A DNA stretch of 64,000 nt from a virus (IMGVR_UViG_3300042445_000748:1-64000); one strand, 5' to 3'. Shown: positions 1 to 64,000, counted from the first letter of the stretch. Numbers and translations: made by a program. Notes: a model not told the origin generated them from the letters alone.

Positions 1-13
1 CTCTATATCTTAA

Positions 14-616
14 TTATACCATGACCCTAGATATATATATATCTGAGTAGTTACAATAGCCAAGAGATAAGGCTACTACCTTCCATTGCCTATTGTTATT
101 TAAAAATTGATTGACTGCTTCAACACATGTGTACTCTTCTTGTTCAAACCATCCCCAAAACGTATAATCATTAATTCCAATAACTCCACCGTCTGCTAAT
201 AATTTAGAAGCCTGTTCTAAATAAAAATATACTGAATCATAATCGTGTTCAGCATCTATATAGATATAACTATATTTATCGTTTAATGTAAGTATGGTTT
301 CTTTAATATTACCCTTAATTGTTTTTATATTTTTTTCTTTTAATAAATCTTTTACATAATCTTCATGATTTTCTGCTGTCCATCTTTCATATCTAGCACA
401 TGGCTCATTAAAGAAATCCATTAAGTCTGATCTTTCAAAATTTTTATTATCTAATAACCACTTAGCATAGTCTCCGCCACCTACACCTAATTCTAAATAA
501 TTTCCTGAATCTGGAATTATTGGAAGAACGTCAAACCTGTCTGCAAAAATTTTTGCGTTATTTAATAGTTCTTGTGGAATATGGACAAACCTTGTATTTT
601 CTTCTCTATGCATCAT
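14..616 (-). CDS. class I SAM-dependent methyltransferase (Methyltransf_24-like)
   Basis: YLELGVGGG motif I; IYIDAEHDY and L..GGVIGINDY motifs. Confidence 0.8.
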   Translation of the reverse strand: MMHREENTRFVHIPQELLNNAKIFADRFDVLPIIPDSGNYLELGVGGGDYAKWLLDNKNFERSDLMDFFNEPCARYERWTAENHEDYVKDLLKEKNIKTIKGNIKETILTLNDKYSYIYIDAEHDYDSVYFYLEQASKLLADGGVIGINDYTFWGWFEQEEYTCVEAVNQFLNNNRQWKVVALSLGYCNYSDIYISRVMV

Positions 617-621
617 AATTC

Positions 622-643
622 ATTATAGCATGTGTGATATAAT
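622..643. promoter_or_regulatory. back-to-back extended -10 promoters (TGCTATAAT on minus, TGATATAAT on plus)
   Basis: attatagca at 622-630 and tgatataat at 635-643, between divergent genes. Confidence 0.65.
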
Positions 644-697
644 TGTGTTGTCTGCTCTTAGGAGAGACAAAAATAACTCGCTGAAAAGGAGAAATAA

Positions 698-1111
698 ATG
701 GTAACATCTATGTTGGATCTTTTTCAAGATCCTTTTTTTGTTGGCTTTAACCGTGAGTTAGAGCGTTTCAAAAAGGTACAAACAAACAGCACAGGATATC
801 CACCATATGATCTAATCAAAATTGACGAAGATACATATGAGGTAGATATTGCCCTTGCTGGCTTTGCCAAGGATGATATTGAAGTAACTGTGGATAACGG
901 TTCTCTTATCATTAAGGGTGAAAAGAAAGCCAGTACGGATGATTCTAATACTATACACAAAGGAATCAGTTCTCGTAAATTTACCCGCATTTTTGCGTTG
1001 GGTGAATATATGGAAGTAACTAATGCTGAATTGGTTGATGGACTATTGACTGTCAAGATTGAAAGAATCGTGCCAGAAGATAAAAAACCTAAACAAATTC
1101 AGTTAAAATAG
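698..1111 (+). CDS. hsp20: small heat shock protein Hsp20 (IbpA-like)
   Basis: YPPYDL, IALAGF, HKGISSRKFTRIF, A.LVDGLLTV alpha-crystallin motifs; AAGGAG SD upstream. Confidence 0.95.
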   Translation: MVTSMLDLFQDPFFVGFNRELERFKKVQTNSTGYPPYDLIKIDEDTYEVDIALAGFAKDDIEVTVDNGSLIIKGEKKASTDDSNTIHKGISSRKFTRIFALGEYMEVTNAELVDGLLTVKIERIVPEDKKPKQIQLK

Positions 1112-1133
1112 ACTCATAGTTATTTAATATTAA

Positions 1134-2069
1134 CTAGAGGGACCTGAGCATGTCTGTAAACTGCTCTTTTAATATTTTAACTATCTCATACCCATCTGTT
1201 ATTTTTGGTAAATTAATTCTATCAAACTTGAGATTATATGATTCAGCCATCTGTTTAAATATTTCTGTTAAATGAGATTCTGTGTCTGGATTTATTTCAA
1301 CAACAACCGTGCCCTCTTTAGCAAAAATAAGATTGGTAAATCCAGCACCACTTGGACCTATAATTTTTTTTGCATTTCCAAAAATTTGCATCTGATCAAA
1401 AAAAGATATATCGTTTAAATCAAGCACCACATAACCAATATCTTTAAAATATTGTTCAAGGACATCTACATTTAATATTTCTCTATTAGGGTTTATAAAA
1501 TCTTTAACAGTTTTTCTTGTTATGTATATATTATCATATCTACTCTCATCTTTTATAAAATTAGCAAAATGGTTTTTTAATATTTTTAATATTTCTTTAT
1601 ATTGATCTGAGTTATCTCTTAGATATGCTTTACTGGTTATATCATATACATTGTTAAATAATATATTACATTCATTTAAATTAAATAAATACTTACTGGT
1701 ATCGATGCCTATGTAGGAAAAAGCATCACTAATTCTATTGTTAGTTGGCATCTTAAATTCATAGTCATCAAATTCTCTAAACATGTATAGTTTTAAATCT
1801 GGAACAAATTGCTTTATATAAAGATATATGCCTATTTCATCAAACATCATGTGAAAATAATTTTTCGTAAAGGTTGATATATATACTGGATCTGATACTA
1901 CATTAATATCAGTATTGTTGTTTACATAATTTATATGAACATTTGATATTTTTTGAATGTTTAGCCCTATACTAGTATTCTTAAAATTTAACTCAATTGG
2001 ACTTATTGATGTTTCACAATTTTGAACATTGTCCTTAAACCATTCAGATACATTTATTTTCCAAGACAT
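1134..2069 (-). CDS. glycosyltransferase family 61 (DUF563)-like protein
   Basis: NYFHMMFD, IYITR, REILN, SFFDQMQIF..AKKIIGPSGAGFTNLIFA..GTVVVEI; start moved to the ATG at 2069, 6 nt after a TATAAT. Confidence 0.8.
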   Translation of the reverse strand: MSWKINVSEWFKDNVQNCETSISPIELNFKNTSIGLNIQKISNVHINYVNNNTDINVVSDPVYISTFTKNYFHMMFDEIGIYLYIKQFVPDLKLYMFREFDDYEFKMPTNNRISDAFSYIGIDTSKYLFNLNECNILFNNVYDITSKAYLRDNSDQYKEILKILKNHFANFIKDESRYDNIYITRKTVKDFINPNREILNVDVLEQYFKDIGYVVLDLNDISFFDQMQIFGNAKKIIGPSGAGFTNLIFAKEGTVVVEINPDTESHLTEIFKQMAESYNLKFDRINLPKITDGYEIVKILKEQFTDMLRSL

Positions 2070-2086
2070 ATTTATATTATACAGTA

Positions 2087-2115
2087 TTGACATAATCTTG
2101 CTATACTGCTATACT
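2087..2115 (+). promoter_or_regulatory. sigma70/SigA-type promoter TTGACA-17-TATACT
   Basis: TTGACA 2087-2092, 17-nt spacer, TGcTATACT ending at 2115, ATG at 2122. Confidence 0.75.
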
Positions 2116-2121
2116 AGTTGT

Positions 2122-2331
2122 ATGCCTACCCCAAATGATGTTCTTTATCCCTTTGAAGAATTTGTAAAAAATAAAAATAAAACCCTTAGAGGCTATATTT
2201 ATGATTATTTTAGTAAAGAATGGTATTATCAATGCCCATCTTGTTTTACAGATATGTACGCTCCTACTAAAAAAACTATCAGAAAGACAACAAAACATCA
2301 TTATAAAGAAATTTGTGGTGGTGGTTGGTAG
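2122..2331 (+). CDS. small zinc-finger-like protein
   Basis: CPSC...HHYKEIC; the ATG at 2122 follows the promoter and avoids overlap with the upstream gene. Confidence 0.6.
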   Translation: MPTPNDVLYPFEEFVKNKNKTLRGYIYDYFSKEWYYQCPSCFTDMYAPTKKTIRKTTKHHYKEICGGGW

Positions 2332-2819
2332 TGGCTAAACAGTGTGGTACATGTACAAAATGTTGTGACGGAACGCTATATGGAGATGTAAATGGTCACA
2401 TAATGGGAAATGGCAAGCCATGTATATTCTTAGATGTAGTTAATAAAAAATGTGGTGCATATGAAAAAAGACCAACAGATCCATGCAAAACATATAAGTG
2501 TATGTGGCTTAAGTATGAAGATGTTCCACTGTGGTTAAAGCCAGAAAACTCTCCAGTAATGGTCAGTGCGTTGAGTTATCAAGAAAATGAGTTTTTAATT
2601 TTAAATTGTTTTGGTAAAGACTACCCAATAATGTATTTAAATTATGTAAAAAACTATTGTACAAAAAATAATATTAACTTGATGTACGAGATACCTGGAA
2701 TGAACAATATGAAATTTATTGGCAATATAAAGGCTTGGAACGAAATAATATTTAACTCACCAATATTAGGTCATAACTTTATTCAGTTTACACATGGACC
2801 AATAGAGCAATTAATATAA
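2331..2819 (+). CDS. YkgJ/CxxCxxCC zinc- or iron-chelating domain protein
   Basis: CGTCTKCC...PCIFL...CGAYEKRP..PCKTYKC; GTG start overlaps the upstream TAG. Confidence 0.75.
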   Translation: MAKQCGTCTKCCDGTLYGDVNGHIMGNGKPCIFLDVVNKKCGAYEKRPTDPCKTYKCMWLKYEDVPLWLKPENSPVMVSALSYQENEFLILNCFGKDYPIMYLNYVKNYCTKNNINLMYEIPGMNNMKFIGNIKAWNEIIFNSPILGHNFIQFTHGPIEQLI

Positions 2820-3392
2820 CTTGTAAAGTGCTGGTGCCTTAGATTCATTAGTAGTAAAGCAATATCCTATTACATATCTTGTTCCAGATGTAACTATGTT
2901 TACACCATGTGAATATTCTGTCTCTGTTGCTGGATAAATTAATGCAGATCCAGTTTTTGGTGGCACTATCACTGCCTCATCATTTAAAAATGGAAATACA
3001 ATCTCTCCACCAGTAAAGTCTTCATTAAAATATACTACTGCACTCAAGATACAATCACTACACTCATCATTGATCCAATCAGTATGTACAAGCATTGATC
3101 CACCTGTTGTATATTTTAACAAGTGCATGGTATGAATCCAAACTTTTTTATTTTTATCAATGTCTTCTGGACAAAAATCTAGATATGTTTGATATGCCTT
3201 ATCTGCATATTTTTTTGCTAACTTTACAGATTTTGGATCAACTGGATTATGTCTTCTAACGTGTCCGTGACCTTCTTTGTGAAGCATGTGTTTAAATTTA
3301 GGATCATCTATAATATCAATACCTAAACTTAAATCAAAGTCTTCTACAAAATTATCAATAGCCAACATTTTTTTATTTTTTGTATAATTCAT
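2811..3392 (-). CDS. 2OG-Fe(II) oxygenase (prolyl 4-hydroxylase-like)
   Basis: HTD...YFNEDFTGGEIVF...HGVNIVTSGTRY. Confidence 0.9.
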   Translation of the reverse strand: MNYTKNKKMLAIDNFVEDFDLSLGIDIIDDPKFKHMLHKEGHGHVRRHNPVDPKSVKLAKKYADKAYQTYLDFCPEDIDKNKKVWIHTMHLLKYTTGGSMLVHTDWINDECSDCILSAVVYFNEDFTGGEIVFPFLNDEAVIVPPKTGSALIYPATETEYSHGVNIVTSGTRYVIGYCFTTNESKAPALYKLY

Positions 3393-4078
3393 TGTTTAGT
3401 CCAAAACATAGAAAGTGTTTTCCTGACCCCACTAGTCATCATCTCTACTCCATGTATATTGTTAGAATCTCCCTTTAGATTAATTGACATCTTGGGTTTT
3501 GGTTTAATTATTAAATTGTTATGTTCTGGAAAATATAAGTCTCCTCCAGAAAAATCATCATTAAGATAGATTATTGTTGCAAAATGTTTGGTGTGAAAAT
3601 CTTTTTCAAATACATCTAAGTAAGACTTGGTCATTTCATGTTTGTTTAGTGCATCGTGATCGTTATCTTCTTCACTTTCAATATAGTCTATATGTGGTCT
3701 TTGTTCTCTTCCAACCCTCCACCTATTTAATGTATAATCTTCTCTCATTACTTTAAAACCAAATCTTTCTTGTATATGCTTTTTTGATTTATTAGATATG
3801 TCATCAAAAAAATCTACATCTATATTATTTTTTCTCATACGACTATAGTGATGTAAACATTTTCTATTTAGATTTATAGACATGCCCTTCCAACCAATTA
3901 TTCCTTGCCAATAATTTTTATCAACTTCGTGCTCTTTTGGATATATATAGTTAAATTCGTCTTCCCAGTAATCTTCTGTAATGCTATCATATTGATTTAA
4001 TACATACTTTAATTCATCATCTGATAGAAAATCATCTATCATCCTATATTCTGGGCTAAAACTATCTTTGATATTCAT
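3389..4078 (-). CDS. 2OG-Fe(II) oxygenase (P4H-like)
   Basis: HID...YLNDDFSGGDLYF...HGVEMMTSGVRK. Confidence 0.9.
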   Translation of the reverse strand: MNIKDSFSPEYRMIDDFLSDDELKYVLNQYDSITEDYWEDEFNYIYPKEHEVDKNYWQGIIGWKGMSINLNRKCLHHYSRMRKNNIDVDFFDDISNKSKKHIQERFGFKVMREDYTLNRWRVGREQRPHIDYIESEEDNDHDALNKHEMTKSYLDVFEKDFHTKHFATIIYLNDDFSGGDLYFPEHNNLIIKPKPKMSINLKGDSNNIHGVEMMTSGVRKTLSMFWTKQ

Positions 4079-4112
4079 TTGCTCGCTTATCTTTTAAACT
4101 GTTTATCCTTTA

Positions 4113-4143
4113 ATTATAGCATATTGACCTTAAATGGTATAAT
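4113..4143. promoter_or_regulatory. divergent extended -10 promoters
   Basis: TGCTATAAT (minus, 4113-4121) and TGGTATAAT (plus, 4135-4143, 6 nt before ATG 4150). Confidence 0.65.
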
Positions 4144-4149
4144 TAATGC

Positions 4150-4785
4150 ATGGACTACAATAAATATATTTTTGAATATAACAAAATAGGAATTGGCCTA
4201 CATGGGGTAAAAATAGTAGATAATTTTTTAGATGAAGACACTACAGGTTATTTGTCTAAATGGCTAGATGGGGATATTAGGACTAGCGGAATATATAGAA
4301 GCGAAATAGATGATGAAAAAATATTAAAAATATTAGAAGAACAAGAAGAAAGAATATATAAAGAAGTTTATGATCATTATACAGTTAACTATGATGTAAT
4401 TTTTAAAGAAAGGCCAATAGGCAGAACTCATTTATTAAAATGGAACTTACAAGATGGTGACGTTATGCCAGTACATACTGATTGCGAGACTCCAGATGGT
4501 GAACCAGTTTTAGAAAATGAATACTACAGATATAATTTATCTGCAATATGCTATCTTAATAAAGATTTTGTGGGTGCAGAATTAATATTTCCTGAAATTG
4601 ATTTGACTATAGTGCCAGAACCTGGCAAACTAGTCCTATTTCCTAGCAGATACAAACATGGAGTTTTAAATATGGAATCAGGAAAAAGGTATACTATGCC
4701 AACCTGGTTTACATTTGATATTGGAGAAGAAATACCAAAAGAAGAATTAAGATTTACCTATGATGCCTATAAGTTATTGTTTTAA
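4150..4785 (+). CDS. 2OG-Fe(II) oxygenase (P4H-like)
   Basis: HTD...YLNKDFVGAELIF...HGVLNMESGKRY. Confidence 0.9.
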   Translation: MDYNKYIFEYNKIGIGLHGVKIVDNFLDEDTTGYLSKWLDGDIRTSGIYRSEIDDEKILKILEEQEERIYKEVYDHYTVNYDVIFKERPIGRTHLLKWNLQDGDVMPVHTDCETPDGEPVLENEYYRYNLSAICYLNKDFVGAELIFPEIDLTIVPEPGKLVLFPSRYKHGVLNMESGKRYTMPTWFTFDIGEEIPKEELRFTYDAYKLLF

Positions 4786-4787
4786 TA

Positions 4788-5444
4788 TTAGATAGAATTG
4801 TCAAAATCTTTAAACTTTGTCCACAATGCTGCAGTATATCTAGTGTTGCCAACAACCTCTTTAACTCCATGCAAATAGTGAGTGTTGCCTGGAAATACTG
4901 CTAACATTCCTGGCTTTGGCTTAATCTCAATATTAAAATCTGGAAAGAATAACTCTCCACCATCAAAATCATCGTTTAAATAAAGTATGGTTGATAAATG
5001 TCCAGTCCAAAAATACGGATAATATTTTTCAATAACAGAAAATTCATTTTTTTCATCATGCTTGGGTTCCCAACCTATGACATCTGTATGTGGATTTATG
5101 TAAGTTCCATTTGGATGAAACGTATATTGCAACGATCTGTCAACAACTTGTTTCATATTATAAAAACTTTCAGCATTTTCTGCAATTTTAGGCATTAAAT
5201 AGAGTGCAAAATTACGCAATTTTTCATTATCAATTTGACCAAATGCTAAAGTTTTTCCATGAACATGATGAGTTTCATATTCAGGTTCGTGTTTTTTGCA
5301 TTCTTCTAATATTTCAGACACTTCTTCTTTGGTTATAAAGTCTTCAAACAAACCTATATTTTTAGGATCAATACCAATTTTTTGTGTTATATTATCTATT
5401 TTCTTTACTTGAGGTCTAACATATAGTTCATTTATCTTATACAA
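4788..5444 (-). CDS. 2OG-Fe(II) oxygenase (P4H-like)
   Basis: HTD...YLNDDFDGGELFF...HGVKEVVGNTRY. Confidence 0.9.
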   Translation of the reverse strand: MYKINELYVRPQVKKIDNITQKIGIDPKNIGLFEDFITKEEVSEILEECKKHEPEYETHHVHGKTLAFGQIDNEKLRNFALYLMPKIAENAESFYNMKQVVDRSLQYTFHPNGTYINPHTDVIGWEPKHDEKNEFSVIEKYYPYFWTGHLSTILYLNDDFDGGELFFPDFNIEIKPKPGMLAVFPGNTHYLHGVKEVVGNTRYTAALWTKFKDFDNSI

Positions 5445-5446
5445 GA

Positions 5447-5599
5447 CTAATCCTCTTTTTCATGATTAGCCACATATCTTGAAAATTTTTCTTTAATTGT
5501 TCCATCTTTTCTGACACGAACGATCCAACCATCTTTTATTTGAATTTGGTTGTGTGCGTATTTTTTCTTTCTATTTTTTCTTAACCTGTTATTGCTCAT
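5447..5599 (-). CDS. small basic hypothetical protein (50 aa, not in ORF track)
   Basis: Manual translation MSNNRLRKNRKKKYAHNQIQIKDGWIVRVRKDGTIKEKFSRYVANHEKED; packs tightly between neighbours. Confidence 0.65.
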   Translation of the reverse strand: MSNNRLRKNRKKKYAHNQIQIKDGWIVRVRKDGTIKEKFSRYVANHEKED

Positions 5600-5693
5600 T
5601 GATTTTTTTTCCTTGATAGGATCTGCCCCAAAAAAATGAGGATATCATTAATAAACCAATAACCAATGAATGCCAAAAATAAAATGTGTTCAT
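5589..5693 (-). CDS. small membrane peptide (34 aa, not in ORF track)
   Basis: MNTFYFWHSLVIGLLMISSFFWGRSYQGKKINEQ; one hydrophobic segment; overlaps the next start. Confidence 0.5.
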   Translation of the reverse strand: MNTFYFWHSLVIGLLMISSFFWGRSYQGKKINEQ

Positions 5694-5744
5694 TTATCCA
5701 TGTCGCCTTCTTTTATCATATAGTTATTGTACCATTATAATTAA

Positions 5745-5776
5745 GAGACAGGCAGTTAATTAAAACCACCTGTCTC
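5745..5776 (-). terminator. putative intrinsic terminator hairpin
   Basis: GAGACAGG...CCTGTCTC inverted repeat just after the holin-like gene. Confidence 0.5.
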
Positions 5777-5789
5777 AAATTACACCTGT

Positions 5790-6032
5790 TTACTTTTTAG
5801 CAGGTTTTTTTGCAGACTTTGCTGCTTTTTCAATTTCTGCTACATCTGGAAGTCTTCCAAATGCTGTATCGCTTGGATTAATTGCACGTAATGCTACTGG
5901 GGCAATCGCTGCCAATAGAGCATATGCTAGATCTTTTGGATCTGTTACGCCTGTCATGTACAACGCTAGTCCAGCACCTAGGACAGAGCGTCCGTATGAT
6001 GCAAGAGCAGCCTTTAATTGTTCTTTATTCAT
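5790..6032 (-). CDS. putative holin-like membrane protein
   Basis: two hydrophobic helices, basic C-terminal tail; AAGGAG SD before MNKEQ. Confidence 0.55.
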   Translation of the reverse strand: MNKEQLKAALASYGRSVLGAGLALYMTGVTDPKDLAYALLAAIAPVALRAINPSDTAFGRLPDVAEIEKAAKSAKKPAKK

Positions 6033-6074
6033 TTTTATTTCTCCTTTTTCTTTGAGCATTTAATATGCCCAAAC

Positions 6075-6797
6075 CTATGAGTAATTTTTCTTGGACCAAA
6101 AGTTTTTTTTGTATCCATTTTCCATTACTTTTTTAATACCGTAAGACATTCTTTTAAATTGTTTATCATTATATTCTAATCCCTGAGAAATCCAATCTTC
6201 TCTTTTGATAAATATCATTTGATATATTGGAGTTCCAGCAGGTATCAAACCTTCAAACCCTTTCTTTACCATAAAAGGTATTGGCCCATTAACTGACCAT
6301 TTGTCTGTGTCTATAATACCATTCATTGTTAAGAATGGTAGATCTAATCTGTTTGCTGGATGAAAGTATAATGTGCTATACCCCGCTGGAGTCTGAGGTT
6401 CCCACTGAGTTATCCAATGAAATTCGTTAGTATAGTAGCCATCAAAGTTAGGAAACACTCTTCTAGAATCAGTGTCTTGTGCTCTTGTAGACAATGGTTT
6501 AATTGGACCAGCCCACTTATAAGTTATAATATCATTACCTGTATTTGGATCAATACCAAGATTAGTTATCTCTACATCACATATTAATTCTTGCGTATAC
6601 CCTGAAGTTAATGCATCTAAAAATGGTGGACATTTCTTTGCTGTACCGTCGTCCCTATTACCTCTTAAAGTTGGTTGAAGAGTAGGCATATCCTTAAACC
6701 ATTTTGGCAAATAGTTTTTTGCAGACTGTGGTCTTGGGGTCATAAACTCTACATCCTGGCTAGATGGAATAAAGTTTACCTCTTGACTATTGGTCAT
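6075..6797 (-). CDS. conserved phage protein, dUTPase-fold-like (DUF6065-related), paralog 1
   Basis: PKWFK, KKCPPFLDALTSGY, TPAGYS, GIIDTD, IPAGTPIYQMI. Confidence 0.55.
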   Translation of the reverse strand: MTNSQEVNFIPSSQDVEFMTPRPQSAKNYLPKWFKDMPTLQPTLRGNRDDGTAKKCPPFLDALTSGYTQELICDVEITNLGIDPNTGNDIITYKWAGPIKPLSTRAQDTDSRRVFPNFDGYYTNEFHWITQWEPQTPAGYSTLYFHPANRLDLPFLTMNGIIDTDKWSVNGPIPFMVKKGFEGLIPAGTPIYQMIFIKREDWISQGLEYNDKQFKRMSYGIKKVMENGYKKNFWSKKNYS

Positions 6798-6961
6798 GAT
6801 AAAAACATTTTCCTTTTTAATTGATCCATATGAATATCACATAAATTCAACTCTCGTGGATTATTATTGAATATTTGTGTTGCCTCTTCCTTGCATGAAT
6901 ATTCTTCACACACTCTAAAAGCATTCCACGCTACCTCTGTTTGGTCTTTAAGCCTTATCAA
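6794..6961 (-). CDS. small zinc-binding protein (55 aa, not in ORF track)
   Basis: TTG start; CEEYSC...LCDIH; ATGA overlap with the downstream gene. Confidence 0.55.
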   Translation of the reverse strand: MIRLKDQTEVAWNAFRVCEEYSCKEEATQIFNNNPRELNLCDIHMDQLKRKMFLS

Positions 6962-7391
6962 GATCCACCTCCTCTGGAATTAACTTTTTTAATTCATGAA
7001 ATGATTTAGACACAACTTGCATTTGGTTTCTAGTGTCAGTATCAAAAATAGCACCATACTTATCATGAAATTCTACAATTGGACCTAAGTCTGTTACTAC
7101 ATTACTAAGAGTTTTTTGTACATTTTCTATATATTCAAAAGCAGACTCTCTCGATTGATTAAGAAAGTTTATAAACCCTTCTTGAACATCTGTCTTTACA
7201 GACTCTTCATTATCCTTGTTCTTTAACTTATCAAGTAAAAAAGCATTTGTCGTAGTTGAATCTATTTGCATTTGAAATATTTTATTTAAAGCATCAGTAT
7301 GTTGAAATTTTAACCATAAGTTTTTTAGTATAGTAACTATAGACAATGCTGTAGTAAATATTAATAAAAGCATTAACCAACTATCTTGCAT
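6948..7391 (-). CDS. hypothetical protein with N-terminal TM helix
   Basis: hydrophobic N-terminus, helical remainder. Confidence 0.6.
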   Translation of the reverse strand: MQDSWLMLLLIFTTALSIVTILKNLWLKFQHTDALNKIFQMQIDSTTTNAFLLDKLKNKDNEESVKTDVQEGFINFLNQSRESAFEYIENVQKTLSNVVTDLGPIVEFHDKYGAIFDTDTRNQMQVVSKSFHELKKLIPEEVDLDKA

Positions 7392-7620
7392 CTTTTATAG
7401 CCTCTCTTGTCAATAAAACAATAGCACCATTTTGCTCTAGTGCTTTTTTAACTTTAATTATATACTCAACTGCTGCTATCTTTCCATCATGATCTAATCT
7501 GGCTAAAGTTTTAGGATCTAGTTTAACAGACAAAAAGTTATCATTATCTATAATCTGCACACCAAAGTTTTTAGGTGCAGTAATAGAACGAAAAGCCCTT
7601 TTCATACTGTCAGTATACAT
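7381..7620 (-). CDS. hypothetical protein
   Basis: ORF in operon; TGATATAAT upstream at 7636-7644. Confidence 0.6.
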   Translation of the reverse strand: MYTDSMKRAFRSITAPKNFGVQIIDNDNFLSVKLDPKTLARLDHDGKIAAVEYIIKVKKALEQNGAIVLLTREAIKDAR

Positions 7621-7651
7621 TTTTAGTCCTATAACATTATATCAGAGGTCG

Positions 7652-7942
7652 CTATTTACTCATACCCATTGTTAGGGTTTGCCAAATATTTGCCCAAATT
7701 GGTTTTGTTTTGTGGTTATTAAACTCTCTAGATATTTCTCCTTGCTCAAGATAAATACCGCCCCAAACTCCCCACTCCTTCTGAGTAATGCCAACAGAAA
7801 AGCATTCTTTCATGACAGGGCACTCTGAGCATAGTTTATCTATCGCTGGTCGAAGCATTAAATCATTTTCATACTTTTCAAAAAAAATATTAGTGTCATA
7901 CTTATAACACAATGCCTTATTTTTCCATTCATATTTTTTCAT
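7652..7942 (-). CDS. whiB: WhiB family Fe-S transcription factor
   Basis: W...ALC...DTNIFF...C..CPV..EC...EWGVWGG. Confidence 0.92.
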   Translation of the reverse strand: MKKYEWKNKALCYKYDTNIFFEKYENDLMLRPAIDKLCSECPVMKECFSVGITQKEWGVWGGIYLEQGEISREFNNHKTKPIWANIWQTLTMGMSK

Positions 7943-7943
7943 A

Positions 7944-8153
7944 TTAATCTACATATTTAGTTGGAATATTCCAACCATCTCGTGATGGCGAAAATATTTT
8001 TTTAATATACCATAATCCATTTACAAAAGCACCAGTAGTAGATAGACGCCCCTTGTCTGACTGTGTCATTTCTACTACGTCCCAACCATCCCAAGATAGT
8101 TTTTTATTATCTAAAACAATTGATTCCATAGTTTCTAGTTTATCAATTATCAT
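7944..8153 (-). CDS. hypothetical protein
   Basis: ORF in tight operon (LSWDGWDVV). Confidence 0.6.
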   Translation of the reverse strand: MIIDKLETMESIVLDNKKLSWDGWDVVEMTQSDKGRLSTTGAFVNGLWYIKKIFSPSRDGWNIPTKYVD

Positions 8154-8533
8154 TTTTTTCCACCGCTATCAATTGCTTCAAATCCGTCTTCTCTATCAAA
8201 CAAGACCCAATCCATTGACTCTATTTGCATTTCTCTATTTATATGTTCAAGAACGATATCTTTATCTAGTTCTCCACATGTATATAAATCAAATTGCAAC
8301 ATTGCAGGATCTTTCTCATCCCAAATATGAAAAGCAATATGGGATGTTTCAATCATTACTATTGCGGTTAAACCACGATTTCCTTCTGCTTCAACATAAG
8401 AAGCAAATGGTCCCTTGATAATCTTCATCTGTATTGCATAAACTAATCTTGTTAAAAATCCAACTCCATCTTCTGGAGTCTTTAATGGATTCTTTACTTT
8501 AGCATTAATTAATATGTGTTTGTGTTGTAACAT
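8150..8533 (-). CDS. speD: S-adenosylmethionine decarboxylase proenzyme (class 1b-like)
   Basis: H.LI, GLTAIVMIETSHIAFHIW.E, FDLYTCG pyruvoyl-enzyme motifs. Confidence 0.85.
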   Translation of the reverse strand: MLQHKHILINAKVKNPLKTPEDGVGFLTRLVYAIQMKIIKGPFASYVEAEGNRGLTAIVMIETSHIAFHIWDEKDPAMLQFDLYTCGELDKDIVLEHINREMQIESMDWVLFDREDGFEAIDSGGKK

Positions 8534-8545
8534 TGTTTTCTTTCT

Positions 8546-8896
8546 CTAGTAGCGAAATATTCCAACTTCAACGTTGTGAAGTTCTGCTTCTGCAACTAAT
8601 GCAGAAGGTTGATCCTGTGGTGTACTTAAATAAGCAAAGTACCCAATTGAATCAAAATTTTCTTTTAGCCAAGTAGGTGCAACTTTAAAGAATTTAATCT
8701 TTTTGCCTCTTGCTCTTAATCCTCTTTCAGATAAATTTGAAAACTCTGAAACCATAGAATTAACTTTTGCAGGACCTGCTGAATAAATATGAAACTTATC
8801 ATCATCTTCTGGCAGAGAAGCCATTGCTACCCCCATAGCCCTAATGAATACGCTATAGTCGTCAAAACCTTTACTGCCCTGAACTGCAACTATCAT
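8546..8896 (-). CDS. SLOG/YspA-like protein
   Basis: IVAVQGSKGFDDY N-terminus, small Rossmannoid pattern. Confidence 0.45.
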   Translation of the reverse strand: MIVAVQGSKGFDDYSVFIRAMGVAMASLPEDDDKFHIYSAGPAKVNSMVSEFSNLSERGLRARGKKIKFFKVAPTWLKENFDSIGYFAYLSTPQDQPSALVAEAELHNVEVGIFRY

Positions 8897-8898
8897 GC

Positions 8899-9300
8899 CT
8901 ATTCACCCTTTCTAAGTTGATCTATGATAAAAAGCATCTTGTCTAATTCTACCTTATTCATACCCATTGTGTCAACTACCTGTGCATTGTTTTTGTCTAT
9001 ATCTCCATCAACAATATTTGACACATAGAATACATTATTTTTGGTCCAGTAGGCTTTTCCCTCTACAATGAGCACCTTTACGTTAGTGTCTTTAAGATGC
9101 TTTCTTGATTGATTATTTTTAATAACAGCCTTAGTTATTTGATCTACCTGCGGCAATATTGGAGACAAAATTTTGTGTATATGACTTTGACTATAACTTA
9201 TTGAAAAAAAGGGTTCACGTTTGTTTCTTTTATTTATTAAAAACACAATAAAAATAAATATTACAAGTGTTGTTGTTACAGTTCCAAGCAAAAAATCCAT
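8899..9300 (-). CDS. hypothetical membrane-anchored protein
   Basis: N-terminal TM segment. Confidence 0.6.
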   Translation of the reverse strand: MDFLLGTVTTTLVIFIFIVFLINKRNKREPFFSISYSQSHIHKILSPILPQVDQITKAVIKNNQSRKHLKDTNVKVLIVEGKAYWTKNNVFYVSNIVDGDIDKNNAQVVDTMGMNKVELDKMLFIIDQLRKGE

Positions 9301-9639
9301 TTATTGATCCTGATCTTCCATTACAATTCTGATTATTTCTTTTAAACTATATCTATTATTATCTGTTAGTTTATCTACTTCTTTTTTATCAAATGCTTTA
9401 GGCAATATTTTTATCTCTGGATCTTTTTTAGTTATGTCCATAGCAATAAAACCATGTTGCCATAATGCCATTGTCTCTCTACTAAAATATGTAGACATTT
9501 CGTTATGAAGGTCTGGATTAATATCTTGTAGTTTTGAAGTAAAATTATATAGCGGCTCACCAGTTTCTATATCGATACCAGAAACTTCAAGTGCACCAAG
9601 CAAAATAAGATTGGCTATAATGTCTTTATCATCACTCAT
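9301..9639 (-). CDS. hypothetical protein
   Basis: ORF in operon. Confidence 0.6.
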   Translation of the reverse strand: MSDDKDIIANLILLGALEVSGIDIETGEPLYNFTSKLQDINPDLHNEMSTYFSRETMALWQHGFIAMDITKKDPEIKILPKAFDKKEVDKLTDNNRYSLKEIIRIVMEDQDQ

Positions 9640-9649
9640 TGTTAACTTT

Positions 9650-10306
9650 CTATTTTATTCGTGTTATGGAAAATGCAGTTTTTTTACAAGGTTTTAATGC
9701 TGCTGTAATTGCATCTTTTTCTTTTTTATCAACAGACAGTGACCATCTAACCTTAACTGAAATCCAGTTAGTTAAATATTCACAGGTGTATGGTTTATTT
9801 GTTGGTAACCATTCTGCTGGATCTCTATCTGATTTTGATCTATTAGATGAACCTGTTACTGCAATTAAATGACGAGGATCTAATTGATCGTTTGCATACA
9901 TCTCACGTTTTTTTGCATCCCATGCACTAGCACCAGAATCCCAGGCTTCTGCTAATGGAACCATATGATCTACATCAAGTTTCTTTGCGTCAGTAACTTT
10001 TGCACTATCATAAATGCTAAGCCACTCTCCACCAACTATATTACATTTTGAATCAACATTTGGCTTTTTAATTGCTTCAGAAATAATAACAGATTTGCGA
10101 GCATCGCAACCATTTCCAGTTCCAACCCAATGCTTAAATTGTTCTCTTTTGTATCCTGTACGAACCTCATCGGCAACCTTTAATGCATTTAATGCTGATA
10201 AAGCATCTTTATATTTATTATCTACAGCATTTGCTGAAATAGTATTTAAAGATAAAACTGTTGCACAAACTGCAACTAATATTTTATTTTGAATTGTGTT
10301 ACCCAT
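9650..10306 (-). CDS. secreted HNH endonuclease (DUF1524 family)
   Basis: signal peptide (ISANA); GYKREQF.HW, LDVDHMVPLAEAWDSGA, NRSKSDRDPAEWLP. Confidence 0.85.
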   Translation of the reverse strand: MGNTIQNKILVAVCATVLSLNTISANAVDNKYKDALSALNALKVADEVRTGYKREQFKHWVGTGNGCDARKSVIISEAIKKPNVDSKCNIVGGEWLSIYDSAKVTDAKKLDVDHMVPLAEAWDSGASAWDAKKREMYANDQLDPRHLIAVTGSSNRSKSDRDPAEWLPTNKPYTCEYLTNWISVKVRWSLSVDKKEKDAITAALKPCKKTAFSITRIK

Positions 10307-10991
10307 ATATATCTCCCATTTTTTCTACAGTAAAACTACTGTTGTTAGTATAAACAATATTTTTAATATTAGGCAACTTAATTATTTTAGCATCTGAAAT
10401 ATTATTTTTAATTAAATTGCTTACTTGTTCAAAATGTAACTTATCATTTTCAGTCATCCCAGAAACATGCTTAATTCCAATAACAACCTGTTTGTTAGTA
10501 GATAAAGCATCTACATACTGTTTAGCATTTTTACCATTCCATGATTGATAAGTGTCAGTCATTAATGTGGTGTCTTCTTTCCAATCAAACAAACCAAATT
10601 TCCTAATAACGTTTATTGCCCTTGTTGGTAAGGCATCTTCGTGTGTATCTCCAGTGTTAACTATTCTATGATCAAAGACTGTTGGATCTTCCCACGCTCT
10701 TGCAGTATTGTTTTCTTTTGTATCTACCCAAACCACTACATCTGCTTTTCCAAATATAGTTCTATATTGCTCTATATTAAATACAGCATCTACTATTACT
10801 GGTTTATCTTGTTTAGATTCTAAAATTCTTGCTAATTCTCCTAGTTTGTGATAGTATGTTAATTCATTAGGCCCTGACAAAAAATTAGTAAAAGTTTCTT
10901 TATCTAAATGTATGCCGTTAATTCTATCTCTTACTGCATCTGCAATCTCAGTTGCACCAGAACCAGGTAGTCCTATAAATTGAATTATCAT
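10299..10991 (-). CDS. degenerate adenylyl-sulfate kinase-like / nucleotidyltransferase-like fusion
   Basis: IIQFIGLPGSGAT (Walker A Lys missing), PVIVD, VVWVDT; C-terminal HxGH-type region eroded. Confidence 0.6.
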   Translation of the reverse strand: MIIQFIGLPGSGATEIADAVRDRINGIHLDKETFTNFLSGPNELTYYHKLGELARILESKQDKPVIVDAVFNIEQYRTIFGKADVVVWVDTKENNTARAWEDPTVFDHRIVNTGDTHEDALPTRAINVIRKFGLFDWKEDTTLMTDTYQSWNGKNAKQYVDALSTNKQVVIGIKHVSGMTENDKLHFEQVSNLIKNNISDAKIIKLPNIKNIVYTNNSSFTVEKMGDIYG

Positions 10992-10992
10992 T

Positions 10993-11445
10993 TTAACTAA
11001 AGTGCCTGTCGTATTGTAAAACAACTTCTGCAACCATACTATCAATAGATCCAATAGATTTAGTAATCATTAGATCATACTCGTCTTCTAGAGGCTCTTC
11101 CCATTTAAAGTCAGAGGGAGCATTTGGTGGTGGAGTTGGAATAATTGCATCCTTTTCATCAATTGTATTTACCCAAACAGTAAATGTTTTTTCCGCATAA
11201 TAAGAATCCTTGAATTGAGTCCTTGCCTCTTTTGTTGGAAAATATCCACTTGGAACATATAGTTGTATGTTATTTTTTGAGGCCACGCTACCAATTGTTC
11301 TTAGCCATCTTGCGTACGGAGACTCAGTGCTTGCAGTTGGCAATTCTCTGTCTGTACAAAAAAAACCATTCATTTTATCTGAAAATTCTTTTGCTACTTT
11401 ATTTCTAATTTCTGGATCTAAGCCAAAAAACTGAACAGTATACAC
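10993..11445 (-). CDS. degenerate APS-kinase-like protein
   Basis: VQFFGL...AKEFSDKMNG, FPTKEAR..F, VWVNT, WEEP pattern without an intact P-loop. Confidence 0.45.
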   Translation of the reverse strand: MYTVQFFGLDPEIRNKVAKEFSDKMNGFFCTDRELPTASTESPYARWLRTIGSVASKNNIQLYVPSGYFPTKEARTQFKDSYYAEKTFTVWVNTIDEKDAIIPTPPPNAPSDFKWEEPLEDEYDLMITKSIGSIDSMVAEVVLQYDRHFS

Positions 11446-11447
11446 TA

Positions 11448-11696
11448 TCAGTCCTTTCCTTTTAGTTTGTTTTCAATTAATTTATCTCTTTCATCTATAA
11501 TGTTTATAGCAAATTTCATTATTTTATCGTATCCAACTGCGTTATCCACAATTTTATTGTAGTGATGTGCACAAAACAATAGTTCTCCATCTAAACCTAC
11601 AGCCTTAACATAGGCCTGTGCATTACACCTATCACATCTATCGTTTAATGTCAATAGATATTCTTTTACCTCTGGGGTTGTTGTAGTCATTAACAC
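11448..11696 (-). CDS. small zinc-finger protein (actinobacterial type)
   Basis: LTLNDRCDRCNAQAYV...LLFCAHH. Confidence 0.7.
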   Translation of the reverse strand: MLMTTTTPEVKEYLLTLNDRCDRCNAQAYVKAVGLDGELLFCAHHYNKIVDNAVGYDKIMKFAINIIDERDKLIENKLKGKD

Positions 11697-11759
11697 AATT
11701 ATACCTTTGTTTAGTAGTTATACCAATTTTATCATATACCGTGAATTTTGTCCAGTATA

Positions 11760-11945
11760 TTATTTTTTTCTTTTGTCTGTTGAATAAAATCCATCACCAT
11801 TAAATACACTGGCTACTGAATCATATTTTCGAACCAAGGGCACGCTGCACTTTTCACAATCGTACCCTGGATCATTTTCCCTAATTGAGCGAACTTTTAC
11901 GTATTCTGTTTGACATTTTTTACATATATATTCATAGATGGGCAT
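11760..11945 (-). CDS. FmdB family zinc-ribbon protein
   Basis: MPIYEYICKKC...C..C...F.GDGFYSTD. Confidence 0.88.
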   Translation of the reverse strand: MPIYEYICKKCQTEYVKVRSIRENDPGYDCEKCSVPLVRKYDSVASVFNGDGFYSTDKRKK

Positions 11946-12169
11946 TAGGCCACCTTTTTACCAAACCTTGACCAGGCTCTTTCATGTAAGAAATATCCAA
12001 GCATTTCACATGCTGTATAGATTATTGCAAAAGATCCAGCATATTCCCAGTGTGCTTCACCAGTAATTGCCTTTTCAAAAAAATATACTAACGTACCAAC
12101 AAAACCTATGTGAACAAGGGGCCAACTGACCGTCTTATACAAACTTCTTTTCTTTGAATCTTTTGTCAT
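11945..12169 (-). CDS. DUF2061 membrane protein
   Basis: DSKKRSLYKTVSW...YFLHERAW. Confidence 0.8.
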   Translation of the reverse strand: MTKDSKKRSLYKTVSWPLVHIGFVGTLVYFFEKAITGEAHWEYAGSFAIIYTACEMLGYFLHERAWSRFGKKVA

Positions 12170-12201
12170 ATATCTCCTTAATATATTATATCACAAAAAT
12201 G

Positions 12202-13146
12202 CTATATTGACAGTGTTTTGTTTATTTGCCAATACTTTTCTATCATATTTATTTCTTTATAGAAATCTACAATTGTTCTTGGCAAACCTAATAAAGTAAA
12301 ATATTTATTTTCACCCAATAACATTAATTTTTTAACTTCTTTTGTCATTTCATCTTCGTCAAATACCCATATTCTTGTCCAATGATCTGGATTATTCCTA
12401 TCTGTACCAACAAATTTCCACCATCTTTCATCGTATGGAAATGAGTACTTGATATCGTTACCAGCATAATGAACTATTGCATTATTGTACGGAGCAACAA
12501 CATCATATCCTTGACAATATACTGCAATAGACTGCTCTGGTTCTTCAAATGGAAATCTATGGTACGAAGGAAAATTTATTGCCTTAATATCTGAAGATTT
12601 TGCAAATATAAAATTACAAGAAATATAATAATTTTTAAAATATTTTTCATTAACTTTATCCTTATTTGGTACAAACTTAAGTTCAACAACTTCTCCGTGT
12701 ATATCTAGTTGATCAAAGGTTCCTTCTAAGATCCAGTCTGTCTTCCAATTATGCTTACCCTGAATAGATGCTGTAGCCTGCCTAGAGATTATTCTCTTCT
12801 CATTATTCTTAGTTAACTCTTCAATGTCATCTATCAAACATTCATCCCAATTAAGTTCAAAATCTGCATGAGCATCAATGCCCAAAAAATAGGATTCGTC
12901 CTCAATTAGACCCCTTATGGCCTCTCTAATGCCCACTATGCCTGGCAGCCCATCTGCAACATCGCTATCTCTAACAATTTTTACGTTATTAAACATAGAT
13001 AAATCTGGCTCTTGTTTATAGTTAAGCCCAAGTCCAAATACAATATTTTCTGGATAGTATGCTGTATCTAATATGTGGTTCATGGTATCTACCAAATGGG
13101 TATCTTCCCATGCTGGAATTGATACAAATATTTTTTTATTTTTCAT
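12202..13146 (-). CDS. glycosyltransferase, GT60/Skp1-hydroxyproline GlcNAc transferase-like
   Basis: IFVSIPAWED, A.YPENI.FG, ESYFLGIDAH.DF..NWD, FEE...GYDVVAP; start moved to MKNKK. Confidence 0.7.
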   Translation of the reverse strand: MKNKKIFVSIPAWEDTHLVDTMNHILDTAYYPENIVFGLGLNYKQEPDLSMFNNVKIVRDSDVADGLPGIVGIREAIRGLIEDESYFLGIDAHADFELNWDECLIDDIEELTKNNEKRIISRQATASIQGKHNWKTDWILEGTFDQLDIHGEVVELKFVPNKDKVNEKYFKNYYISCNFIFAKSSDIKAINFPSYHRFPFEEPEQSIAVYCQGYDVVAPYNNAIVHYAGNDIKYSFPYDERWWKFVGTDRNNPDHWTRIWVFDEDEMTKEVKKLMLLGENKYFTLLGLPRTIVDFYKEINMIEKYWQINKTLSI

Positions 13147-14008
13147 TTTTCTCCTTATATTTTTTATAGAATTGTTCTGCCCAGTATTTATGAAAGACTG
13201 TGCCATGATGTCCATCTCGTTTTTCCATAGCGATAGAGTTTTTATTTAAAGCAATATAATCTTCATAAGCACGTTCCTCAACTATGGAGGTGTCTACAAA
13301 ATTATCTGAATGCAGATTAAAAAGTTCTAAATCATTAATAAACTCATAATTCCATGTGCTCCAAAAAAAATCTGTTTTAGTTTTGCTGAGTAGGCTTTCA
13401 AAAATTTTAATACTTAAATAGTTATGAATTAAAACCGTATTATAATCGGACTCCGTATACTTTCCTAAAGTTGGCTGTTCTGTATTTTGATCAAAAGCCC
13501 CTACTCTGTAAAAACCACTAGACAAATTATAATCATCTGCATGCATATATGCAGATTGCCTTGGTACGTTAGGTAACATAAAAAATATTGCATCTGGTAG
13601 GCCAAACTCTTTTATGTATTCTGATACGACATTTACAATTTCATCTACCCCTCCGCCAGGAATTCCTATTGAAAAAAAACCAGAACATGTATCATCTTTA
13701 TTGATGCTATCATATAACATTTTGCTCCAGCAATCTTCTATAACAGAACCCTCTCCCCAAGTTTCTGAACATCCAGCAAACAATATGTGATTTTTATCAA
13801 CGTGATCTTTTTTAAATTCATCACATCTCCAACCATAACTGTTTGTTTTTAAATAATATTCTATTCTTTCATTAGTTATGTAATGAGATATGGAATCTAT
13901 TCCATCAAAATTTTTCTCTCTATAGTGTGTTAGAGTTGAAAATGGATATTCTTTATTATAGACTTCTGGCCTAACATCCACTGTTTTGTATTTCCATTTA
14001 CGAGACAT
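13136..14008 (-). CDS. SGNH/GDSL-like protein, paralog 1
   Basis: NSYGWRCDEF, ILFAGCSETWG, GIPGGG, C-terminal RDGHHG. Confidence 0.7.
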   Translation of the reverse strand: MSRKWKYKTVDVRPEVYNKEYPFSTLTHYREKNFDGIDSISHYITNERIEYYLKTNSYGWRCDEFKKDHVDKNHILFAGCSETWGEGSVIEDCWSKMLYDSINKDDTCSGFFSIGIPGGGVDEIVNVVSEYIKEFGLPDAIFFMLPNVPRQSAYMHADDYNLSSGFYRVGAFDQNTEQPTLGKYTESDYNTVLIHNYLSIKIFESLLSKTKTDFFWSTWNYEFINDLELFNLHSDNFVDTSIVEERAYEDYIALNKNSIAMEKRDGHHGTVFHKYWAEQFYKKYKEKNEK

Positions 14009-15441
14009 TATACGATTAAGTCCTTTTTATATACATTCTGCCAATTAATTATATCAGTTTCATCATTTAACAATGGTTGGCCTTTAATATTTAAACTAGT
14101 ATTTAATAAAATTGGAACCTTAGATATTTTGTACCATTTAGACAGTAATTCGTATAATCCAGGATGCTGTTCTTTATTTACAGTCTGAACCCTAGAAGTT
14201 CCATCCTTATGAACTACTGAAGGGATAAGGTCTGGCTTTAAACACTTAACGGCATACTGCATATATGGACTTGTAAAACTCATATCAAACCATTTACTTG
14301 CATGTTCTTCCATAACAACAGGAGCAAACGGTCTAAACAACTCTCTTTTTTTTATTTCATTTACCTTATTTTTAATTTCAGGATCTCTTGGATCAGCAAG
14401 TATGCTTCTATTTCCTAGTGCTCTTGGTCCATATTCTGCTCTTCCACTTGCTACCGCCGCAATTCCGTTATTCACTATTTCATTTAATGCTGCATCGACT
14501 GGATAGTTATCTCCTAAATCATATCCAAGAAATGGTGTTTTAAAATCAATGTGCTTTCCGTACAATGCTGCTGCTGCACCCAGAGAACTTCCAGCATCTC
14601 CAGGGTTTGGCATAATCCATATATCATCAAATATATTCCACAACAATGTATTAGCAGAACAATTAAGAGCACACCCACCCATAAAAACTAATTTATTTTT
14701 TTTAGTTAATCTTTTTGCCATATACATAAAATCTATTAACTTTATTTGATAAACTTCTTGTACTGCTGCGGCAATATCAAACCTATCTTGCTCAGTTATT
14801 TCTGATCCCCAATCAAAAATTCCTTTATGAAAATTATATTTTTGATACCCAATTGATGGAAAGTATTCTAAAACCTTTTTAAAATATTTTTGTTTATCTC
14901 CATAGGCAGCCATGCCCATCATTATGTACTCTTCTTGGTTTGGCATTAGCCCAATAAGTTGAGTAAACGCAGAATAAAATAAACCAAAACTAAAGGGATA
15001 ATTATCTTTGTACATTAACTTAATGTTATTTCCTTCTCCAGTCCAAATAGTAGAGGTGTTGAATTCACCAATTGAATCAAGAACAACTATTGCTGCATCA
15101 TCAAACTTGCTAGTATAGTACCCTGCTGCTGCATGCGAGTAGTGATGTTTAAAATTAGTTCTTGGTATTGCATTAAGATAAGTATGTTCAAACCAAGGCT
15201 TACCGCCACCAAAACCACCACGAGTTTTAACTCTTAGTTTCTTTAAAAATGGATTTTCATAGTAGGCTATTTGATCTGGAATCCCATACTCCAATGCATT
15301 ATCTATTAAACCCTTGTTGGTAAACCAATCATTTTTAACTTTGCTATATCTTTCAGCGTGACCAGCAAATAAAACTTTATCGTCTTGTATTAAAGATATA
15401 GATGCATCATGTGTAGTTTCATTAATTCCCATTATTAACAT
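14008..15441 (-). CDS. carbamoyltransferase (NodU/CmcH/TobZ family)
   Basis: HDAS, ERYSKVKND, HHYSHAA, MGMAAYG, GGCALNC, GDAG, EYGPRALGNRS, RPFAP, LLNTSLN. Confidence 0.95.
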   Translation of the reverse strand: MLIMGINETTHDASISLIQDDKVLFAGHAERYSKVKNDWFTNKGLIDNALEYGIPDQIAYYENPFLKKLRVKTRGGFGGGKPWFEHTYLNAIPRTNFKHHYSHAAAGYYTSKFDDAAIVVLDSIGEFNTSTIWTGEGNNIKLMYKDNYPFSFGLFYSAFTQLIGLMPNQEEYIMMGMAAYGDKQKYFKKVLEYFPSIGYQKYNFHKGIFDWGSEITEQDRFDIAAAVQEVYQIKLIDFMYMAKRLTKKNKLVFMGGCALNCSANTLLWNIFDDIWIMPNPGDAGSSLGAAAALYGKHIDFKTPFLGYDLGDNYPVDAALNEIVNNGIAAVASGRAEYGPRALGNRSILADPRDPEIKNKVNEIKKRELFRPFAPVVMEEHASKWFDMSFTSPYMQYAVKCLKPDLIPSVVHKDGTSRVQTVNKEQHPGLYELLSKWYKISKVPILLNTSLNIKGQPLLNDETDIINWQNVYKKDLIV

Positions 15442-16243
15442 TTTCTACCTCCTTAATTCTGTACATTGCTTCTTTAAACCATGCGTAGTGAACTGCTTCG
15501 CTAGGGTGTGTCTTATCTGATCCAAATATTGTCATATCTTTATCATTATTTTGTATAAAGTCAAATGTATTTTTTGCAAATCTTTCTTTATTTATTTGAT
15601 AATAGGTATTAAAAGAATCTTTCATCATTTGATGCATATACTCTTCAAAATCTGGAATATAGATATCTATAAAATCAGTAACTCCTGTAACCAAGTCTGA
15701 CCAACCAGTTGTAAACAACTTTACGTTATTAGTTTTACACATATCTTCTAATATACTATATAAGTTAAATATAAAAATTTCTACCAAGGTTCCATCTAGT
15801 CCACGAAATGTATTAAACTTAAACCAGTCTCTTCCATAATTTGGAAAAAGTATAAATATATAATCTGGATATCCATGTTTAGATATATACTTGAAAACAT
15901 TAAGTATTATTTCTATCGTTGATCCACCAGACAATCCAACATTAAAGTATCCACTGCACGGAGTATGCTCATTTATCTGATCATATAACTTATATGACCA
16001 ACTTTTTTTAATATCATTTAACCCGCATCCAACGGTTATAGAGCATCCAGCAAATAAAATATTTGTTTTATCTTTGCTAACTTCTGTAAAAGAATCGCTA
16101 ATATATGGGACAAACTCAATTGATTGTTTTGTTAAGTCTGGATTAAGAAATGGACCTATGATATCTTTATTTTTGTGCAACAAGTATTTAAAGTGCTGAG
16201 GTCTTTCTTCTCTATCTTGATTAATTATATCTTCAAATTCCAT
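15422..16243 (-). CDS. SGNH/GDSL-like protein, paralog 2
   Basis: ILFAGCSITVG, YFNVGLSGGS, DKTHP. Confidence 0.7.
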   Translation of the reverse strand: MEFEDIINQDREERPQHFKYLLHKNKDIIGPFLNPDLTKQSIEFVPYISDSFTEVSKDKTNILFAGCSITVGCGLNDIKKSWSYKLYDQINEHTPCSGYFNVGLSGGSTIEIILNVFKYISKHGYPDYIFILFPNYGRDWFKFNTFRGLDGTLVEIFIFNLYSILEDMCKTNNVKLFTTGWSDLVTGVTDFIDIYIPDFEEYMHQMMKDSFNTYYQINKERFAKNTFDFIQNNDKDMTIFGSDKTHPSEAVHYAWFKEAMYRIKEVENVNNGN

Positions 16244-16311
16244 ATTAATATATAAACTCTCTCTTTTTAAAATGTTTTTTATTTTTTCTTAACCAAAAAT
16301 AAAATTTAATT

Positions 16312-17259
16312 TTATATATTATTTTTTTCATTTAAATACCTTTCATAGAAATATTTATACCATGCATGATGAAATGCATTTCCGTGATGTTTATTTTTAT
16401 CTGGTGCAATAAATAAGTATGGATCGTTTGAATTATTTGTAGCAAACTCATAAACATCTTGTTGAATTTTGTAAATATCCATCAACTTAAAGGTTGCGGT
16501 GTATCTTTCTAAATATTCAAGTTGTTCAAAAGGATATCTTTCTTTAAAATTACTGTATAGTCCAGTATCTCCAAACTTTCCTTCAGCAGTTAGTTGATGA
16601 TTGTATACGTCAACATTAAAGTACTCCTTGTCGGCACCACGCAGCAAACTATCAACAATATTTTTTTTATCATTTAGAACCCAACTAGTTGACACTAACT
16701 TTGTGCCATTGCTTTTGCACAAAAACTCTAAATGCCTATATAGTTCTGTAATGATGGGAGTTAAAGATTTTTCTGGCTCTTTAAAATAACTGGCGTCTCT
16801 TTCAATTTCTGGTAACAGAATAAATATTATTTTTGGAAATCCATAAGACTGAATATATTTATTTATGTTTATTAATATCTCAAATATACTTCCAGCACAT
16901 AATCCTAGATTGTAGTAACCATCAATATTGACATCTTTTTTAATTGCTTCATAAAGTCTATATGACCAAGTTTTTTTATACTCTACGCCAGCACCAAAAG
17001 TATTTGAACATCCAGCAAAAAGTATGTGATCTCCATCATGATCTTCTGTAAACTCATCTGAACGAAAGTTGTCTGAATTTAAAGTGTAGTCTAAATCATA
17101 TTTTAACCCATCCTCCAACTCTTCATCTAACAATTCTTCAGATAAAAAATTTCTTTTTTTATTTATTATAATGTTAAATTGTTCTTTTGACATTTCTTTT
17201 AATCCATTGCCTATTAAAAAAAGAGAGTTGTTGTGAAAAAAATCATTATTATTGTTCAT
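16312..17259 (-). CDS. SGNH/GDSL-like protein, paralog 3
   Basis: LNSDNFRSDEF, ILFAGCSNTFG, YYNLGLCAGS, DKNKHHG; start moved to MNNNND. Confidence 0.7.
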   Translation of the reverse strand: MNNNNDFFHNNSLFLIGNGLKEMSKEQFNIIINKKRNFLSEELLDEELEDGLKYDLDYTLNSDNFRSDEFTEDHDGDHILFAGCSNTFGAGVEYKKTWSYRLYEAIKKDVNIDGYYNLGLCAGSIFEILININKYIQSYGFPKIIFILLPEIERDASYFKEPEKSLTPIITELYRHLEFLCKSNGTKLVSTSWVLNDKKNIVDSLLRGADKEYFNVDVYNHQLTAEGKFGDTGLYSNFKERYPFEQLEYLERYTATFKLMDIYKIQQDVYEFATNNSNDPYLFIAPDKNKHHGNAFHHAWYKYFYERYLNEKNNI

Positions 17260-18139
17260 CTGTATACCTGCTGTAAAAATATTTATACCAGGCGTAGTGG
17301 AAACCTTCTCCATGATGTTTTCCAGAATCTGGTGCAACAAGTATATTTTTATTATTTACTAATAAAGAATAATTATATATGTTTTCTTTAAAATCTTCTT
17401 GATATAAAACTTTAAAAGTTGATGAATATTTTTGTAAAGTTGCTAACTCATAATATGGATTTATTTCTTTTAGAAAATCATATACTCCACCTTCTGCGTA
17501 TTTGTTATCTCTAGTCTTATAATCTACATAAGAACTATATTCTTTAGTGTAATATTTTGCCATTTCTTCTTCATCCATATTAAGCCAACTTGTACTGAAT
17601 AGTGATGTGTTTGATTTTTTACATAAGTACTCAAACTCATTATACAGTTCAGCAATTATAGTTGTTAATGATATCTCTGGCTTTACAAAATATCTAATAT
17701 CTCTTTCTATTTCTGGAAACAGTAAAAATATAACATCTGGCATGGAATATCTTCTTATATATCTCTGAACATTTACTAATGTTTCAAAGATGCTTGCTCC
17801 TGAAGCACCCAGATTAAAATAACCACTTAACTTTTCTTCTTTTTTTATTTCTTCGTATAGTCTATATGCCCAGGTTTTTTCATATTCAACTCCTTCTCCA
17901 AAAGTATTTGAACATCCAGCAAAAAGTATGTGCTTGTCTTTATGTTTTTTAATAAACTCATCTGATCTAAAATTATCACTATTTAAGTTATATGAAATAC
18001 CAGTTTTTTTAACGTCATCTTTCATTTTGCTGCTTAATGGGTTTACCAAGAAACCTTTATTTCCCTTTATATTAAAGTTTTTATTTGCATTTGTAGGCTC
18101 ATCATCTGAAGATTCAACTTTATACAACTTTTCTTTCAT
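17249..18139 (-). CDS. SGNH/GDSL-like protein, paralog 4
   Basis: LNSDNFRSDEF, ILFAGCSNTFG, YFNLGASGAS, DSGKHHG. Confidence 0.7.
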   Translation of the reverse strand: MKEKLYKVESSDDEPTNANKNFNIKGNKGFLVNPLSSKMKDDVKKTGISYNLNSDNFRSDEFIKKHKDKHILFAGCSNTFGEGVEYEKTWAYRLYEEIKKEEKLSGYFNLGASGASIFETLVNVQRYIRRYSMPDVIFLLFPEIERDIRYFVKPEISLTTIIAELYNEFEYLCKKSNTSLFSTSWLNMDEEEMAKYYTKEYSSYVDYKTRDNKYAEGGVYDFLKEINPYYELATLQKYSSTFKVLYQEDFKENIYNYSLLVNNKNILVAPDSGKHHGEGFHYAWYKYFYSRYTDEQ

Positions 18140-18810
18140 TCTTGACCTGTAGAATTTCTAATCATGTCAGATGGTACATTATGAAACCAAGTAGGTACTG
18201 CATACCTCGGTCCCTTTAAAACAGAGTCAACTTCGTGAACATATAAAAAGTTAGATGGAAAGAATACAATACTACCTGCCGATGGTTTAATGGTTACATT
18301 TGATTGCTTAAATGTTATTTCTCCACCAACATAGTCATCATTAAGGTATAGCAGTACAGACAAAACCCTTGTACTAACTCCTTGGTCTTGATGTGGTGGC
18401 AAATATCCAGTCTTATCATATCTTAATAAACTAGTTGCGTGTTCTTTTGCTTTAACATTTTTTTGTGCAAATGGATATAGTTTGGTTGAATAATGTTTTA
18501 ATGCTTCATCAATTGATCCATGTATTCTAGAAGATATATTTCTTTGTTCATCTCTAAAGGTATCATCTTCTGATATCTGTTCCATAGTTGGAATAAATTT
18601 TTGCCAACAAAATATTTCTTTGGTTCCAGCACTTTCATTAACCCAAGGAGACCATGGTTGAACAACTGTTTTTTGTTTAACATCTTCAGGACTATTCAAT
18701 AGTCTTTCTTCTAAATCTTCTATATTTCTTATAATCTGATCAGTATTTTTTACAATATTTTTATAATATACTAATCCTAAATCTAGTACCTCATGATCTA
18801 TTAGATTCAC
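18136..18810 (-). CDS. 2OG-Fe(II) oxygenase (P4H-like)
   Basis: HQD...YLNDDYVGGEITF...HEVDSVLKGPRY. Confidence 0.9.
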   Translation of the reverse strand: MNLIDHEVLDLGLVYYKNIVKNTDQIIRNIEDLEERLLNSPEDVKQKTVVQPWSPWVNESAGTKEIFCWQKFIPTMEQISEDDTFRDEQRNISSRIHGSIDEALKHYSTKLYPFAQKNVKAKEHATSLLRYDKTGYLPPHQDQGVSTRVLSVLLYLNDDYVGGEITFKQSNVTIKPSAGSIVFFPSNFLYVHEVDSVLKGPRYAVPTWFHNVPSDMIRNSTGQE

Positions 18811-19417
18811 GCTCTTCTGCCTCTCGCTCTAATGGATACTCAACGGCTTGCCAAACTGGTTTTTTATTTTCTCCTAAAAAGTCTGGATCTGCATGTTCTG
18901 GAAGAGATGTGTGCATAAACAAAGCAGTATATCTATGCCCTTCAGTTACCTCTGTAATACCATGAATGTATTCAGTACCAGCACTTGGAAAAAATACTGC
19001 TGAATATTTCTTAGGTTGATAAACAAAGTCTTGATTAGGAAAAAATATCTTACCACCTTGATACTCTGGAGTTTCATTTAGGTAAATGATTGTGCTAAAC
19101 TCTATGAATGGTTCAGGACCTTGTGCATCTAGGTGCAACCCACCCCTTGTGCCCTTTACCCAGTGTGATCCAAAACCTTTAAACACATATATGGGATTAA
19201 GAAAACCATTATAGGATCTATGAACTTCGTTTGATTTATTTCCATATTTAATCATTACGTCCATAACGTTTTTGTTATACGGTAAAGATGTTCCACCATA
19301 TCTTTTTCCATAATATTCTGGATATGGATTAACCTCTGATGGGTTGTGCTGTTCCCTTATTAGGGTATCTGCGTCTTCTTTGGTTATAAAATTGTCTATT
19401 ACCGAAATTCTATGCAT
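18791..19417 (-). CDS. 2OG-Fe(II) oxygenase (P4H-like)
   Basis: HLD...YLNE..YQGGKIFF...HGITEVTEGHRY. Confidence 0.9.
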   Translation of the reverse strand: MHRISVIDNFITKEDADTLIREQHNPSEVNPYPEYYGKRYGGTSLPYNKNVMDVMIKYGNKSNEVHRSYNGFLNPIYVFKGFGSHWVKGTRGGLHLDAQGPEPFIEFSTIIYLNETPEYQGGKIFFPNQDFVYQPKKYSAVFFPSAGTEYIHGITEVTEGHRYTALFMHTSLPEHADPDFLGENKKPVWQAVEYPLEREAEERESNRS

Positions 19418-19446
19418 AGTTTTCCTATCTTTCTTATATTATACCA

Positions 19447-20331
19447 CTAGTCAATGTAGTTAATTTTAGTCATAAACTTTTTAGAATCAACATCGTCAAA
19501 TTTGGACAGGTCCTGATCATACTCAACATCGTTCATTGGAAAAGGTAGTGGATGGATAGACTCTGGGTCAATCTTATGTAGTTTTAAAAACATGCTTACG
19601 TCTGGCATCATTGGTTGATCTATTGAATCATACTTATTTTTTTTATTTTTAAGTAGGTCAATCATCTCATTATAGTTATGATATTTTGAAAATGTAGTAT
19701 ATAGATCTTTTATCGTGTCTGACCCTTCCTTTGTATAAAAGTTGTCTGGACAACTATACATTTTGATATTATTAGAAAAATATAATAATGACAAAGTTTC
19801 TTCCTCTCCATAATATTTCATGTATGATGGATAGTTTACAGATTGTAGCGTTGACGTGTGGGCAAAAATTAAATCTCTACTAGTAAAATATACTTGTTCT
19901 ATTTTTTCTGTTTTTATTTCTTCTTTTTTTAAATAAAAAATTCCATCATTTGATAAGATAGTTTTATTCTTACCAGTTATTATTGATTGCTTGTTTGGTA
20001 AACTGCTTAATAAAAATTCATCCCAATCTTGATTTAGAAAAACATTATCTGATAATAATAGTGTATATGAAAATTTTGAATCATTAATAATTTTTTGTCT
20101 ATAATAGCAGGGACTTTTTATTTTATCCCAAAATATATGATTATATGTTAGACTATCAAATTGATCAAAATATTCTTGTTTAGTTAGGGTGCTTTGATCA
20201 TAAATATGCACATATATCATATTTTTTTTAGATGATTTTTGCAATAAATTATCTACAACTTTTTTTAATAACTTGCCTTTATATGAATATATGATTACAT
20301 TAATTGGATTAGGCAAATTTTCATTCGTCAT
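19447..20331 (-). CDS. divergent GT-A glycosyltransferase (GT60-like)
   Basis: INVIIYSYK, CYYRQ, LSDNVFLNQDWD, YYGEEETLSL. Confidence 0.55.
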   Translation of the reverse strand: MTNENLPNPINVIIYSYKGKLLKKVVDNLLQKSSKKNMIYVHIYDQSTLTKQEYFDQFDSLTYNHIFWDKIKSPCYYRQKIINDSKFSYTLLLSDNVFLNQDWDEFLLSSLPNKQSIITGKNKTILSNDGIFYLKKEEIKTEKIEQVYFTSRDLIFAHTSTLQSVNYPSYMKYYGEEETLSLLYFSNNIKMYSCPDNFYTKEGSDTIKDLYTTFSKYHNYNEMIDLLKNKKNKYDSIDQPMMPDVSMFLKLHKIDPESIHPLPFPMNDVEYDQDLSKFDDVDSKKFMTKINYID

Positions 20332-21082
20332 CGTATTCCTTTATTCCCTTTGTTCCAAATATTTTTTTTATCCATGCTGTTTTTTTATAATATCCATATA
20401 GCATGGACCTTCTATTCTCTGCTTTAAATTCATGTTCGTCAAACTTTTCTAAACTTGTGTCAACTTTCATCTCCCAGTTATCTCTTTTAAATGGAATTAT
20501 TTGAAACACAGGCGTTCCCCTTTTTATTACTCCTTGAAATCCTCTTTTAAGAAAAAATGCAGTAAAAACTGGTAGTCCCCAAATGTCTGACTCTACTATT
20601 CCAGACATAGTTATGAATGGTAAGTCGTGTCTGTTCATTGGGTGTGTTATTAAAACTGAATAACCTGGTGGTGTTTCGTAATACCAATTCATTCTCCATC
20701 CATAATGTATTGGGTGGCAGTTATCTGGTACAGGGAGATCTATTGTTGGTCTTTTATCCATAATCATTATGTCTTTATCCCAAGACAATTTTGGTTTTCC
20801 ATTTTTATCTAACTCAACTAAAAGATCATCTTCTAATAAATAATAATACCCTGCAGTTAAAGAGTCAAAAAAGGGCATACACATCTTAGTAGCAACTCTT
20901 GCACCGTCTCCACCTATATTATTAACTGGATTTAGATGTTTATCATCATTCCAAATTTCATGCTTTGCTAAACTTTTATACCATTCAGGAACATGTTTAA
21001 CTGCAGGTTCTGGTGGAATAAAAATACCTTCGTAATTTGGACCACCACCTGGAATAAATGATATATTTAAAGGATCACTCAT
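20321..21082 (-). CDS. conserved phage protein, dUTPase-fold-like, paralog 2
   Basis: PEWYK, KMCMPFFDSLTAGY, TPPGYS, GIVESD, IKRGTPVFQIIP. Confidence 0.55.
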   Translation of the reverse strand: MSDPLNISFIPGGGPNYEGIFIPPEPAVKHVPEWYKSLAKHEIWNDDKHLNPVNNIGGDGARVATKMCMPFFDSLTAGYYYLLEDDLLVELDKNGKPKLSWDKDIMIMDKRPTIDLPVPDNCHPIHYGWRMNWYYETPPGYSVLITHPMNRHDLPFITMSGIVESDIWGLPVFTAFFLKRGFQGVIKRGTPVFQIIPFKRDNWEMKVDTSLEKFDEHEFKAENRRSMLYGYYKKTAWIKKIFGTKGIKEYDDE

Positions 21083-21810
21083 TACTTATATTCTTTTTTT
21101 TGTCTAAACTTTTCTTTATAAGAATTTCTAAAACTACTTCTAACTAACAACCTTTGTTTTTCTATTTCATCTTTACCATCACCATATGCAACACACTCTG
21201 AATCCCAAGACTCTCTCTTAACTGGTATTGCTTGAATAAGTGGCGTACCTTGTTTTATAATACCTTTAAAATCTTTTTTAATATACATAGAAAAGTGTCC
21301 ATCTGATGCAAACTTATCTGTATCTACAAATGCTTCAAATGCTTTAAAAGGAACTTCGTCTCTATGAAATGGATGAGTAAAGATAGTGCTATACCCTTTT
21401 GGTGTCATTATGGACCAAAATGGCAAGATTCTAAAAATTTGTTTATGGTATAGATTGGTATCTACAGGATAGTTAGAGATTTGCTCTGCAGTGTGAGTTG
21501 CGACCATGTCATTTCCAACAAACCTAAGTTCATTTGGAACGCTCCACTCTATTTTTTCTGGATTAGTAGCGTCTACATATACATCCATAGGAAACTTAAT
21601 AATGTATCCAGCAGTCATTAGATCAAATACTGGCATACATCTTTTTACTGTTCCACTACTCCCACCCTTGGCAATAAAATCTTTATATTCATCACCTATA
21701 AAACCTGGTTGTTGCTTATACCATTCTGGAATAAATTTTGATGCTGCTTCTGGGACAGGTGCAAACATTGCTGTTTTTTCGCTAAAAGGATAAAATTTAA
21801 TCCTGTTCAT
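21082..21810 (-). CDS. conserved phage protein, dUTPase-fold-like, paralog 3
   Basis: PEWYK, KRCMPVFDLMTAGY, TPKGYS, FVDTD, IKQGTPLIQAIP. Confidence 0.55.
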   Translation of the reverse strand: MNRIKFYPFSEKTAMFAPVPEAASKFIPEWYKQQPGFIGDEYKDFIAKGGSSGTVKRCMPVFDLMTAGYIIKFPMDVYVDATNPEKIEWSVPNELRFVGNDMVATHTAEQISNYPVDTNLYHKQIFRILPFWSIMTPKGYSTIFTHPFHRDEVPFKAFEAFVDTDKFASDGHFSMYIKKDFKGIIKQGTPLIQAIPVKRESWDSECVAYGDGKDEIEKQRLLVRSSFRNSYKEKFRQKKEYK

Positions 21811-22477
21811 ATAACTTCCTTACTCTCTCTACTATTATATCACTCGCTACGAACCTTATGTTATACATAGGGCTAAACCTTGGTATCTTGCCAAACTCGT
21901 GATCAACCATATGACTACCTGCGTTTTTAAAATGAAAATAAACGAAGTCAGTCTCAATCATCCTAGTAGTTTCAGGTATTTTTTTAAAATTCATTATACC
22001 TGGATATACAACAAAAGGAGAATTTTCTGGCTGTTCTATAAATGCTTCAACTTCCTCGTCAATAAGCCATGGCATATAAAATCTAAAAACATCAGCAAAA
22101 CAATCTTTAGGCAACTCAGGGGGCTCTTGATCTGATAAGTAGTATTGTCTAATCCATGGCCTATCTAAACTATACAAACCATCTTCCTTTTGAAGTAAAA
22201 ATATTTCAGCATGATTAGTTTGTTGCAATGTAATCTCATTATTTTTTATACTGATTAAATTAGGTTTTTGATATAGTTTTTTTGCATACAAGTTTATTGG
22301 TTTAATTATGCTGTCTTTATATTCATCTTTTATTCCTTCTTGATAAGAAAGCCATCTATGTGATACCCTAGACCTTTCATTAATATATAAAAAAGACTCT
22401 GATTTTGATTTATACCAAATATCAAAATCTAGACTTAGTGGAGTAATTGTTTCGTTACTCACTCTTCTTCTGACCAA
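21797..22477 (-). CDS. hypothetical protein
   Basis: ORF in operon; start uncertain. Confidence 0.55.
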   Translation of the reverse strand: MVRRRVSNETITPLSLDFDIWYKSKSESFLYINERSRVSHRWLSYQEGIKDEYKDSIIKPINLYAKKLYQKPNLISIKNNEITLQQTNHAEIFLLQKEDGLYSLDRPWIRQYYLSDQEPPELPKDCFADVFRFYMPWLIDEEVEAFIEQPENSPFVVYPGIMNFKKIPETTRMIETDFVYFHFKNAGSHMVDHEFGKIPRFSPMYNIRFVASDIIVERVRKLYEQD

Positions 22478-22941
22478 TCTTTATTTAATAATTCTTTTGG
22501 TATAACTTTGTAACCACTTCTATCAATACCAATCTCGTATCCTTTTTCAGCCTCTATCCATCCTAATAAATTAACTGTTCTATATTCAGAATCTGATAGT
22601 TCTGCACCCCAAATAATTAAACCACGATTAAGATCCTTTTCACGTACCGCTGGACCAGATTGTGTTCTTACTCTTCTTACTTCTATGTTTGTTCCTACGT
22701 CTGGCATATCTTTATACTTCTTATGCTTTCTACCGTCCCAAACTGAGGCATGCCAATACTGGTTTGTATATTTGGCAACTGCTAATTCACAAATTGCTGA
22801 TGCTGGCTGAGCGTTTCTATCTTCTTCCATACTAGATCTATTGTAGTATGAAGCATCTACCTTATTCCAATTTTCTGTATATCTTCGCATACCAACCATA
22901 TAGGCATGTTCATATTCCCACGGTTCTAATTCAATTATCAA
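22459..22941 (-). CDS. hypothetical protein, possible PD-(D/E)xK nuclease fold
   Basis: ICELAVAKY...PDVG..IEVR spacing. Confidence 0.45.
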   Translation of the reverse strand: MIIELEPWEYEHAYMVGMRRYTENWNKVDASYYNRSSMEEDRNAQPASAICELAVAKYTNQYWHASVWDGRKHKKYKDMPDVGTNIEVRRVRTQSGPAVREKDLNRGLIIWGAELSDSEYRTVNLLGWIEAEKGYEIGIDRSGYKVIPKELLNKDWSEEE

Positions 22942-22968
22942 TTGCTTTCCTATTCTGTTAATGTTGCG

Positions 22969-23040
22969 AGCCTCGACTCAGGTTTGAACTGAGGACCTTC
23001 CGCTTACAAGGCGGATGCACTACCACTGTGCTATCGAGGC
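22969..23040 (-). tRNA. tRNA-Thr(UGU)
   Basis: GCCTCGA/TCGAGGC acceptor stem; anticodon arm TCCGC-CTTGTAA-GCGGA; GTTCAAA T-loop. Confidence 0.92.
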
Positions 23041-23041
23041 G

Positions 23042-23115
23042 TGGGAATAGTAGGACTTGAACCTACGATAGCCGAATTATGAGTTCGGTGCCTTAACCTA
23101 CTTGGCTATATTCCC
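23042..23115 (-). tRNA. tRNA with CAU anticodon (elongator Met or Ile2)
   Basis: GGGAATA/TATTCCC acceptor stem; CCGAA-CTCATAA-TTCGG; GTTCAAG. Confidence 0.9.
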
Positions 23116-23117
23116 TT

Positions 23118-23193
23118 TGGCTGGCGTGGTAGGTCTCGATCCTACGACTTCGAAATTAACAGTTTCGCACTCTGCCAACTGAGTTACACGCCA
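23118..23193 (-). tRNA. tRNA-Asn(GUU), CCA encoded
   Basis: TGGCGTG/CACGCCA-G-CCA; CGAAA-CTGTTAA-TTTCG; atypical T-loop ATCGAGA. Confidence 0.88.
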
Positions 23194-23199
23194 TCTTTT

Positions 23200-24102
23200 T
23201 TATTCTGAAACTAACACTAACTTGTCAGTAACAGTTAAACCTTTTTGCCATTGTGTTGCAACAGCAACATTTGCAGAAGAGGTTGTTTGAGGAATTAAAC
23301 CAAACAGCACTGAGCCATAATTAAACTTACCTGTTGGCAATACTCCAAAATAATCTGTATTAGCATCATGATTTCCTACTGGAAATGTAGAAACAGAAAC
23401 TGTATCAGTAATACATGCTGGATATGCTACTGGTTTTCTGTTTGAATCATTACCTGTAGAAACAAATACTGGAATGCCTTTATTTTTTAAACTGGCAACT
23501 GTTGATCTAATTGCTGGATCAACAATTTTAACATTAACTAATCCAGTTGGAGAAAGTTTACAATCTCCTGGCTTTGTCATATTTCCACTTAGTCCATAAG
23601 AAAATGACACAGCAGATACATTTGATGAATTAGTATCTACCCATTTTAATGCTGCAAGAAAATCATTTCCATTTAAAATTCCAACTGCACCTTTGTTTGA
23701 TACTGTTGCAGATCTAACTAATATAAGTGGAACATTTGGATTATTTCTACGAGCAACCTCAACCATAGCCATACCATGATTTACTGGATCAGAAACTCTC
23801 TTAGAAGGTTTCGGTGTATTTACACACTTATCTGTTGCAATACAAACAATAGTTGTGTTAGCAACTCTTGTATCAAAGTAACTATCAATAATTACAATTG
23901 GTTTAGTATTAACTGCTGGTGTTGGAGTTGGTGTAACAACTGGTGTTGGTGTAACAACTGGTGTTGGAACAACAACTGGTGTTGGACTCTCAACTATAGG
24001 TGTTGGAGTTGATGTAACAACTGGTGTTGGACTCTCAACTGCATTTGCTGGAACTGCTAGTACTGAAAATAAAACAGATAAAACAATAAACATTTTTTTC
24101 AT
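23200..24102 (-). CDS. secreted S8 subtilisin-like protease with Pro/Thr-rich linker
   Basis: signal peptide (PANA); IVIIDS (Asp), NHG.AM (His), STGND (oxyanion Asn), YPAC, TTSSA (Ser). Confidence 0.8.
   Translation of the reverse strand: MKKMFIVLSVLFSVLAVPANAVESPTPVVTSTPTPIVESPTPVVVPTPVVTPTPVVTPTPTPAVNTKPIVIIDSYFDTRVANTTIVCIATDKCVNTPKPSKRVSDPVNHGMAMVEVARRNNPNVPLILVRSATVSNKGAVGILNGNDFLAALKWVDTNSSNVSAVSFSYGLSGNMTKPGDCKLSPTGLVNVKIVDPAIRSTVASLKNKGIPVFVSTGNDSNRKPVAYPACITDTVSVSTFPVGNHDANTDYFGVLPTGKFNYGSVLFGLIPQTTSSANVAVATQWQKGLTVTDKLVLVSE
23915..24040 (-). repeat. in-frame tandem repeats encoding (V/T)PTPVV
   Basis: recurring ACAACTGGTGTTGG units on the plus strand. Confidence 0.75.
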
Positions 24103-24278
24103 TAAGATAACTCCATTAATCTAATTACATAACAACATGGGTCGCCGCCTTGGTCCCACTCTTCTTGCTCTTCTTCGCTCATGTATTGAAAACCACCATC
24201 ATGAGTACTACAAAATGGCTCAGTTATCCAGCCTTTGTCAATGCCTTGTAACAGCCAAATCTCAAATTCTGTATTCAT
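24102..24278 (-). CDS. small acidic protein with Cys/His motif (58 aa, not in ORF track)
   Basis: MNTEFEIWLLQGIDKGWITEPFCSTHDGG...GGDPCCYVIRLMELS; TATACT 6 nt upstream. Confidence 0.7.
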   Translation of the reverse strand: MNTEFEIWLLQGIDKGWITEPFCSTHDGGFQYMSEEEQEEWDQGGDPCCYVIRLMELS

Positions 24279-24293
24279 ATATCTAGTATAGAC

Positions 24294-24815
24294 CTAGATG
24301 CTTACCGTGTCAATAGGACCAGTGCAAGATGTTGAAAAATTAATAGCAGCACCTACTGCTTGAATGACTCTGTTTCTTCCATTTTTTTGTTTTTGCGTAG
24401 AGTACATTGATCCAAGTGCAAATTCTGATGCTGAACCCATTGCTAAATAATCTAAGTCATATTCTGTTAATGACATATCTACAGCACTGTGTTCAAACAT
24501 TCTACCTTTAACACAAATGATCATTCCAAAGTCTGAGTCTTTAGAAACATCAACCCACCATCTATCATAAAAATCTCTTAAAGATATTAAAAATTTTGTA
24601 TACATAAACTTATCTAGGTTACCTTCTGGAGCAGGTGGTTTAAAGTTTAACCTTATTCTTTCACCATCCATGGTGCCAGCATATCCTATTAGATATTGAC
24701 CAGTCTTCCAAACTTTGGGTGCTTTTAAAGTAAGCATGCTGTTTTCATCTGATGCACCTCTGTCACCAGCCATATAAATCTTATTTTCTTGTCTAACTAC
24801 TGCAATGCAGGTCAA
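24294..24815 (-). CDS. Ntn-hydrolase, HslV/proteasome beta-subunit-like protease
   Basis: N-terminal (M)TCIA, MAGD, PKV, AMGSASEFALG. Confidence 0.8.
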   Translation of the reverse strand: MTCIAVVRQENKIYMAGDRGASDENSMLTLKAPKVWKTGQYLIGYAGTMDGERIRLNFKPPAPEGNLDKFMYTKFLISLRDFYDRWWVDVSKDSDFGMIICVKGRMFEHSAVDMSLTEYDLDYLAMGSASEFALGSMYSTQKQKNGRNRVIQAVGAAINFSTSCTGPIDTVSI

Positions 24816-24845
24816 ATGAAACCCTCTCTAGATATGGTTATTTCA

Positions 24846-24874
24846 AGTATACCATTACCCAGGGAGGGTGTCAA
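24846..24874 (-). promoter_or_regulatory. promoter TTGACA-17-TATACT
   Basis: tgtcaa 24869-24874 and agtatacca 24846-24854. Confidence 0.7.
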
Positions 24875-24878
24875 ATAT

Positions 24879-25163
24879 CTACTTAGATTTCTTGTCTACT
24901 GAGTTAAATGCACTATTGATTTCTTCGATGCTTAGTCTTCCATCATCGATAAATCCTCGTGCTAGTTTTTCAACTACTGTAGCAACACCTAGAGTTCCTG
25001 CAAGTATTATTGCACTCATGGTGTCGATACCGATAATTGCACCAGCACCAATAACTCCAAGTCCATTGGCTGCAAATACAGCGATTATTCTAAGTAGAAT
25101 ATTTTTAATACCACTGACTGCTCCCATTGCCTTTTCATCATCTAATTTTGTTTCTTTAGCCAT
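24879..25163 (-). CDS. small 2-TM membrane protein
   Basis: RIIAVFAANGLGVIGAGAIIG...DDGRLSIEEIN; start moved to MAKET. Confidence 0.65.
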   Translation of the reverse strand: MAKETKLDDEKAMGAVSGIKNILLRIIAVFAANGLGVIGAGAIIGIDTMSAIILAGTLGVATVVEKLARGFIDDGRLSIEEINSAFNSVDKKSK

Positions 25164-25648
25164 TATTCTTCTCCTTCCCTTATTCGCATAGTTATTAACC
25201 ATACAAACAAAACAGTTATAATTGCATACCCTACAATAGTTTTTGCACTACCCTCGAGTACTAGCCATGCTGCGAACATACCTAGTAATGTCCACAATTG
25301 GTTTAATGTTTCTACAAATGCTTCTACTAGCCATGCCCATACAAATTTAACTACTGTCCATACTTTATTTAATATCCACACAATTAATTTCCAGATACTA
25401 ACAAATACCCATTTAATTGCATTCCAGATACTTGTAATAATCCAAGTAATAACTTGAGTACCTTCATTAATTACCCCAATTATTACTTTATATATACCTT
25501 TAAGTATCTTCCAAACAAGATTAAGAACATATTTAATTACCGCCATAACCTTGATTAGAATAAACTTAACTAGGTTTATGGGTAACATAACTACGAACTT
25601 AACTGCTTTGAAGATAAACTTAAAAGGTTTTAATATTGCCTTTATCAT
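25163..25648 (-). CDS. membrane protein with amphipathic Trp-rich repeats
   Basis: about 11-residue K/W amphipathic repeats, then two TM helices. Confidence 0.65.
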   Translation of the reverse strand: MIKAILKPFKFIFKAVKFVVMLPINLVKFILIKVMAVIKYVLNLVWKILKGIYKVIIGVINEGTQVITWIITSIWNAIKWVFVSIWKLIVWILNKVWTVVKFVWAWLVEAFVETLNQLWTLLGMFAAWLVLEGSAKTIVGYAIITVLFVWLITMRIREGEE

Positions 25649-27033
25649 GTTATCCTCCTTATTTCTGCTCTTGCATTCATCTGTACTATGCTTGAAGACA
25701 TTGCTACAGATCCTATTAATTGACCCACAATAACTGTTGCAACAACAACTGATTGTGAGTCCTCTCTTTCTTCTTCTGTCATATCAGCACCCAATTGTCC
25801 AAGTGCTTCTAACACTTGTCCTGGATCTGATACAAACTCTCCTAATAAGGCCCCAGGATCTGACAGTTGTTCAAATACAACTGCAACACCTGCTTCTAAT
25901 TCAACACCTTCACGGTATTCAATTATTTGATTTTCATCTAATTGTTCTAAAAATTCTAAAGTTTGCTCATCATTTAATCCTTCAATTAAATCTGCTACTG
26001 GCATTGCTTCATCTACTTCATAGTTTTCAATTAATAATTCTGCAATGTTTTCTAATTGTTCATCTGTAATTTCTTCTTCATTAACTAACATTTCTTCAAT
26101 TGCATTATCCATTTCTTCCTCTACTGGTATAATTTCTTCTGAAGGAGTTGGTTCAAGTGAAGGTTCGATTACAGGTTCTGGTTGTGGCTCTTCTATCACT
26201 ATTGGTTCTGGTTCCTCTATCACTACTGGCTCTGGTTCGAATGTTGGCTGAGGGTTTGGGTCTGGTTGAACTGGATCAGGAGTTGGACTTGGAGTTGGAT
26301 CAGGACTAGGTGTTTCTGTAGGCGTAGGAGTAGGGCTAGGGCTTTCTGTAGGTGTTTCTGTAGGTGTTGGTGTTGGGGTAGGAGTAGGAGTAGGAGTTGC
26401 TATAGGGGTTGGTGTAGGACTTGGAGCAGGTGGCTCTGTAATAGTTTGAACACTTAATGGAAAAACTTCACCATTCTGAACGTATCTTGCCCCATATCTT
26501 GCACCTCCTGGTGCGTTAGAACTTACTTGATAAGTTGGAGTCCAAGTATAATTAATTGGATTTACTTCTGCTAACATTCTAATATAAACAGGGTCTCCTG
26601 ATGATTGACCCCACACCATAACTTTCCAGTCAACACATATAGATGTTGCAGTTGAGCCATACCTTACGTATAAATCTTTTCCTACACCCCAACCTGGATC
26701 CCATTGAGCACCTGGAGTATTAGCAAAGGCGTGGTAATCCCATGAGCCAATTGATATAGATGGACTTGGTGGGAAAGTCCAAAATGTGTAATCTCCTACG
26801 CCAAAAGTAATTGTTCCCTTTGGACTTACATAAATGTTATTTGTATAAACAGTTTCTCCCCACTTAAGAGGAGTATTTAAATTCATCAAGAAGGCTTGGT
26901 CTCCACCGTTTACCTGATAGGTATCACATGGTGCTGCATTTGCCTGAGCCTGTTGTGGCGTGCAAGAAAGAAATAGTATTGATGCTACTATAAAGACAAA
27001 GAATGCTCTGCGAAGAGTCCTAAAGTTATTAAT
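25645..27033 (-). CDS. secreted/membrane-anchored protein with PT/PE-rich linker; likely ATT start
   Basis: frame open 48 codons upstream of the track start, encoding a signal peptide (..RTLRRAFFVFIVASILFLSCTPQQAQA); C-terminal hydrophobic segment. Confidence 0.7.
   Translation of the reverse strand: MNNFRTLRRAFFVFIVASILFLSCTPQQAQANAAPCDTYQVNGGDQAFLMNLNTPLKWGETVYTNNIYVSPKGTITFGVGDYTFWTFPPSPSISIGSWDYHAFANTPGAQWDPGWGVGKDLYVRYGSTATSICVDWKVMVWGQSSGDPVYIRMLAEVNPINYTWTPTYQVSSNAPGGARYGARYVQNGEVFPLSVQTITEPPAPSPTPTPIATPTPTPTPTPTPTETPTESPSPTPTPTETPSPDPTPSPTPDPVQPDPNPQPTFEPEPVVIEEPEPIVIEEPQPEPVIEPSLEPTPSEEIIPVEEEMDNAIEEMLVNEEEITDEQLENIAELLIENYEVDEAMPVADLIEGLNDEQTLEFLEQLDENQIIEYREGVELEAGVAVVFEQLSDPGALLGEFVSDPGQVLEALGQLGADMTEEEREDSQSVVVATVIVGQLIGSVAMSSSIVQMNARAEIRRIT
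26160..26435 (-). repeat. low-complexity Pro-Thr / Pro-Glu coding repeat
   Basis: PTPTPTPTPTETPTESPSPTP...EPEPVVIEEPEP. Confidence 0.75.
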
Positions 27034-27078
27034 TTAATAACTACCCCCAATGTGAGATAGTACTATTATAACATTTTA

Positions 27079-28869
27079 TTAGATTAGTTTAAACTGATCT
27101 AGGTATTCCAGTGCTTCTTTTGGTGGTTCTGGTCTAATAACATTGTTGTTAACAAACAATTCTTTTGATCTATCTGATTTAGGTCTATCTGCAAACGTAT
27201 GAACTTCAACTTCTAAATCAATACTTTTTGGAGTATTGGCAATTGAACCAAATACAGCACCACAAACTGCGTCCGCTAAATCTTTAGATTTTTTACGAGG
27301 ATGATCAACCCTATCATTCTTCATAATCTTTAACTCAGTTAACTCTTCAAACAATAATTCAATTGAAGGCATTACTAATCTTTCTTCATAAATAAGCATT
27401 GCCATATCTTCATAATGCTTTTTAGCAACTGAAACAGTATCTGTTCTCATTCCAACTGCCTTTAATTCATTTTGAATATCAAATGATTGCCAACGATCAA
27501 ATGTTACCAAGCCTATATTAAATCCAGTTCTTCTTAAGTTTTGAATCCATTGCTTTACTTCTGATAGGTTTACTGGACCTTCTACTTTAGGTTCCCACCA
27601 AACCACTGCATCCACAACAACAATAGGAGCAACCTGTTCGTAATCTTTAATTACCTGAACGTTAACCCATTTCTCCACGTGAGCAATGGCTACAGCACAC
27701 TTGTCATGCTTTTGTGCTAAGTCAGCATGAACATAGTAGGTCTTATCTGGATCAGGCTTAAAGGCTTCATCAAATCTTTTAAAATTATCTATAGGGTTTC
27801 TACCAGTCATACAGGCTCTAACTTTTTCTACCTGCTTAAAAAACGCATCTGATGAATAGGTTGGGACGCATGCAAAACGCATCATTGCATCCCCAAGATC
27901 TGTATAAAAGGCTAACTTAAAGTCATCAATCTTCCTGGTCGGATTAACTTCCCATGTTGGTCTTTTTAATGCAAATACTCCAGGATACTTATATGAAACA
28001 ATCTCATCTTCTTCCCACGAAATATCAAATGTATTTCCTACTTCATCTTCTGGTAGTGCTGGATTTAAAATAAACTTATGATTTTTTTCAATAACATCTT
28101 TTTCTAAAACAACATCATCATATCTTTGAGATATAAAATCTCCCACATACCTTGGAAAAGATAACAATACAACCTTACCTAAATCTGGAAAGCGAGAATC
28201 TACTGAACCACGAAATGCTTTATAAATATTTTCTGCAGTTTTTCCTTGTTCATTTCCTGTGCCAACTTCAGAAACAAAACCAGAAATCTCATCAAGCACT
28301 GCAAGCAAAAGATTTAAGCCCTCATGTGACTCTCTTTCTGAATGTCCAGAATAAACTGTAATAGATTTATTAAACTCTACGCTATCTGCCTTTGCATAAA
28401 ACTTTCCTATAAACCATGGAGACTTTTCAATCTTAGTTTTAAAACCTTTAAAGAAAACGTTCTTAGCCTGCTGTGCGTTAATAGCAACGTTAATTAAATC
28501 AATAGCGTCTCCTGATGGTTTACCAAAATATTTAGCGGGATCTTTTAAACAAAGTAACTTATAAACAATATAAGCACAAGCAACTGTAGAAGTAAAATCT
28601 TTACCACTACCTTTACCTAACTGAAGAATGATTTCATTTTTAGTGTACTTGTTATAATATTCTGTACCTTCTTTTTCACCCAATAATTCTATCAAATCTT
28701 CTTTTCTATAAATCTGGCTCATAGCCTCAACTATGTCATACTGAATTTTAGATAGTGCGGGTTGTCCTAAGTAATCTTCATGTTCAATAAATGTTTTAGC
28801 ATCTACTGGGATTTCTTCAAATGGATTATCTTTTAATACTTCTAAAAAGTCATCAAACATCATGGACAA
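27079..28869 (-). CDS. terL: terminase large subunit
   Basis: QLGKGSGKD Walker A, VLDE Walker B, YYVHADLA and KDLADA nuclease acidic residues. Confidence 0.92.
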   Translation of the reverse strand: MSMMFDDFLEVLKDNPFEEIPVDAKTFIEHEDYLGQPALSKIQYDIVEAMSQIYRKEDLIELLGEKEGTEYYNKYTKNEIILQLGKGSGKDFTSTVACAYIVYKLLCLKDPAKYFGKPSGDAIDLINVAINAQQAKNVFFKGFKTKIEKSPWFIGKFYAKADSVEFNKSITVYSGHSERESHEGLNLLLAVLDEISGFVSEVGTGNEQGKTAENIYKAFRGSVDSRFPDLGKVVLLSFPRYVGDFISQRYDDVVLEKDVIEKNHKFILNPALPEDEVGNTFDISWEEDEIVSYKYPGVFALKRPTWEVNPTRKIDDFKLAFYTDLGDAMMRFACVPTYSSDAFFKQVEKVRACMTGRNPIDNFKRFDEAFKPDPDKTYYVHADLAQKHDKCAVAIAHVEKWVNVQVIKDYEQVAPIVVVDAVVWWEPKVEGPVNLSEVKQWIQNLRRTGFNIGLVTFDRWQSFDIQNELKAVGMRTDTVSVAKKHYEDMAMLIYEERLVMPSIELLFEELTELKIMKNDRVDHPRKKSKDLADAVCGAVFGSIANTPKSIDLEVEVHTFADRPKSDRSKELFVNNNVIRPEPPKEALEYLDQFKLI

Positions 28870-29386
28870 CTGTAACCACTTCGCTTTCCCTAGCAATAGT
28901 TGAAAGTCGTCTCATGATTTCATCACGAACCTGTGGATACTCAGAAGCAACATCTTTTAATATGTTCATAAGCACTTCTTGTTTTCTTTCTATTTGTACC
29001 ATTTCTTCTGCCAGTTCTTTATTTTCTAAAAGCCCTGCTTTTTGTAACATATCAATTCTTCTAGATTCAATATCTAAGACTAACTTAATTCCTTGACTCT
29101 TAGCATTTAAGTTAGCACTTGTTGTTGCATCCTCAATAACTTCATAAGCCTTTGTTATTAACTTGCTGTAATGAGTATCTGCTGCAACCAATGCCTCTTT
29201 TGCTCGTGCACGAATTGCATCATTAGCGGAAGCCATAACTTTCCACTCATTAATTAAACTAACCACTTGTTGTCTTGGTATTGCAAGTTGTTTAGATATT
29301 CTTGTAGGATCATTTCCCTTTAAATATTCTTCAACAACTTTGTTTACCTGATCTAAATGTTGCACCAAATCTTGCTCAGTTGACAT
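28853..29386 (-). CDS. putative terminase small subunit (N-terminal HTH)
   Basis: HTH-like N-terminus, coiled coil, directly upstream of terL. Confidence 0.55.
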   Translation of the reverse strand: MSTEQDLVQHLDQVNKVVEEYLKGNDPTRISKQLAIPRQQVVSLINEWKVMASANDAIRARAKEALVAADTHYSKLITKAYEVIEDATTSANLNAKSQGIKLVLDIESRRIDMLQKAGLLENKELAEEMVQIERKQEVLMNILKDVASEYPQVRDEIMRRLSTIARESEVVTVVHDV

Positions 29387-30347
29387 TATTTACCTTCTTG
29401 CGTAAATCATATAACATGTTTGCCCATACATAATGAAACGCTGTGCCGTAATGTCTACCATCTCTTGCTACCATTGTAAACTTATCGTCTTTATGGCTAT
29501 TGCTATATTCAAAAACTTCTTGTTCAATCTTTGCCAATTCTTCTGGACCAGTGGTGCTATAGTAATTATTTAAGTTACATAATTCTAAAAATGCATCAGT
29601 GCCTCTGACGTATGAAAATATATATAACTCTATATTGTGTGATTTGCAATATACTTCTAAAAACATCAAATACTGATATGTATATATTGCTAAGGTATGA
29701 ACAAACATAGATACAGTGGTTTCTCTTTTTACTAAAGAATGTCTATAATTTTCATTTAGTGCATAGAATAATTCTTGAGGACCCATAGGCTTATCAAGTT
29801 CATGACTGTTGTCTGAGTTTAATGCATAGAATCTATTTAGATCTGGTAAATCTAAAAATATAATATCTGGATTGCCATAACTATCTATATACTTAAATGT
29901 GCTTGCTACTATATCAAATATACTTTTTCCAGGTGTACCTATATTGTAGTATCCAGAAACCTTTTCATCTTTTGCAATTAACTGATGCAATAGGTATGAC
30001 CATGTTTCTTTAGTATAAAGTCCTTGTCCGTAAGTAACAGAACAACCATTAAATAAAATATGTTTTCCATCGTGATCTTTTTTAAACTCATCTGATCTGT
30101 ATCCTTGTTTATTAGGAACATACTCATCTTGTGGAAAATCAATCCATAACTGAGTATTGTCAAGTTTCTTTGCGTCTTTATATAGACCCTCTATTAGATT
30201 GTTCCACCCAGTTAACTGTCTGGCAAATGGTAACTCTACCTTTTCATTTTGCAATAAAACTTTATGACTTTGTTTAGCAGTTTTAGTAAATTGTACATTA
30301 AGTGTTTCATATAAATTTACAGGTGCTACTTCTGGATTTTCATTCAT
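29376..30347 (-). CDS. SGNH/GDSL-like protein, paralog 5
   Basis: NKQGYRSDEF, ILFNGCSVTYG, YYNIGTPGKS, RDGRHYG. Confidence 0.7.
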   Translation of the reverse strand: MNENPEVAPVNLYETLNVQFTKTAKQSHKVLLQNEKVELPFARQLTGWNNLIEGLYKDAKKLDNTQLWIDFPQDEYVPNKQGYRSDEFKKDHDGKHILFNGCSVTYGQGLYTKETWSYLLHQLIAKDEKVSGYYNIGTPGKSIFDIVASTFKYIDSYGNPDIIFLDLPDLNRFYALNSDNSHELDKPMGPQELFYALNENYRHSLVKRETTVSMFVHTLAIYTYQYLMFLEVYCKSHNIELYIFSYVRGTDAFLELCNLNNYYSTTGPEELAKIEQEVFEYSNSHKDDKFTMVARDGRHYGTAFHYVWANMLYDLRKKVNNVN

Positions 30348-30627
30348 TGTTACTCTCCTTAGTATTATTATAAACTTTTGAAACTTTTAATAGTATTAAA
30401 TATCCTATTAAATCATCCAAATCATTATCTCCATAAAACTCAGAACCTCTAGATATTCTAGACAGTTTATCGTCAATTCTTATCTTTATCTGTTCGTCTG
30501 AATTTGCTTTAGAGAATATTCTAATTGGATCAAGTGCAGAATCACCATATGATTTATTTTTTTCAATAAGCATATCTTTTATATTATTACAAACATTAGC
30601 AATTGTATGTTGAGTTGAAGTGTTCAT
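30340..30627 (-). CDS. nucleotide-modification-associated domain 1 (DUF1599-like) protein
   Basis: KNKSYGDS...RIDDKLSRI...DLIGYLIL. Confidence 0.7.
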   Translation of the reverse strand: MNTSTQHTIANVCNNIKDMLIEKNKSYGDSALDPIRIFSKANSDEQIKIRIDDKLSRISRGSEFYGDNDLDDLIGYLILLKVSKVYNNTKESNNE

Positions 30628-30782
30628 CTTTTTGATTTCCTTAATCCAAACTTAGCCAAGTAAACGTATATTGTTTCAACACTACATCCACACTCCTTGG
30701 CAATTTCTTCTGGTGATTTTCTATCCATAAGATATCTCTTACGCATAAAAACTTCGCTACTATACATTTTACCAGAAGCCAT
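30624..30782 (-). CDS. small HTH DNA-binding protein
   Basis: KSPEEIAKECGCSVETIYVYL; start moved to MASGK. Confidence 0.7.
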   Translation of the reverse strand: MASGKMYSSEVFMRKRYLMDRKSPEEIAKECGCSVETIYVYLAKFGLRKSKR

Positions 30783-30783
30783 A

Positions 30784-31428
30784 CTATTGATCATCCTCTG
30801 TATCAATAATATCATAGTTATAGGAGTTAGAGTCTTCTGTAATCCATTTGCTGTACCCTTCGACATCCCAAGCATTTGTATTGATCAATCTATCAATTAC
30901 TAATGATTTTTTAGTAACAAATGATGGCTCGTATAAACGAACCCTATTATTTGGCTGTATAGCAAAATTTCCATCATCGCGTTGAATAACGTGTCCACAT
31001 TTGTGCTGACCTGGATTTTCAGAGTATCCATCATCTAGTATATTGCTATCTGGACTGTGCCAGTCTAAAGTAAACAAGTATTTTCCAAATATATTTTGTT
31101 TAGTTCTGTCTAAATAAGACATCTTCATATTACTTAAATTTTCAAACTTAGTTACTGATATATGTGAACTAAAAGAATTCCAAAGAACTAAATTATGCAA
31201 TGGTTGTTCTGGAGTGTTTGGCTTAGTGCAGAAAGCATTAATTGGCATTCTCCACCAAAGCCCACCGTCTTCCATTAAGAAGTGAAACAACGGACTTCTT
31301 GACTTTACACTTGACACACCAAAAATGACTACAGGAAAATACTTATCATGAGAGTCTTGCTGATCTCTTAAAAAATTGCCTCTAACATAACATTCTATTG
31401 GTGGAATGTTTGCATTTAATTCTGGCAC
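30784..31428 (-). CDS. conserved hypothetical phage protein
   Basis: LNANIPPIECYVR...YLFTLDW...HKCGH...QPNNRV. Confidence 0.65.
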   Translation of the reverse strand: MPELNANIPPIECYVRGNFLRDQQDSHDKYFPVVIFGVSSVKSRSPLFHFLMEDGGLWWRMPINAFCTKPNTPEQPLHNLVLWNSFSSHISVTKFENLSNMKMSYLDRTKQNIFGKYLFTLDWHSPDSNILDDGYSENPGQHKCGHVIQRDDGNFAIQPNNRVRLYEPSFVTKKSLVIDRLINTNAWDVEGYSKWITEDSNSYNYDIIDTEDDQ

Positions 31429-32015
31429 TATTCTTCAATCCTCATGGCCTTGTTCCAATTATTAATGGCCCAATGACCTATTGCACAGGCATCGGCAACA
31501 TCGTTATCACTTATATTTTTATCATATATGGTATTAACAAACCTTATAGTTCTTTCTTTTCTTAAGTTTCTTTCATATGTTTTATACCAAGACTCTGATC
31601 TACCAGGGTTTTGAGTTGCTATTAATACTCTTTCTTCTTTTGATATCTTCTTATTACCTATAAAGTTTTGCCAGGTAATTGGTGATACTGATCCTATTGT
31701 TGATACCCCGCAAACTTTTAAGGCACCTATAATGGCACCCTGTACAAGGGCTAGATCTGCAGCAGTTTTTGGACTATTCATAAATACTGTATGCTCTATA
31801 ACAACAGCATCTATATCATAAAGATCAAATAGTGCCTGAGTCTTTATGCAAGCATCCCCAACCTTTTCATATGTTGTATTACCAGTAAAATTAATCTTTC
31901 CAAAAAAACTAAGTTGTTTATTATTATAAACAGAAAAAGCCAAACTATTTGTGCTTGCATCTATTGCACAGATATTATTAGGCATAATCTCTAGGCCCCA
32001 CTTATTCTTTGTCAT
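31428..32015 (-). CDS. RuvC-like Holliday junction resolvase
   Basis: ICAIDASTNS, VVIE, DNDVADACAIG. Confidence 0.8.
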   Translation of the reverse strand: MTKNKWGLEIMPNNICAIDASTNSLAFSVYNNKQLSFFGKINFTGNTTYEKVGDACIKTQALFDLYDIDAVVIEHTVFMNSPKTAADLALVQGAIIGALKVCGVSTIGSVSPITWQNFIGNKKISKEERVLIATQNPGRSESWYKTYERNLRKERTIRFVNTIYDKNISDNDVADACAIGHWAINNWNKAMRIEE

Positions 32016-32289
32016 TAATAATAATCCTCATTTTCTTTAAAGCCTTAACAACTTCTACTGGATTAATTAAACAAAAAGTACATATTGGTTCATCATTATA
32101 TATTGACAAATCATTACCACAATTTTTGCACTTTCTAGTCTTACCAATTCTTTTTTGTCTACGTGAAATAAGATATCTTTCAGCAATTTTTTCTTTAGTT
32201 GCAGACTCTCTGCATTCTTCAGAACAATATATCTGATATGTTACTTTTGCTTTAAATTTGTTTTCACACCATTTACAGTTCTTCACCAA
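32002..32289 (-). CDS. Cys-rich zinc-binding protein
   Basis: CKWC, CSEEC, CKNC, CTFC. Confidence 0.7.
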   Translation of the reverse strand: MVKNCKWCENKFKAKVTYQIYCSEECRESATKEKIAERYLISRRQKRIGKTRKCKNCGNDLSIYNDEPICTFCLINPVEVVKALKKMRIIINDKE

Positions 32290-33112
32290 GGTTCTCCAAG
32301 GAATCTATTTTAATAGTTCCCGCCTCTGCTTCAGAACATGCTTTTTGAATTGGACATCTTGCACAAATTTTTGAGTTAGATCTATAATTCCTTTTAGGAA
32401 TAGTTTGATCAACCCATGCTTTGCGAACTGTTCTCATCCAATCAAATGCCTGGTTAACCCACCTGCGGTAATGATCGTTTAGTTCAATAGGAAGTGTAAG
32501 CAATTCATGATTATTTTTATTTTCATAAATCAATACACCCTTATCTTTTTTAAATACTTTCATATAAATAAGAACTTGTTTTAAATGATCCATCTTTGGT
32601 TTTCTATGCATTTTTCTATATTCAAAACCTTCATTTGGCACAGTTTTAATTTCGCCAACAATGTCAGTTCCGTTGTAATGCAACATAGCGTCTGCAAATC
32701 CATTGATAGGAGGATCTTCAGATCTTACAGCCAACTCCATTGCTGGATGTATTTGTTTATTATACTTTCTTGGCTCTGGATCCATTTCTAAATCTTCAGC
32801 AAGAACACCAGATTTTAATAAAGCATCTTGAATTCTACCGTGACTTAGATTACCACCTGTTCTATTAGCAACACCGTAAGCATCTGCGTTATCTTCCCAC
32901 ACAGTTCCTTCAAAGGCTAGGTACCAAAATCTTGCACACTCGCCATGGTTCCATACTATTGTTGATGGAGAGAAACTATATTTTTTTGCATACTTAGGTT
33001 TTAAGTTTGCAGTATATCCTTTTTCAATTGATTCAATTAGACCTTTAGTAAAGTCTACATCGCCATTGTGTATTTCTTTTTTAATCATAACTTGCTGTAA
33101 TAAATTTTTCAT
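32273..33112 (-). CDS. Cas4/RecB-like PD-(D/E)xK exonuclease with Fe-S cysteines
   Basis: FSPS...C.R, H, GFAD, EIKT, Q..IY, CARCPIQKAC. Confidence 0.85.
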   Translation of the reverse strand: MKNLLQQVMIKKEIHNGDVDFTKGLIESIEKGYTANLKPKYAKKYSFSPSTIVWNHGECARFWYLAFEGTVWEDNADAYGVANRTGGNLSHGRIQDALLKSGVLAEDLEMDPEPRKYNKQIHPAMELAVRSEDPPINGFADAMLHYNGTDIVGEIKTVPNEGFEYRKMHRKPKMDHLKQVLIYMKVFKKDKGVLIYENKNNHELLTLPIELNDHYRRWVNQAFDWMRTVRKAWVDQTIPKRNYRSNSKICARCPIQKACSEAEAGTIKIDSLENLGEEL

Positions 33113-33140
33113 GTTTGTCCTTTTAATATAGTATAGCAGA

Positions 33141-33476
33141 CTATCGCGTAATGTACTTAAGTGCAGAAACTAAATCATTAATTGACTCTGCAGCAGTATA
33201 ATATATATTCTTTTTTGCTCTATCGTTTTTATCAACATTGGTCATCCAAGTTGCTTTAAAGGACATCTTTGCTGCAATTGCTTGCAGTCTAACTATTTCT
33301 ATAGTTGCAACGTTCATTGGTATATCTGGCTTAATAATAACTTTTGCAATAAATGTTAAGGCTGTAGTTAATTCTTCATCTTGCATATACTCTGCTATTT
33401 CAGCAAGACCATTAACCATCTCTATTGTTGTTTTACCATTCTCAGTTTCCAAGACCAAAACCTCCATTTTTTTCAT
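33141..33476 (-). CDS. conserved hypothetical protein
   Basis: helical ORF in the recombination operon; true start may be TTG at 33452. Confidence 0.6.
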   Translation of the reverse strand: MKKMEVLVLETENGKTTIEMVNGLAEIAEYMQDEELTTALTFIAKVIIKPDIPMNVATIEIVRLQAIAAKMSFKATWMTNVDKNDRAKKNIYYTAAESINDLVSALKYITR

Positions 33477-34218
33477 CTGGTATTCCTATTTTTCTTCCTT
33501 CTTCATGATACTGTGTCCAACTTTTTTGAAATCTTGGATGTTGATTTAACTCAGTAATATATTTTTGTCTTAGTTCAGGGTGATGTTGATTATCTATTGG
33601 GTTTTCATCTCCTAAAAATCTATAATTATCTGGAGGACAATAATCAAAACTAACTATCTCAACATATTCTCCAGGCTTCCAGTGTCTCTTAGGTCTCCAA
33701 TGAACCTGATTAACTGCACTAAACACCATAGCGTCACCGTTTTTAAGATCATAATGTTCACCATCAATAACTAATTGCCAGTCATCAACGTTGCCACCAA
33801 TTTGATAATTAAAAGTAACTAGGTTCTCATCAGCATCAATATGTGGCGGAAGCGATGGTGCATACTTTCCGTCTCCATACTGCATATCATATTTAATATA
33901 ATTGTAGTGACATAGTTTTATTTCTTCTTTATATACTGGTTTTGCATACGAGTCCATAATATCTTCTATTTCTTTTGGACATTCAAATTCGATTAACTCT
34001 CTAGACATGATTGTAATTTTTTTAGGATAAAACCTATTCATGGCTGATATAGTTGCATCATCTGATTCAATTAAATCATCTACTACAATGTTTCTATTTT
34101 CTTCAATAGTGCTTCTTAATAAATATGCCTCTTGTTGTGTAAATGGTTTTTCAATATAAAATGGAAGTTTTTTATTATACTTATTAAAATCAGTTAAAAA
34201 ATTATGCATTTTTGTCAC
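33442..34218 (-). CDS. 2OG-Fe(II) oxygenase-like protein (tandem array copy 5)
   Basis: PSLPPHID...W.LVIDG...QVHWR. Confidence 0.7.
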   Translation of the reverse strand: MTKMHNFLTDFNKYNKKLPFYIEKPFTQQEAYLLRSTIEENRNIVVDDLIESDDATISAMNRFYPKKITIMSRELIEFECPKEIEDIMDSYAKPVYKEEIKLCHYNYIKYDMQYGDGKYAPSLPPHIDADENLVTFNYQIGGNVDDWQLVIDGEHYDLKNGDAMVFSAVNQVHWRPKRHWKPGEYVEIVSFDYCPPDNYRFLGDENPIDNQHHPELRQKYITELNQHPRFQKSWTQYHEEGRKIGIPDEKNGGFGLGN

Positions 34219-34853
34219 TAGTAAGAACCCTCTACTGGGTTTTCACTAATACCAGAAGTTGACTTCCAAATATCATGTTGATATTTTCTTCTATTTGATA
34301 TTTCTTCTTTTTCTTCTTTGGAAACCATATTGTTAAATTTAGGAATAAAGTGTAAGAATAATGCTTCTAAAAACTCTTCATCGGCAAATTCTTTTTTAGG
34401 TCTCCAGTGAACTTGATGTGTTCCAGAAAATGTTAGTGCTTGGTTATCTTTTAATGTAAAGGCTTTTTCATCTTTCCAGTTATCAACAACTATGTCCCAG
34501 AGAACATTAGATTTTAACTGTACATCTACAGTAAATCTTCTACCAGTAAACGCATCATCAGTATGTGGAAAAAGCAATGGATTAAATAAAAATTTCTTAC
34601 AATCTGATATTGTTTTTTGATATCTTGAAAAATTATACTCTGCTAACACTAATTCTTCACCAACAATGTCTTCTGCATATTGAGTAACCCTATCTATAAT
34701 GTCTTGTGGTAATTCAATGTGCCAACTTGTATAACTTAGGTATTGTTGAAAATCTGTACGATTGGTCTTACTAACAATATTGTATAGTCTATTTATTTGG
34801 TCTTGCGTAAAAAAATTTTCTATTATTACGTTAGGAGCATCTTTATAGTTCAT
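34218..34853 (-). CDS. 2OG-Fe(II) oxygenase-like protein (copy 4)
   Basis: PLLFPHTD...TVDVQL...FSGTHQVHWR. Confidence 0.7.
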   Translation of the reverse strand: MNYKDAPNVIIENFFTQDQINRLYNIVSKTNRTDFQQYLSYTSWHIELPQDIIDRVTQYAEDIVGEELVLAEYNFSRYQKTISDCKKFLFNPLLFPHTDDAFTGRRFTVDVQLKSNVLWDIVVDNWKDEKAFTLKDNQALTFSGTHQVHWRPKKEFADEEFLEALFLHFIPKFNNMVSKEEKEEISNRRKYQHDIWKSTSGISENPVEGSY

Positions 34854-35505
34854 TTTTTTCCTTTGAGTTTAATGGTACTGGTTGTCTTTCAATTCCAGTT
34901 TTTTCTCTAAACCTATGAGACCAATATTCTAAAATTAATTTTTGATCTTTACCCCAAGGCCTATTGTCTGCATATTTAAAATGAGCAAACAGCATATCTA
35001 CTTTATCGTCATCAGATAAAGTTTTGTTTTCTCTCCAGTGTACCTGTTGGGTTCCAGCAAAAACAAGTCCATCATTATTATCTAAAACAAAAGACTCCCC
35101 TTCTACTACGATTGCCCAGGGAGTTGTTGTATTAAGTTGTATATCAAGAGTTATTCTTTGTCCGTCTTGATCATGGGTATCGAAGTGTGGAAATAACTTT
35201 GGCTTATATCCATACTCATTAGAGTATCTTGCAAAAGATAACTCACCTAAAATCATTTGTTCACCAAGTAGATTGCTTATCCAAACAGTTAAATATTTTT
35301 CTAACTCTGAATTGTGAATCATCCAGGCTTTATGTCCAGCAAAATCTTGAACTAAAAATTCAATGTTTGATTCATTTATTTGACTGTAAATGATATCTTT
35401 ATATTGATCAGTTATTATATTTTTATAAATATAAACCCCAAAATCTCTATCTGGAACAATCCCTTTTTCTAACTCTTCATTATATATTGCTGGATCAAAC
35501 GGCAT
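34843..35505 (-). CDS. 2OG-Fe(II) oxygenase-like protein (copy 3)
   Basis: PKLFPHFD...TLDIQL...FAGTQQVHWR. Confidence 0.7.
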   Translation of the reverse strand: MPFDPAIYNEELEKGIVPDRDFGVYIYKNIITDQYKDIIYSQINESNIEFLVQDFAGHKAWMIHNSELEKYLTVWISNLLGEQMILGELSFARYSNEYGYKPKLFPHFDTHDQDGQRITLDIQLNTTTPWAIVVEGESFVLDNNDGLVFAGTQQVHWRENKTLSDDDKVDMLFAHFKYADNRPWGKDQKLILEYWSHRFREKTGIERQPVPLNSKEKNEL

Positions 35506-35508
35506 AGT

Positions 35509-36216
35509 CTACTCTCTTCCTTGAAAAAAAACTTCATTTGCTCTTTCAATCCACTCATTTTTAAGTGGCCATTCCGACATACTTTTATCTAACTCTACTA
35601 CTCCAAATTCAATACCACTTTCTTTTTGATAAAATCTTTCCCAATATTCTAATATTTCTTTTTGATTTGGACTTTGTTCTTTTTTATTTTTATATTTAAA
35701 GTGAGCAAAAACAGAAGCGTAGTAATCATCTTTTTTAAACTCTATTTCGTCTCTCCAATGTATTTGCTGAGTTCCAGAAAATATAACCCCTTCATTTTTA
35801 TTACATTTATATCTTTTATTTTCTACAACAAGATCCCAATCTATATTAGCATCTAACTGCACTGACATCGTTACTCTTTGACCGTCAGCACTATGATTGT
35901 CACAATGCGGATATAGTTTTGGCTTATATCCAAAGTTTGGTGTATATACACACAGTTCTACTTCACTAGCGATAACTTCTTCGCCAAGTTCATCACTAAC
36001 AACTTTTTCTAATCTATCAAAAATTTCTTTATAACTCAATCCCCATTTTCTTTGACCAGCATATCCAACTGATTGATAATAATGCTCAAATTTTTTAAAA
36101 TGATGTTTAATTGTATCTAAATGATATTCTTCAAAAACATCTTTAACTGTAGACACTCTAAAGTCCTTATTATCTACAAAGCCTTCTTTTAGTTGTTGAT
36201 CAGATAATGCAATCAT
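35509..36216 (-). CDS. 2OG-Fe(II) oxygenase-like protein (copy 2)
   Basis: PKLYPHCD...VQL...FSGTQQIHWR. Confidence 0.7.
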   Translation of the reverse strand: MIALSDQQLKEGFVDNKDFRVSTVKDVFEEYHLDTIKHHFKKFEHYYQSVGYAGQRKWGLSYKEIFDRLEKVVSDELGEEVIASEVELCVYTPNFGYKPKLYPHCDNHSADGQRVTMSVQLDANIDWDLVVENKRYKCNKNEGVIFSGTQQIHWRDEIEFKKDDYYASVFAHFKYKNKKEQSPNQKEILEYWERFYQKESGIEFGVVELDKSMSEWPLKNEWIERANEVFFQGRE

Positions 36217-36217
36217 T

Positions 36218-36757
36218 TTATTCCCTATTCTTTGGTTTAGTAAAAAAGAAAAATAACATTTTCACAAACTCTGAATCGTTAAATTTTTTATCTGGCCTTC
36301 CATGTAATTGTTTAAATGGTCTAAGAACTACGGCTTGATTATCTACCAATTGATAATCAACATCGTCAACGGTTATTGCCCACTTTGTATTTGATGCTAA
36401 CTGATAGTCAATTAAAGTTGTGTCATCTTTTACATCGTGATGCTTGTTTAATCTTGGTGTTCCAAACCTTGTCTCGTAGTCAGCAAAGACAGTTCCTATA
36501 TATTCACAATCTCCATAATTATCTTTTAGTACTCTTTTTAACTTTTCAATAATATGTTCTGGTGTTGGAAGTATTTCTGCCATTATTCTTCCATTATTAA
36601 AATCTTTCATAACCACATCATCCTGATTGATCAATGTGTTATTTTCGTCATGCTTAATATCAACATGTGGTCTAATTTCTAATTCATGCTCTACCATTGC
36701 GATTAATTCTTCGCACTCTTCTTTGGTAAACAAATCATTCAATACTATATTTTCCAT
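36218..36757 (-). CDS. 2OG-Fe(II) oxygenase-like protein (copy 1)
   Basis: PRLNKHHD...DYQL..N..W...QLHGR. Confidence 0.65.
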   Translation of the reverse strand: MENIVLNDLFTKEECEELIAMVEHELEIRPHVDIKHDENNTLINQDDVVMKDFNNGRIMAEILPTPEHIIEKLKRVLKDNYGDCEYIGTVFADYETRFGTPRLNKHHDVKDDTTLIDYQLASNTKWAITVDDVDYQLVDNQAVVLRPFKQLHGRPDKKFNDSEFVKMLFFFFTKPKNRE

Positions 36758-36764
36758 AATACTA

Positions 36765-37049
36765 TTATACCCTATCTGTTAATTGTTCTAATATATCCAT
36801 CTCAATTATGGCTAATCTTGTTTTGTTATTACCCTGCCCTAAAACCACAACTATTGCTGGATCCATGTTTTTCTTAAGAGCGTCTGTTACAGCCTTAGCC
36901 CAAACCTCTTTATTTAAAGTAAAAGACTTAGAAACTTCTTTAAAATCAATTACAAAGTTATTCCAAGAAGCGTCCCCCTTTACAGTGTTTCTTCCTGAAT
37001 TTTTGTGCTGCTTAGCACCTATTCTTTTACTTTCGCTCTTCTCGCTCAT
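36765..37049 (-). CDS. Holliday junction resolvase-like PD-(D/E)xK nuclease
   Basis: SE...NSGR..KGDA...IDFKE. Confidence 0.65.
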   Translation of the reverse strand: MSEKSESKRIGAKQHKNSGRNTVKGDASWNNFVIDFKEVSKSFTLNKEVWAKAVTDALKKNMDPAIVVVLGQGNNKTRLAIIEMDILEQLTDRV

Positions 37050-37209
37050 AATCCTTCTTTCTTTTATGTACCAGCGTTACTTTGCTCAAATGCTTTTCTT
37101 TGCACATCCACGTTAACTCTTTAGTCTCTGTGTAAGATCTTAAGGTTGCCACTATAGCCTTGCAGGTATGACAAACAAACTTGCCATTATAAAGAGTATA
37201 GTTAGACAC
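37027..37209 (-). CDS. small zinc-ribbon protein
   Basis: CHTC...WMC..KH. Confidence 0.6.
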   Translation of the reverse strand: MSNYTLYNGKFVCHTCKAIVATLRSYTETKELTWMCKEKHLSKVTLVHKRKKDYEREERK

Positions 37210-38209
37210 TAAGTTTTTTCTTAATCATATCTTGAAGATCAAGGTCCTCTCTTACTCTATCAATGAATCCTTCTCTACCCTGAACTTTTGTACCGTCTTC
37301 AAGTTGATACCACGCACCAGTTCTGTTAATTATACCTACAGACTCTGCTGTATCTACAAGGTCACCTATGGCGTCTATACCAAGGCTGTCTCCTCTAAAG
37401 TAAAAATCATATTCACCAGATTGAAAACCTGGAGATGTTTTTGAAAATTGTAGTTCCCACTTTATCTTTCTTCCAATTTTTTCTTCTATCAACTTATCCC
37501 CAATTTGAATCTTTCCCTTGAGTGCTTGATTGTCTGACTCTGAAGAAAAAAGTTTAACAATGCAAGAAGAATAAAACTTTGTAGCCTGACCACCTGATGG
37601 TTGTTGACTGGTGTACATTGCATTAATATTATTTCTTGATTGAGAAATAAGTACTAACAATGTTGGCTTTACTTTATTGTTTGCGTAATTTAACATTTTC
37701 CAAGCATTACTAAAGTCACGAGATTCGGCACCAATTTGTTTTGTATTTTCTAATGCTTTCATTTCATCAGTATCTTTTTCAAAATAGATTGCAGGAAGCA
37801 TTGATGTTATTGAATCAACAACAATCAAATCAACTCCAGCATTCATTAATCCAACACCTACATCAACCATATCGCTGATGGTTCTTGCCTGTGAATAAAT
37901 AAGTTTTTCTGGATCAACACCAAGTGATTTAGCCCAATCCTCAGAGTATGACATTTCAGAATCAATCCAAGCACAAACCTTTCCTTCTTTTTGTGCAAGA
38001 GCAATCATCTGTAAACACATTGAAGATTTTGCAGAAGACTTACTTCCCCAAATTAAAACCTGCCTACCATATGGAAGTCCTCCACCAAGTGCACGATTTA
38101 ATCCAAAACTAGGTGTAGGTTGATATTCAAAATTTATTCCCACTCCATTACCAAGTCTTTTACGTAACTTAGGATCTAACTGTGCTAATACTTCTTCTAC
38201 GCTAACCAT
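37202..38209 (-). CDS. recA: RecA/UvsX-like recombinase
   Basis: LNRALGGGLPYGR, GSKSSAKSS, WIDSE, LIVVDS, GGQATKFYSS, GAWY. Confidence 0.92.
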   Translation of the reverse strand: MVSVEEVLAQLDPKLRKRLGNGVGINFEYQPTPSFGLNRALGGGLPYGRQVLIWGSKSSAKSSMCLQMIALAQKEGKVCAWIDSEMSYSEDWAKSLGVDPEKLIYSQARTISDMVDVGVGLMNAGVDLIVVDSITSMLPAIYFEKDTDEMKALENTKQIGAESRDFSNAWKMLNYANNKVKPTLLVLISQSRNNINAMYTSQQPSGGQATKFYSSCIVKLFSSESDNQALKGKIQIGDKLIEEKIGRKIKWELQFSKTSPGFQSGEYDFYFRGDSLGIDAIGDLVDTAESVGIINRTGAWYQLEDGTKVQGREGFIDRVREDLDLQDMIKKKLSV

Positions 38210-41200
38210 TGATATCCTCCAAGATTACGGTTCCGTCTTTTGTTTTGCCCAAAGTAAATTTATAGGCATGTCCTTCTTCTAATTTCATATAAGCCTGTGC
38301 AAATGATGTTGGAAATACCATAACTGAATGTAGGTCTCTTGATGTATCTGCCAAAGTTAGTGATGCCATTTTTTTGCCTGCTTTTGTTATTCTAGGTTTA
38401 AATGATACCACATACATCTCTTCATTTGTAAACGGTAATTGCTTATAGTTTAAAAACTTAACCAAGGCACTTGATGATCCTTTAATTTGATCAACTGGTA
38501 TTGCAGAAAGAATTCTATTATCATTAACAAGAATCAAATATGTTTGTCCAGTTTCAATAGTTGTTTGTTCTTCATCAAATATTCCAACACTACCAGTTTT
38601 ATCTAGCACTTCAACTCTAGACCAACCCTTACTTCTTTTAATACTTTTTACCATGCCCATAATAACAAATGAACCCTTTTCATCATAATCTTCTATTTCT
38701 TTTATAAAGGCATGATAATGTGCGGGAAGACTAACATTAAATTCTGGTAAGTTTAAAACTTCATATAAGTTTTGACGAATGTCTTCATCGTTTCTGGGGT
38801 TATCAGAAAATGTAGCAGCACCAATAAGTTTCAGTGCATTAAGTGCTCTACTGTTTACACCATTACCTTTAGTAAAAGTAAACTCTTCTAACTCTTTATA
38901 TGAATTAAATGGTCTGGCATCAATATACTTTTTAGCAATATTGTCAGATATATACTTAATAGCAGAAAGGCCAAACCTAATTCCTTTACCTTCAATTTTA
39001 AAATCTATATCAGAGTCATTAATATGTGGTAACTTAACTGGAATACCCATTCTTTTTGCTTCAATTAAATATTCAGTACGAGTATCCTTATTGCTTTCAT
39101 TTTTAAGCAAAGCAAACATAAACTCAAGTGGATAATAATACTTTAACCACGCTGTCCAATACGAGAGCGTAGAGTAAGCAACTGCATGAGACTTGTTGAA
39201 CGAATATCCCGCATGTGCCTCAAAGTCATGCCAAAGATCACGAGCAACGTTAGGAGCAACATACTTAGAAGCACCCTCAACAAACTTTTCTTTAAAAACA
39301 TCAAACTCCCTCGCATCTTTCTTTTTACCAATAATCTTTCTAACCTTATCTGCATCGGCCATTGTCATGCCACCAAGGTGCACGCAAGCCTGCATAACTT
39401 GTTCCTGATACAAAACACATCCATAAGTATCAGATGTAAATTCTTTCATTACTTGATGCACATAAGATACATTTTGTTTACCATGCTTACGAGCCAAATA
39501 ATCTTTACCAATAGTATTCATTGCACCTGGCCTAACTAGTGCGTTAGATGCAGCAAGTTCATTTAGATTTTTAACACCCATCTTAACCAATAAGTTTGTG
39601 TATGGTGTTGCTTCACATTGAAACACACCTTTTGTATATCCATCAGAAAGCATTTCATAAACTTTAGGATCTTCCATATTAATTTTTAATGGATCTATAT
39701 CTACATAATGATTTTCTTTAATCATACTTATAGCATCTTTAATAACACTTAAAGTTTTCAAACCAAGTGCATCTATTTTAATCAAACCAATTCTTTCGGC
39801 TTCTTCCATATCAATACCAACTACTGGAATTCTTTCATCGCTTCCAGGTGATGACCTTGTTTCTAGTGGTGCATATCTAAAAATAGGATTCTTACTTGTT
39901 ACAACACCTGCAGCATGAATACCAGTTCCACGAATTCTTCCACGTAGTTGTTCTCCATAAACTTGTACTTCTGGATATTTTTCTCTAAACCAATCTGTTG
40001 ATCTTGAACTACAATATTCTTCCCATGTGTCTACTAACTTTAAAACTTTGTTAACATCTGACAAAGGAATATTTAAAACTCTTGATACGTCTCTAACAAC
40101 ACCTTTATCTTTAAATTGTAAAAATGTAGCAATAGATGCAACGTGTCTATACTGTCTAACTAGATAATCCTTTACCTCATCACGACGTGAGTCTTGAATA
40201 TCTGTATCAATATCTGGAAAATCATTACGTTCTGGATTAATAAATCTAAAGAAAAGTAAACCATGTTTAATTGGATCAATATCTGTAATATTTAAAGCAT
40301 AGCATAAAAGTGATCCAGCAGAAGATCCTCGACCAGGACCAACCATGATTCCTTCTTTTTTAGCCCAGTTAATCATGCTTTGCACAACTAGAAAATATGG
40401 ACCAAACTTTTTATCTTTAATTACCTTTAACTCATCATTAAGTCTTTCTACATATACAGGATCTTCTAACAAACCTTTATCTTTTAAACCCTGCATTGCA
40501 ATGTCTTTTAATTCTTTATCTGGGTTTCTATATTGAACTGGTAATAAGTCCAAGCCCTCTTGTAAGTCATAGTCTTCTACCTTATTGGCAATCTCTATAG
40601 TATTAGAGTATATGTCTTCTCTGAATATACCCTGCTTTTCCATGGCAGATTTAATTTCTTCGTAACTTAACAAATGTATGTCAAATTTATTAAATGTTAT
40701 CTGTCTATCCTTACCGTACAGATAATCTAAACGCTCCATCATATCTTTATGCTTTTTAGACTTATCGTATGTATGATCTTTTTCTACTTTAGCATGTGTG
40801 TTTAACAGCAGTTTAAATTCTTGCACTTCTCTTTGTTCTTTGCAACTATGGTGACAGTCTGGGGTAACAACTACTTTTACACCAAATTCGTCAGCAAGAG
40901 CAATAAGTTGTTTGTTTATCTCAGCAGCATTATGTGGCATTACTTCAATATAATAATCATCTTTAAAAGTATCTTTAAACCATTCAATGTATTTTTTTGC
41001 TACTGCAAATGCATTTTCTTCCAAGGCTTTAACAAGCACACTACTTGGACAAGCAGATGTAACTATAATACCTTCTGAATATTGTTTTAATATTTCAAAA
41101 TCAAATCTTGGTTTTTTAAAATATCCTTCAGTCCAAGCGATTTCATTTATTTTATTTAAGTTTTCTAAACCAATCTTATTTTTAGCGAGAAGGACTATAT

Positions 41201-41474
41201 GGTTATAGACTAAATCAAGTTGACCGTCTCTCTCAGACTTGTCTCTTGTATCAAATCTATCTTGACACATATAGCCCTCTACGCCAAGAATAGGCTTAAC
41301 GTTCTTTGCTTTTGCACCTCGATACAGTTCTCTATGCCCAGATAAGGTTCCGTGATCTGTGATTGCAATTGCTTGCATACCCAAATCAACTGCACGGTCT
41401 ATATATTCTTCTGGAGTAGCAACACCATCAAATAATGAATAGTGTGTGTGAACGTGTAAGCCTACATAACTCAT
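38202..41474 (-). CDS. dnaE: DNA polymerase III alpha subunit
   Basis: LHVHTHYSLFDG PHP domain, GPGRGSSAGSL, PDIDTD, GIHAAGVV, YSFNKSHAVAY. Confidence 0.97.
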   Translation of the reverse strand: MSYVGLHVHTHYSLFDGVATPEEYIDRAVDLGMQAIAITDHGTLSGHRELYRGAKAKNVKPILGVEGYMCQDRFDTRDKSERDGQLDLVYNHIVLLAKNKIGLENLNKINEIAWTEGYFKKPRFDFEILKQYSEGIIVTSACPSSVLVKALEENAFAVAKKYIEWFKDTFKDDYYIEVMPHNAAEINKQLIALADEFGVKVVVTPDCHHSCKEQREVQEFKLLLNTHAKVEKDHTYDKSKKHKDMMERLDYLYGKDRQITFNKFDIHLLSYEEIKSAMEKQGIFREDIYSNTIEIANKVEDYDLQEGLDLLPVQYRNPDKELKDIAMQGLKDKGLLEDPVYVERLNDELKVIKDKKFGPYFLVVQSMINWAKKEGIMVGPGRGSSAGSLLCYALNITDIDPIKHGLLFFRFINPERNDFPDIDTDIQDSRRDEVKDYLVRQYRHVASIATFLQFKDKGVVRDVSRVLNIPLSDVNKVLKLVDTWEEYCSSRSTDWFREKYPEVQVYGEQLRGRIRGTGIHAAGVVTSKNPIFRYAPLETRSSPGSDERIPVVGIDMEEAERIGLIKIDALGLKTLSVIKDAISMIKENHYVDIDPLKINMEDPKVYEMLSDGYTKGVFQCEATPYTNLLVKMGVKNLNELAASNALVRPGAMNTIGKDYLARKHGKQNVSYVHQVMKEFTSDTYGCVLYQEQVMQACVHLGGMTMADADKVRKIIGKKKDAREFDVFKEKFVEGASKYVAPNVARDLWHDFEAHAGYSFNKSHAVAYSTLSYWTAWLKYYYPLEFMFALLKNESNKDTRTEYLIEAKRMGIPVKLPHINDSDIDFKIEGKGIRFGLSAIKYISDNIAKKYIDARPFNSYKELEEFTFTKGNGVNSRALNALKLIGAATFSDNPRNDEDIRQNLYEVLNLPEFNVSLPAHYHAFIKEIEDYDEKGSFVIMGMVKSIKRSKGWSRVEVLDKTGSVGIFDEEQTTIETGQTYLILVNDNRILSAIPVDQIKGSSSALVKFLNYKQLPFTNEEMYVVSFKPRITKAGKKMASLTLADTSRDLHSVMVFPTSFAQAYMKLEEGHAYKFTLGKTKDGTVILEDING

Positions 41475-41477
41475 CTA

Positions 41478-42134
41478 TTACCAGTCAGTGTTTGTTGACG
41501 AAGTAGTAGATGGAGAATCAAACCCCAAGTAGAAAGCCTCTTGTTCTGCATAAGGAACTTTCTTAAGAGCCAATTCTAATGGATGAGGTTCAATACCTTC
41601 CCAATTAAACGGTTCTGTATCTGGAGCAGATGGAATAAGAGTGTAACTAGTTTCAGTTCCCTGACCGTTACGCTTTAACTTCCATGTAATATTTGAAATG
41701 CTTCCTGTTTCTAAAGCATATTCACGAATTGTATTGAAGGATGATTGCTTGCTTAGTCCCATAGACCAAATTGCAACATATGGTGCTTCAATGCCATCGT
41801 CTACAAGAACGTTGCAGTAGAAACGAAGACGGCCTCTCCAGCCAGCCTTTGGATCTTTACGATGCATTTCTTCAGCCCAATCGCGGCCTTCTGTTTCCAT
41901 TGTATCTACAGCACGACGCTTGTAGTCTTTTGGATTTACGTGTTCTCTAACAACTAGTGCTAGTCCACGTTTTTCATTATAGTTAGCAGAATCTTCATCA
42001 AGTTCTTCAATGAATCTGATTTTTGCTGATTGACCATCTGCAAGTTTTAACCACTTTACTTTTGATCCTGCACCTTCATATTTTGGTTTGTCGAGCAGGG
42101 CGTTGATATTTTTTAATCCCTTTACTACGCTCAT
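41478..42134 (-). CDS. single-stranded DNA-binding protein (gp32-like)
   Basis: WLKL.DGQ..KIRF, KRNGQGTETSY, acidic/aromatic C-terminus; between primase and polymerase. Confidence 0.65.
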   Translation of the reverse strand: MSVVKGLKNINALLDKPKYEGAGSKVKWLKLADGQSAKIRFIEELDEDSANYNEKRGLALVVREHVNPKDYKRRAVDTMETEGRDWAEEMHRKDPKAGWRGRLRFYCNVLVDDGIEAPYVAIWSMGLSKQSSFNTIREYALETGSISNITWKLKRNGQGTETSYTLIPSAPDTEPFNWEGIEPHPLELALKKVPYAEQEAFYLGFDSPSTTSSTNTDW

Positions 42135-42158
42135 TCGTTCTCCTTTGTTTGTTCTATT

Positions 42159-43103
42159 CTATTTTAGCATAGCGATTATAGAGTTGTCAAATCTAAATTC
42201 AAGTTTCTTTATAGATTCGTCATCCATGTCGCCAATATCTTTGTACTGCTTTTCTAACTTTATTACACCAACACGAGAGCCAAGTTTTTCCATAAGCCTG
42301 TCTTTCATGTTACTTCCTGCTTCATCATTGTCTGCAATAACAATAATATCATTAAAGTATTTTTTAAGCAACTCTACCTGTTGACTAGATATTGTTGCCC
42401 CAAGTGTTGCAACTGCTGGAAATCCAACTTGATCTAATCTTATAACATCAAAAGAAGATTCTACCACATAAACTTTGTTAGCAGTCTTAACTCTATTAAG
42501 ATTAAATAGTGTTTTAGACTTTGGCATACCTGGAGTGTTTTTAAATTCTTTTCCATCAATGGATCTTCCAACAAAACCTATCATCATCCCATCTGGTGAG
42601 TGAACTGGTATCGTTACCATATCTTGTTTTTCAGAATAGCCCAAACTAAACTTAATCATTGATTCTTTAGTTACTTTTCTTTTAGCATAATATTCTACGG
42701 CTCTAGACGATTCCAAAGCCTGATTATTTAATCTTTTAATTATTAACTCGTCAAACTGAACAAAGTCTGGTTTAACAAATAATTTTTTATTAATTTGCTT
42801 TTCAATATCTATATTTTGTTCTTTGTCTTTAATAAATCTCACGGATTCAAAATATGTTCTACCTGTAATATGCATTACAAACTCAATTAAATCTGCTATT
42901 TTATTACAAGAGAAACAAAAAAACATTCCAGTGTTCATGTTAACTTCGCCTGCTGGAGTTCTATGATTATTATGAAACGGACAAAATACAATAAATTCAG
43001 AGCCTACTTGTGACTCAATGTTTAAACCTGATCCTTCAATGACTCTTTCGATTTGTTCTTTCGTGTATATATTGGTGTTGCCTGACTTATTCCGTCTATC
43101 CAT
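42159..43103 (-). CDS. dnaG: DNA primase
   Basis: CPFH...CFSC zinc finger; VVESSFD and ADNDEAG TOPRIM motifs. Confidence 0.9.
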   Translation of the reverse strand: MDRRNKSGNTNIYTKEQIERVIEGSGLNIESQVGSEFIVFCPFHNNHRTPAGEVNMNTGMFFCFSCNKIADLIEFVMHITGRTYFESVRFIKDKEQNIDIEKQINKKLFVKPDFVQFDELIIKRLNNQALESSRAVEYYAKRKVTKESMIKFSLGYSEKQDMVTIPVHSPDGMMIGFVGRSIDGKEFKNTPGMPKSKTLFNLNRVKTANKVYVVESSFDVIRLDQVGFPAVATLGATISSQQVELLKKYFNDIIVIADNDEAGSNMKDRLMEKLGSRVGVIKLEKQYKDIGDMDDESIKKLEFRFDNSIIAMLK

Positions 43104-43348
43104 TCACTCTTTCTCTTTCCTACATATATTCCGTATATTGTTATTTCAAACTCAAAACTTTTTGTCTTTAGATTATAGTCTATCGTAAAGTCAGGTTCTA
43201 TGTCAAATTTTGGCACATAACCAGATAGCCTCATCTCTGATACTAGCAGTTTTACATATTCAGATTTAAGCCTTTCAATGGCTGAATCATCGTGTATGGT
43301 TCCACTAAGGTTAAAGTTCTTGATAGGTTTATGATGATAATTGTCCAC
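43022..43348 (-). CDS. hypothetical protein
   Basis: ORF between helicase and primase; TATAAT 5 nt upstream. Confidence 0.6.
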   Translation of the reverse strand: MDNYHHKPIKNFNLSGTIHDDSAIERLKSEYVKLLVSEMRLSGYVPKFDIEPDFTIDYNLKTKSFEFEITIYGIYVGKRKSEWIDGISQATPIYTRKNKSKESLKDQV

Positions 43349-43354
43349 ATACTA

Positions 43355-44581
43355 TTATAACTGCTTATCTTCATAATCTTTGTATCTGTAATACCCTTTA
43401 TCAAAGTCTACCTGAACAAGAAACTCACCCATAAATCCATTTCTATTCTTTCTGAAAGCACATTCGATAATGTCACTATTGGATGCACGACCAAGTGCCA
43501 TTACCCAATCAGCATCATATGCAATCTGTCTAGACCATGCAGTTTGACCCAATGTTGGGACACTGCTCAAATCGTTTACATCGTCTGGAGTTGCAGAAGA
43601 TATTGCAATAATAGGAATCTCTTCACCAATAGCCATAAGTTTAAGTTCTCTTGAAAGGTTTTTCATTCGTACCGTTTCGTTGTCAGACCTTTGGTTTGGA
43701 CTCATAAGTTGTAAATAATCAACAATAACAAAGTCTGGTTTATACTGATCTATTTTTCCACGAAGTACTGATGGATTAATCTCTCCACCATTGTCATTTG
43801 AGATAATATGAAATTCTGGTTTCCCTGAAATTTTATTTGCATGCCACTTGTTAAACATGTCAAGTTCAATCTCACCCTTGCTTAATTTTCTGTGTGACCA
43901 AAGTCCTTCTCCCATGATCGTGTAGACACGATTTCTGACTTCTGCTTCACCCATTTCTAAAGATATGATCAGTGGAGATTTGCCTTGTTTCCAGGCCTGT
44001 ACGGCAAAATAAAGGGCTAACCAAGACTTACCTATACCTGGGTATGCAAGAAACACTCCCAGTTGCCCTGGCATGATTCCTGACGGTAAGTAGTTATCAA
44101 ACCCTGGAAGCCCAGTGGTAATTCCTACCAAACCAAGTTCTTGTTGTTTTTTAAGATTTTCAAAATATGCAATAGCAGACTGTAAGTCAGTGACATCAAT
44201 ATCACGTATTGCAGAAGTGTTCTTTTTTAATTCTGAAGTTTTTGTAATAAGATTATTTAAGGCTTCTGTACCTTTGTTATCTGAAACATCAGATGCAGCA
44301 GATCTTAATATATCTTTAAGACTATCGTTTAAATATTCAATTTGTAATTCTTCTAAATGATGTTTTGTTGATCCTACATTTTCTACTGGCTTAAAGTCTC
44401 TAAATTTTTCTACGACAAGGGATACTGGTGGAACTGAGGAGTTTTGTTCAAAGTATATTCTAATAAAGTTCCAAATATCATTATGGGTTTTTAATAGATT
44501 GTCAACATTGTTTTGAAGCAGAACATGTAATTGCTTGTCTTGTAATACTGCAGAAATTACTTTTGCTTCAACATTATTCAC
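43355..44581 (-). CDS. dnaB: replicative DNA helicase
   Basis: AYPGIGKS, ISLEM, IVDYLQLM, DAD, KNRNG. Confidence 0.92.
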   Translation of the reverse strand: MNNVEAKVISAVLQDKQLHVLLQNNVDNLLKTHNDIWNFIRIYFEQNSSVPPVSLVVEKFRDFKPVENVGSTKHHLEELQIEYLNDSLKDILRSAASDVSDNKGTEALNNLITKTSELKKNTSAIRDIDVTDLQSAIAYFENLKKQQELGLVGITTGLPGFDNYLPSGIMPGQLGVFLAYPGIGKSWLALYFAVQAWKQGKSPLIISLEMGEAEVRNRVYTIMGEGLWSHRKLSKGEIELDMFNKWHANKISGKPEFHIISNDNGGEINPSVLRGKIDQYKPDFVIVDYLQLMSPNQRSDNETVRMKNLSRELKLMAIGEEIPIIAISSATPDDVNDLSSVPTLGQTAWSRQIAYDADWVMALGRASNSDIIECAFRKNRNGFMGEFLVQVDFDKGYYRYKDYEDKQL

Positions 44582-44882
44582 TTAACCACTCCTTTGCTTT
44601 TTTTCGTCTTTCTAATCTTTCAAAGTTATCTTTTTCTTTATCTATTTTAGCATTCCAAATTTTTTCAGCATTGTATGAAAAATAGTTCCAACTAGGACTT
44701 TGTGCTACCTTGAAATAATATTCAAGCAAATCATAGCATGTACCCAAACCGTATGATTCTATAAGAGCATCAGCAGACCACTGCTCTGTCCATTTATTTA
44801 TTGATGGCTGTTGCCCATACTTAACCTTATGGTGTTTAGCGTATGTTCCTAGCAAAGCCATTCGGTCTTTGCGTTCAGCCAC
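44574..44882 (-). CDS. hypothetical protein (possible helicase loader)
   Basis: position upstream of the helicase. Confidence 0.5.
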   Translation of the reverse strand: MAERKDRMALLGTYAKHHKVKYGQQPSINKWTEQWSADALIESYGLGTCYDLLEYYFKVAQSPSWNYFSYNAEKIWNAKIDKEKDNFERLERRKKAKEWLSE

Positions 44883-45097
44883 TAATCGATTATTTCTGCT
44901 TTTGCTTCGTTAATTTTTTCAGTAAGTTTACTTTCAACAAAACCATAAACTCTTTCAAATGCCTCGCTAGTAGTTTCTCCGTCTTTCTTAGAATCTACCA
45001 CACCAAGATCTAATCTTAGTGATTGAAAATTTCCTAAATTTAATGTATAACCAAGAGTAATAGAAACCTTGGTATTATCGTTTTCTTGCATACCCAC
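44882..45097 (-). CDS. conserved hypothetical protein
   Basis: LGYTLNLGNFQSLRLD. Confidence 0.65.
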   Translation of the reverse strand: MGMQENDNTKVSITLGYTLNLGNFQSLRLDLGVVDSKKDGETTSEAFERVYGFVESKLTEKINEAKAEIID

Positions 45098-45106
45098 TCC
45101 TTATTG

Positions 45107-45652
45107 CTAGTTAATCGATTCGTTCCAAATTGGAATAAATCTACCGTCCTCTGTCTTCGTATATTTAAGTATACCATCACCCATTCTTCTAGTCAACTCT
45201 TGTGTACTAGGTGTAATGTCATTTGTAATTAAATTATCTTTTCTTGGTCTACCTATATGGTACGAAGCAAGTATATCACGTATGTCTTTTACCTGTGACT
45301 CTGAGTAGTATGATCTTACTTGCCATCCTCGTGCCCCGCCTTTTTGTGATCCAGTAGGAAATGGTATAATCTCTCTTCTCATTAAAGAAGGCATATATTT
45401 TTTATGTCTATTTACTAATTCAGCCGTCTGTCTAACTGTATATGCACGCTCTCTTTTATTTTTAAAATCAGAAATTAAACAACTTTCAATTCTATCTTTA
45501 TTAATATTATATACAGACATTATTCCATTAGATTTATTAAAGTGATGAATTCTTACCAAGTCGCCATTTAAAAACCAAACTTTTTTATTGCCAGGTATTA
45601 CAGGGGCGAGATTGTATGCTTCGCTCTCAAGATTTCCTTTTCTAACAGCCAT
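45107..45652 (-). CDS. MerR-like HTH DNA-binding protein
   Basis: YTVRQTAELVNRH...RSYYSESQV; GGAGG SD before MAVRKG. Confidence 0.6.
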   Translation of the reverse strand: MAVRKGNLESEAYNLAPVIPGNKKVWFLNGDLVRIHHFNKSNGIMSVYNINKDRIESCLISDFKNKRERAYTVRQTAELVNRHKKYMPSLMRREIIPFPTGSQKGGARGWQVRSYYSESQVKDIRDILASYHIGRPRKDNLITNDITPSTQELTRRMGDGILKYTKTEDGRFIPIWNESIN

Positions 45653-45789
45653 GATCCTCCTATGACGCTCTGTGGTGGGTTCATAAACTCTCTTGTCCCA
45701 CAAGACATGCAATATAATTCTAGATGAAGACGTGAACTATAAAGTCTATCAAGAAACATTCTTCCTTTACATTTTTTACATTCTAACAT
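45598..45789 (-). CDS. small zinc-ribbon protein
   Basis: CKKCKGRMF...YCMSCG. Confidence 0.65.
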   Translation of the reverse strand: MLECKKCKGRMFLDRLYSSRLHLELYCMSCGTREFMNPPQSVIGGSWLLEKEILRAKHTISPL

Positions 45790-46229
45790 TAATTAGGAAT
45801 TCCAAGTGCAATGATATTTATACCAATAGATACATTGCCACTTGTCTTAAACTTTACAACTCCATCTACTTTTGACACTGTGATATTTTTTAAAACTACA
45901 GTAATGTCAGATCCAGCAGATGTGCCGTCTATGTTTATTGGGGTGGCCGTAACAATTGGTGCATATTTAAATCCAGAATAACTTAAAGAAAATGATAGTT
46001 CGTTTCCAGCACTAACGGTACTGTTGTTTGCTACCTCTACGTACCCGCCAACCATTCTCATCTCAGATGATTTGACATCCTGTCTTCCAGAAGAAATAGT
46101 ATCTATTGTCATATATTTATTAAGTGATGGTGAAACTTGGGTAGATAGTGTATTTAAAGTATCTGCTATTTGATATATATATCCAACATCAAGTGGTTGA
46201 CCACGATTTGGGAGAGGTACTCTAGCCAT
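45789..46229 (-). CDS. putative minor tail/structural protein
   Basis: F..APIVTATP beta-rich C-terminus; end of tail operon. Confidence 0.5.
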   Translation of the reverse strand: MARVPLPNRGQPLDVGYIYQIADTLNTLSTQVSPSLNKYMTIDTISSGRQDVKSSEMRMVGGYVEVANNSTVSAGNELSFSLSYSGFKYAPIVTATPINIDGTSAGSDITVVLKNITVSKVDGVVKFKTSGNVSIGINIIALGIPN

Positions 46230-46247
46230 AGTTATTCCATTATACCA

Positions 46248-46793
46248 TTAAAGGGTTTGTTCACTACTAATTAGATATGTAGCAGCATCAAAAGCCTGTT
46301 TAACTTGTGTAATCTTTTGTACTCTAAACTTCATATGTGTTGGCCCTGTAGATGGATATGTCATAGAGTATTGAGTACCCTGCGAAACTCCAACCCATGT
46401 CCAATTTCCGTATGTTCCACCTGTTTTCCACTGAACGTAAATATCAAAGTTTTTTATTGACGCTTGTTTTTCTTGTAATATTTTTTCTTCATTAGTTGGA
46501 TTAGTTATTAAAAGTGCGGGCATAGTCCAAGAAATTTCTGCAAGATGTGCTATATCATTTATAATAACATTATGAGTAATACTCGTTCCTGCAATATCTT
46601 CAATATCAAAACCAATTTCATCAAACGTACTTGTTGATCCTAGTTTGTGTATTGGTGACCAATGTGAATACCTATTCTTATCTTCAGAAACAATTCTATA
46701 TCTCATTTGATAAAATAGTTCATCATTATTTCCTATATAATTTGGTAAATCTTTTTTTAATATTCTAACTTTTTTTATATTTTGATCTACCAT
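46248..46793 (-). CDS. putative minor tail protein (Ig/FN3-like)
   Basis: RYRIVSEDKNR.SHWSP; beta-rich. Confidence 0.5.
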   Translation of the reverse strand: MVDQNIKKVRILKKDLPNYIGNNDELFYQMRYRIVSEDKNRYSHWSPIHKLGSTSTFDEIGFDIEDIAGTSITHNVIINDIAHLAEISWTMPALLITNPTNEEKILQEKQASIKNFDIYVQWKTGGTYGNWTWVGVSQGTQYSMTYPSTGPTHMKFRVQKITQVKQAFDAATYLISSEQTL

Positions 46794-47956
46794 TATTCAA
46801 CATCCATGGCAAACCTAAACTCTATGTAGTTGCTAGTATTAGGACTTTTTACAATTGGTAATGAATCTATATTTCTTATAACTGTATAACCTGTTAAACC
46901 ATATGCTGGATTTATATTGTTTTTGCTTTCAACTCTCAGGGCATCTAGTGCTACATAGTAAGACCCATCTACAGTGTCAGCGGTTGATGCACCAGTTAAA
47001 ACTTGAGAATATACCTTAATTGTGTCTACTGATTTCCATGGAAAACCTTGAGTTATATTAATATCCTTTAATGCTTTGTTAACAACAAAATATCTGTTTA
47101 CATCAAAATCATAAGCAGAGTCATCATTAACATGATCAACTCTTGCTTCCATTCTTGCATACGCACCAGGAGTATTAGATGCAGAAAACTCTACTAAAAT
47201 TCGAGCAGCAATTTTTGATGTATTAATGTCTGGATCATTGCCATCTTTATTTAATACACTAAAAGCAAGTCTGAGTTCATCAGAAGTAGAATATTTTGAA
47301 AGGTTTGCAGATGTTCCAGATAACTGAATAAAATTACCAGCACCAACTAATGTTCCTGTTGATCCAGAAAATGTTGAGGAGTCTCCTCTCATTAAAACCA
47401 TGTTGTTTAAAAATCTTGATCTTTCATTCTTTTCATACCTAGATGTATTTAAGAAAATAGTATTATCTGCATTAGTTTGAAAAATATCTAACTCTAAAGA
47501 TGATCCGTTAACAATAAAATAATCTTTAATAACGTTTAGAATTAATGGGTCATCCAATGGCTCTGCAACAATATTCAAGGTATTAGAACCATTGATACTC
47601 CAGTTTTCTGATTGAGTAAAGGATAGCAATGATTTGCTATCACTAGAGCCTAATAATGGATTAAATCCTGCAGAGTATATTCCAACCTCAGTTATTTCGT
47701 ATCTTTCTTCTGTTGGTAATTCTGCAGTAAGTACAATTTTTGATATACCGTCTTCATTTACTATACCCCTTGAAGAAACTGGTACTCTAAACATTTCAAA
47801 ATCTAGTTCTGTCTTGTTTGAATAGTCTGGCTTTGTACCGCTAACGTATGGCTCTAAAGGCCTTGCACCGCAACCAACAGCGATATATGAAGCATATGAG
47901 GGAACTTGACCAAGTAGGTACTTCAATATTATATTTTTGCCAGTGCTAGTAATCAC
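46793..47956 (-). CDS. putative tail/baseplate protein
   Basis: MIT..GK, YIAVG.G, L..E..R, ITEVGIY pattern typical of tail-fibre/collar N-termini. Confidence 0.6.
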   Translation of the reverse strand: MITSTGKNIILKYLLGQVPSYASYIAVGCGARPLEPYVSGTKPDYSNKTELDFEMFRVPVSSRGIVNEDGISKIVLTAELPTEERYEITEVGIYSAGFNPLLGSSDSKSLLSFTQSENWSINGSNTLNIVAEPLDDPLILNVIKDYFIVNGSSLELDIFQTNADNTIFLNTSRYEKNERSRFLNNMVLMRGDSSTFSGSTGTLVGAGNFIQLSGTSANLSKYSTSDELRLAFSVLNKDGNDPDINTSKIAARILVEFSASNTPGAYARMEARVDHVNDDSAYDFDVNRYFVVNKALKDINITQGFPWKSVDTIKVYSQVLTGASTADTVDGSYYVALDALRVESKNNINPAYGLTGYTVIRNIDSLPIVKSPNTSNYIEFRFAMDVE

Positions 47957-47970
47957 TTAAATCTCCTATA

Positions 47971-48453
47971 TTATATTGTATCATAATAGACGCTTCCATT
48001 AGTTAGTATACTTATCTCCACTTGTTCATCATCTTCAATATTAATTAATTCTAGAATTAAATCTCCTGTTGATAATTCCATATAAACGTTTACACCATTG
48101 TTACCATTTGCAACATTTGGTATTTTTTGATCAAGAACAATTGTAAAGTTTTTAAAGTACTCATAAGATGTTTGAAAAACTGGGGCTAGGGTATAAGAAT
48201 TATAACTTTGTAATATTTTATTAGAATTATATATATTATCATAAACAAGATTAGAGCCAAACACTGTATCATTTCTATCAATATTAATAATTTCTTGTCC
48301 ACCAATATCCTCAAATATTAAATTAGACATAGTCTCTATGGATACTTCTTCGTCTCCAACTATTATATATTGCGGCTCTGCAACCTTGACCAAAGAACTA
48401 TCTGATGAACTAGAGTATATTATTTGTGGTGTATTTGGAATTGAATCACTCAT
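47971..48453 (-). CDS. putative minor tail protein
   Basis: position in tail operon. Confidence 0.5.
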   Translation of the reverse strand: MSDSIPNTPQIIYSSSSDSSLVKVAEPQYIIVGDEEVSIETMSNLIFEDIGGQEIINIDRNDTVFGSNLVYDNIYNSNKILQSYNSYTLAPVFQTSYEYFKNFTIVLDQKIPNVANGNNGVNVYMELSTGDLILELINIEDDEQVEISILTNGSVYYDTI

Positions 48454-51400
48454 CGGCTACCTCATAACAATATAACTTCATTGTTGGACCCTGTGCTGAT
48501 CTTGCATACTCAATATTATAAACAACAAATCTTTTATTTTCTGGTGCTATGATATCTTCATCATTAGAATTTTTATAATATAGGCTAACAATGTCTCCAA
48601 GTTGAATTGTTGGCATAGCAAATATGTCTAATCCAATTGCATTTTTAGGATCTATTGTTTTATTAACAATCCATCCAAGTAGTGCTTCAGCATCATCTTT
48701 TGATTGTATATATGGGGTGTCCATAGTAAACTCTTTTGTACCGTACTTGGATTTACTTATTTTTAACTTATTGTAGTTATCTTTAGACTCAGTATTTGAT
48801 TTTATAGCCTGATCATCTAAATATTGTGTTTTAATATAGTTTGAGTTTTCTTTATAATAATCTTCTACTGTCAAAGTGTGATTTGTTGATTGAGTAAATG
48901 CAACACCTTGAATTCTTAAATAGTTTCCAGATGTTTCATCTAGTGACAAAATAGTATCAGTTGCATTAAAAATTAAAAACTCTGCACCGTATGCGTCTGG
49001 CAAAAATCCAGAAACGGTATATCCTTTTATTTTATTAAAGGTTGGAGATATTTTAGAATATAGTGCTGGATATGCTTTATCAAACTTAACATTAAAATAT
49101 GCACACTCTCTCATAATTGACCCAAACTCATCAAAATAAAAGTTATAAGATGGTGGTTCTGAAGGACTTATTCCAGATAAATAGGTTGATTGTATTACAG
49201 AACTTAAGGCATATTTTCTAAATGCATCACTTGAGGTAAGTTCTTGGTTATCAAATATTTTATTAAATGGTATGTCTATATTTTCTGAAACATTTTTAGC
49301 ATAATTACTTCCCAAAGCAAATATATTTTCAAACATAATTTTAGATGTTCCTCTAGTAAACAAACACATGTTATTATAAATAGGAAGTGGATTTGTATCA
49401 TCAACTATAGCAACAATGTTATTATTTATATATAAATAAAATTTTCTTGTTTGTCCAATATCTAAATATTCAACAGCAATATCATATACGGTTGGATTAG
49501 ATTCCCCTGTCATTCTATACTGCCCAGTAAAATTACCATCATCAACCAAAATATTAGTTGAGCCAGACCACAATTTTACAGGAACGGCCATGTCTGTATC
49601 ATTATCTTTTCCTATTTTATAAAACAATAAATTGGCAATTGTGGAGCCATTAGCGTATTTATCTATGTTGGTTTCTGTTAATGCTGCAATTTCAAAATAA
49701 TAACCCACGTTGTTTGTAGGATTAACAATAACTCCTAGGCCACCAGATCCGCCACCAATGCTTATATTTTGAGATGGATCAGTTCCAGGAACTACATAAT
49801 ATGTCATACTTCCAACTGGTGTTTGACCTCTAACTTCATTATTCTCAACTTTGCCAATAATTCTTAATCTGGCACCAAAATGTTTAAACTTACTATCTAA
49901 TGGTTTATAAACATAATTAATATAATTAATTGGCTTTTGTTCAAAAGTAAATGATGGTCCAGTCATAACCAGTGCAGATGATTGTATATTCCCTGATTTT
50001 TTATTAATTGAATTTTTATTATCATATTCTGAAGTATAAGAACTTGATAGAAAGTTTTTAATAATACTGGTCCTAGTTGTTTGTTTTGCTATAGCGTTGC
50101 TCACTCCAGCCGCACCAACAACAACTGTTTTATCTAATGCTTTATCTGCAAACAAATATTCAGAGTACATATTACAGCCCTTTACGCTATTTTCATTAGT
50201 CCAATATGGATTTAATCCAGCATAGTGATTTGTAATTTGTGTCCCAAACTGACCCCTTCCATTCTTTACTACATCTCCTTCTTTTAAAATCTTTACGCCA
50301 TTAACTTCTACATAGTCTAACTCTGTATAAATTCTAATTAATCCAGTTGGATACATTTTTCCATTAAAGGGTAGTTGAGAAAAATAATTCTCATAATCTT
50401 CAACATTAGTTATCCAAATATTTCCTATTCCAGAAACGTTATATTCGACTGCGTCATATCTAATAACCTCACCATTTGAATAAAAATATCCATTATAGTT
50501 ACTAATCCAATATATATTTTCTCCAAGATCTATAATATTATTTAATAATACATTGTGACTAATTGATGGAATTTCGTTTGATAGAGATGAGCCTAGTGGT
50601 ATTGCTGCTAGAACATATGATGACATTGATGCAGCAGACTCATTTACAGTCTTAGTATTGCTTTTTCCAGAAACTTCCCATAACAGTGTTGGCTTATATA
50701 TCCAAGTTTTTTCTTTATCAATTAGTGTTGCTTGCTTTATTGATCCTAAAGTTTTTTGAATATATCTAGTAGTATAGTTAATTTTTCCAGAATTTAAAAC
50801 CTTGGTATCAACTATTGAGGCATTTAGTATATTTTCTTTATTGTTTATTTCATTATTTTTAGAGCCATAAAGAGTAATGTCTGACGTTCTATCTAATAAC
50901 TTTGGCACTGTATAGTTTTTACTCATTACAACCAGATCGTTTTCTTCATTAAAAAACATAGATGATTGAGAAGATATTGCCAAATCATTTAAAACTTGTG
51001 CAATATTTTTTTCTTCATTACAAAAAAAGAAAGGAATAGTAAGTTCTTGTTCATTTTCAATTTTTTTAAATATGTAGTTAGAAAATCCAGCATAGTCTAG
51101 TAGTGTAGAAATTACAAAACTCAAAGATACGTTTGTCAAAAATAAACTAGGTGCATTTATTTGCTCTAAATAAAAATAATAATCTCTTAACTGTATAGAT
51201 GTTTTTCCACTTTTAACATCTGTTTGTGGTACGGTATCTGAATAAAGTTTTTTTAATGGTATGTAATGATGAGCATTATCTATAGTTTGAATATCTTCAT
51301 AAAAACTGAACTTAACATTATTATTTAAATATTTATGCACAATACTATTTGTATTATTTTTATTAAAGGACATATCTGGATCTATTAACTCTAAGTTTCC

Positions 51401-52705
51401 AGTGGACGCTAAAAGTTGACCTACTGGCAATCCGTTTGTGCTTAAATCAGATATTGATTTATTTAAACTATAGTTGGTAACATTATCTGTTATGTCGGCC
51501 AGTAGTCTTGGAGATAATTCTATTAAATCAAAAACACTATCAAACTTGTTCATTGTGCTTACTATAACTCTTATTCCATCTATATACTGAAACTCTTTAT
51601 GTGAGATATTACTAGTACCAGTGTTACTATATGATATTACGTCTACTAATTCGGTTACCCTGGAAGTTTTGTCTATTTCACTTTCTAACAAGTCCCATCC
51701 ATATTCTGGAACAAATGAATCGTAGTCAAATCCATTATAAACATAAAGGGTTCCTATTTCGCTTTTATAGTTTTCAGAAACTAAATATGCATCACCATAT
51801 GAGGCAACACTTGGCAGTAGTGTTGTTGATAAAAGAATATTTATTAAAGAGAAATTATCTTTATATTTTGATGGAATAACTATCCCATACTTTAATTCAA
51901 CATGTCCATCAGAACCAACAATATTACTTCCGTCTGACCTTGCAGAATTTTCATTAAAATTAATTATGTCTATCCAATTATTATTATTTAAGACTTGAAC
52001 CTTCCAGGTGTTTGGAGTTGTCTGATTGACATATCCATAAAATGGATCTTCTATATTTTCAGAAACTGTTGAAAATGGTCCTAAATTAATTTCACCAACA
52101 TTTGTTTGCATCTTAATAACAATTCTATTAACTGGAATGCTATTTTTGTATACCACAAATGGTGCAACGTCGTCTATATAGTTTTTACTATTTAGTATAT
52201 TTTTAGCAATTCCCCTTTCAATATTATCTTCTGTTCTATAAGAACTCCAATATTTAAAATAGTCTCTTTTGTCTGACATATAGTATCTTGGTCTATTGGC
52301 TAAATATGAATTTGAATTATGAAAATATTTATTATTAAAGTACTGCATTTTATTTATTCCAGATCTTGGTCTAAATTTATTAAAACAATCTTCTAAAGAA
52401 AATAATTGTGCTTCTTTTTCTTTAATGGAGGTAAAAAGTTGTGGTTCATCTGAGTCGTCATAGCCACCATCTATTACTATGTCAGCATTAGTTGCGTCTG
52501 TATAAAAATTTCCACTATCGTTAGGGTCATAAAAATTAATAATATTTTTATATTTAGATGAATTTTCTAATGGTCGATGCCTATAGTTTCCAATTTTTAA
52601 TAAATTTTCTGCATCATTAAAATTCCATTCTGCTAAAACTAAGCCTTTAATATTTACATTATTTGACTCTTCAAAAACTTGTTTAACGCTATCATTTTTA
52701 AACAT
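48446..52705 (-). CDS. large tail tip/hub protein
   Basis: about 1420 aa, second gene after the tape measure; C-terminal P.IQLGDIV; start moved to MFKND. Confidence 0.7.
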   Translation of the reverse strand: MFKNDSVKQVFEESNNVNIKGLVLAEWNFNDAENLLKIGNYRHRPLENSSKYKNIINFYDPNDSGNFYTDATNADIVIDGGYDDSDEPQLFTSIKEKEAQLFSLEDCFNKFRPRSGINKMQYFNNKYFHNSNSYLANRPRYYMSDKRDYFKYWSSYRTEDNIERGIAKNILNSKNYIDDVAPFVVYKNSIPVNRIVIKMQTNVGEINLGPFSTVSENIEDPFYGYVNQTTPNTWKVQVLNNNNWIDIINFNENSARSDGSNIVGSDGHVELKYGIVIPSKYKDNFSLINILLSTTLLPSVASYGDAYLVSENYKSEIGTLYVYNGFDYDSFVPEYGWDLLESEIDKTSRVTELVDVISYSNTGTSNISHKEFQYIDGIRVIVSTMNKFDSVFDLIELSPRLLADITDNVTNYSLNKSISDLSTNGLPVGQLLASTGNLELIDPDMSFNKNNTNSIVHKYLNNNVKFSFYEDIQTIDNAHHYIPLKKLYSDTVPQTDVKSGKTSIQLRDYYFYLEQINAPSLFLTNVSLSFVISTLLDYAGFSNYIFKKIENEQELTIPFFFCNEEKNIAQVLNDLAISSQSSMFFNEENDLVVMSKNYTVPKLLDRTSDITLYGSKNNEINNKENILNASIVDTKVLNSGKINYTTRYIQKTLGSIKQATLIDKEKTWIYKPTLLWEVSGKSNTKTVNESAASMSSYVLAAIPLGSSLSNEIPSISHNVLLNNIIDLGENIYWISNYNGYFYSNGEVIRYDAVEYNVSGIGNIWITNVEDYENYFSQLPFNGKMYPTGLIRIYTELDYVEVNGVKILKEGDVVKNGRGQFGTQITNHYAGLNPYWTNENSVKGCNMYSEYLFADKALDKTVVVGAAGVSNAIAKQTTRTSIIKNFLSSSYTSEYDNKNSINKKSGNIQSSALVMTGPSFTFEQKPINYINYVYKPLDSKFKHFGARLRIIGKVENNEVRGQTPVGSMTYYVVPGTDPSQNISIGGGSGGLGVIVNPTNNVGYYFEIAALTETNIDKYANGSTIANLLFYKIGKDNDTDMAVPVKLWSGSTNILVDDGNFTGQYRMTGESNPTVYDIAVEYLDIGQTRKFYLYINNNIVAIVDDTNPLPIYNNMCLFTRGTSKIMFENIFALGSNYAKNVSENIDIPFNKIFDNQELTSSDAFRKYALSSVIQSTYLSGISPSEPPSYNFYFDEFGSIMRECAYFNVKFDKAYPALYSKISPTFNKIKGYTVSGFLPDAYGAEFLIFNATDTILSLDETSGNYLRIQGVAFTQSTNHTLTVEDYYKENSNYIKTQYLDDQAIKSNTESKDNYNKLKISKSKYGTKEFTMDTPYIQSKDDAEALLGWIVNKTIDPKNAIGLDIFAMPTIQLGDIVSLYYKNSNDEDIIAPENKRFVVYNIEYARSAQGPTMKLYCYEVADE

Positions 52706-53343
52706 TATACTTCTTCCAAAGTTATACTTACATCCCATAGGTCGTGGGTATTTGGACTTCTTTTTGTTACGTTATACGAAAAATCAGTTATGTATATTTC
52801 TTTAACTTCTTGATATTCTTTAATTCTATCCATAGTGTTTGTCTGGTCTTTAAAATTACTATATCTATCATAAGAAATAAATAAATAAAATGATTCTGGA
52901 TGGGTTAAGTACCAGTCTAATAATTCGTTTCCTCCTGCTCCACCATCTACCGTGTACTTGTCTGCTGCACCATTATCTTTTCCAGTTGTTACATTAAATT
53001 TAGGAATATTACTAAAAGATCTAGATGGTAGATTTTGCCAGGATACAGATAGAGTAAACTTATCTGCAACAAAGAATGATCTCATTTTTCCGTTTATAGT
53101 TCTTTCTCTTTGTTGTATTCTGTTATTTTTTACATCTATTCCGCCACGATTATGGTCTGATAAGATTAAAAATGCGGCACCCTCTTCGTCAATTTGATCT
53201 GAATTTGTACCAACCTCATAACCTTGAGGTACATGTGTTATACCGTTATCTCCTTCTTCTACGGTACCAGGAGATTCAGCAAACATAAGTGCTTGTGGTC
53301 TACCATATTTTTTTCTACCAGCAAGGTAATTTAAAGTTGCCAT
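52705..53343 (-). CDS. distal tail protein-like
   Basis: follows the tape measure; RTINGKMRS, WDVSITLEEV. Confidence 0.65.
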   Translation of the reverse strand: MATLNYLAGRKKYGRPQALMFAESPGTVEEGDNGITHVPQGYEVGTNSDQIDEEGAAFLILSDHNRGGIDVKNNRIQQRERTINGKMRSFFVADKFTLSVSWQNLPSRSFSNIPKFNVTTGKDNGAADKYTVDGGAGGNELLDWYLTHPESFYLFISYDRYSNFKDQTNTMDRIKEYQEVKEIYITDFSYNVTKRSPNTHDLWDVSITLEEV

Positions 53344-56300
53344 TATATTCTATTCCCCTTGATTCTTTGAGAATCTATTTGCTTAATCTGCATCATTACC
53401 GTTCTAGCAATCTCGTTAGGGTTTGCATCAGACTTAACATTAACACTCAAGTTATAATTATACACTGAAGATGATTGTTCGTAGTTACCTTTATTTATTG
53501 CCTTTAAGTTATCTACCCCAAATTTATCTACACCATACTTACTTACAATAAATTCTCCAGGGGTTAACATTGCTGGAACGGTGTCTGTTCCAACTGCAAA
53601 ACCACCTGAAGCAAATTTTGAAATCATTCCGCCAAGTGCTTTTTTCTTTGGAGTTAAATATGCTGCAGCCATAGCACTGTATCTTGCTGTTGCTAACTGA
53701 TTAGCGTTAGGGGCTTGTGCTGGAATAGTTGCAATTGGTTTCATTTTATTATCTAAAATTGTTTTAGCAGGGGTATAGGCAAGATTTTGAGCAGCGGTCT
53801 TAAGTAGTCCAGTTGACAAAGTTGCTTTTTGAGAAGCACTTAAACTAGACAAGTTTTGAGATGATGACGATCCTCCTGAGTTGCCCCCTGTACCGCCGCT
53901 ACCAGAAGAGGCTTTTGGTATATCAATTGTTTCTTGAGTTCCATCATCGTAGTATATAGTTGTTGAACCATCTTTATTTTTTACACGTTTTGTTTCTTTT
54001 TTACCAACTGGAGCATTTGGGTTAACTGTGCCTTCAAGTTTTCCACTATTATATTCGTTCATTTTATTTATTACTTCTTGCCATTTATCTTTTAGTATTG
54101 TTACTGCTTCTTGAGAATTTCTAATTGACTGATTGTATCGTCCTGTTGCAAAATCTGCTGCATCAATTTTTATTCTTTGCTCTTCCCATTGATCTTTTGT
54201 CATTCCAGCAATTCTTAATATTTCTGTTGCAGATTTAATTTCTTCATCTATGATGTCTAGTTTTACTTGAGAAAGTCTTGCTTGTTCTTGTAGAGGTGCA
54301 ATAGTATCTTGATCAATTCTGTAATTTTGATTTTTTAGGTTTTTAACTTTTTCTTCTAATTGATCTCTTGTTAATCCATTTGAAGTCAAACCATTAATTT
54401 GATTGTCTCTTGCATTTTCCATACCAATTCTTTGTTGCTCAAGTGAACTTGCTGCATTTTGTGCACGAAGTTCTTGTGCTGCTCGTGCCGCTGCATAAAC
54501 ATCTCCTTCAGAAAGTGCTTGTGCAACAGACAGCCTTCCCTGTTCTTGTCTAGCAATAATTTCATTTACTTTTTGTACTTTATCTAGTAATTTAAACTGC
54601 TTATCATACTTGTTGTTAATTTTTTCTGCTTCATCATTTATTGTATTTAGTCCATCTTCATATCTTGATATTAAATAACTGTTTGCTGCTTGAATACGTT
54701 GTGCTATTTTAATTTGTTTTTCTGCATTATCAACTATTAGTTTTTCTTTATTTATTTCACCTTTTCTTCCAAGTCTAATAATTTGTTCTTGAATATCAAA
54801 GTATTTCATTGCTGCATTATAGCCAGGATCAAATGCTTCTGAATAATTTCCCATACTCATAGCATTTTTAAATTGTGCTACTATTGCTTTTGCTTTAGAT
54901 GATACGATGCTTGTTAAACTTTTGTTTGTTTTTTCAGATGCAACTGCGGCTGCAAATGCATTATCTTTAATTGCTTCATATGCATCAGCAACTGGCATTC
55001 CCGCATTAACTAATTTTTTAAAAGCAACTGCTTGATTATTTGTGTCTGCAACAATTTTTTCTTGATCATTTTGATATTCACCTAAAGCAATATTGTTTAA
55101 TGCTTTTTGTAAAACACTTATGTCCTTAAACATTCCTTTATATTTGTCATAATCTTCTGCGGATAATCCAGTAATAAAATCAATAGTATTTTGATTAGCA
55201 CCTTGACCTCTAAGTTTTTGTGCCAAACCACCAAACCCTAATGTCTCTTTGGATAGTTTCTTTAAGGCCTTTCCAGAGGCATCCCAACCTACTGTGAGTT
55301 CCTGTGTAGCCTTTCTTACGTCTCTTAGTTTTTTTACTATGTCGTCTAATGGTGACCCTGTTGGTCCCCCGCCACTTCCAGCATCATCTTCAGGTTTAGT
55401 TGGAGTTGCTACAGTAGGATCCATTGCGTTTGTTTTCTTTTGTCCAAGTGCATTTGCGTATTGTTGCTTTTGAACTGGAAAAGATGCGTTTCTATATTTT
55501 TCTCCCCCACCAATACTGGCTGGTTCACCTAACCATTTTTGAACTTCTGGGTCACCATCAAAAACAGTCTTATCTTGTATAGACATAACAGTAGCAATTT
55601 CATTTAAATAAACCTGTCTTTCATTTTCAGTTAATTTATCAAAATATTCTTTATCAATTGCACCCAAATATTCTGGTGGTAAAAATGTAGTTGCAACATC
55701 ATAACTTAACTTTCCTTTATTTTCTTTAATCTGATCATACAAATTATTTAGATTATCTCTTGCGTCTTTATTATTTTCATAATAATTAACTAAATAAGCA
55801 ATGTCTAGTTCTCCACCAGTCATTGTTAATTGTTCGTAAAAATCAATAGTGTCTTGTGCTTCTTGATCATTTGCTGCACCTTCAACATTAAGTAAGAAAT
55901 TCTTTTGTGCTTCTTTATCTATTTCACCTTTGCTATCTAAAAACAATGAAGATATTTGTTCAACTCTTGCTGCTGAGGTTCCACCAAATTTTGTTATTAT
56001 ATTCATAACTGCATCAAGGTCTTTTTTGTTATCACCAAAAGAATCTAATAAAGATATCATAGTTGCTGGATCTATATTTTTATTTGCCATTTCCATAGTT
56101 AATCTTACTTTAGCAAGTTTGCTGCCCTGAGAAGCAGCAATTGCATCCTGTGCTAATGGAACAACATCTCCAAACATTGTACCTTCATATGCCTTTGTAG
56201 CCATCTTATCTGCTGAATCCTGATATGCTTTTTGCATTGCACCACTGCTATTTGCAAAATTGTCATCAATTATTTGTGTTGTTTCTTGTTGTTTATCTAA

Positions 56301-59300
56301 TAACTTTTGTCTACTAGTTATATATTCATTTTGAAGTTTATCTGCTTTTGCAGTATCTCCTGCAGCCCTAGCAATTTCAATTCTTTTTTCATATTCAACT
56401 TGTAAGCCATCTAACATTTGTTGGTTTTGTTGTAAGGCAATTGCAGACATAGCCAAATTTCCACCAGCAGCGGCAGACATTCTTGTTTTTCTTTCTGTCA
56501 TGCCTCTTATTCCACCAGCAATGGCACCTACTGCAGTACCAACTCCAGCACCAATAGCGGTTCCAATTACAGGAACAACTGAACCAACTACTGCACCTGC
56601 TAATGCTCCTGCACCTGCACCTGCGGCAACATTTCCTCCAAAACTTTTTACATCTTTTCCTGTAACTCTGGTTGCTCTTGTTGCTGCAGCATTTGACATT
56701 TGTAGTTGTTTGTTTCCTTGATCTACCAATTCCATTCTTACTTTTAATGGATCTTTTACTAAGTTTTCACCATTAGGTCCCAAAAGTTTTGTTAATTCAG
56801 CATTTACCTTAAGTCCAAATGCCATATTGCCCATTTGGTCTCCCATGTTAAGTGCAATAGATCTTGCTTCTTGGGCTGACAATGCTCCAGAAGTTACTGC
56901 TGTTGCCAATTGATTTGTTAAAGATCCACCTGCACCAGAAACCCCATTAGCAGCAATGTTTTGTCCAACTGCTTTAGTTAATGCCTGACCCTTTTCTCCA
57001 GTAACAAAAGATTCACCAAAAGTGGTCTTACCTTGAACTGTTTGATATTGTTTAATTCCATCAGATCTTCTTCTGTTCATTATTTCTGAGGCAGATACAT
57101 TACCTGCAAATTCTGCTAACTCTTGTATACTCTTAGATGATGCTCCAGTTTTTTCTGCTAAATCTATCGCTGCATCTCTTGCTTTGTCCATTGCCATTCT
57201 TTGTTGAACATACAAACCAACAATAGCACCAACGCCAACTGCTAATGCACCAAACTTAGAACTAAGGAGTGGAGTTATAAGAGTAAGAGCCATGAGTGGC
57301 ATCATTAACTTTTGAGATATTTCTCCAATTTTTCCAGGTGCCATTGAACCCATCATTGCGACCATAGAGGCAGACATTGCTGCAGTTCCCATACCAGAAG
57401 AAAGTCTTTGTCCTATAGCACTTTTTGATTGACTGCTTGTTCCTTGATTATTGCTACCGCTTAAAATTCCTTGCTTTGCTAATTTATCTTGTTGTCTTCT
57501 AATTGATTTGTCTGTTGCTGTAATGCCAGTCGATTTTCCATACAAAGCATTTGCTGATTGTGAAGAAGAAACACCTGATGCTCCTGCTTGTCCAAGTTGG
57601 CGACCAACTCTTTGAAAATCATCAACAGATTCTTGCATTCCAACAATTGCACCTTGTGCTCCGTCTTGTGCGGCTTTACGCATTTTTTTAGATGGTGATT
57701 TGTTTTGAAATGCTTCATTAATTCCTTGAGACATACTATCTAGTGATTGTGATACTGCTCTGTTAGCAGTTATATTTAAGTCTTTGGCAATCTTTCTGCT
57801 CTTTCTTTGTATTTCTGCAACTGCTGCTCTATTGGTTGGATTCCCTATACCTGAACCAGTTATGGGAACATTAGGGCCTGCTAAAACTCTATTTTCTGGA
57901 ACTACATGTGCTCTTGATAATGCCTTACCTCCAGGATTTTCTATTGGTAATACTCTTTCAACTCCTGCACTCTTTGATTGAAAACTACTTGCATTTCCAG
58001 TTCTAGCACTATATATTGTTGACCTTGTTATTTCGCCAGTTTTATTATTAAATACAACACCAGGTTTTCTTAAGTTTCCACCTTGACGAATATCTTCGTC
58101 TGTTGGATACATGAGTTTTTGCAAACCTGGAACTGATCTTGCTGCTGAGCCACCCGCTGCAGTCATTCTGTTTAAAATTGCATCTATTTTTGGTTTTGCT
58201 TTAGCAAATGCTTCACTAATATGATTTGAATCTATAGCAGTTTTTCTTACTTCATTTGCTATTTCATCAGTATACATAGTAATTTCTGGTGCAAGTTGTT
58301 CAATGGCTTTTTTAGTTAATCTCATATTTTCTTCTACACCAACTGCTGCAATTGCTGAATTTCTTAATGATTGTGAAAATCCTTTTTCATTAACAAAACC
58401 TTTATCCATTCCAAAACCACCAGCAGTATTTCCTGGTGCAAACATAGTATATGGACCCATAAGTTTAGATTGACCACCATAAATAGCACTGTTATTTGGA
58501 TCTCTTCCTTTAGCAAATCCTGGTATGTTGTTAGCAATCATTCCACTAATTAGTGGTGCATATTTTTTAGCCATTGGTGCAGGAATTATTGCTTCTTTAG
58601 GAGAAAGCATTGCTGGAACTTTATCTCCAGTACCATTTCCTGGAACACTTACTACACCTTTTGCATATCCTTTAGGTTGAGGTCTAGGTCCCTTTCCTGG
58701 TACCCCGCCCAAACCAAAAGCACGTTGTGCTGCAACTGCTTGATTATATGATGCTGCAAGTCTTTTAATTGCTTCTGCTTCTGAATTAAAACTTTGAGTT
58801 AACTTCATATGTGTTTGATCTAATGAAGCAGCAACTGCGGCAGCCTCTAGTTGTTGTTGTGTAAGATAGTCTGTTTGCATTCCCAGAACGGTAGATGATT
58901 GTCCAGCCCTATTAAATACTCCCTTAATGGCTGTAAATCCTTTAATTATATTTGCCAAACCGTTAGCAAGCAAACCAAATGACATAAGTACTACTGGTCC
59001 TATACCTGCTAGGATTGCTGTAAAGTATGTTATAAATTGTTTTGTACCGTCGCTAAAGTCATTAAACTTATTTAATATTTTTGAGAAAAACTCAACAACT
59101 GGAGTTAACGCTTTTAGGAATTCTGCACCAATAGGAACTAAGGTAACTTTTAAGTCTTCAATTTGTTTCTTAAATTTATACATTGGTGAGTCTTCAATTT
59201 TTTTCATTTCTCGCTCAGATAATATTGCTAACTCTTCGACTGTTGCACTGGTTAATTGTGCTACTGTTTGAGCCTGAGTTCCTTCTTTAATAACATTTTG

Positions 59301-60662
59301 AAATAATGTAGACATACGAGCAAACTGAAACTTACCAAATAGTTGCTCAATTGCTTGAGCACGCTTCAATGGTTCTAACTTGTCTAAAGCCAAACCAAAA
59401 TCTATTACAAGTTTTTTAACGTCTCCCTTATTTGCTTCCACAATTCCTTTAAGGTTAATGCCCATGCCACCAAGGAATTCTGATGCCTTTTTGGTTGGAT
59501 TAATTAAAGATGCCAAACCAGACTTTAATGCGTTAGCACCTTCTCCAGCCTGAATACCACCTTCACGCATTGCAGTCATAAAGAATGCTAAGTCTTGAAC
59601 ATCACCACCAAGTTGTTTGATTACTGGTGCTGCTTTAGGAATTGCAGTTGTTAAATCATCAATGTTAAGAATAGTTTGGTTTTCTACTGCGTTTAAAAAG
59701 TCAATATTTTTTGCTAAATCTTCAGAAGCAATACCAAATGTTGAAGTTAAAGAAATTAAAGTATCTAAAGACTTTGCTTGATCAATGTTACCAAGAACTG
59801 CAAGTTTAGATGCTTGTGTTACTTGTGCCATTAAATCTGCACCAACTTTACCAGTTGCAGCCACATCAGCAGCCATCTTCATAGTATCTGCAACGGCTAC
59901 CCCATACTTAGTAAACTCGTTTGCAAGTAGTTGAACATCCTTTAATGCTTTAGTAGCATCTGCTGTTGTTGTAAACATATCACCGTAAACACGCTTAAAT
60001 TTAATGGCCTGCTCTTCTAGTTGCATAAAAGTTTTTGCTGCAACTGTGCCAAAATATAATAATGGTATTGTAAAACCAACCATAAGTTGACGACCAGCCC
60101 ACTGTGTATTCTTACCAAAGTTTAATAGATTTGTAGAGCCTTGTTTTAATAACTGATTAAGCAGTGCTTGTCGTTGAGCAGCCATTGCTGTTTTAGTTGC
60201 ATAGTCATTCATATCCAGTGCTAGTGGACGTATGGACATTGCCTTAAGTGCACCACTTGCATCTCTACCCATTTTAATATATTGGGTTTGTAATGTTTTT
60301 ACATTTTCTCTTGCAACTTTATTGATTGTGTCAAATTCTGATTTAAATAATTTACCAAAAGTTTTTGTAGAAGCACCAGCATACCTGAAGTATTCCTTCA
60401 TTGTAAATTGATTTTTTTCTAGTGCTGTATTAAAAGCGTCAGTAGTTGTTCTGATCTTTTTCATTTCGGCATAGAATTTGCCGCCAGCGTTTATTTGATT
60501 TGCTAGGTTTTGAGAAAGGTTATTAGATACTGCAACACCTGCAGCACCTGTTTTTGCCATTGAGGTGTGAAAGGCTGATATCTGGCGTTGTAACGCTTTT
60601 AATTGCGTTAACGCTTCACCAGTGTCAATACCAATTTTTATATTGGACTCTACATCAGCCAT
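53343..60662 (-). CDS. tape measure protein
   Basis: 2439 aa; Ala/Gly-rich helical; TP901-type core (ANALKS.LASL.NP); TM segments; VPAMLTPGEF. Confidence 0.95.
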   Translation of the reverse strand: MADVESNIKIGIDTGEALTQLKALQRQISAFHTSMAKTGAAGVAVSNNLSQNLANQINAGGKFYAEMKKIRTTTDAFNTALEKNQFTMKEYFRYAGASTKTFGKLFKSEFDTINKVARENVKTLQTQYIKMGRDASGALKAMSIRPLALDMNDYATKTAMAAQRQALLNQLLKQGSTNLLNFGKNTQWAGRQLMVGFTIPLLYFGTVAAKTFMQLEEQAIKFKRVYGDMFTTTADATKALKDVQLLANEFTKYGVAVADTMKMAADVAATGKVGADLMAQVTQASKLAVLGNIDQAKSLDTLISLTSTFGIASEDLAKNIDFLNAVENQTILNIDDLTTAIPKAAPVIKQLGGDVQDLAFFMTAMREGGIQAGEGANALKSGLASLINPTKKASEFLGGMGINLKGIVEANKGDVKKLVIDFGLALDKLEPLKRAQAIEQLFGKFQFARMSTLFQNVIKEGTQAQTVAQLTSATVEELAILSEREMKKIEDSPMYKFKKQIEDLKVTLVPIGAEFLKALTPVVEFFSKILNKFNDFSDGTKQFITYFTAILAGIGPVVLMSFGLLANGLANIIKGFTAIKGVFNRAGQSSTVLGMQTDYLTQQQLEAAAVAASLDQTHMKLTQSFNSEAEAIKRLAASYNQAVAAQRAFGLGGVPGKGPRPQPKGYAKGVVSVPGNGTGDKVPAMLSPKEAIIPAPMAKKYAPLISGMIANNIPGFAKGRDPNNSAIYGGQSKLMGPYTMFAPGNTAGGFGMDKGFVNEKGFSQSLRNSAIAAVGVEENMRLTKKAIEQLAPEITMYTDEIANEVRKTAIDSNHISEAFAKAKPKIDAILNRMTAAGGSAARSVPGLQKLMYPTDEDIRQGGNLRKPGVVFNNKTGEITRSTIYSARTGNASSFQSKSAGVERVLPIENPGGKALSRAHVVPENRVLAGPNVPITGSGIGNPTNRAAVAEIQRKSRKIAKDLNITANRAVSQSLDSMSQGINEAFQNKSPSKKMRKAAQDGAQGAIVGMQESVDDFQRVGRQLGQAGASGVSSSQSANALYGKSTGITATDKSIRRQQDKLAKQGILSGSNNQGTSSQSKSAIGQRLSSGMGTAAMSASMVAMMGSMAPGKIGEISQKLMMPLMALTLITPLLSSKFGALAVGVGAIVGLYVQQRMAMDKARDAAIDLAEKTGASSKSIQELAEFAGNVSASEIMNRRRSDGIKQYQTVQGKTTFGESFVTGEKGQALTKAVGQNIAANGVSGAGGSLTNQLATAVTSGALSAQEARSIALNMGDQMGNMAFGLKVNAELTKLLGPNGENLVKDPLKVRMELVDQGNKQLQMSNAAATRATRVTGKDVKSFGGNVAAGAGAGALAGAVVGSVVPVIGTAIGAGVGTAVGAIAGGIRGMTERKTRMSAAAGGNLAMSAIALQQNQQMLDGLQVEYEKRIEIARAAGDTAKADKLQNEYITSRQKLLDKQQETTQIIDDNFANSSGAMQKAYQDSADKMATKAYEGTMFGDVVPLAQDAIAASQGSKLAKVRLTMEMANKNIDPATMISLLDSFGDNKKDLDAVMNIITKFGGTSAARVEQISSLFLDSKGEIDKEAQKNFLLNVEGAANDQEAQDTIDFYEQLTMTGGELDIAYLVNYYENNKDARDNLNNLYDQIKENKGKLSYDVATTFLPPEYLGAIDKEYFDKLTENERQVYLNEIATVMSIQDKTVFDGDPEVQKWLGEPASIGGGEKYRNASFPVQKQQYANALGQKKTNAMDPTVATPTKPEDDAGSGGGPTGSPLDDIVKKLRDVRKATQELTVGWDASGKALKKLSKETLGFGGLAQKLRGQGANQNTIDFITGLSAEDYDKYKGMFKDISVLQKALNNIALGEYQNDQEKIVADTNNQAVAFKKLVNAGMPVADAYEAIKDNAFAAAVASEKTNKSLTSIVSSKAKAIVAQFKNAMSMGNYSEAFDPGYNAAMKYFDIQEQIIRLGRKGEINKEKLIVDNAEKQIKIAQRIQAANSYLISRYEDGLNTINDEAEKINNKYDKQFKLLDKVQKVNEIIARQEQGRLSVAQALSEGDVYAAARAAQELRAQNAASSLEQQRIGMENARDNQINGLTSNGLTRDQLEEKVKNLKNQNYRIDQDTIAPLQEQARLSQVKLDIIDEEIKSATEILRIAGMTKDQWEEQRIKIDAADFATGRYNQSIRNSQEAVTILKDKWQEVINKMNEYNSGKLEGTVNPNAPVGKKETKRVKNKDGSTTIYYDDGTQETIDIPKASSGSGGTGGNSGGSSSSQNLSSLSASQKATLSTGLLKTAAQNLAYTPAKTILDNKMKPIATIPAQAPNANQLATARYSAMAAAYLTPKKKALGGMISKFASGGFAVGTDTVPAMLTPGEFIVSKYGVDKFGVDNLKAINKGNYEQSSSVYNYNLSVNVKSDANPNEIARTVMMQIKQIDSQRIKGNRI

Positions 60663-60687
60663 TCATTAGTACCTCTTTATTTAGTTT

Positions 60688-61008
60688 TTATGGTAAATTA
60701 TTAAGAAGTGCTGCGTCTGATAGTTTAACACCAGATGCCTCTTCAATAATTTGATATACCGTTGGAAGATCCATATTTTCTTCTAACGCTGCTAAGTCTT
60801 CTGCAAGTTCTGGCTTGTATTGTTTCATTGCAATTTGAATACATTCCATTAATATGTTCATTGATTTTTCGTTATCTTCTGCGACCGCTGCTACACCTTC
60901 GAATTTCTTCATAAAAGGACGTAGGAGAGAAATTTTCAGTGGTCTTACTTTGATTTTAGTGCCGTCAATAAGCGTAACTGTTTTTTCTTCGTTAACAGTA
61001 GTTGCCAT
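60688..61008 (-). CDS. tail assembly chaperone, short form
   Basis: immediately upstream of the tape measure; paralogous to the N-half of 61059..61742. Confidence 0.7.
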   Translation of the reverse strand: MATTVNEEKTVTLIDGTKIKVRPLKISLLRPFMKKFEGVAAVAEDNEKSMNILMECIQIAMKQYKPELAEDLAALEENMDLPTVYQIIEEASGVKLSDAALLNNLP

Positions 61009-61058
61009 TTTTCCTCCTTATAAGGTTAACCTTAATTATATCACAGAGGACCTATATT

Positions 61059-61742
61059 TTAACCAACAACCTCTTCATACCCCAAACCATTCCCAATCCC
61101 AAACCCTGCTTTCTTTGCTTTGGCTCCACGAAGGTTTGTTATGTCATTGGCATCTTTTCCATTGTATAATACTCTTTTTTTCATATCTTCCCAAGCATTA
61201 TCACTCTTATCTTTATCTATATCTACTCCTTGCATTGCCGCTGCAAATTTTTTATCATTATGATCAAACTCTCTTCTTACTTCTAGAATAGATATTAACT
61301 CTGGCATAGATAGTGCAAGTTCTAGTTCTTCATAATTTTTCCAAGCACCTATTAAAAATACTTCTGATTCTAATTTGGCTAAATCTAGATCTTGCCAACT
61401 AGACCCACTGCTTTCTGATTTAGCCTGACTTTCAATAGTCTCTTCTTTTTCACTACTTATTGTTATTCCAGCACAATATTCCAAAACCTTATATACTGTT
61501 TTTATATCTAAATTATCTTCTATTAGTTCTACTGAATCAGAAATGGATGGATAAAACTCTTGCATTGCAATTCTGACAGATTCAACCATCATCTCTATGG
61601 CTTCATCTTCTGTGCTATCTTTATCTATTTTATTAAAACTGTCTAATATACCTCTTAGGTATTTTATTTTTGATGGGCCAACTGTTATTTCTGTACCGTC
61701 GATTAATTCGATAACATTTTCTTCATAAACTTTTGTGGCCAT
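61059..61742 (-). CDS. tail assembly chaperone, long form
   Basis: between major tail protein and tape measure; C-terminal W....ELE..LSMPEL segment. Confidence 0.7.
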   Translation of the reverse strand: MATKVYEENVIELIDGTEITVGPSKIKYLRGILDSFNKIDKDSTEDEAIEMMVESVRIAMQEFYPSISDSVELIEDNLDIKTVYKVLEYCAGITISSEKEETIESQAKSESSGSSWQDLDLAKLESEVFLIGAWKNYEELELALSMPELISILEVRREFDHNDKKFAAAMQGVDIDKDKSDNAWEDMKKRVLYNGKDANDITNLRGAKAKKAGFGIGNGLGYEEVVG

Positions 61743-61759
61743 TAAACCATTATATCAAA

Positions 61760-61789
61760 TAGAAAAGCCCACCGTTTTATGGGCGGGCT
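61760..61789 (-). terminator. intrinsic terminator after major tail gene
   Basis: AGCCCGCC-loop-GGTGGGCT followed by TTTCTATTT on minus. Confidence 0.75.
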
Positions 61790-61808
61790 AATCTTGTAAA
61801 ATTACTTA

Positions 61809-62462
61809 CTAAGCAATTGTACGATCAACAATCTTACCATACATACCGTCATCTAACGGTAACATACGGAAAGTTACGTCAAACATAGATGCTGCATCAC
61901 GTTTTGCTGATGCTACTACGTTTTCGATTGACAAAGCACGGTATCCGATATAGATACGTTCCTTATCGATTGATGGGTCACCAGTTCCTGGACCAACGGC
62001 TACTATACCACGTTCTAGAGGAACGTCGCCTAGTTCACCTGAGTTGATGTCGAATTCTTGGCTTCCTTCTCCAACGCCACTTGTTGCGGATGATAATTCA
62101 TATAAATCATTTGTGTTTGCTGCTACTGCCACTAGAAGGTTTTCTAGTGTTGCTTCTGCAAATGATGTTGCTAAAGATACTTGCATGCCGTCTTTGAAAA
62201 GACGAGCAACGTCAAGAACTTGATCAACTTGAACTTCACCGAAAGATGGTTGGAATGTAAGTTCAATACCATTACTGGTATAACCTACGTTTGTAAAAGC
62301 CTCAGCATTAGACAAAGTTTCTTTGTATGATGTTGCTGCTTCAAATGCTGGTAGTGGTCCACCTGCAGTACCGATTGTTTGTGCTAAAGCACCGTCATTG
62401 TATGTAAACAGTGCGGCTGCACCAACGATAATGTTGTTGGACGATCCACGAGAATATGCCAT
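61809..62462 (-). CDS. major tail protein
   Basis: NIIVGAA, VGYTSNGIEL, VDQ, EATLENL; strong AGGAGAGGT SD; followed by a terminator. Confidence 0.85.
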   Translation of the reverse strand: MAYSRGSSNNIIVGAAALFTYNDGALAQTIGTAGGPLPAFEAATSYKETLSNAEAFTNVGYTSNGIELTFQPSFGEVQVDQVLDVARLFKDGMQVSLATSFAEATLENLLVAVAANTNDLYELSSATSGVGEGSQEFDINSGELGDVPLERGIVAVGPGTGDPSIDKERIYIGYRALSIENVVASAKRDAASMFDVTFRMLPLDDGMYGKIVDRTIA

Positions 62463-62544
62463 TTATTTCACCTCTCCTTGTAAAGGGTTTTCTTATTTAG
62501 TTGTAAAGCGATGTTTCCTCAAGGTCAAGTATAACACCATTTTG

Positions 62545-63078
62545 TTAGCCCTTATGCCAGTCATAATCTAAAATAATCTTGTTTCCCGCAAAGGTTCTGG
62601 CTGTTCCAAAGTCTATGATGTCTCTAGTCTCTTGAAGTTGGTAGGTTTTAAAGGTGTGAAAATATAGAGGAAGGGACATATCCTTAAGTGCTATGTTTGG
62701 GCCAGGTATAACTGTGTCCTGATTGTCTCTTATCCATTTGTTTATATCAACTGCAGACTCATCCAATGAATTTAAAAGATCTTGAATTTTTTGACTTATG
62801 ATGATTGTTCTTTCAATTGCGTCTTCACCAAAGTTATAAAAATAGTACATTATTTGTTCACAATATATGTGTGGAAATGTTTTTCTATTCATTCTAAACA
62901 TTCTGTCATATACTGCAAATGTTCCTGTAGACTCTGGAAATGATTCAGTTAGAGCAGCAATATCTGTTGGGCTAGTAGGAAAAAACGGTATTGTAAATTC
63001 TTGATCAAAAAACTCACTAATCTTATTTTGTAAATAAGCATTAATCAATGACGGTGGATGATGTATCGTAGCAGCCAT
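62545..63078 (-). CDS. putative tail terminator/completion protein
   Basis: position just upstream of the major tail protein. Confidence 0.5.
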   Translation of the reverse strand: MAATIHHPPSLINAYLQNKISEFFDQEFTIPFFPTSPTDIAALTESFPESTGTFAVYDRMFRMNRKTFPHIYCEQIMYYFYNFGEDAIERTIIISQKIQDLLNSLDESAVDINKWIRDNQDTVIPGPNIALKDMSLPLYFHTFKTYQLQETRDIIDFGTARTFAGNKIILDYDWHKG

Positions 63079-63746
63079 TATGCAATCACCGCATTAGAAA
63101 TCCATTTATATCCAGTTGAATACCCAACACCTTTACCACTGCGTTTTCCTGCTGCCATATTGGTTTTAAATACTTGTGGTCTTTTTATATAATCATATAG
63201 ACCAGATGCTTTTAAAAATGATTGTTTAAAATATTGTAGAAAAAACATATCTATAGTTGACTCAAAACTACCCTGTGCATCTTCTCCACCAGGGCTAGAT
63301 ACTGAAACTGGATTTCTAGTAAACACTGTTTCTCCATCTTGCTCAAAAACCAATACAGGTGATTTCTTAGGTCTTATTATAACTGGAATACCGTTTTCCA
63401 TTATTTTTGCTTTATTATAAAAAGGAGTTGTTGATCCATCTTTTACTTGAGATGATTGTGTAAATGTGGACATCACTGATAATCCTAATCCACTAACAGT
63501 ATATTGTATATCAAATAATCTTGATTCTGGACTTCCAGATTTATACCACTCATAAACATGTTGCAATGCTGCTGGATCTATCCTAGCGTTTGTGTCAACA
63601 AATTGTTTTAAAACCTCTATAGTTTGTTTTCCAAGATTATTTAAAAATAACTTTTTGCCACCCTCAACTCCTTCTAAAAATCCCATAGAGTATTGAACAA
63701 TATTGTCCATATCTCTTTTAAATTGTTTTGTGTTAAATGTTATCAT
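63078..63746 (-). CDS. putative neck/tail completion protein
   Basis: position; HVYEW, KAKIMENG. Confidence 0.5.
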   Translation of the reverse strand: MITFNTKQFKRDMDNIVQYSMGFLEGVEGGKKLFLNNLGKQTIEVLKQFVDTNARIDPAALQHVYEWYKSGSPESRLFDIQYTVSGLGLSVMSTFTQSSQVKDGSTTPFYNKAKIMENGIPVIIRPKKSPVLVFEQDGETVFTRNPVSVSSPGGEDAQGSFESTIDMFFLQYFKQSFLKASGLYDYIKRPQVFKTNMAAGKRSGKGVGYSTGYKWISNAVIA

Positions 63747-64000
63747 AAATCTATCGCCTGACTATCAGACCTTTTAATTACAATTTTATAGTATTCTGTT
63801 TTTCCAAACAAACCAGAGTATGGGCTTAGTGTTGCAATTTCAAAAAGACTTGATTTACCAGCACGAACCCCACCTGTTTCAACATATATAGGGTTACCTT
63901 CTCCATCTGATATGTTTGTTATAAGAAGATTAGTTAATGCAATTCCACCATTTATATCATCAAATCTAATATCGCTTGGAACTCTGCCTCTTAAAACTGT
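63743..64000 (-). CDS. partial head-tail connector/closure protein (runs off window)
   Basis: open frame ...LLITNISDGEGNPIYVETGGVRAGKSSLFEIATLSP...KRSDSQAIDL*, with ATGA overlap. Confidence 0.55.
   Translation of the reverse strand, partial: TVLRGRVPSDIRFDDINGGIALTNLLITNISDGEGNPIYVETGGVRAGKSSLFEIATLSPYSGLFGKTEYYKIVIKRSDSQAIDL

Follow-up and report, generated by a model that had tools for sequence, protein, structure and literature searches.

The twelve open reading frames at positions 12202-22477 of the window (the whole stretch of viral DNA that was analysed, 64,000 nucleotides long) all lie on the minus strand and run back to back, with neighbours that either overlap or are separated by gaps of at most 68 nt. 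The ORF listing confirms the first-pass annotation in describing twelve co-oriented, mostly overlapping genes. Almost all genes of the window are on the minus strand, so the co-orientation of the array is unremarkable. The phage that carries it is abundant, uncultured and from a lake. The array does not end at these borders: co-oriented genes also run on below 12202, and on the upstream side a minus-strand gene at 22459-22941 (160 aa, phrog_18407), found in close relatives only, overlaps gene 21797 by 19 nt. Promoter- and terminator-like sites were no more frequent than in shuffled sequence. Each of the enzyme families and folds that had been named was verified, using Pfam, BLAST, hhalign, and AF2 models with Foldseek/VIA. 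Signal peptides or membrane segments were predicted in none of the twelve array proteins, which disfavours the outer host envelope as a direct target, one of those first considered.

The core gene of the island (14008-15441) encodes an O-carbamoyltransferase of the NodU/CmcH/TobZ type. Its product has a Kae1-like N-domain (PF02543; E 4e-33, 115.8 bits, cut-off 24) and a YrdC-like C-domain (PF16861; E 5e-52, 176.4 bits, cut-off 27). It matches NovN (E 3.5e-51), GdmN and TobZ in the PDB (E values from 1e-36 to 1e-51), and both the metal-site H-x-x-x-H and the YrdC-like G-P-R-A-L-G-N-R-S are identical to NovN in the alignment. Related carbamoyltransferases occur in 570 viral loci, and the gene was found in every relative examined.

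Four genes of the array encode SGNH-fold paralogs that match each other by BLAST. Compared with the product of 17249-18139, which carries the motif F-A-G-C-S-N-T-F-G, paralog 16312-17340 is 48% identical, 15422-16243 matches with a BLASTP E of 5e-36 (and weakly matches PF00657, GDSL, E 0.003), and 13136-14008 matches with a BLASTP E of 1e-27. Translation of 16312 probably starts further downstream than the TTG listed for it, as its orthologs are 326-327 aa long. A fifth paralog lies outside the array on the same strand, upstream of the terminase gene (29376-30347; BLASTP E 4e-38 to 16312, with a profile match). Across 35 sequences of the family, block I Ser77 (in G-C-S) and block V His275 are invariant, an Asp precedes the His by 3-4 residues in most sequences but not all, and no invariant Asn was identified in block III. 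The AF2 model of 17249 (pLDDT 86) confirms the fold, as its top Foldseek/VIA matches are all SGNH enzymes (Z 16.2-10). The best of these is the crocagin peptidase CgnD (Z 16.2, 224 residues aligned; runner-up Z 13.4), and the match covers the N-terminal extension too. This likeness is structural only, at 14% identity, and a profile search of PDB sequences with the SGNH family did not find CgnD. Many of the remaining structural matches are carbohydrate esterases.

Two P4H-type 2OG-Fe(II) oxygenases are encoded by 18136-18810 and 18791-19417. Both pass the PF13640 cut-off of 27 bits (61.6 bits, E 1.4e-16, and 33.7 bits), and the H-x-D...H...R residues are intact in the alignment, as H-Q-D...H...R and H-L-D...H...R, respectively. 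The best PDB matches of the 18136 product are a PKHD-type hydroxylase and the Bacillus anthracis prolyl 4-hydroxylase. Four more P4H-like genes lie at 2811-5444; three pass the same cut-off, whereas 3389-4078 falls short of it (24.2 versus 27 bits). The array also contains two glycosyltransferase genes. The product of 12202-13215 is a GT60-type GT-A enzyme (PF11397, E 1e-14, 55.3 bits, cut-off 21; phrog_24687, glycosyltransferase); D114 and H116 of its D-x-H metal motif are invariant in the family, and to judge from its sequence it looks catalytically intact. The product of 19447-20331 (GTb) is a divergent GT-A protein that hhalign relates to the 12202 family (probability 98%, E 2e-13). Its match to PF11397 is below the cut-off of 21 (E 0.057, 13.3 bits), and the D-x-H columns are not conserved in its family. 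The characterised P4H-type (PF13640) and GT60-type (PF11397) enzymes have proteins as substrates; PF13640 also includes enzymes to which no substrate has been assigned.

Genes 21082-21810 and 20321-21082 encode dUTPase-fold proteins A and B, which are 30% identical (BLASTP E 3e-27) and match phrog_7084 (E 7e-47 and 2e-31). A third clear paralog, also on the minus strand, lies by the P4H-like genes at 2811-5444 (6075-6797; BLASTP E 1e-35; phrog_7084 E 2e-32). The Pfam family DUF6065 gave no match for 21082 and a sub-threshold one for 20321 (E 5e-4). For the AF2 model of 21082 (pLDDT 84), the top 22 VIA matches (Z 10.5-5.9) all belong to the trimeric dUTPase/dCTP deaminase superfamily, two of them being herpesvirus dUTPase-related proteins, and the next match has a Z of 4.9; the Foldseek match to dUTPases has an E of 4.5e-4. 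As in that superfamily, a motif-3-like G-x-V-D-T-D is present, aligned with GLIDSD of E. coli Dut, and the motif-4 Gln is kept. Unlike trimeric dUTPases, these proteins have no PF00692 match, are about 100 residues longer and are encoded by two or three divergent paralogous genes side by side. In motifs 2 and 4, the arginines that bind phosphate appear to be missing; the motif-4 Arg position is Thr-Pro, and motif 2 was read by eye. Among cultured viruses, the family was found only in haloarchaeal ones. The adjoining gene, 21797-22477 (U217), belongs to an orphan family with no match in Pfam, PHROG, NCBIfam, PDB or Atlas and with no more than 74 representative clusters in a set of 1.84 billion proteins. 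An hhalign comparison with the dUTPase-fold family (probability 62%, E 7e-5, motifs colinear) suggests that 21797 is probably a degenerate third dUTPase-fold paralog of the array, without G-x-V-D-T-D.

We compared the array with 160 related viral loci and five complete or nearly complete genomes, and drew gene-family maps for 80 carbamoyltransferase loci. The studied genome (G000) is 76% complete and the five relatives are 90-100% complete. Overall, the stretch forms a composite accessory island, whose soluble, cytoplasmic tailoring enzymes fall into three modules that can be separated. The conserved core consists of the carbamoyltransferase and one to four adjacent SGNH genes, an adjacency found in 20 of 23 lineages and in all genomes checked. 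The second module is a six-gene cassette of conserved order, comprising 21797, the two dUTPase-fold genes, glycosyltransferase 19447 and the two 2OG genes. It is present in 9/23 lineages, is the constant companion of 21797, keeps its gene order down to 38% identity, can still be followed at 25-40% identity and travels as one block, lying either beside the core or directly behind a fibre-associated gene. In one genome (G004), it is about 45 kb away from the carbamoyltransferase. The third module, the GT60-type gene 12202, is sporadic (five lineages of 23) and is sometimes accompanied by a sugar-type oxidoreductase; in the close relatives L005, L009, L013 and L014, a GFO/IDH/MocA oxidoreductase (family F30) replaces 13136. 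Other variable island genes in relatives include two GT61 genes, TipAS, CHAP, SNase and TP_methylase, together with a weak, sub-threshold luciferase-like match.

The genes have not come together at random. The complete 12-gene order also occurs in a second lineage (L018, L033) whose carbamoyltransferase is only 77% identical. The first-pass annotation had gone further and proposed one pathway. This proposal is supported in part, but it is too strong: the core is independent of the oxygenases, the cassette is a separate unit that is unlinked in G004, and the GT60-like gene is sporadic. Every relative has the carbamoyltransferase and an SGNH gene, whether or not it also carries the oxygenases and glycosyltransferases, and the acceptor hydroxyl therefore cannot depend on those oxygenases.

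The gene context in relatives lends some support to a phage protein as target, one of the possibilities initially raised. In many relatives, a dUTPase-fold gene or the entire cassette follows directly after the fibre-associated gene, which codes for an FN3 domain, six repeats of the VFGFSPF type, each with a Ser-Pro, and a Hint domain. In this position, the cassette is interleaved with HDH...GHPH oxygenase-like genes. As all genomes checked contain the FN3-repeat-Hint gene, its occurrence as such has no discriminating value. In the minimal arrangement, a dUTPase-fold gene adjoins ribonucleotide reductase, and the same pairing is seen in haloarchaeal viruses. The region that separates the fibre-associated gene from the reductase may be a mere insertion hot spot.

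Two known systems resemble the island in part. The crocagin cluster of Chondromyces crocatus (CgnA-E, CgnI, CgnL) encodes a 2OG dioxygenase, the SGNH peptidase CgnD, an O-carbamoyltransferase and two paralogous enzyme-derived binding or partner proteins, CgnB and CgnE, and in related clusters a glycosyltransferase takes the place of the carbamoyltransferase (PMC10070186). The island likewise has a CgnD-like SGNH fold, a 2OG oxygenase and a carbamoyltransferase, with these classes adjacent. It differs in that CgnB and CgnE are aminopeptidase-like whereas its own candidate partners have a dUTPase fold, in its four or five SGNH copies, and in that the array has no methyltransferase. No CgnB/CgnE-like protein or obvious CgnA-like short precursor was recognised among the island proteins and small conserved ORFs. 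The second system is the cytoplasmic Skp1 hydroxyproline-GlcNAc pathway of Dictyostelium and Toxoplasma, in which the prolyl 4-hydroxylase PhyA is followed by the GT60 enzyme Gnt1. The island similarly pairs PF13640 oxygenases, whose prolyl specificity is putative, with a PF11397/GT60-type GT-A enzyme that has D-x-H. Unlike that pathway, it is without Skp1 and the downstream GT2, GT77 and GT8 enzymes, and the glycosyltransferase of the cassette is without D-x-H; nothing in that pathway corresponds to the dUTPase-fold, SGNH and carbamoyltransferase genes.

A different reading is that the island hypermodifies nucleotides or DNA, shielding phage DNA from restriction. Here, pyrimidine deoxynucleotides would be the ligands or substrates of the dUTPase-fold proteins. 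A base would gain a hydroxyl from a 2OG oxygenase, in the manner of JBP/T7H, and a sugar from the GT-A enzyme acting like JGT, and the carbamoyltransferase would cap a hydroxymethyl group. A phage carbamoyltransferase is documented to act on 5hmC in DNA, RNA and dNTPs (Yang et al., 2021, PMC8670742). The island enzyme shares with it the Carbam_trans_N and Carbam_trans_C superfamily, a phage origin and the use of carbamoyl phosphate and ATP. The logic of base J, where a JBP 2OG thymidine hydroxylase precedes the glucosyltransferase JGT, is also similar in that a 2OG oxygenase is followed by a GT-A enzyme acting on the new hydroxyl. The dUTPase/dCTP deaminase fold with its retained motif-3 and motif-4 residues, the adjoining ribonucleotide reductase in relatives and haloarchaeal viruses, the lack of a canonical dUTPase match (PF00692) in G000 and the relatives' genomes, and two kinase-like paralogs close by (10299-11445) are consistent with this reading. 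However, the 5hmC enzyme co-occurs with genes for a thymidylate-synthase-like dCMP hydroxymethylase, which marks modified contigs, and for MazG-like and deaminase proteins, while carbamoyltransferases on unmodified contigs adjoin glycosyltransferases (PMC8670742). None of these three partners was found here or in the complete relatives: PF00303 (ThyA) had no match in G000, nor did PF00303 or PF02511 (ThyX) in the five relatives. The oxygenases also fall outside the TET/JBP family (PF12851), with best scores of 14.9 bits in G000 (18136) and 22 bits in relatives against a cut-off of 34.9. The 5hmC-DNA route allowed for in the first-pass annotation is therefore disfavoured. Considering also the apparent loss of the phosphate-binding arginines, the protein substrates of the characterised PF13640 and PF11397 enzymes, and the four or five SGNH paralogs and GT61 and GFO/IDH/MocA neighbours that a DNA target leaves unaccounted for, we regard nucleotide or DNA modification as rather unlikely.

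It is also unlikely, in our view, that the island tailors a glycan precursor or small molecule in the cytoplasm, such as nucleotide-sugars, lipid-linked envelope precursors or a metabolite. Such tailoring would either remodel the surface of the infected cell, with superinfection exclusion as one example, or serve to produce or inactivate a compound. The closest characterised carbamoyltransferases (NovN, GdmN, TobZ and NodU) work on sugars or small molecules, which counts against a protein target. The carbohydrate esterases among the SGNH matches and the varying sugar enzymes, TipAS and luciferase-like match in the islands of relatives point the same way, and a uridine-binding dUTPase-like fold could in principle take UDP-sugars. 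Yet genes for a flippase, acyltransferase-3, polymerase or another step of an envelope pathway were not seen in the island, none of its enzymes is predicted to be exported, the oxygenases and GT60-type enzymes belong to families known to act on proteins, and the cassette of relatives is associated with the fibre-associated gene. Least probable to us is that the genes share no target and that unrelated accessory genes and duplicates accumulate in a hyperplastic region downstream of the terminase. The model for this would be the hyperplastic regions of cyanomyoviruses, which hold several 2OG-Fe(II) oxygenases without assigned role and sporadic carbamoyltransferases (PMC3037559). Like the present phage, cyanomyoviruses are aquatic and have many P4H-like copies and a NodU-like carbamoyltransferase, their homologs being 29-35% identical to 14008. 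Gene content varies strongly among close relatives, with unrelated CHAP, SNase, TP_methylase and TipAS neighbours, the cassette can lie unlinked from the carbamoyltransferase, and the latter is the sole gene that phages RsoM2USA and C48C1 have in common with the island. Unlike the island, the cultured phages checked have no SGNH partners, dUTPase-fold/GT/2OG cassette or 21797 beside their carbamoyltransferase. The persistence of the cassette order, the carbamoyltransferase-SGNH adjacency and the intact 12-gene order in the second lineage argue instead for at least two selected multi-gene units.

The reading that we prefer, with a probability of about 0.4, is that the enzymes of the island act in the cytoplasm and tailor a protein or peptide of the phage. 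Like the prolyl 4-hydroxylase of the Skp1 pathway, the 2OG oxygenases would place hydroxyls on side chains, and the GT60-type enzymes would put sugar on these or on hydroxyls already there. With carbamoyl phosphate and ATP, the carbamoyltransferase would add a cap to a hydroxyl, and trimming or de-esterifying the substrate would fall to the SGNH proteins. More speculatively, and by analogy only, the dUTPase-fold paralogs might be partners that present the substrate to the oxygenases, a part that CgnB and CgnE play for CgnC, although their modelled fold and kept motif-3 aspartates point to a nucleotide ligand, against a presenting role. We propose that the substrate would be made by the phage and tailored in the cytoplasm ahead of assembly, and that the best candidate may be the fibre-associated repeat protein.

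The twelve minus-strand genes between positions 12202 and 22477 resolve into three modules: a carbamoyltransferase with SGNH proteins, a six-gene cassette, and a GT60-like gene. The first-pass annotation had proposed twelve ORFs here and exactly these were found, either overlapping or separated by at most 68 nt (genes are named by their start coordinates). Its calls for the individual enzymes also held. Gene 12202, called GT60-like, matches PF11397 with 55 bits in Pfam. Gene 19447, the proposed second GT, is homologous to the 12202 family (hhalign, 98%) and lacks the invariant D-x-H of that family. Gene 14008 matches both carbamoyltransferase domains in Pfam. The two P4H-like genes, 18136 and 18791, belong to PF13640 (Pfam), and both keep H-x-D...H...R. 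The four SGNH genes (13136, 15422, 16312 and 17249) are paralogs that have F-A-G-C-S-N-T-F-G and an invariant His in common, and an AlphaFold model (pLDDT 86) shows the SGNH fold in Foldseek. An exhaustive VIA search with this model returned CgnD of the crocagin pathway first (Z 16.2 over 224 aligned residues; next match, Z 13.4), and the alignment covers an unusual 70-residue N-terminal extension.

The two genes assigned to the dUTPase fold, 20321 and 21082, are paralogs of PHROG 7084, and a structure model (pLDDT 84) supports the assignment. VIA gave 22 matches to the dUTPase/dCTP-deaminase superfamily (Z 10.5-5.9), two of them herpesvirus dUTPase-related proteins, before the score dropped to 4.9. 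In these proteins G-x-V-D-T-D aligns to Dut motif 3 and G-T-P-x-x-Q to Dut motif 4; the motif 4 arginine is replaced and, as judged by eye, so is that of motif 2. The ESM Atlas returned solely uncharacterised viral clusters, and a search for fused, longer forms found none. The family is weakly similar to DUF6065, of which we found no mention in the literature; the context of the one bacterial case, a Roseobacter chromosomal gene downstream of an ABC importer, was uninformative. Gene 21797, which the first-pass annotation left unnamed, belongs to a narrow orphan family, of which 1.84 billion proteins contain 74 representative clusters; comparison of profiles links it moderately to the dUTPase-fold family (62%, E 7e-5), and the ESM Atlas yielded nothing usable for it. 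PDB sequence and profile searches gave nothing for the families of 12202, 19447, 21797 or the SGNH proteins. None of the twelve proteins carries a signal peptide or membrane segment, in which they differ from the neighbours 9650 and 23200. A promoter and terminator scan did no better than on shuffled sequence.

To see whether the array holds together across relatives, we grouped into families the ORFs of two sets of 80 viral loci, the first surrounding relatives of the carbamoyltransferase and the second those of the dUTPase-fold proteins, and searched five complete or near-complete genomes as a genome-level check. Lineages (n=23) were defined at 95% carbamoyltransferase identity. The carbamoyltransferase is in every locus of the first set, which was chosen around it, and an SGNH paralog directly adjoins it in 20 of the 23 lineages; each of the two is in all five genomes. 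The cassette (21797, two dUTPase-fold genes, 19447 and two 2OG genes) keeps its order down to 25-40% identity. It occurs in 9/23 lineages and three of the five genomes, and in one relative (G004) it lies 45 kb from the carbamoyltransferase. The GT60-like gene, present in five lineages of 23, is at times duplicated and at times elsewhere in the genome, and sometimes adjoins a GFO/IDH/MocA oxidoreductase that substitutes for 13136. The full twelve-gene order is found again in a lineage with 77% carbamoyltransferase identity (loci L018 and L033), and thus the array is no random pile of genes. The earlier proposal of one pathway is supported only in part, and a single obligate pathway does not hold, because the carbamoyltransferase must have an acceptor that exists without these oxygenases.

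A carbamoyltransferase group at 72% identity (locus L054, 11440-11898, and its neighbours) comprises 21 loci with no adjacent SGNH gene. Here three proteins follow the carbamoyltransferase: one with a TipAS antibiotic-recognition domain, a P4H-like oxygenase, and one whose match to luciferases is weak and sub-threshold.

The source contig, whose first 64 kb form the window, is a 91.5-kb IMG/VR sequence estimated to be 76% complete; relatives with terminal repeats measure 110-124 kb. The window has a G+C content of about 32%, carries nearly all of its genes on the minus strand, and encodes a terminase, a DNA polymerase, a DnaB-like helicase and tail genes. A near-identical 10-kb stretch is present in 20 lake-water metagenome runs, of which six are possible sources and at least 14 lie beyond those; no RNA run was among the public runs listed as containing it. 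As relatives also occur in hundreds of IMG/VR contigs, phages of this kind are common. The genome matches include MAGs titled from Lake Mendota and other waters, and since the bins containing relatives are mutually inconsistent as to host, we assign none. In megablast the 10 kb matched no cultured phage, and the carbamoyltransferase is all that the loci of its best homologs in cultured phages (RsoM2USA and C48C1) share with the array.

Several other minus-strand genes flank the array. Three tRNA genes (Thr-TGT, Met-CAT and Asn-GTT; 22968-23193) lie in the gap directly upstream of gene 22459 and the array. An HslV-family peptidase-like gene (24294-24815; phrog_1040, E 5e-19) is kept directly upstream of the array in many relatives. 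On the other side, a nuclease that carries a signal peptide and a domain of the GmrSD_C/HNH type (9650-10306; PF07510, E 1e-13) is limited to close relatives, and two paralogous P-loop kinase-like genes (10299-11445; phrog_10255, 'kinase') are near the array in 45 of 81 mapped loci (80 relatives and the window). A fifth G-C-S SGNH paralog lies outside the array, at 29376-30347. Five adjacent genes at 33442-36757 had no Pfam match at E 0.01. The pairing of oxygenase and dUTPase fold recurs at 2811-6797, where a third dUTPase-fold paralog accompanies four P4H-like 2OG genes, of which all but one exceed the PF13640 cut-off.

The cassette has a second home. In many relatives a dUTPase-fold gene or the entire cassette lies between two genes: one, fibre-associated, codes for an FN3 domain, six repeats of the VFGFSPF type and a Hint domain, and the other for a ribonucleotide reductase; the minimal form is repeat gene, dUTPase-fold gene and reductase. 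The cassette is interleaved there with 215-residue proteins bearing an HDH...FHGYYC...GHPH motif. In our contig the corresponding slot is beyond the window, at 76592-81095 (4593-9096 of locus L180), and the cassette is absent from it; relatives carry their insertion exactly here. It begins with an Mtd_N fibre gene and the FN3/repeat/Hint gene (77927-79171); a paralogous pair of oxygenase-like genes with the HDH...GHPH motif comes next, then the reductase, which is of class II, and a further P4H-like gene. Among cultured viruses, PHROG 7084 is found only in haloarchaeal tailed viruses, such as Halorubrum virus Serpecor1, where the gene (L084, 5896-6726) has tail genes on one side and ribonucleotide reductase on the other. 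Such a setting can be read in two ways: it offers the cassette a candidate protein substrate, with Ser-Pro in every repeat, but equally ties the dUTPase-fold gene to nucleotide metabolism. A third possibility is that the slot is a mere insertion hot spot.

While anatomy and co-occurrence were observed directly, every chemical step considered here is one that we infer. We tentatively favour a reading in which a phage protein or peptide is tailored in the cytoplasm, at a probability of about 40%. The pairing of P4H-type and GT60-type enzymes is exactly the cytoplasmic pair that acts on Skp1, and a hydroxyproline-glycosylation system has partial support. In addition, the array mirrors the crocagin cluster, which contains a carbamoyltransferase, the SGNH protein CgnD, a 2OG dioxygenase and paired paralogous partner proteins; however, its partners CgnB and CgnE are aminopeptidase-like, whereas those here have the dUTPase fold (PMC10070186). 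As preferred substrates we rejected two Pro/Thr-rich proteins, because their distribution does not follow the cassette: a secreted protein (23200-24102, minus strand; phrog_3677) that has a signal peptide, a linker of the (T/S)P(T)PVV type and a C-terminal part resembling a protease, and that relatives have both with and without the cassette; and a family-less protein directly after the terminase gene (25645-26889, minus strand), which has an extended linker rich in Pro, Thr and Glu, an acidic stretch and a C-terminus that is hydrophobic. The conserved small ORFs in the vicinity of the carbamoyltransferase (F4, 9301 and 24102) resemble globular proteins rather than precursor peptides.

Modification of nucleotides or DNA ranks second and is unlikely. 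The proximity to ribonucleotide reductase in relatives and haloarchaeal viruses speaks for it, and the kinase-like pair could matter at the nucleotide level. In the documented phage case, the carbamoyltransferase has 5hmC as its substrate and occurs together with a hydroxymethylase resembling thymidylate synthase (PMC8670742), but neither PF00303 nor PF02511 was present in five relatives 90-100% complete, PF00303 was absent from our 76%-complete contig, and every Tet_JBP match was far below cut-off. Phage DNA modified via 5hmC, one of the targets first suggested, is thus unlikely, though another kind of 2OG enzyme may oxidize bases. Tailoring of a glycan precursor or small molecule by the array, also unlikely, ranks a close third, and we consider it improbable that its enzymes have no common target, the fourth-ranked reading.

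A more specific form of protein or peptide tailoring would be a phage-encoded, crocagin-like system formed by the array and the FN3/repeat/Hint gene; that all of its steps occur as proposed is a long shot. Two or three dUTPase-fold proteins that diverged from a nucleotide-binding role would form a hetero-oligomer that offers the repeated Phe-Ser-Pro peptides to the paired 2OG oxygenases. The new hydroxyls would be decorated by the GT60-type enzymes and the carbamoyltransferase, and the product cut by the CgnD-like SGNH paralogs and the Hint domain, leaving a decorated fibre tip or releasing modified peptides.

Taken singly, each enzyme belongs to a known superfamily, and accessory islands with many 2OG oxygenases and carbamoyltransferases are already known in cyanophages (PMC3037559). 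In the literature we found no description of the conserved carbamoyltransferase and CgnD-like pair, of the dUTPase-fold/GT60-like/P4H-like cassette with its orphan 21797 family, or of a phage P4H and GT60 pairing. To our knowledge, the many-copy 2OG oxygenases and the carbamoyltransferases of aquatic phages have gone unexplained since the first cyanophage genomes. The pair and the cassette are now defined as conserved, clonable units, and a concrete candidate substrate is supplied. If the crocagin-like system exists, both its use of the dUTPase fold and its class of phage-made modified peptide would be new. Any of the target readings, if true, would give PHROG 7084 its first function, be it in decorating a fibre, making a new DNA base or remodelling a glycan.
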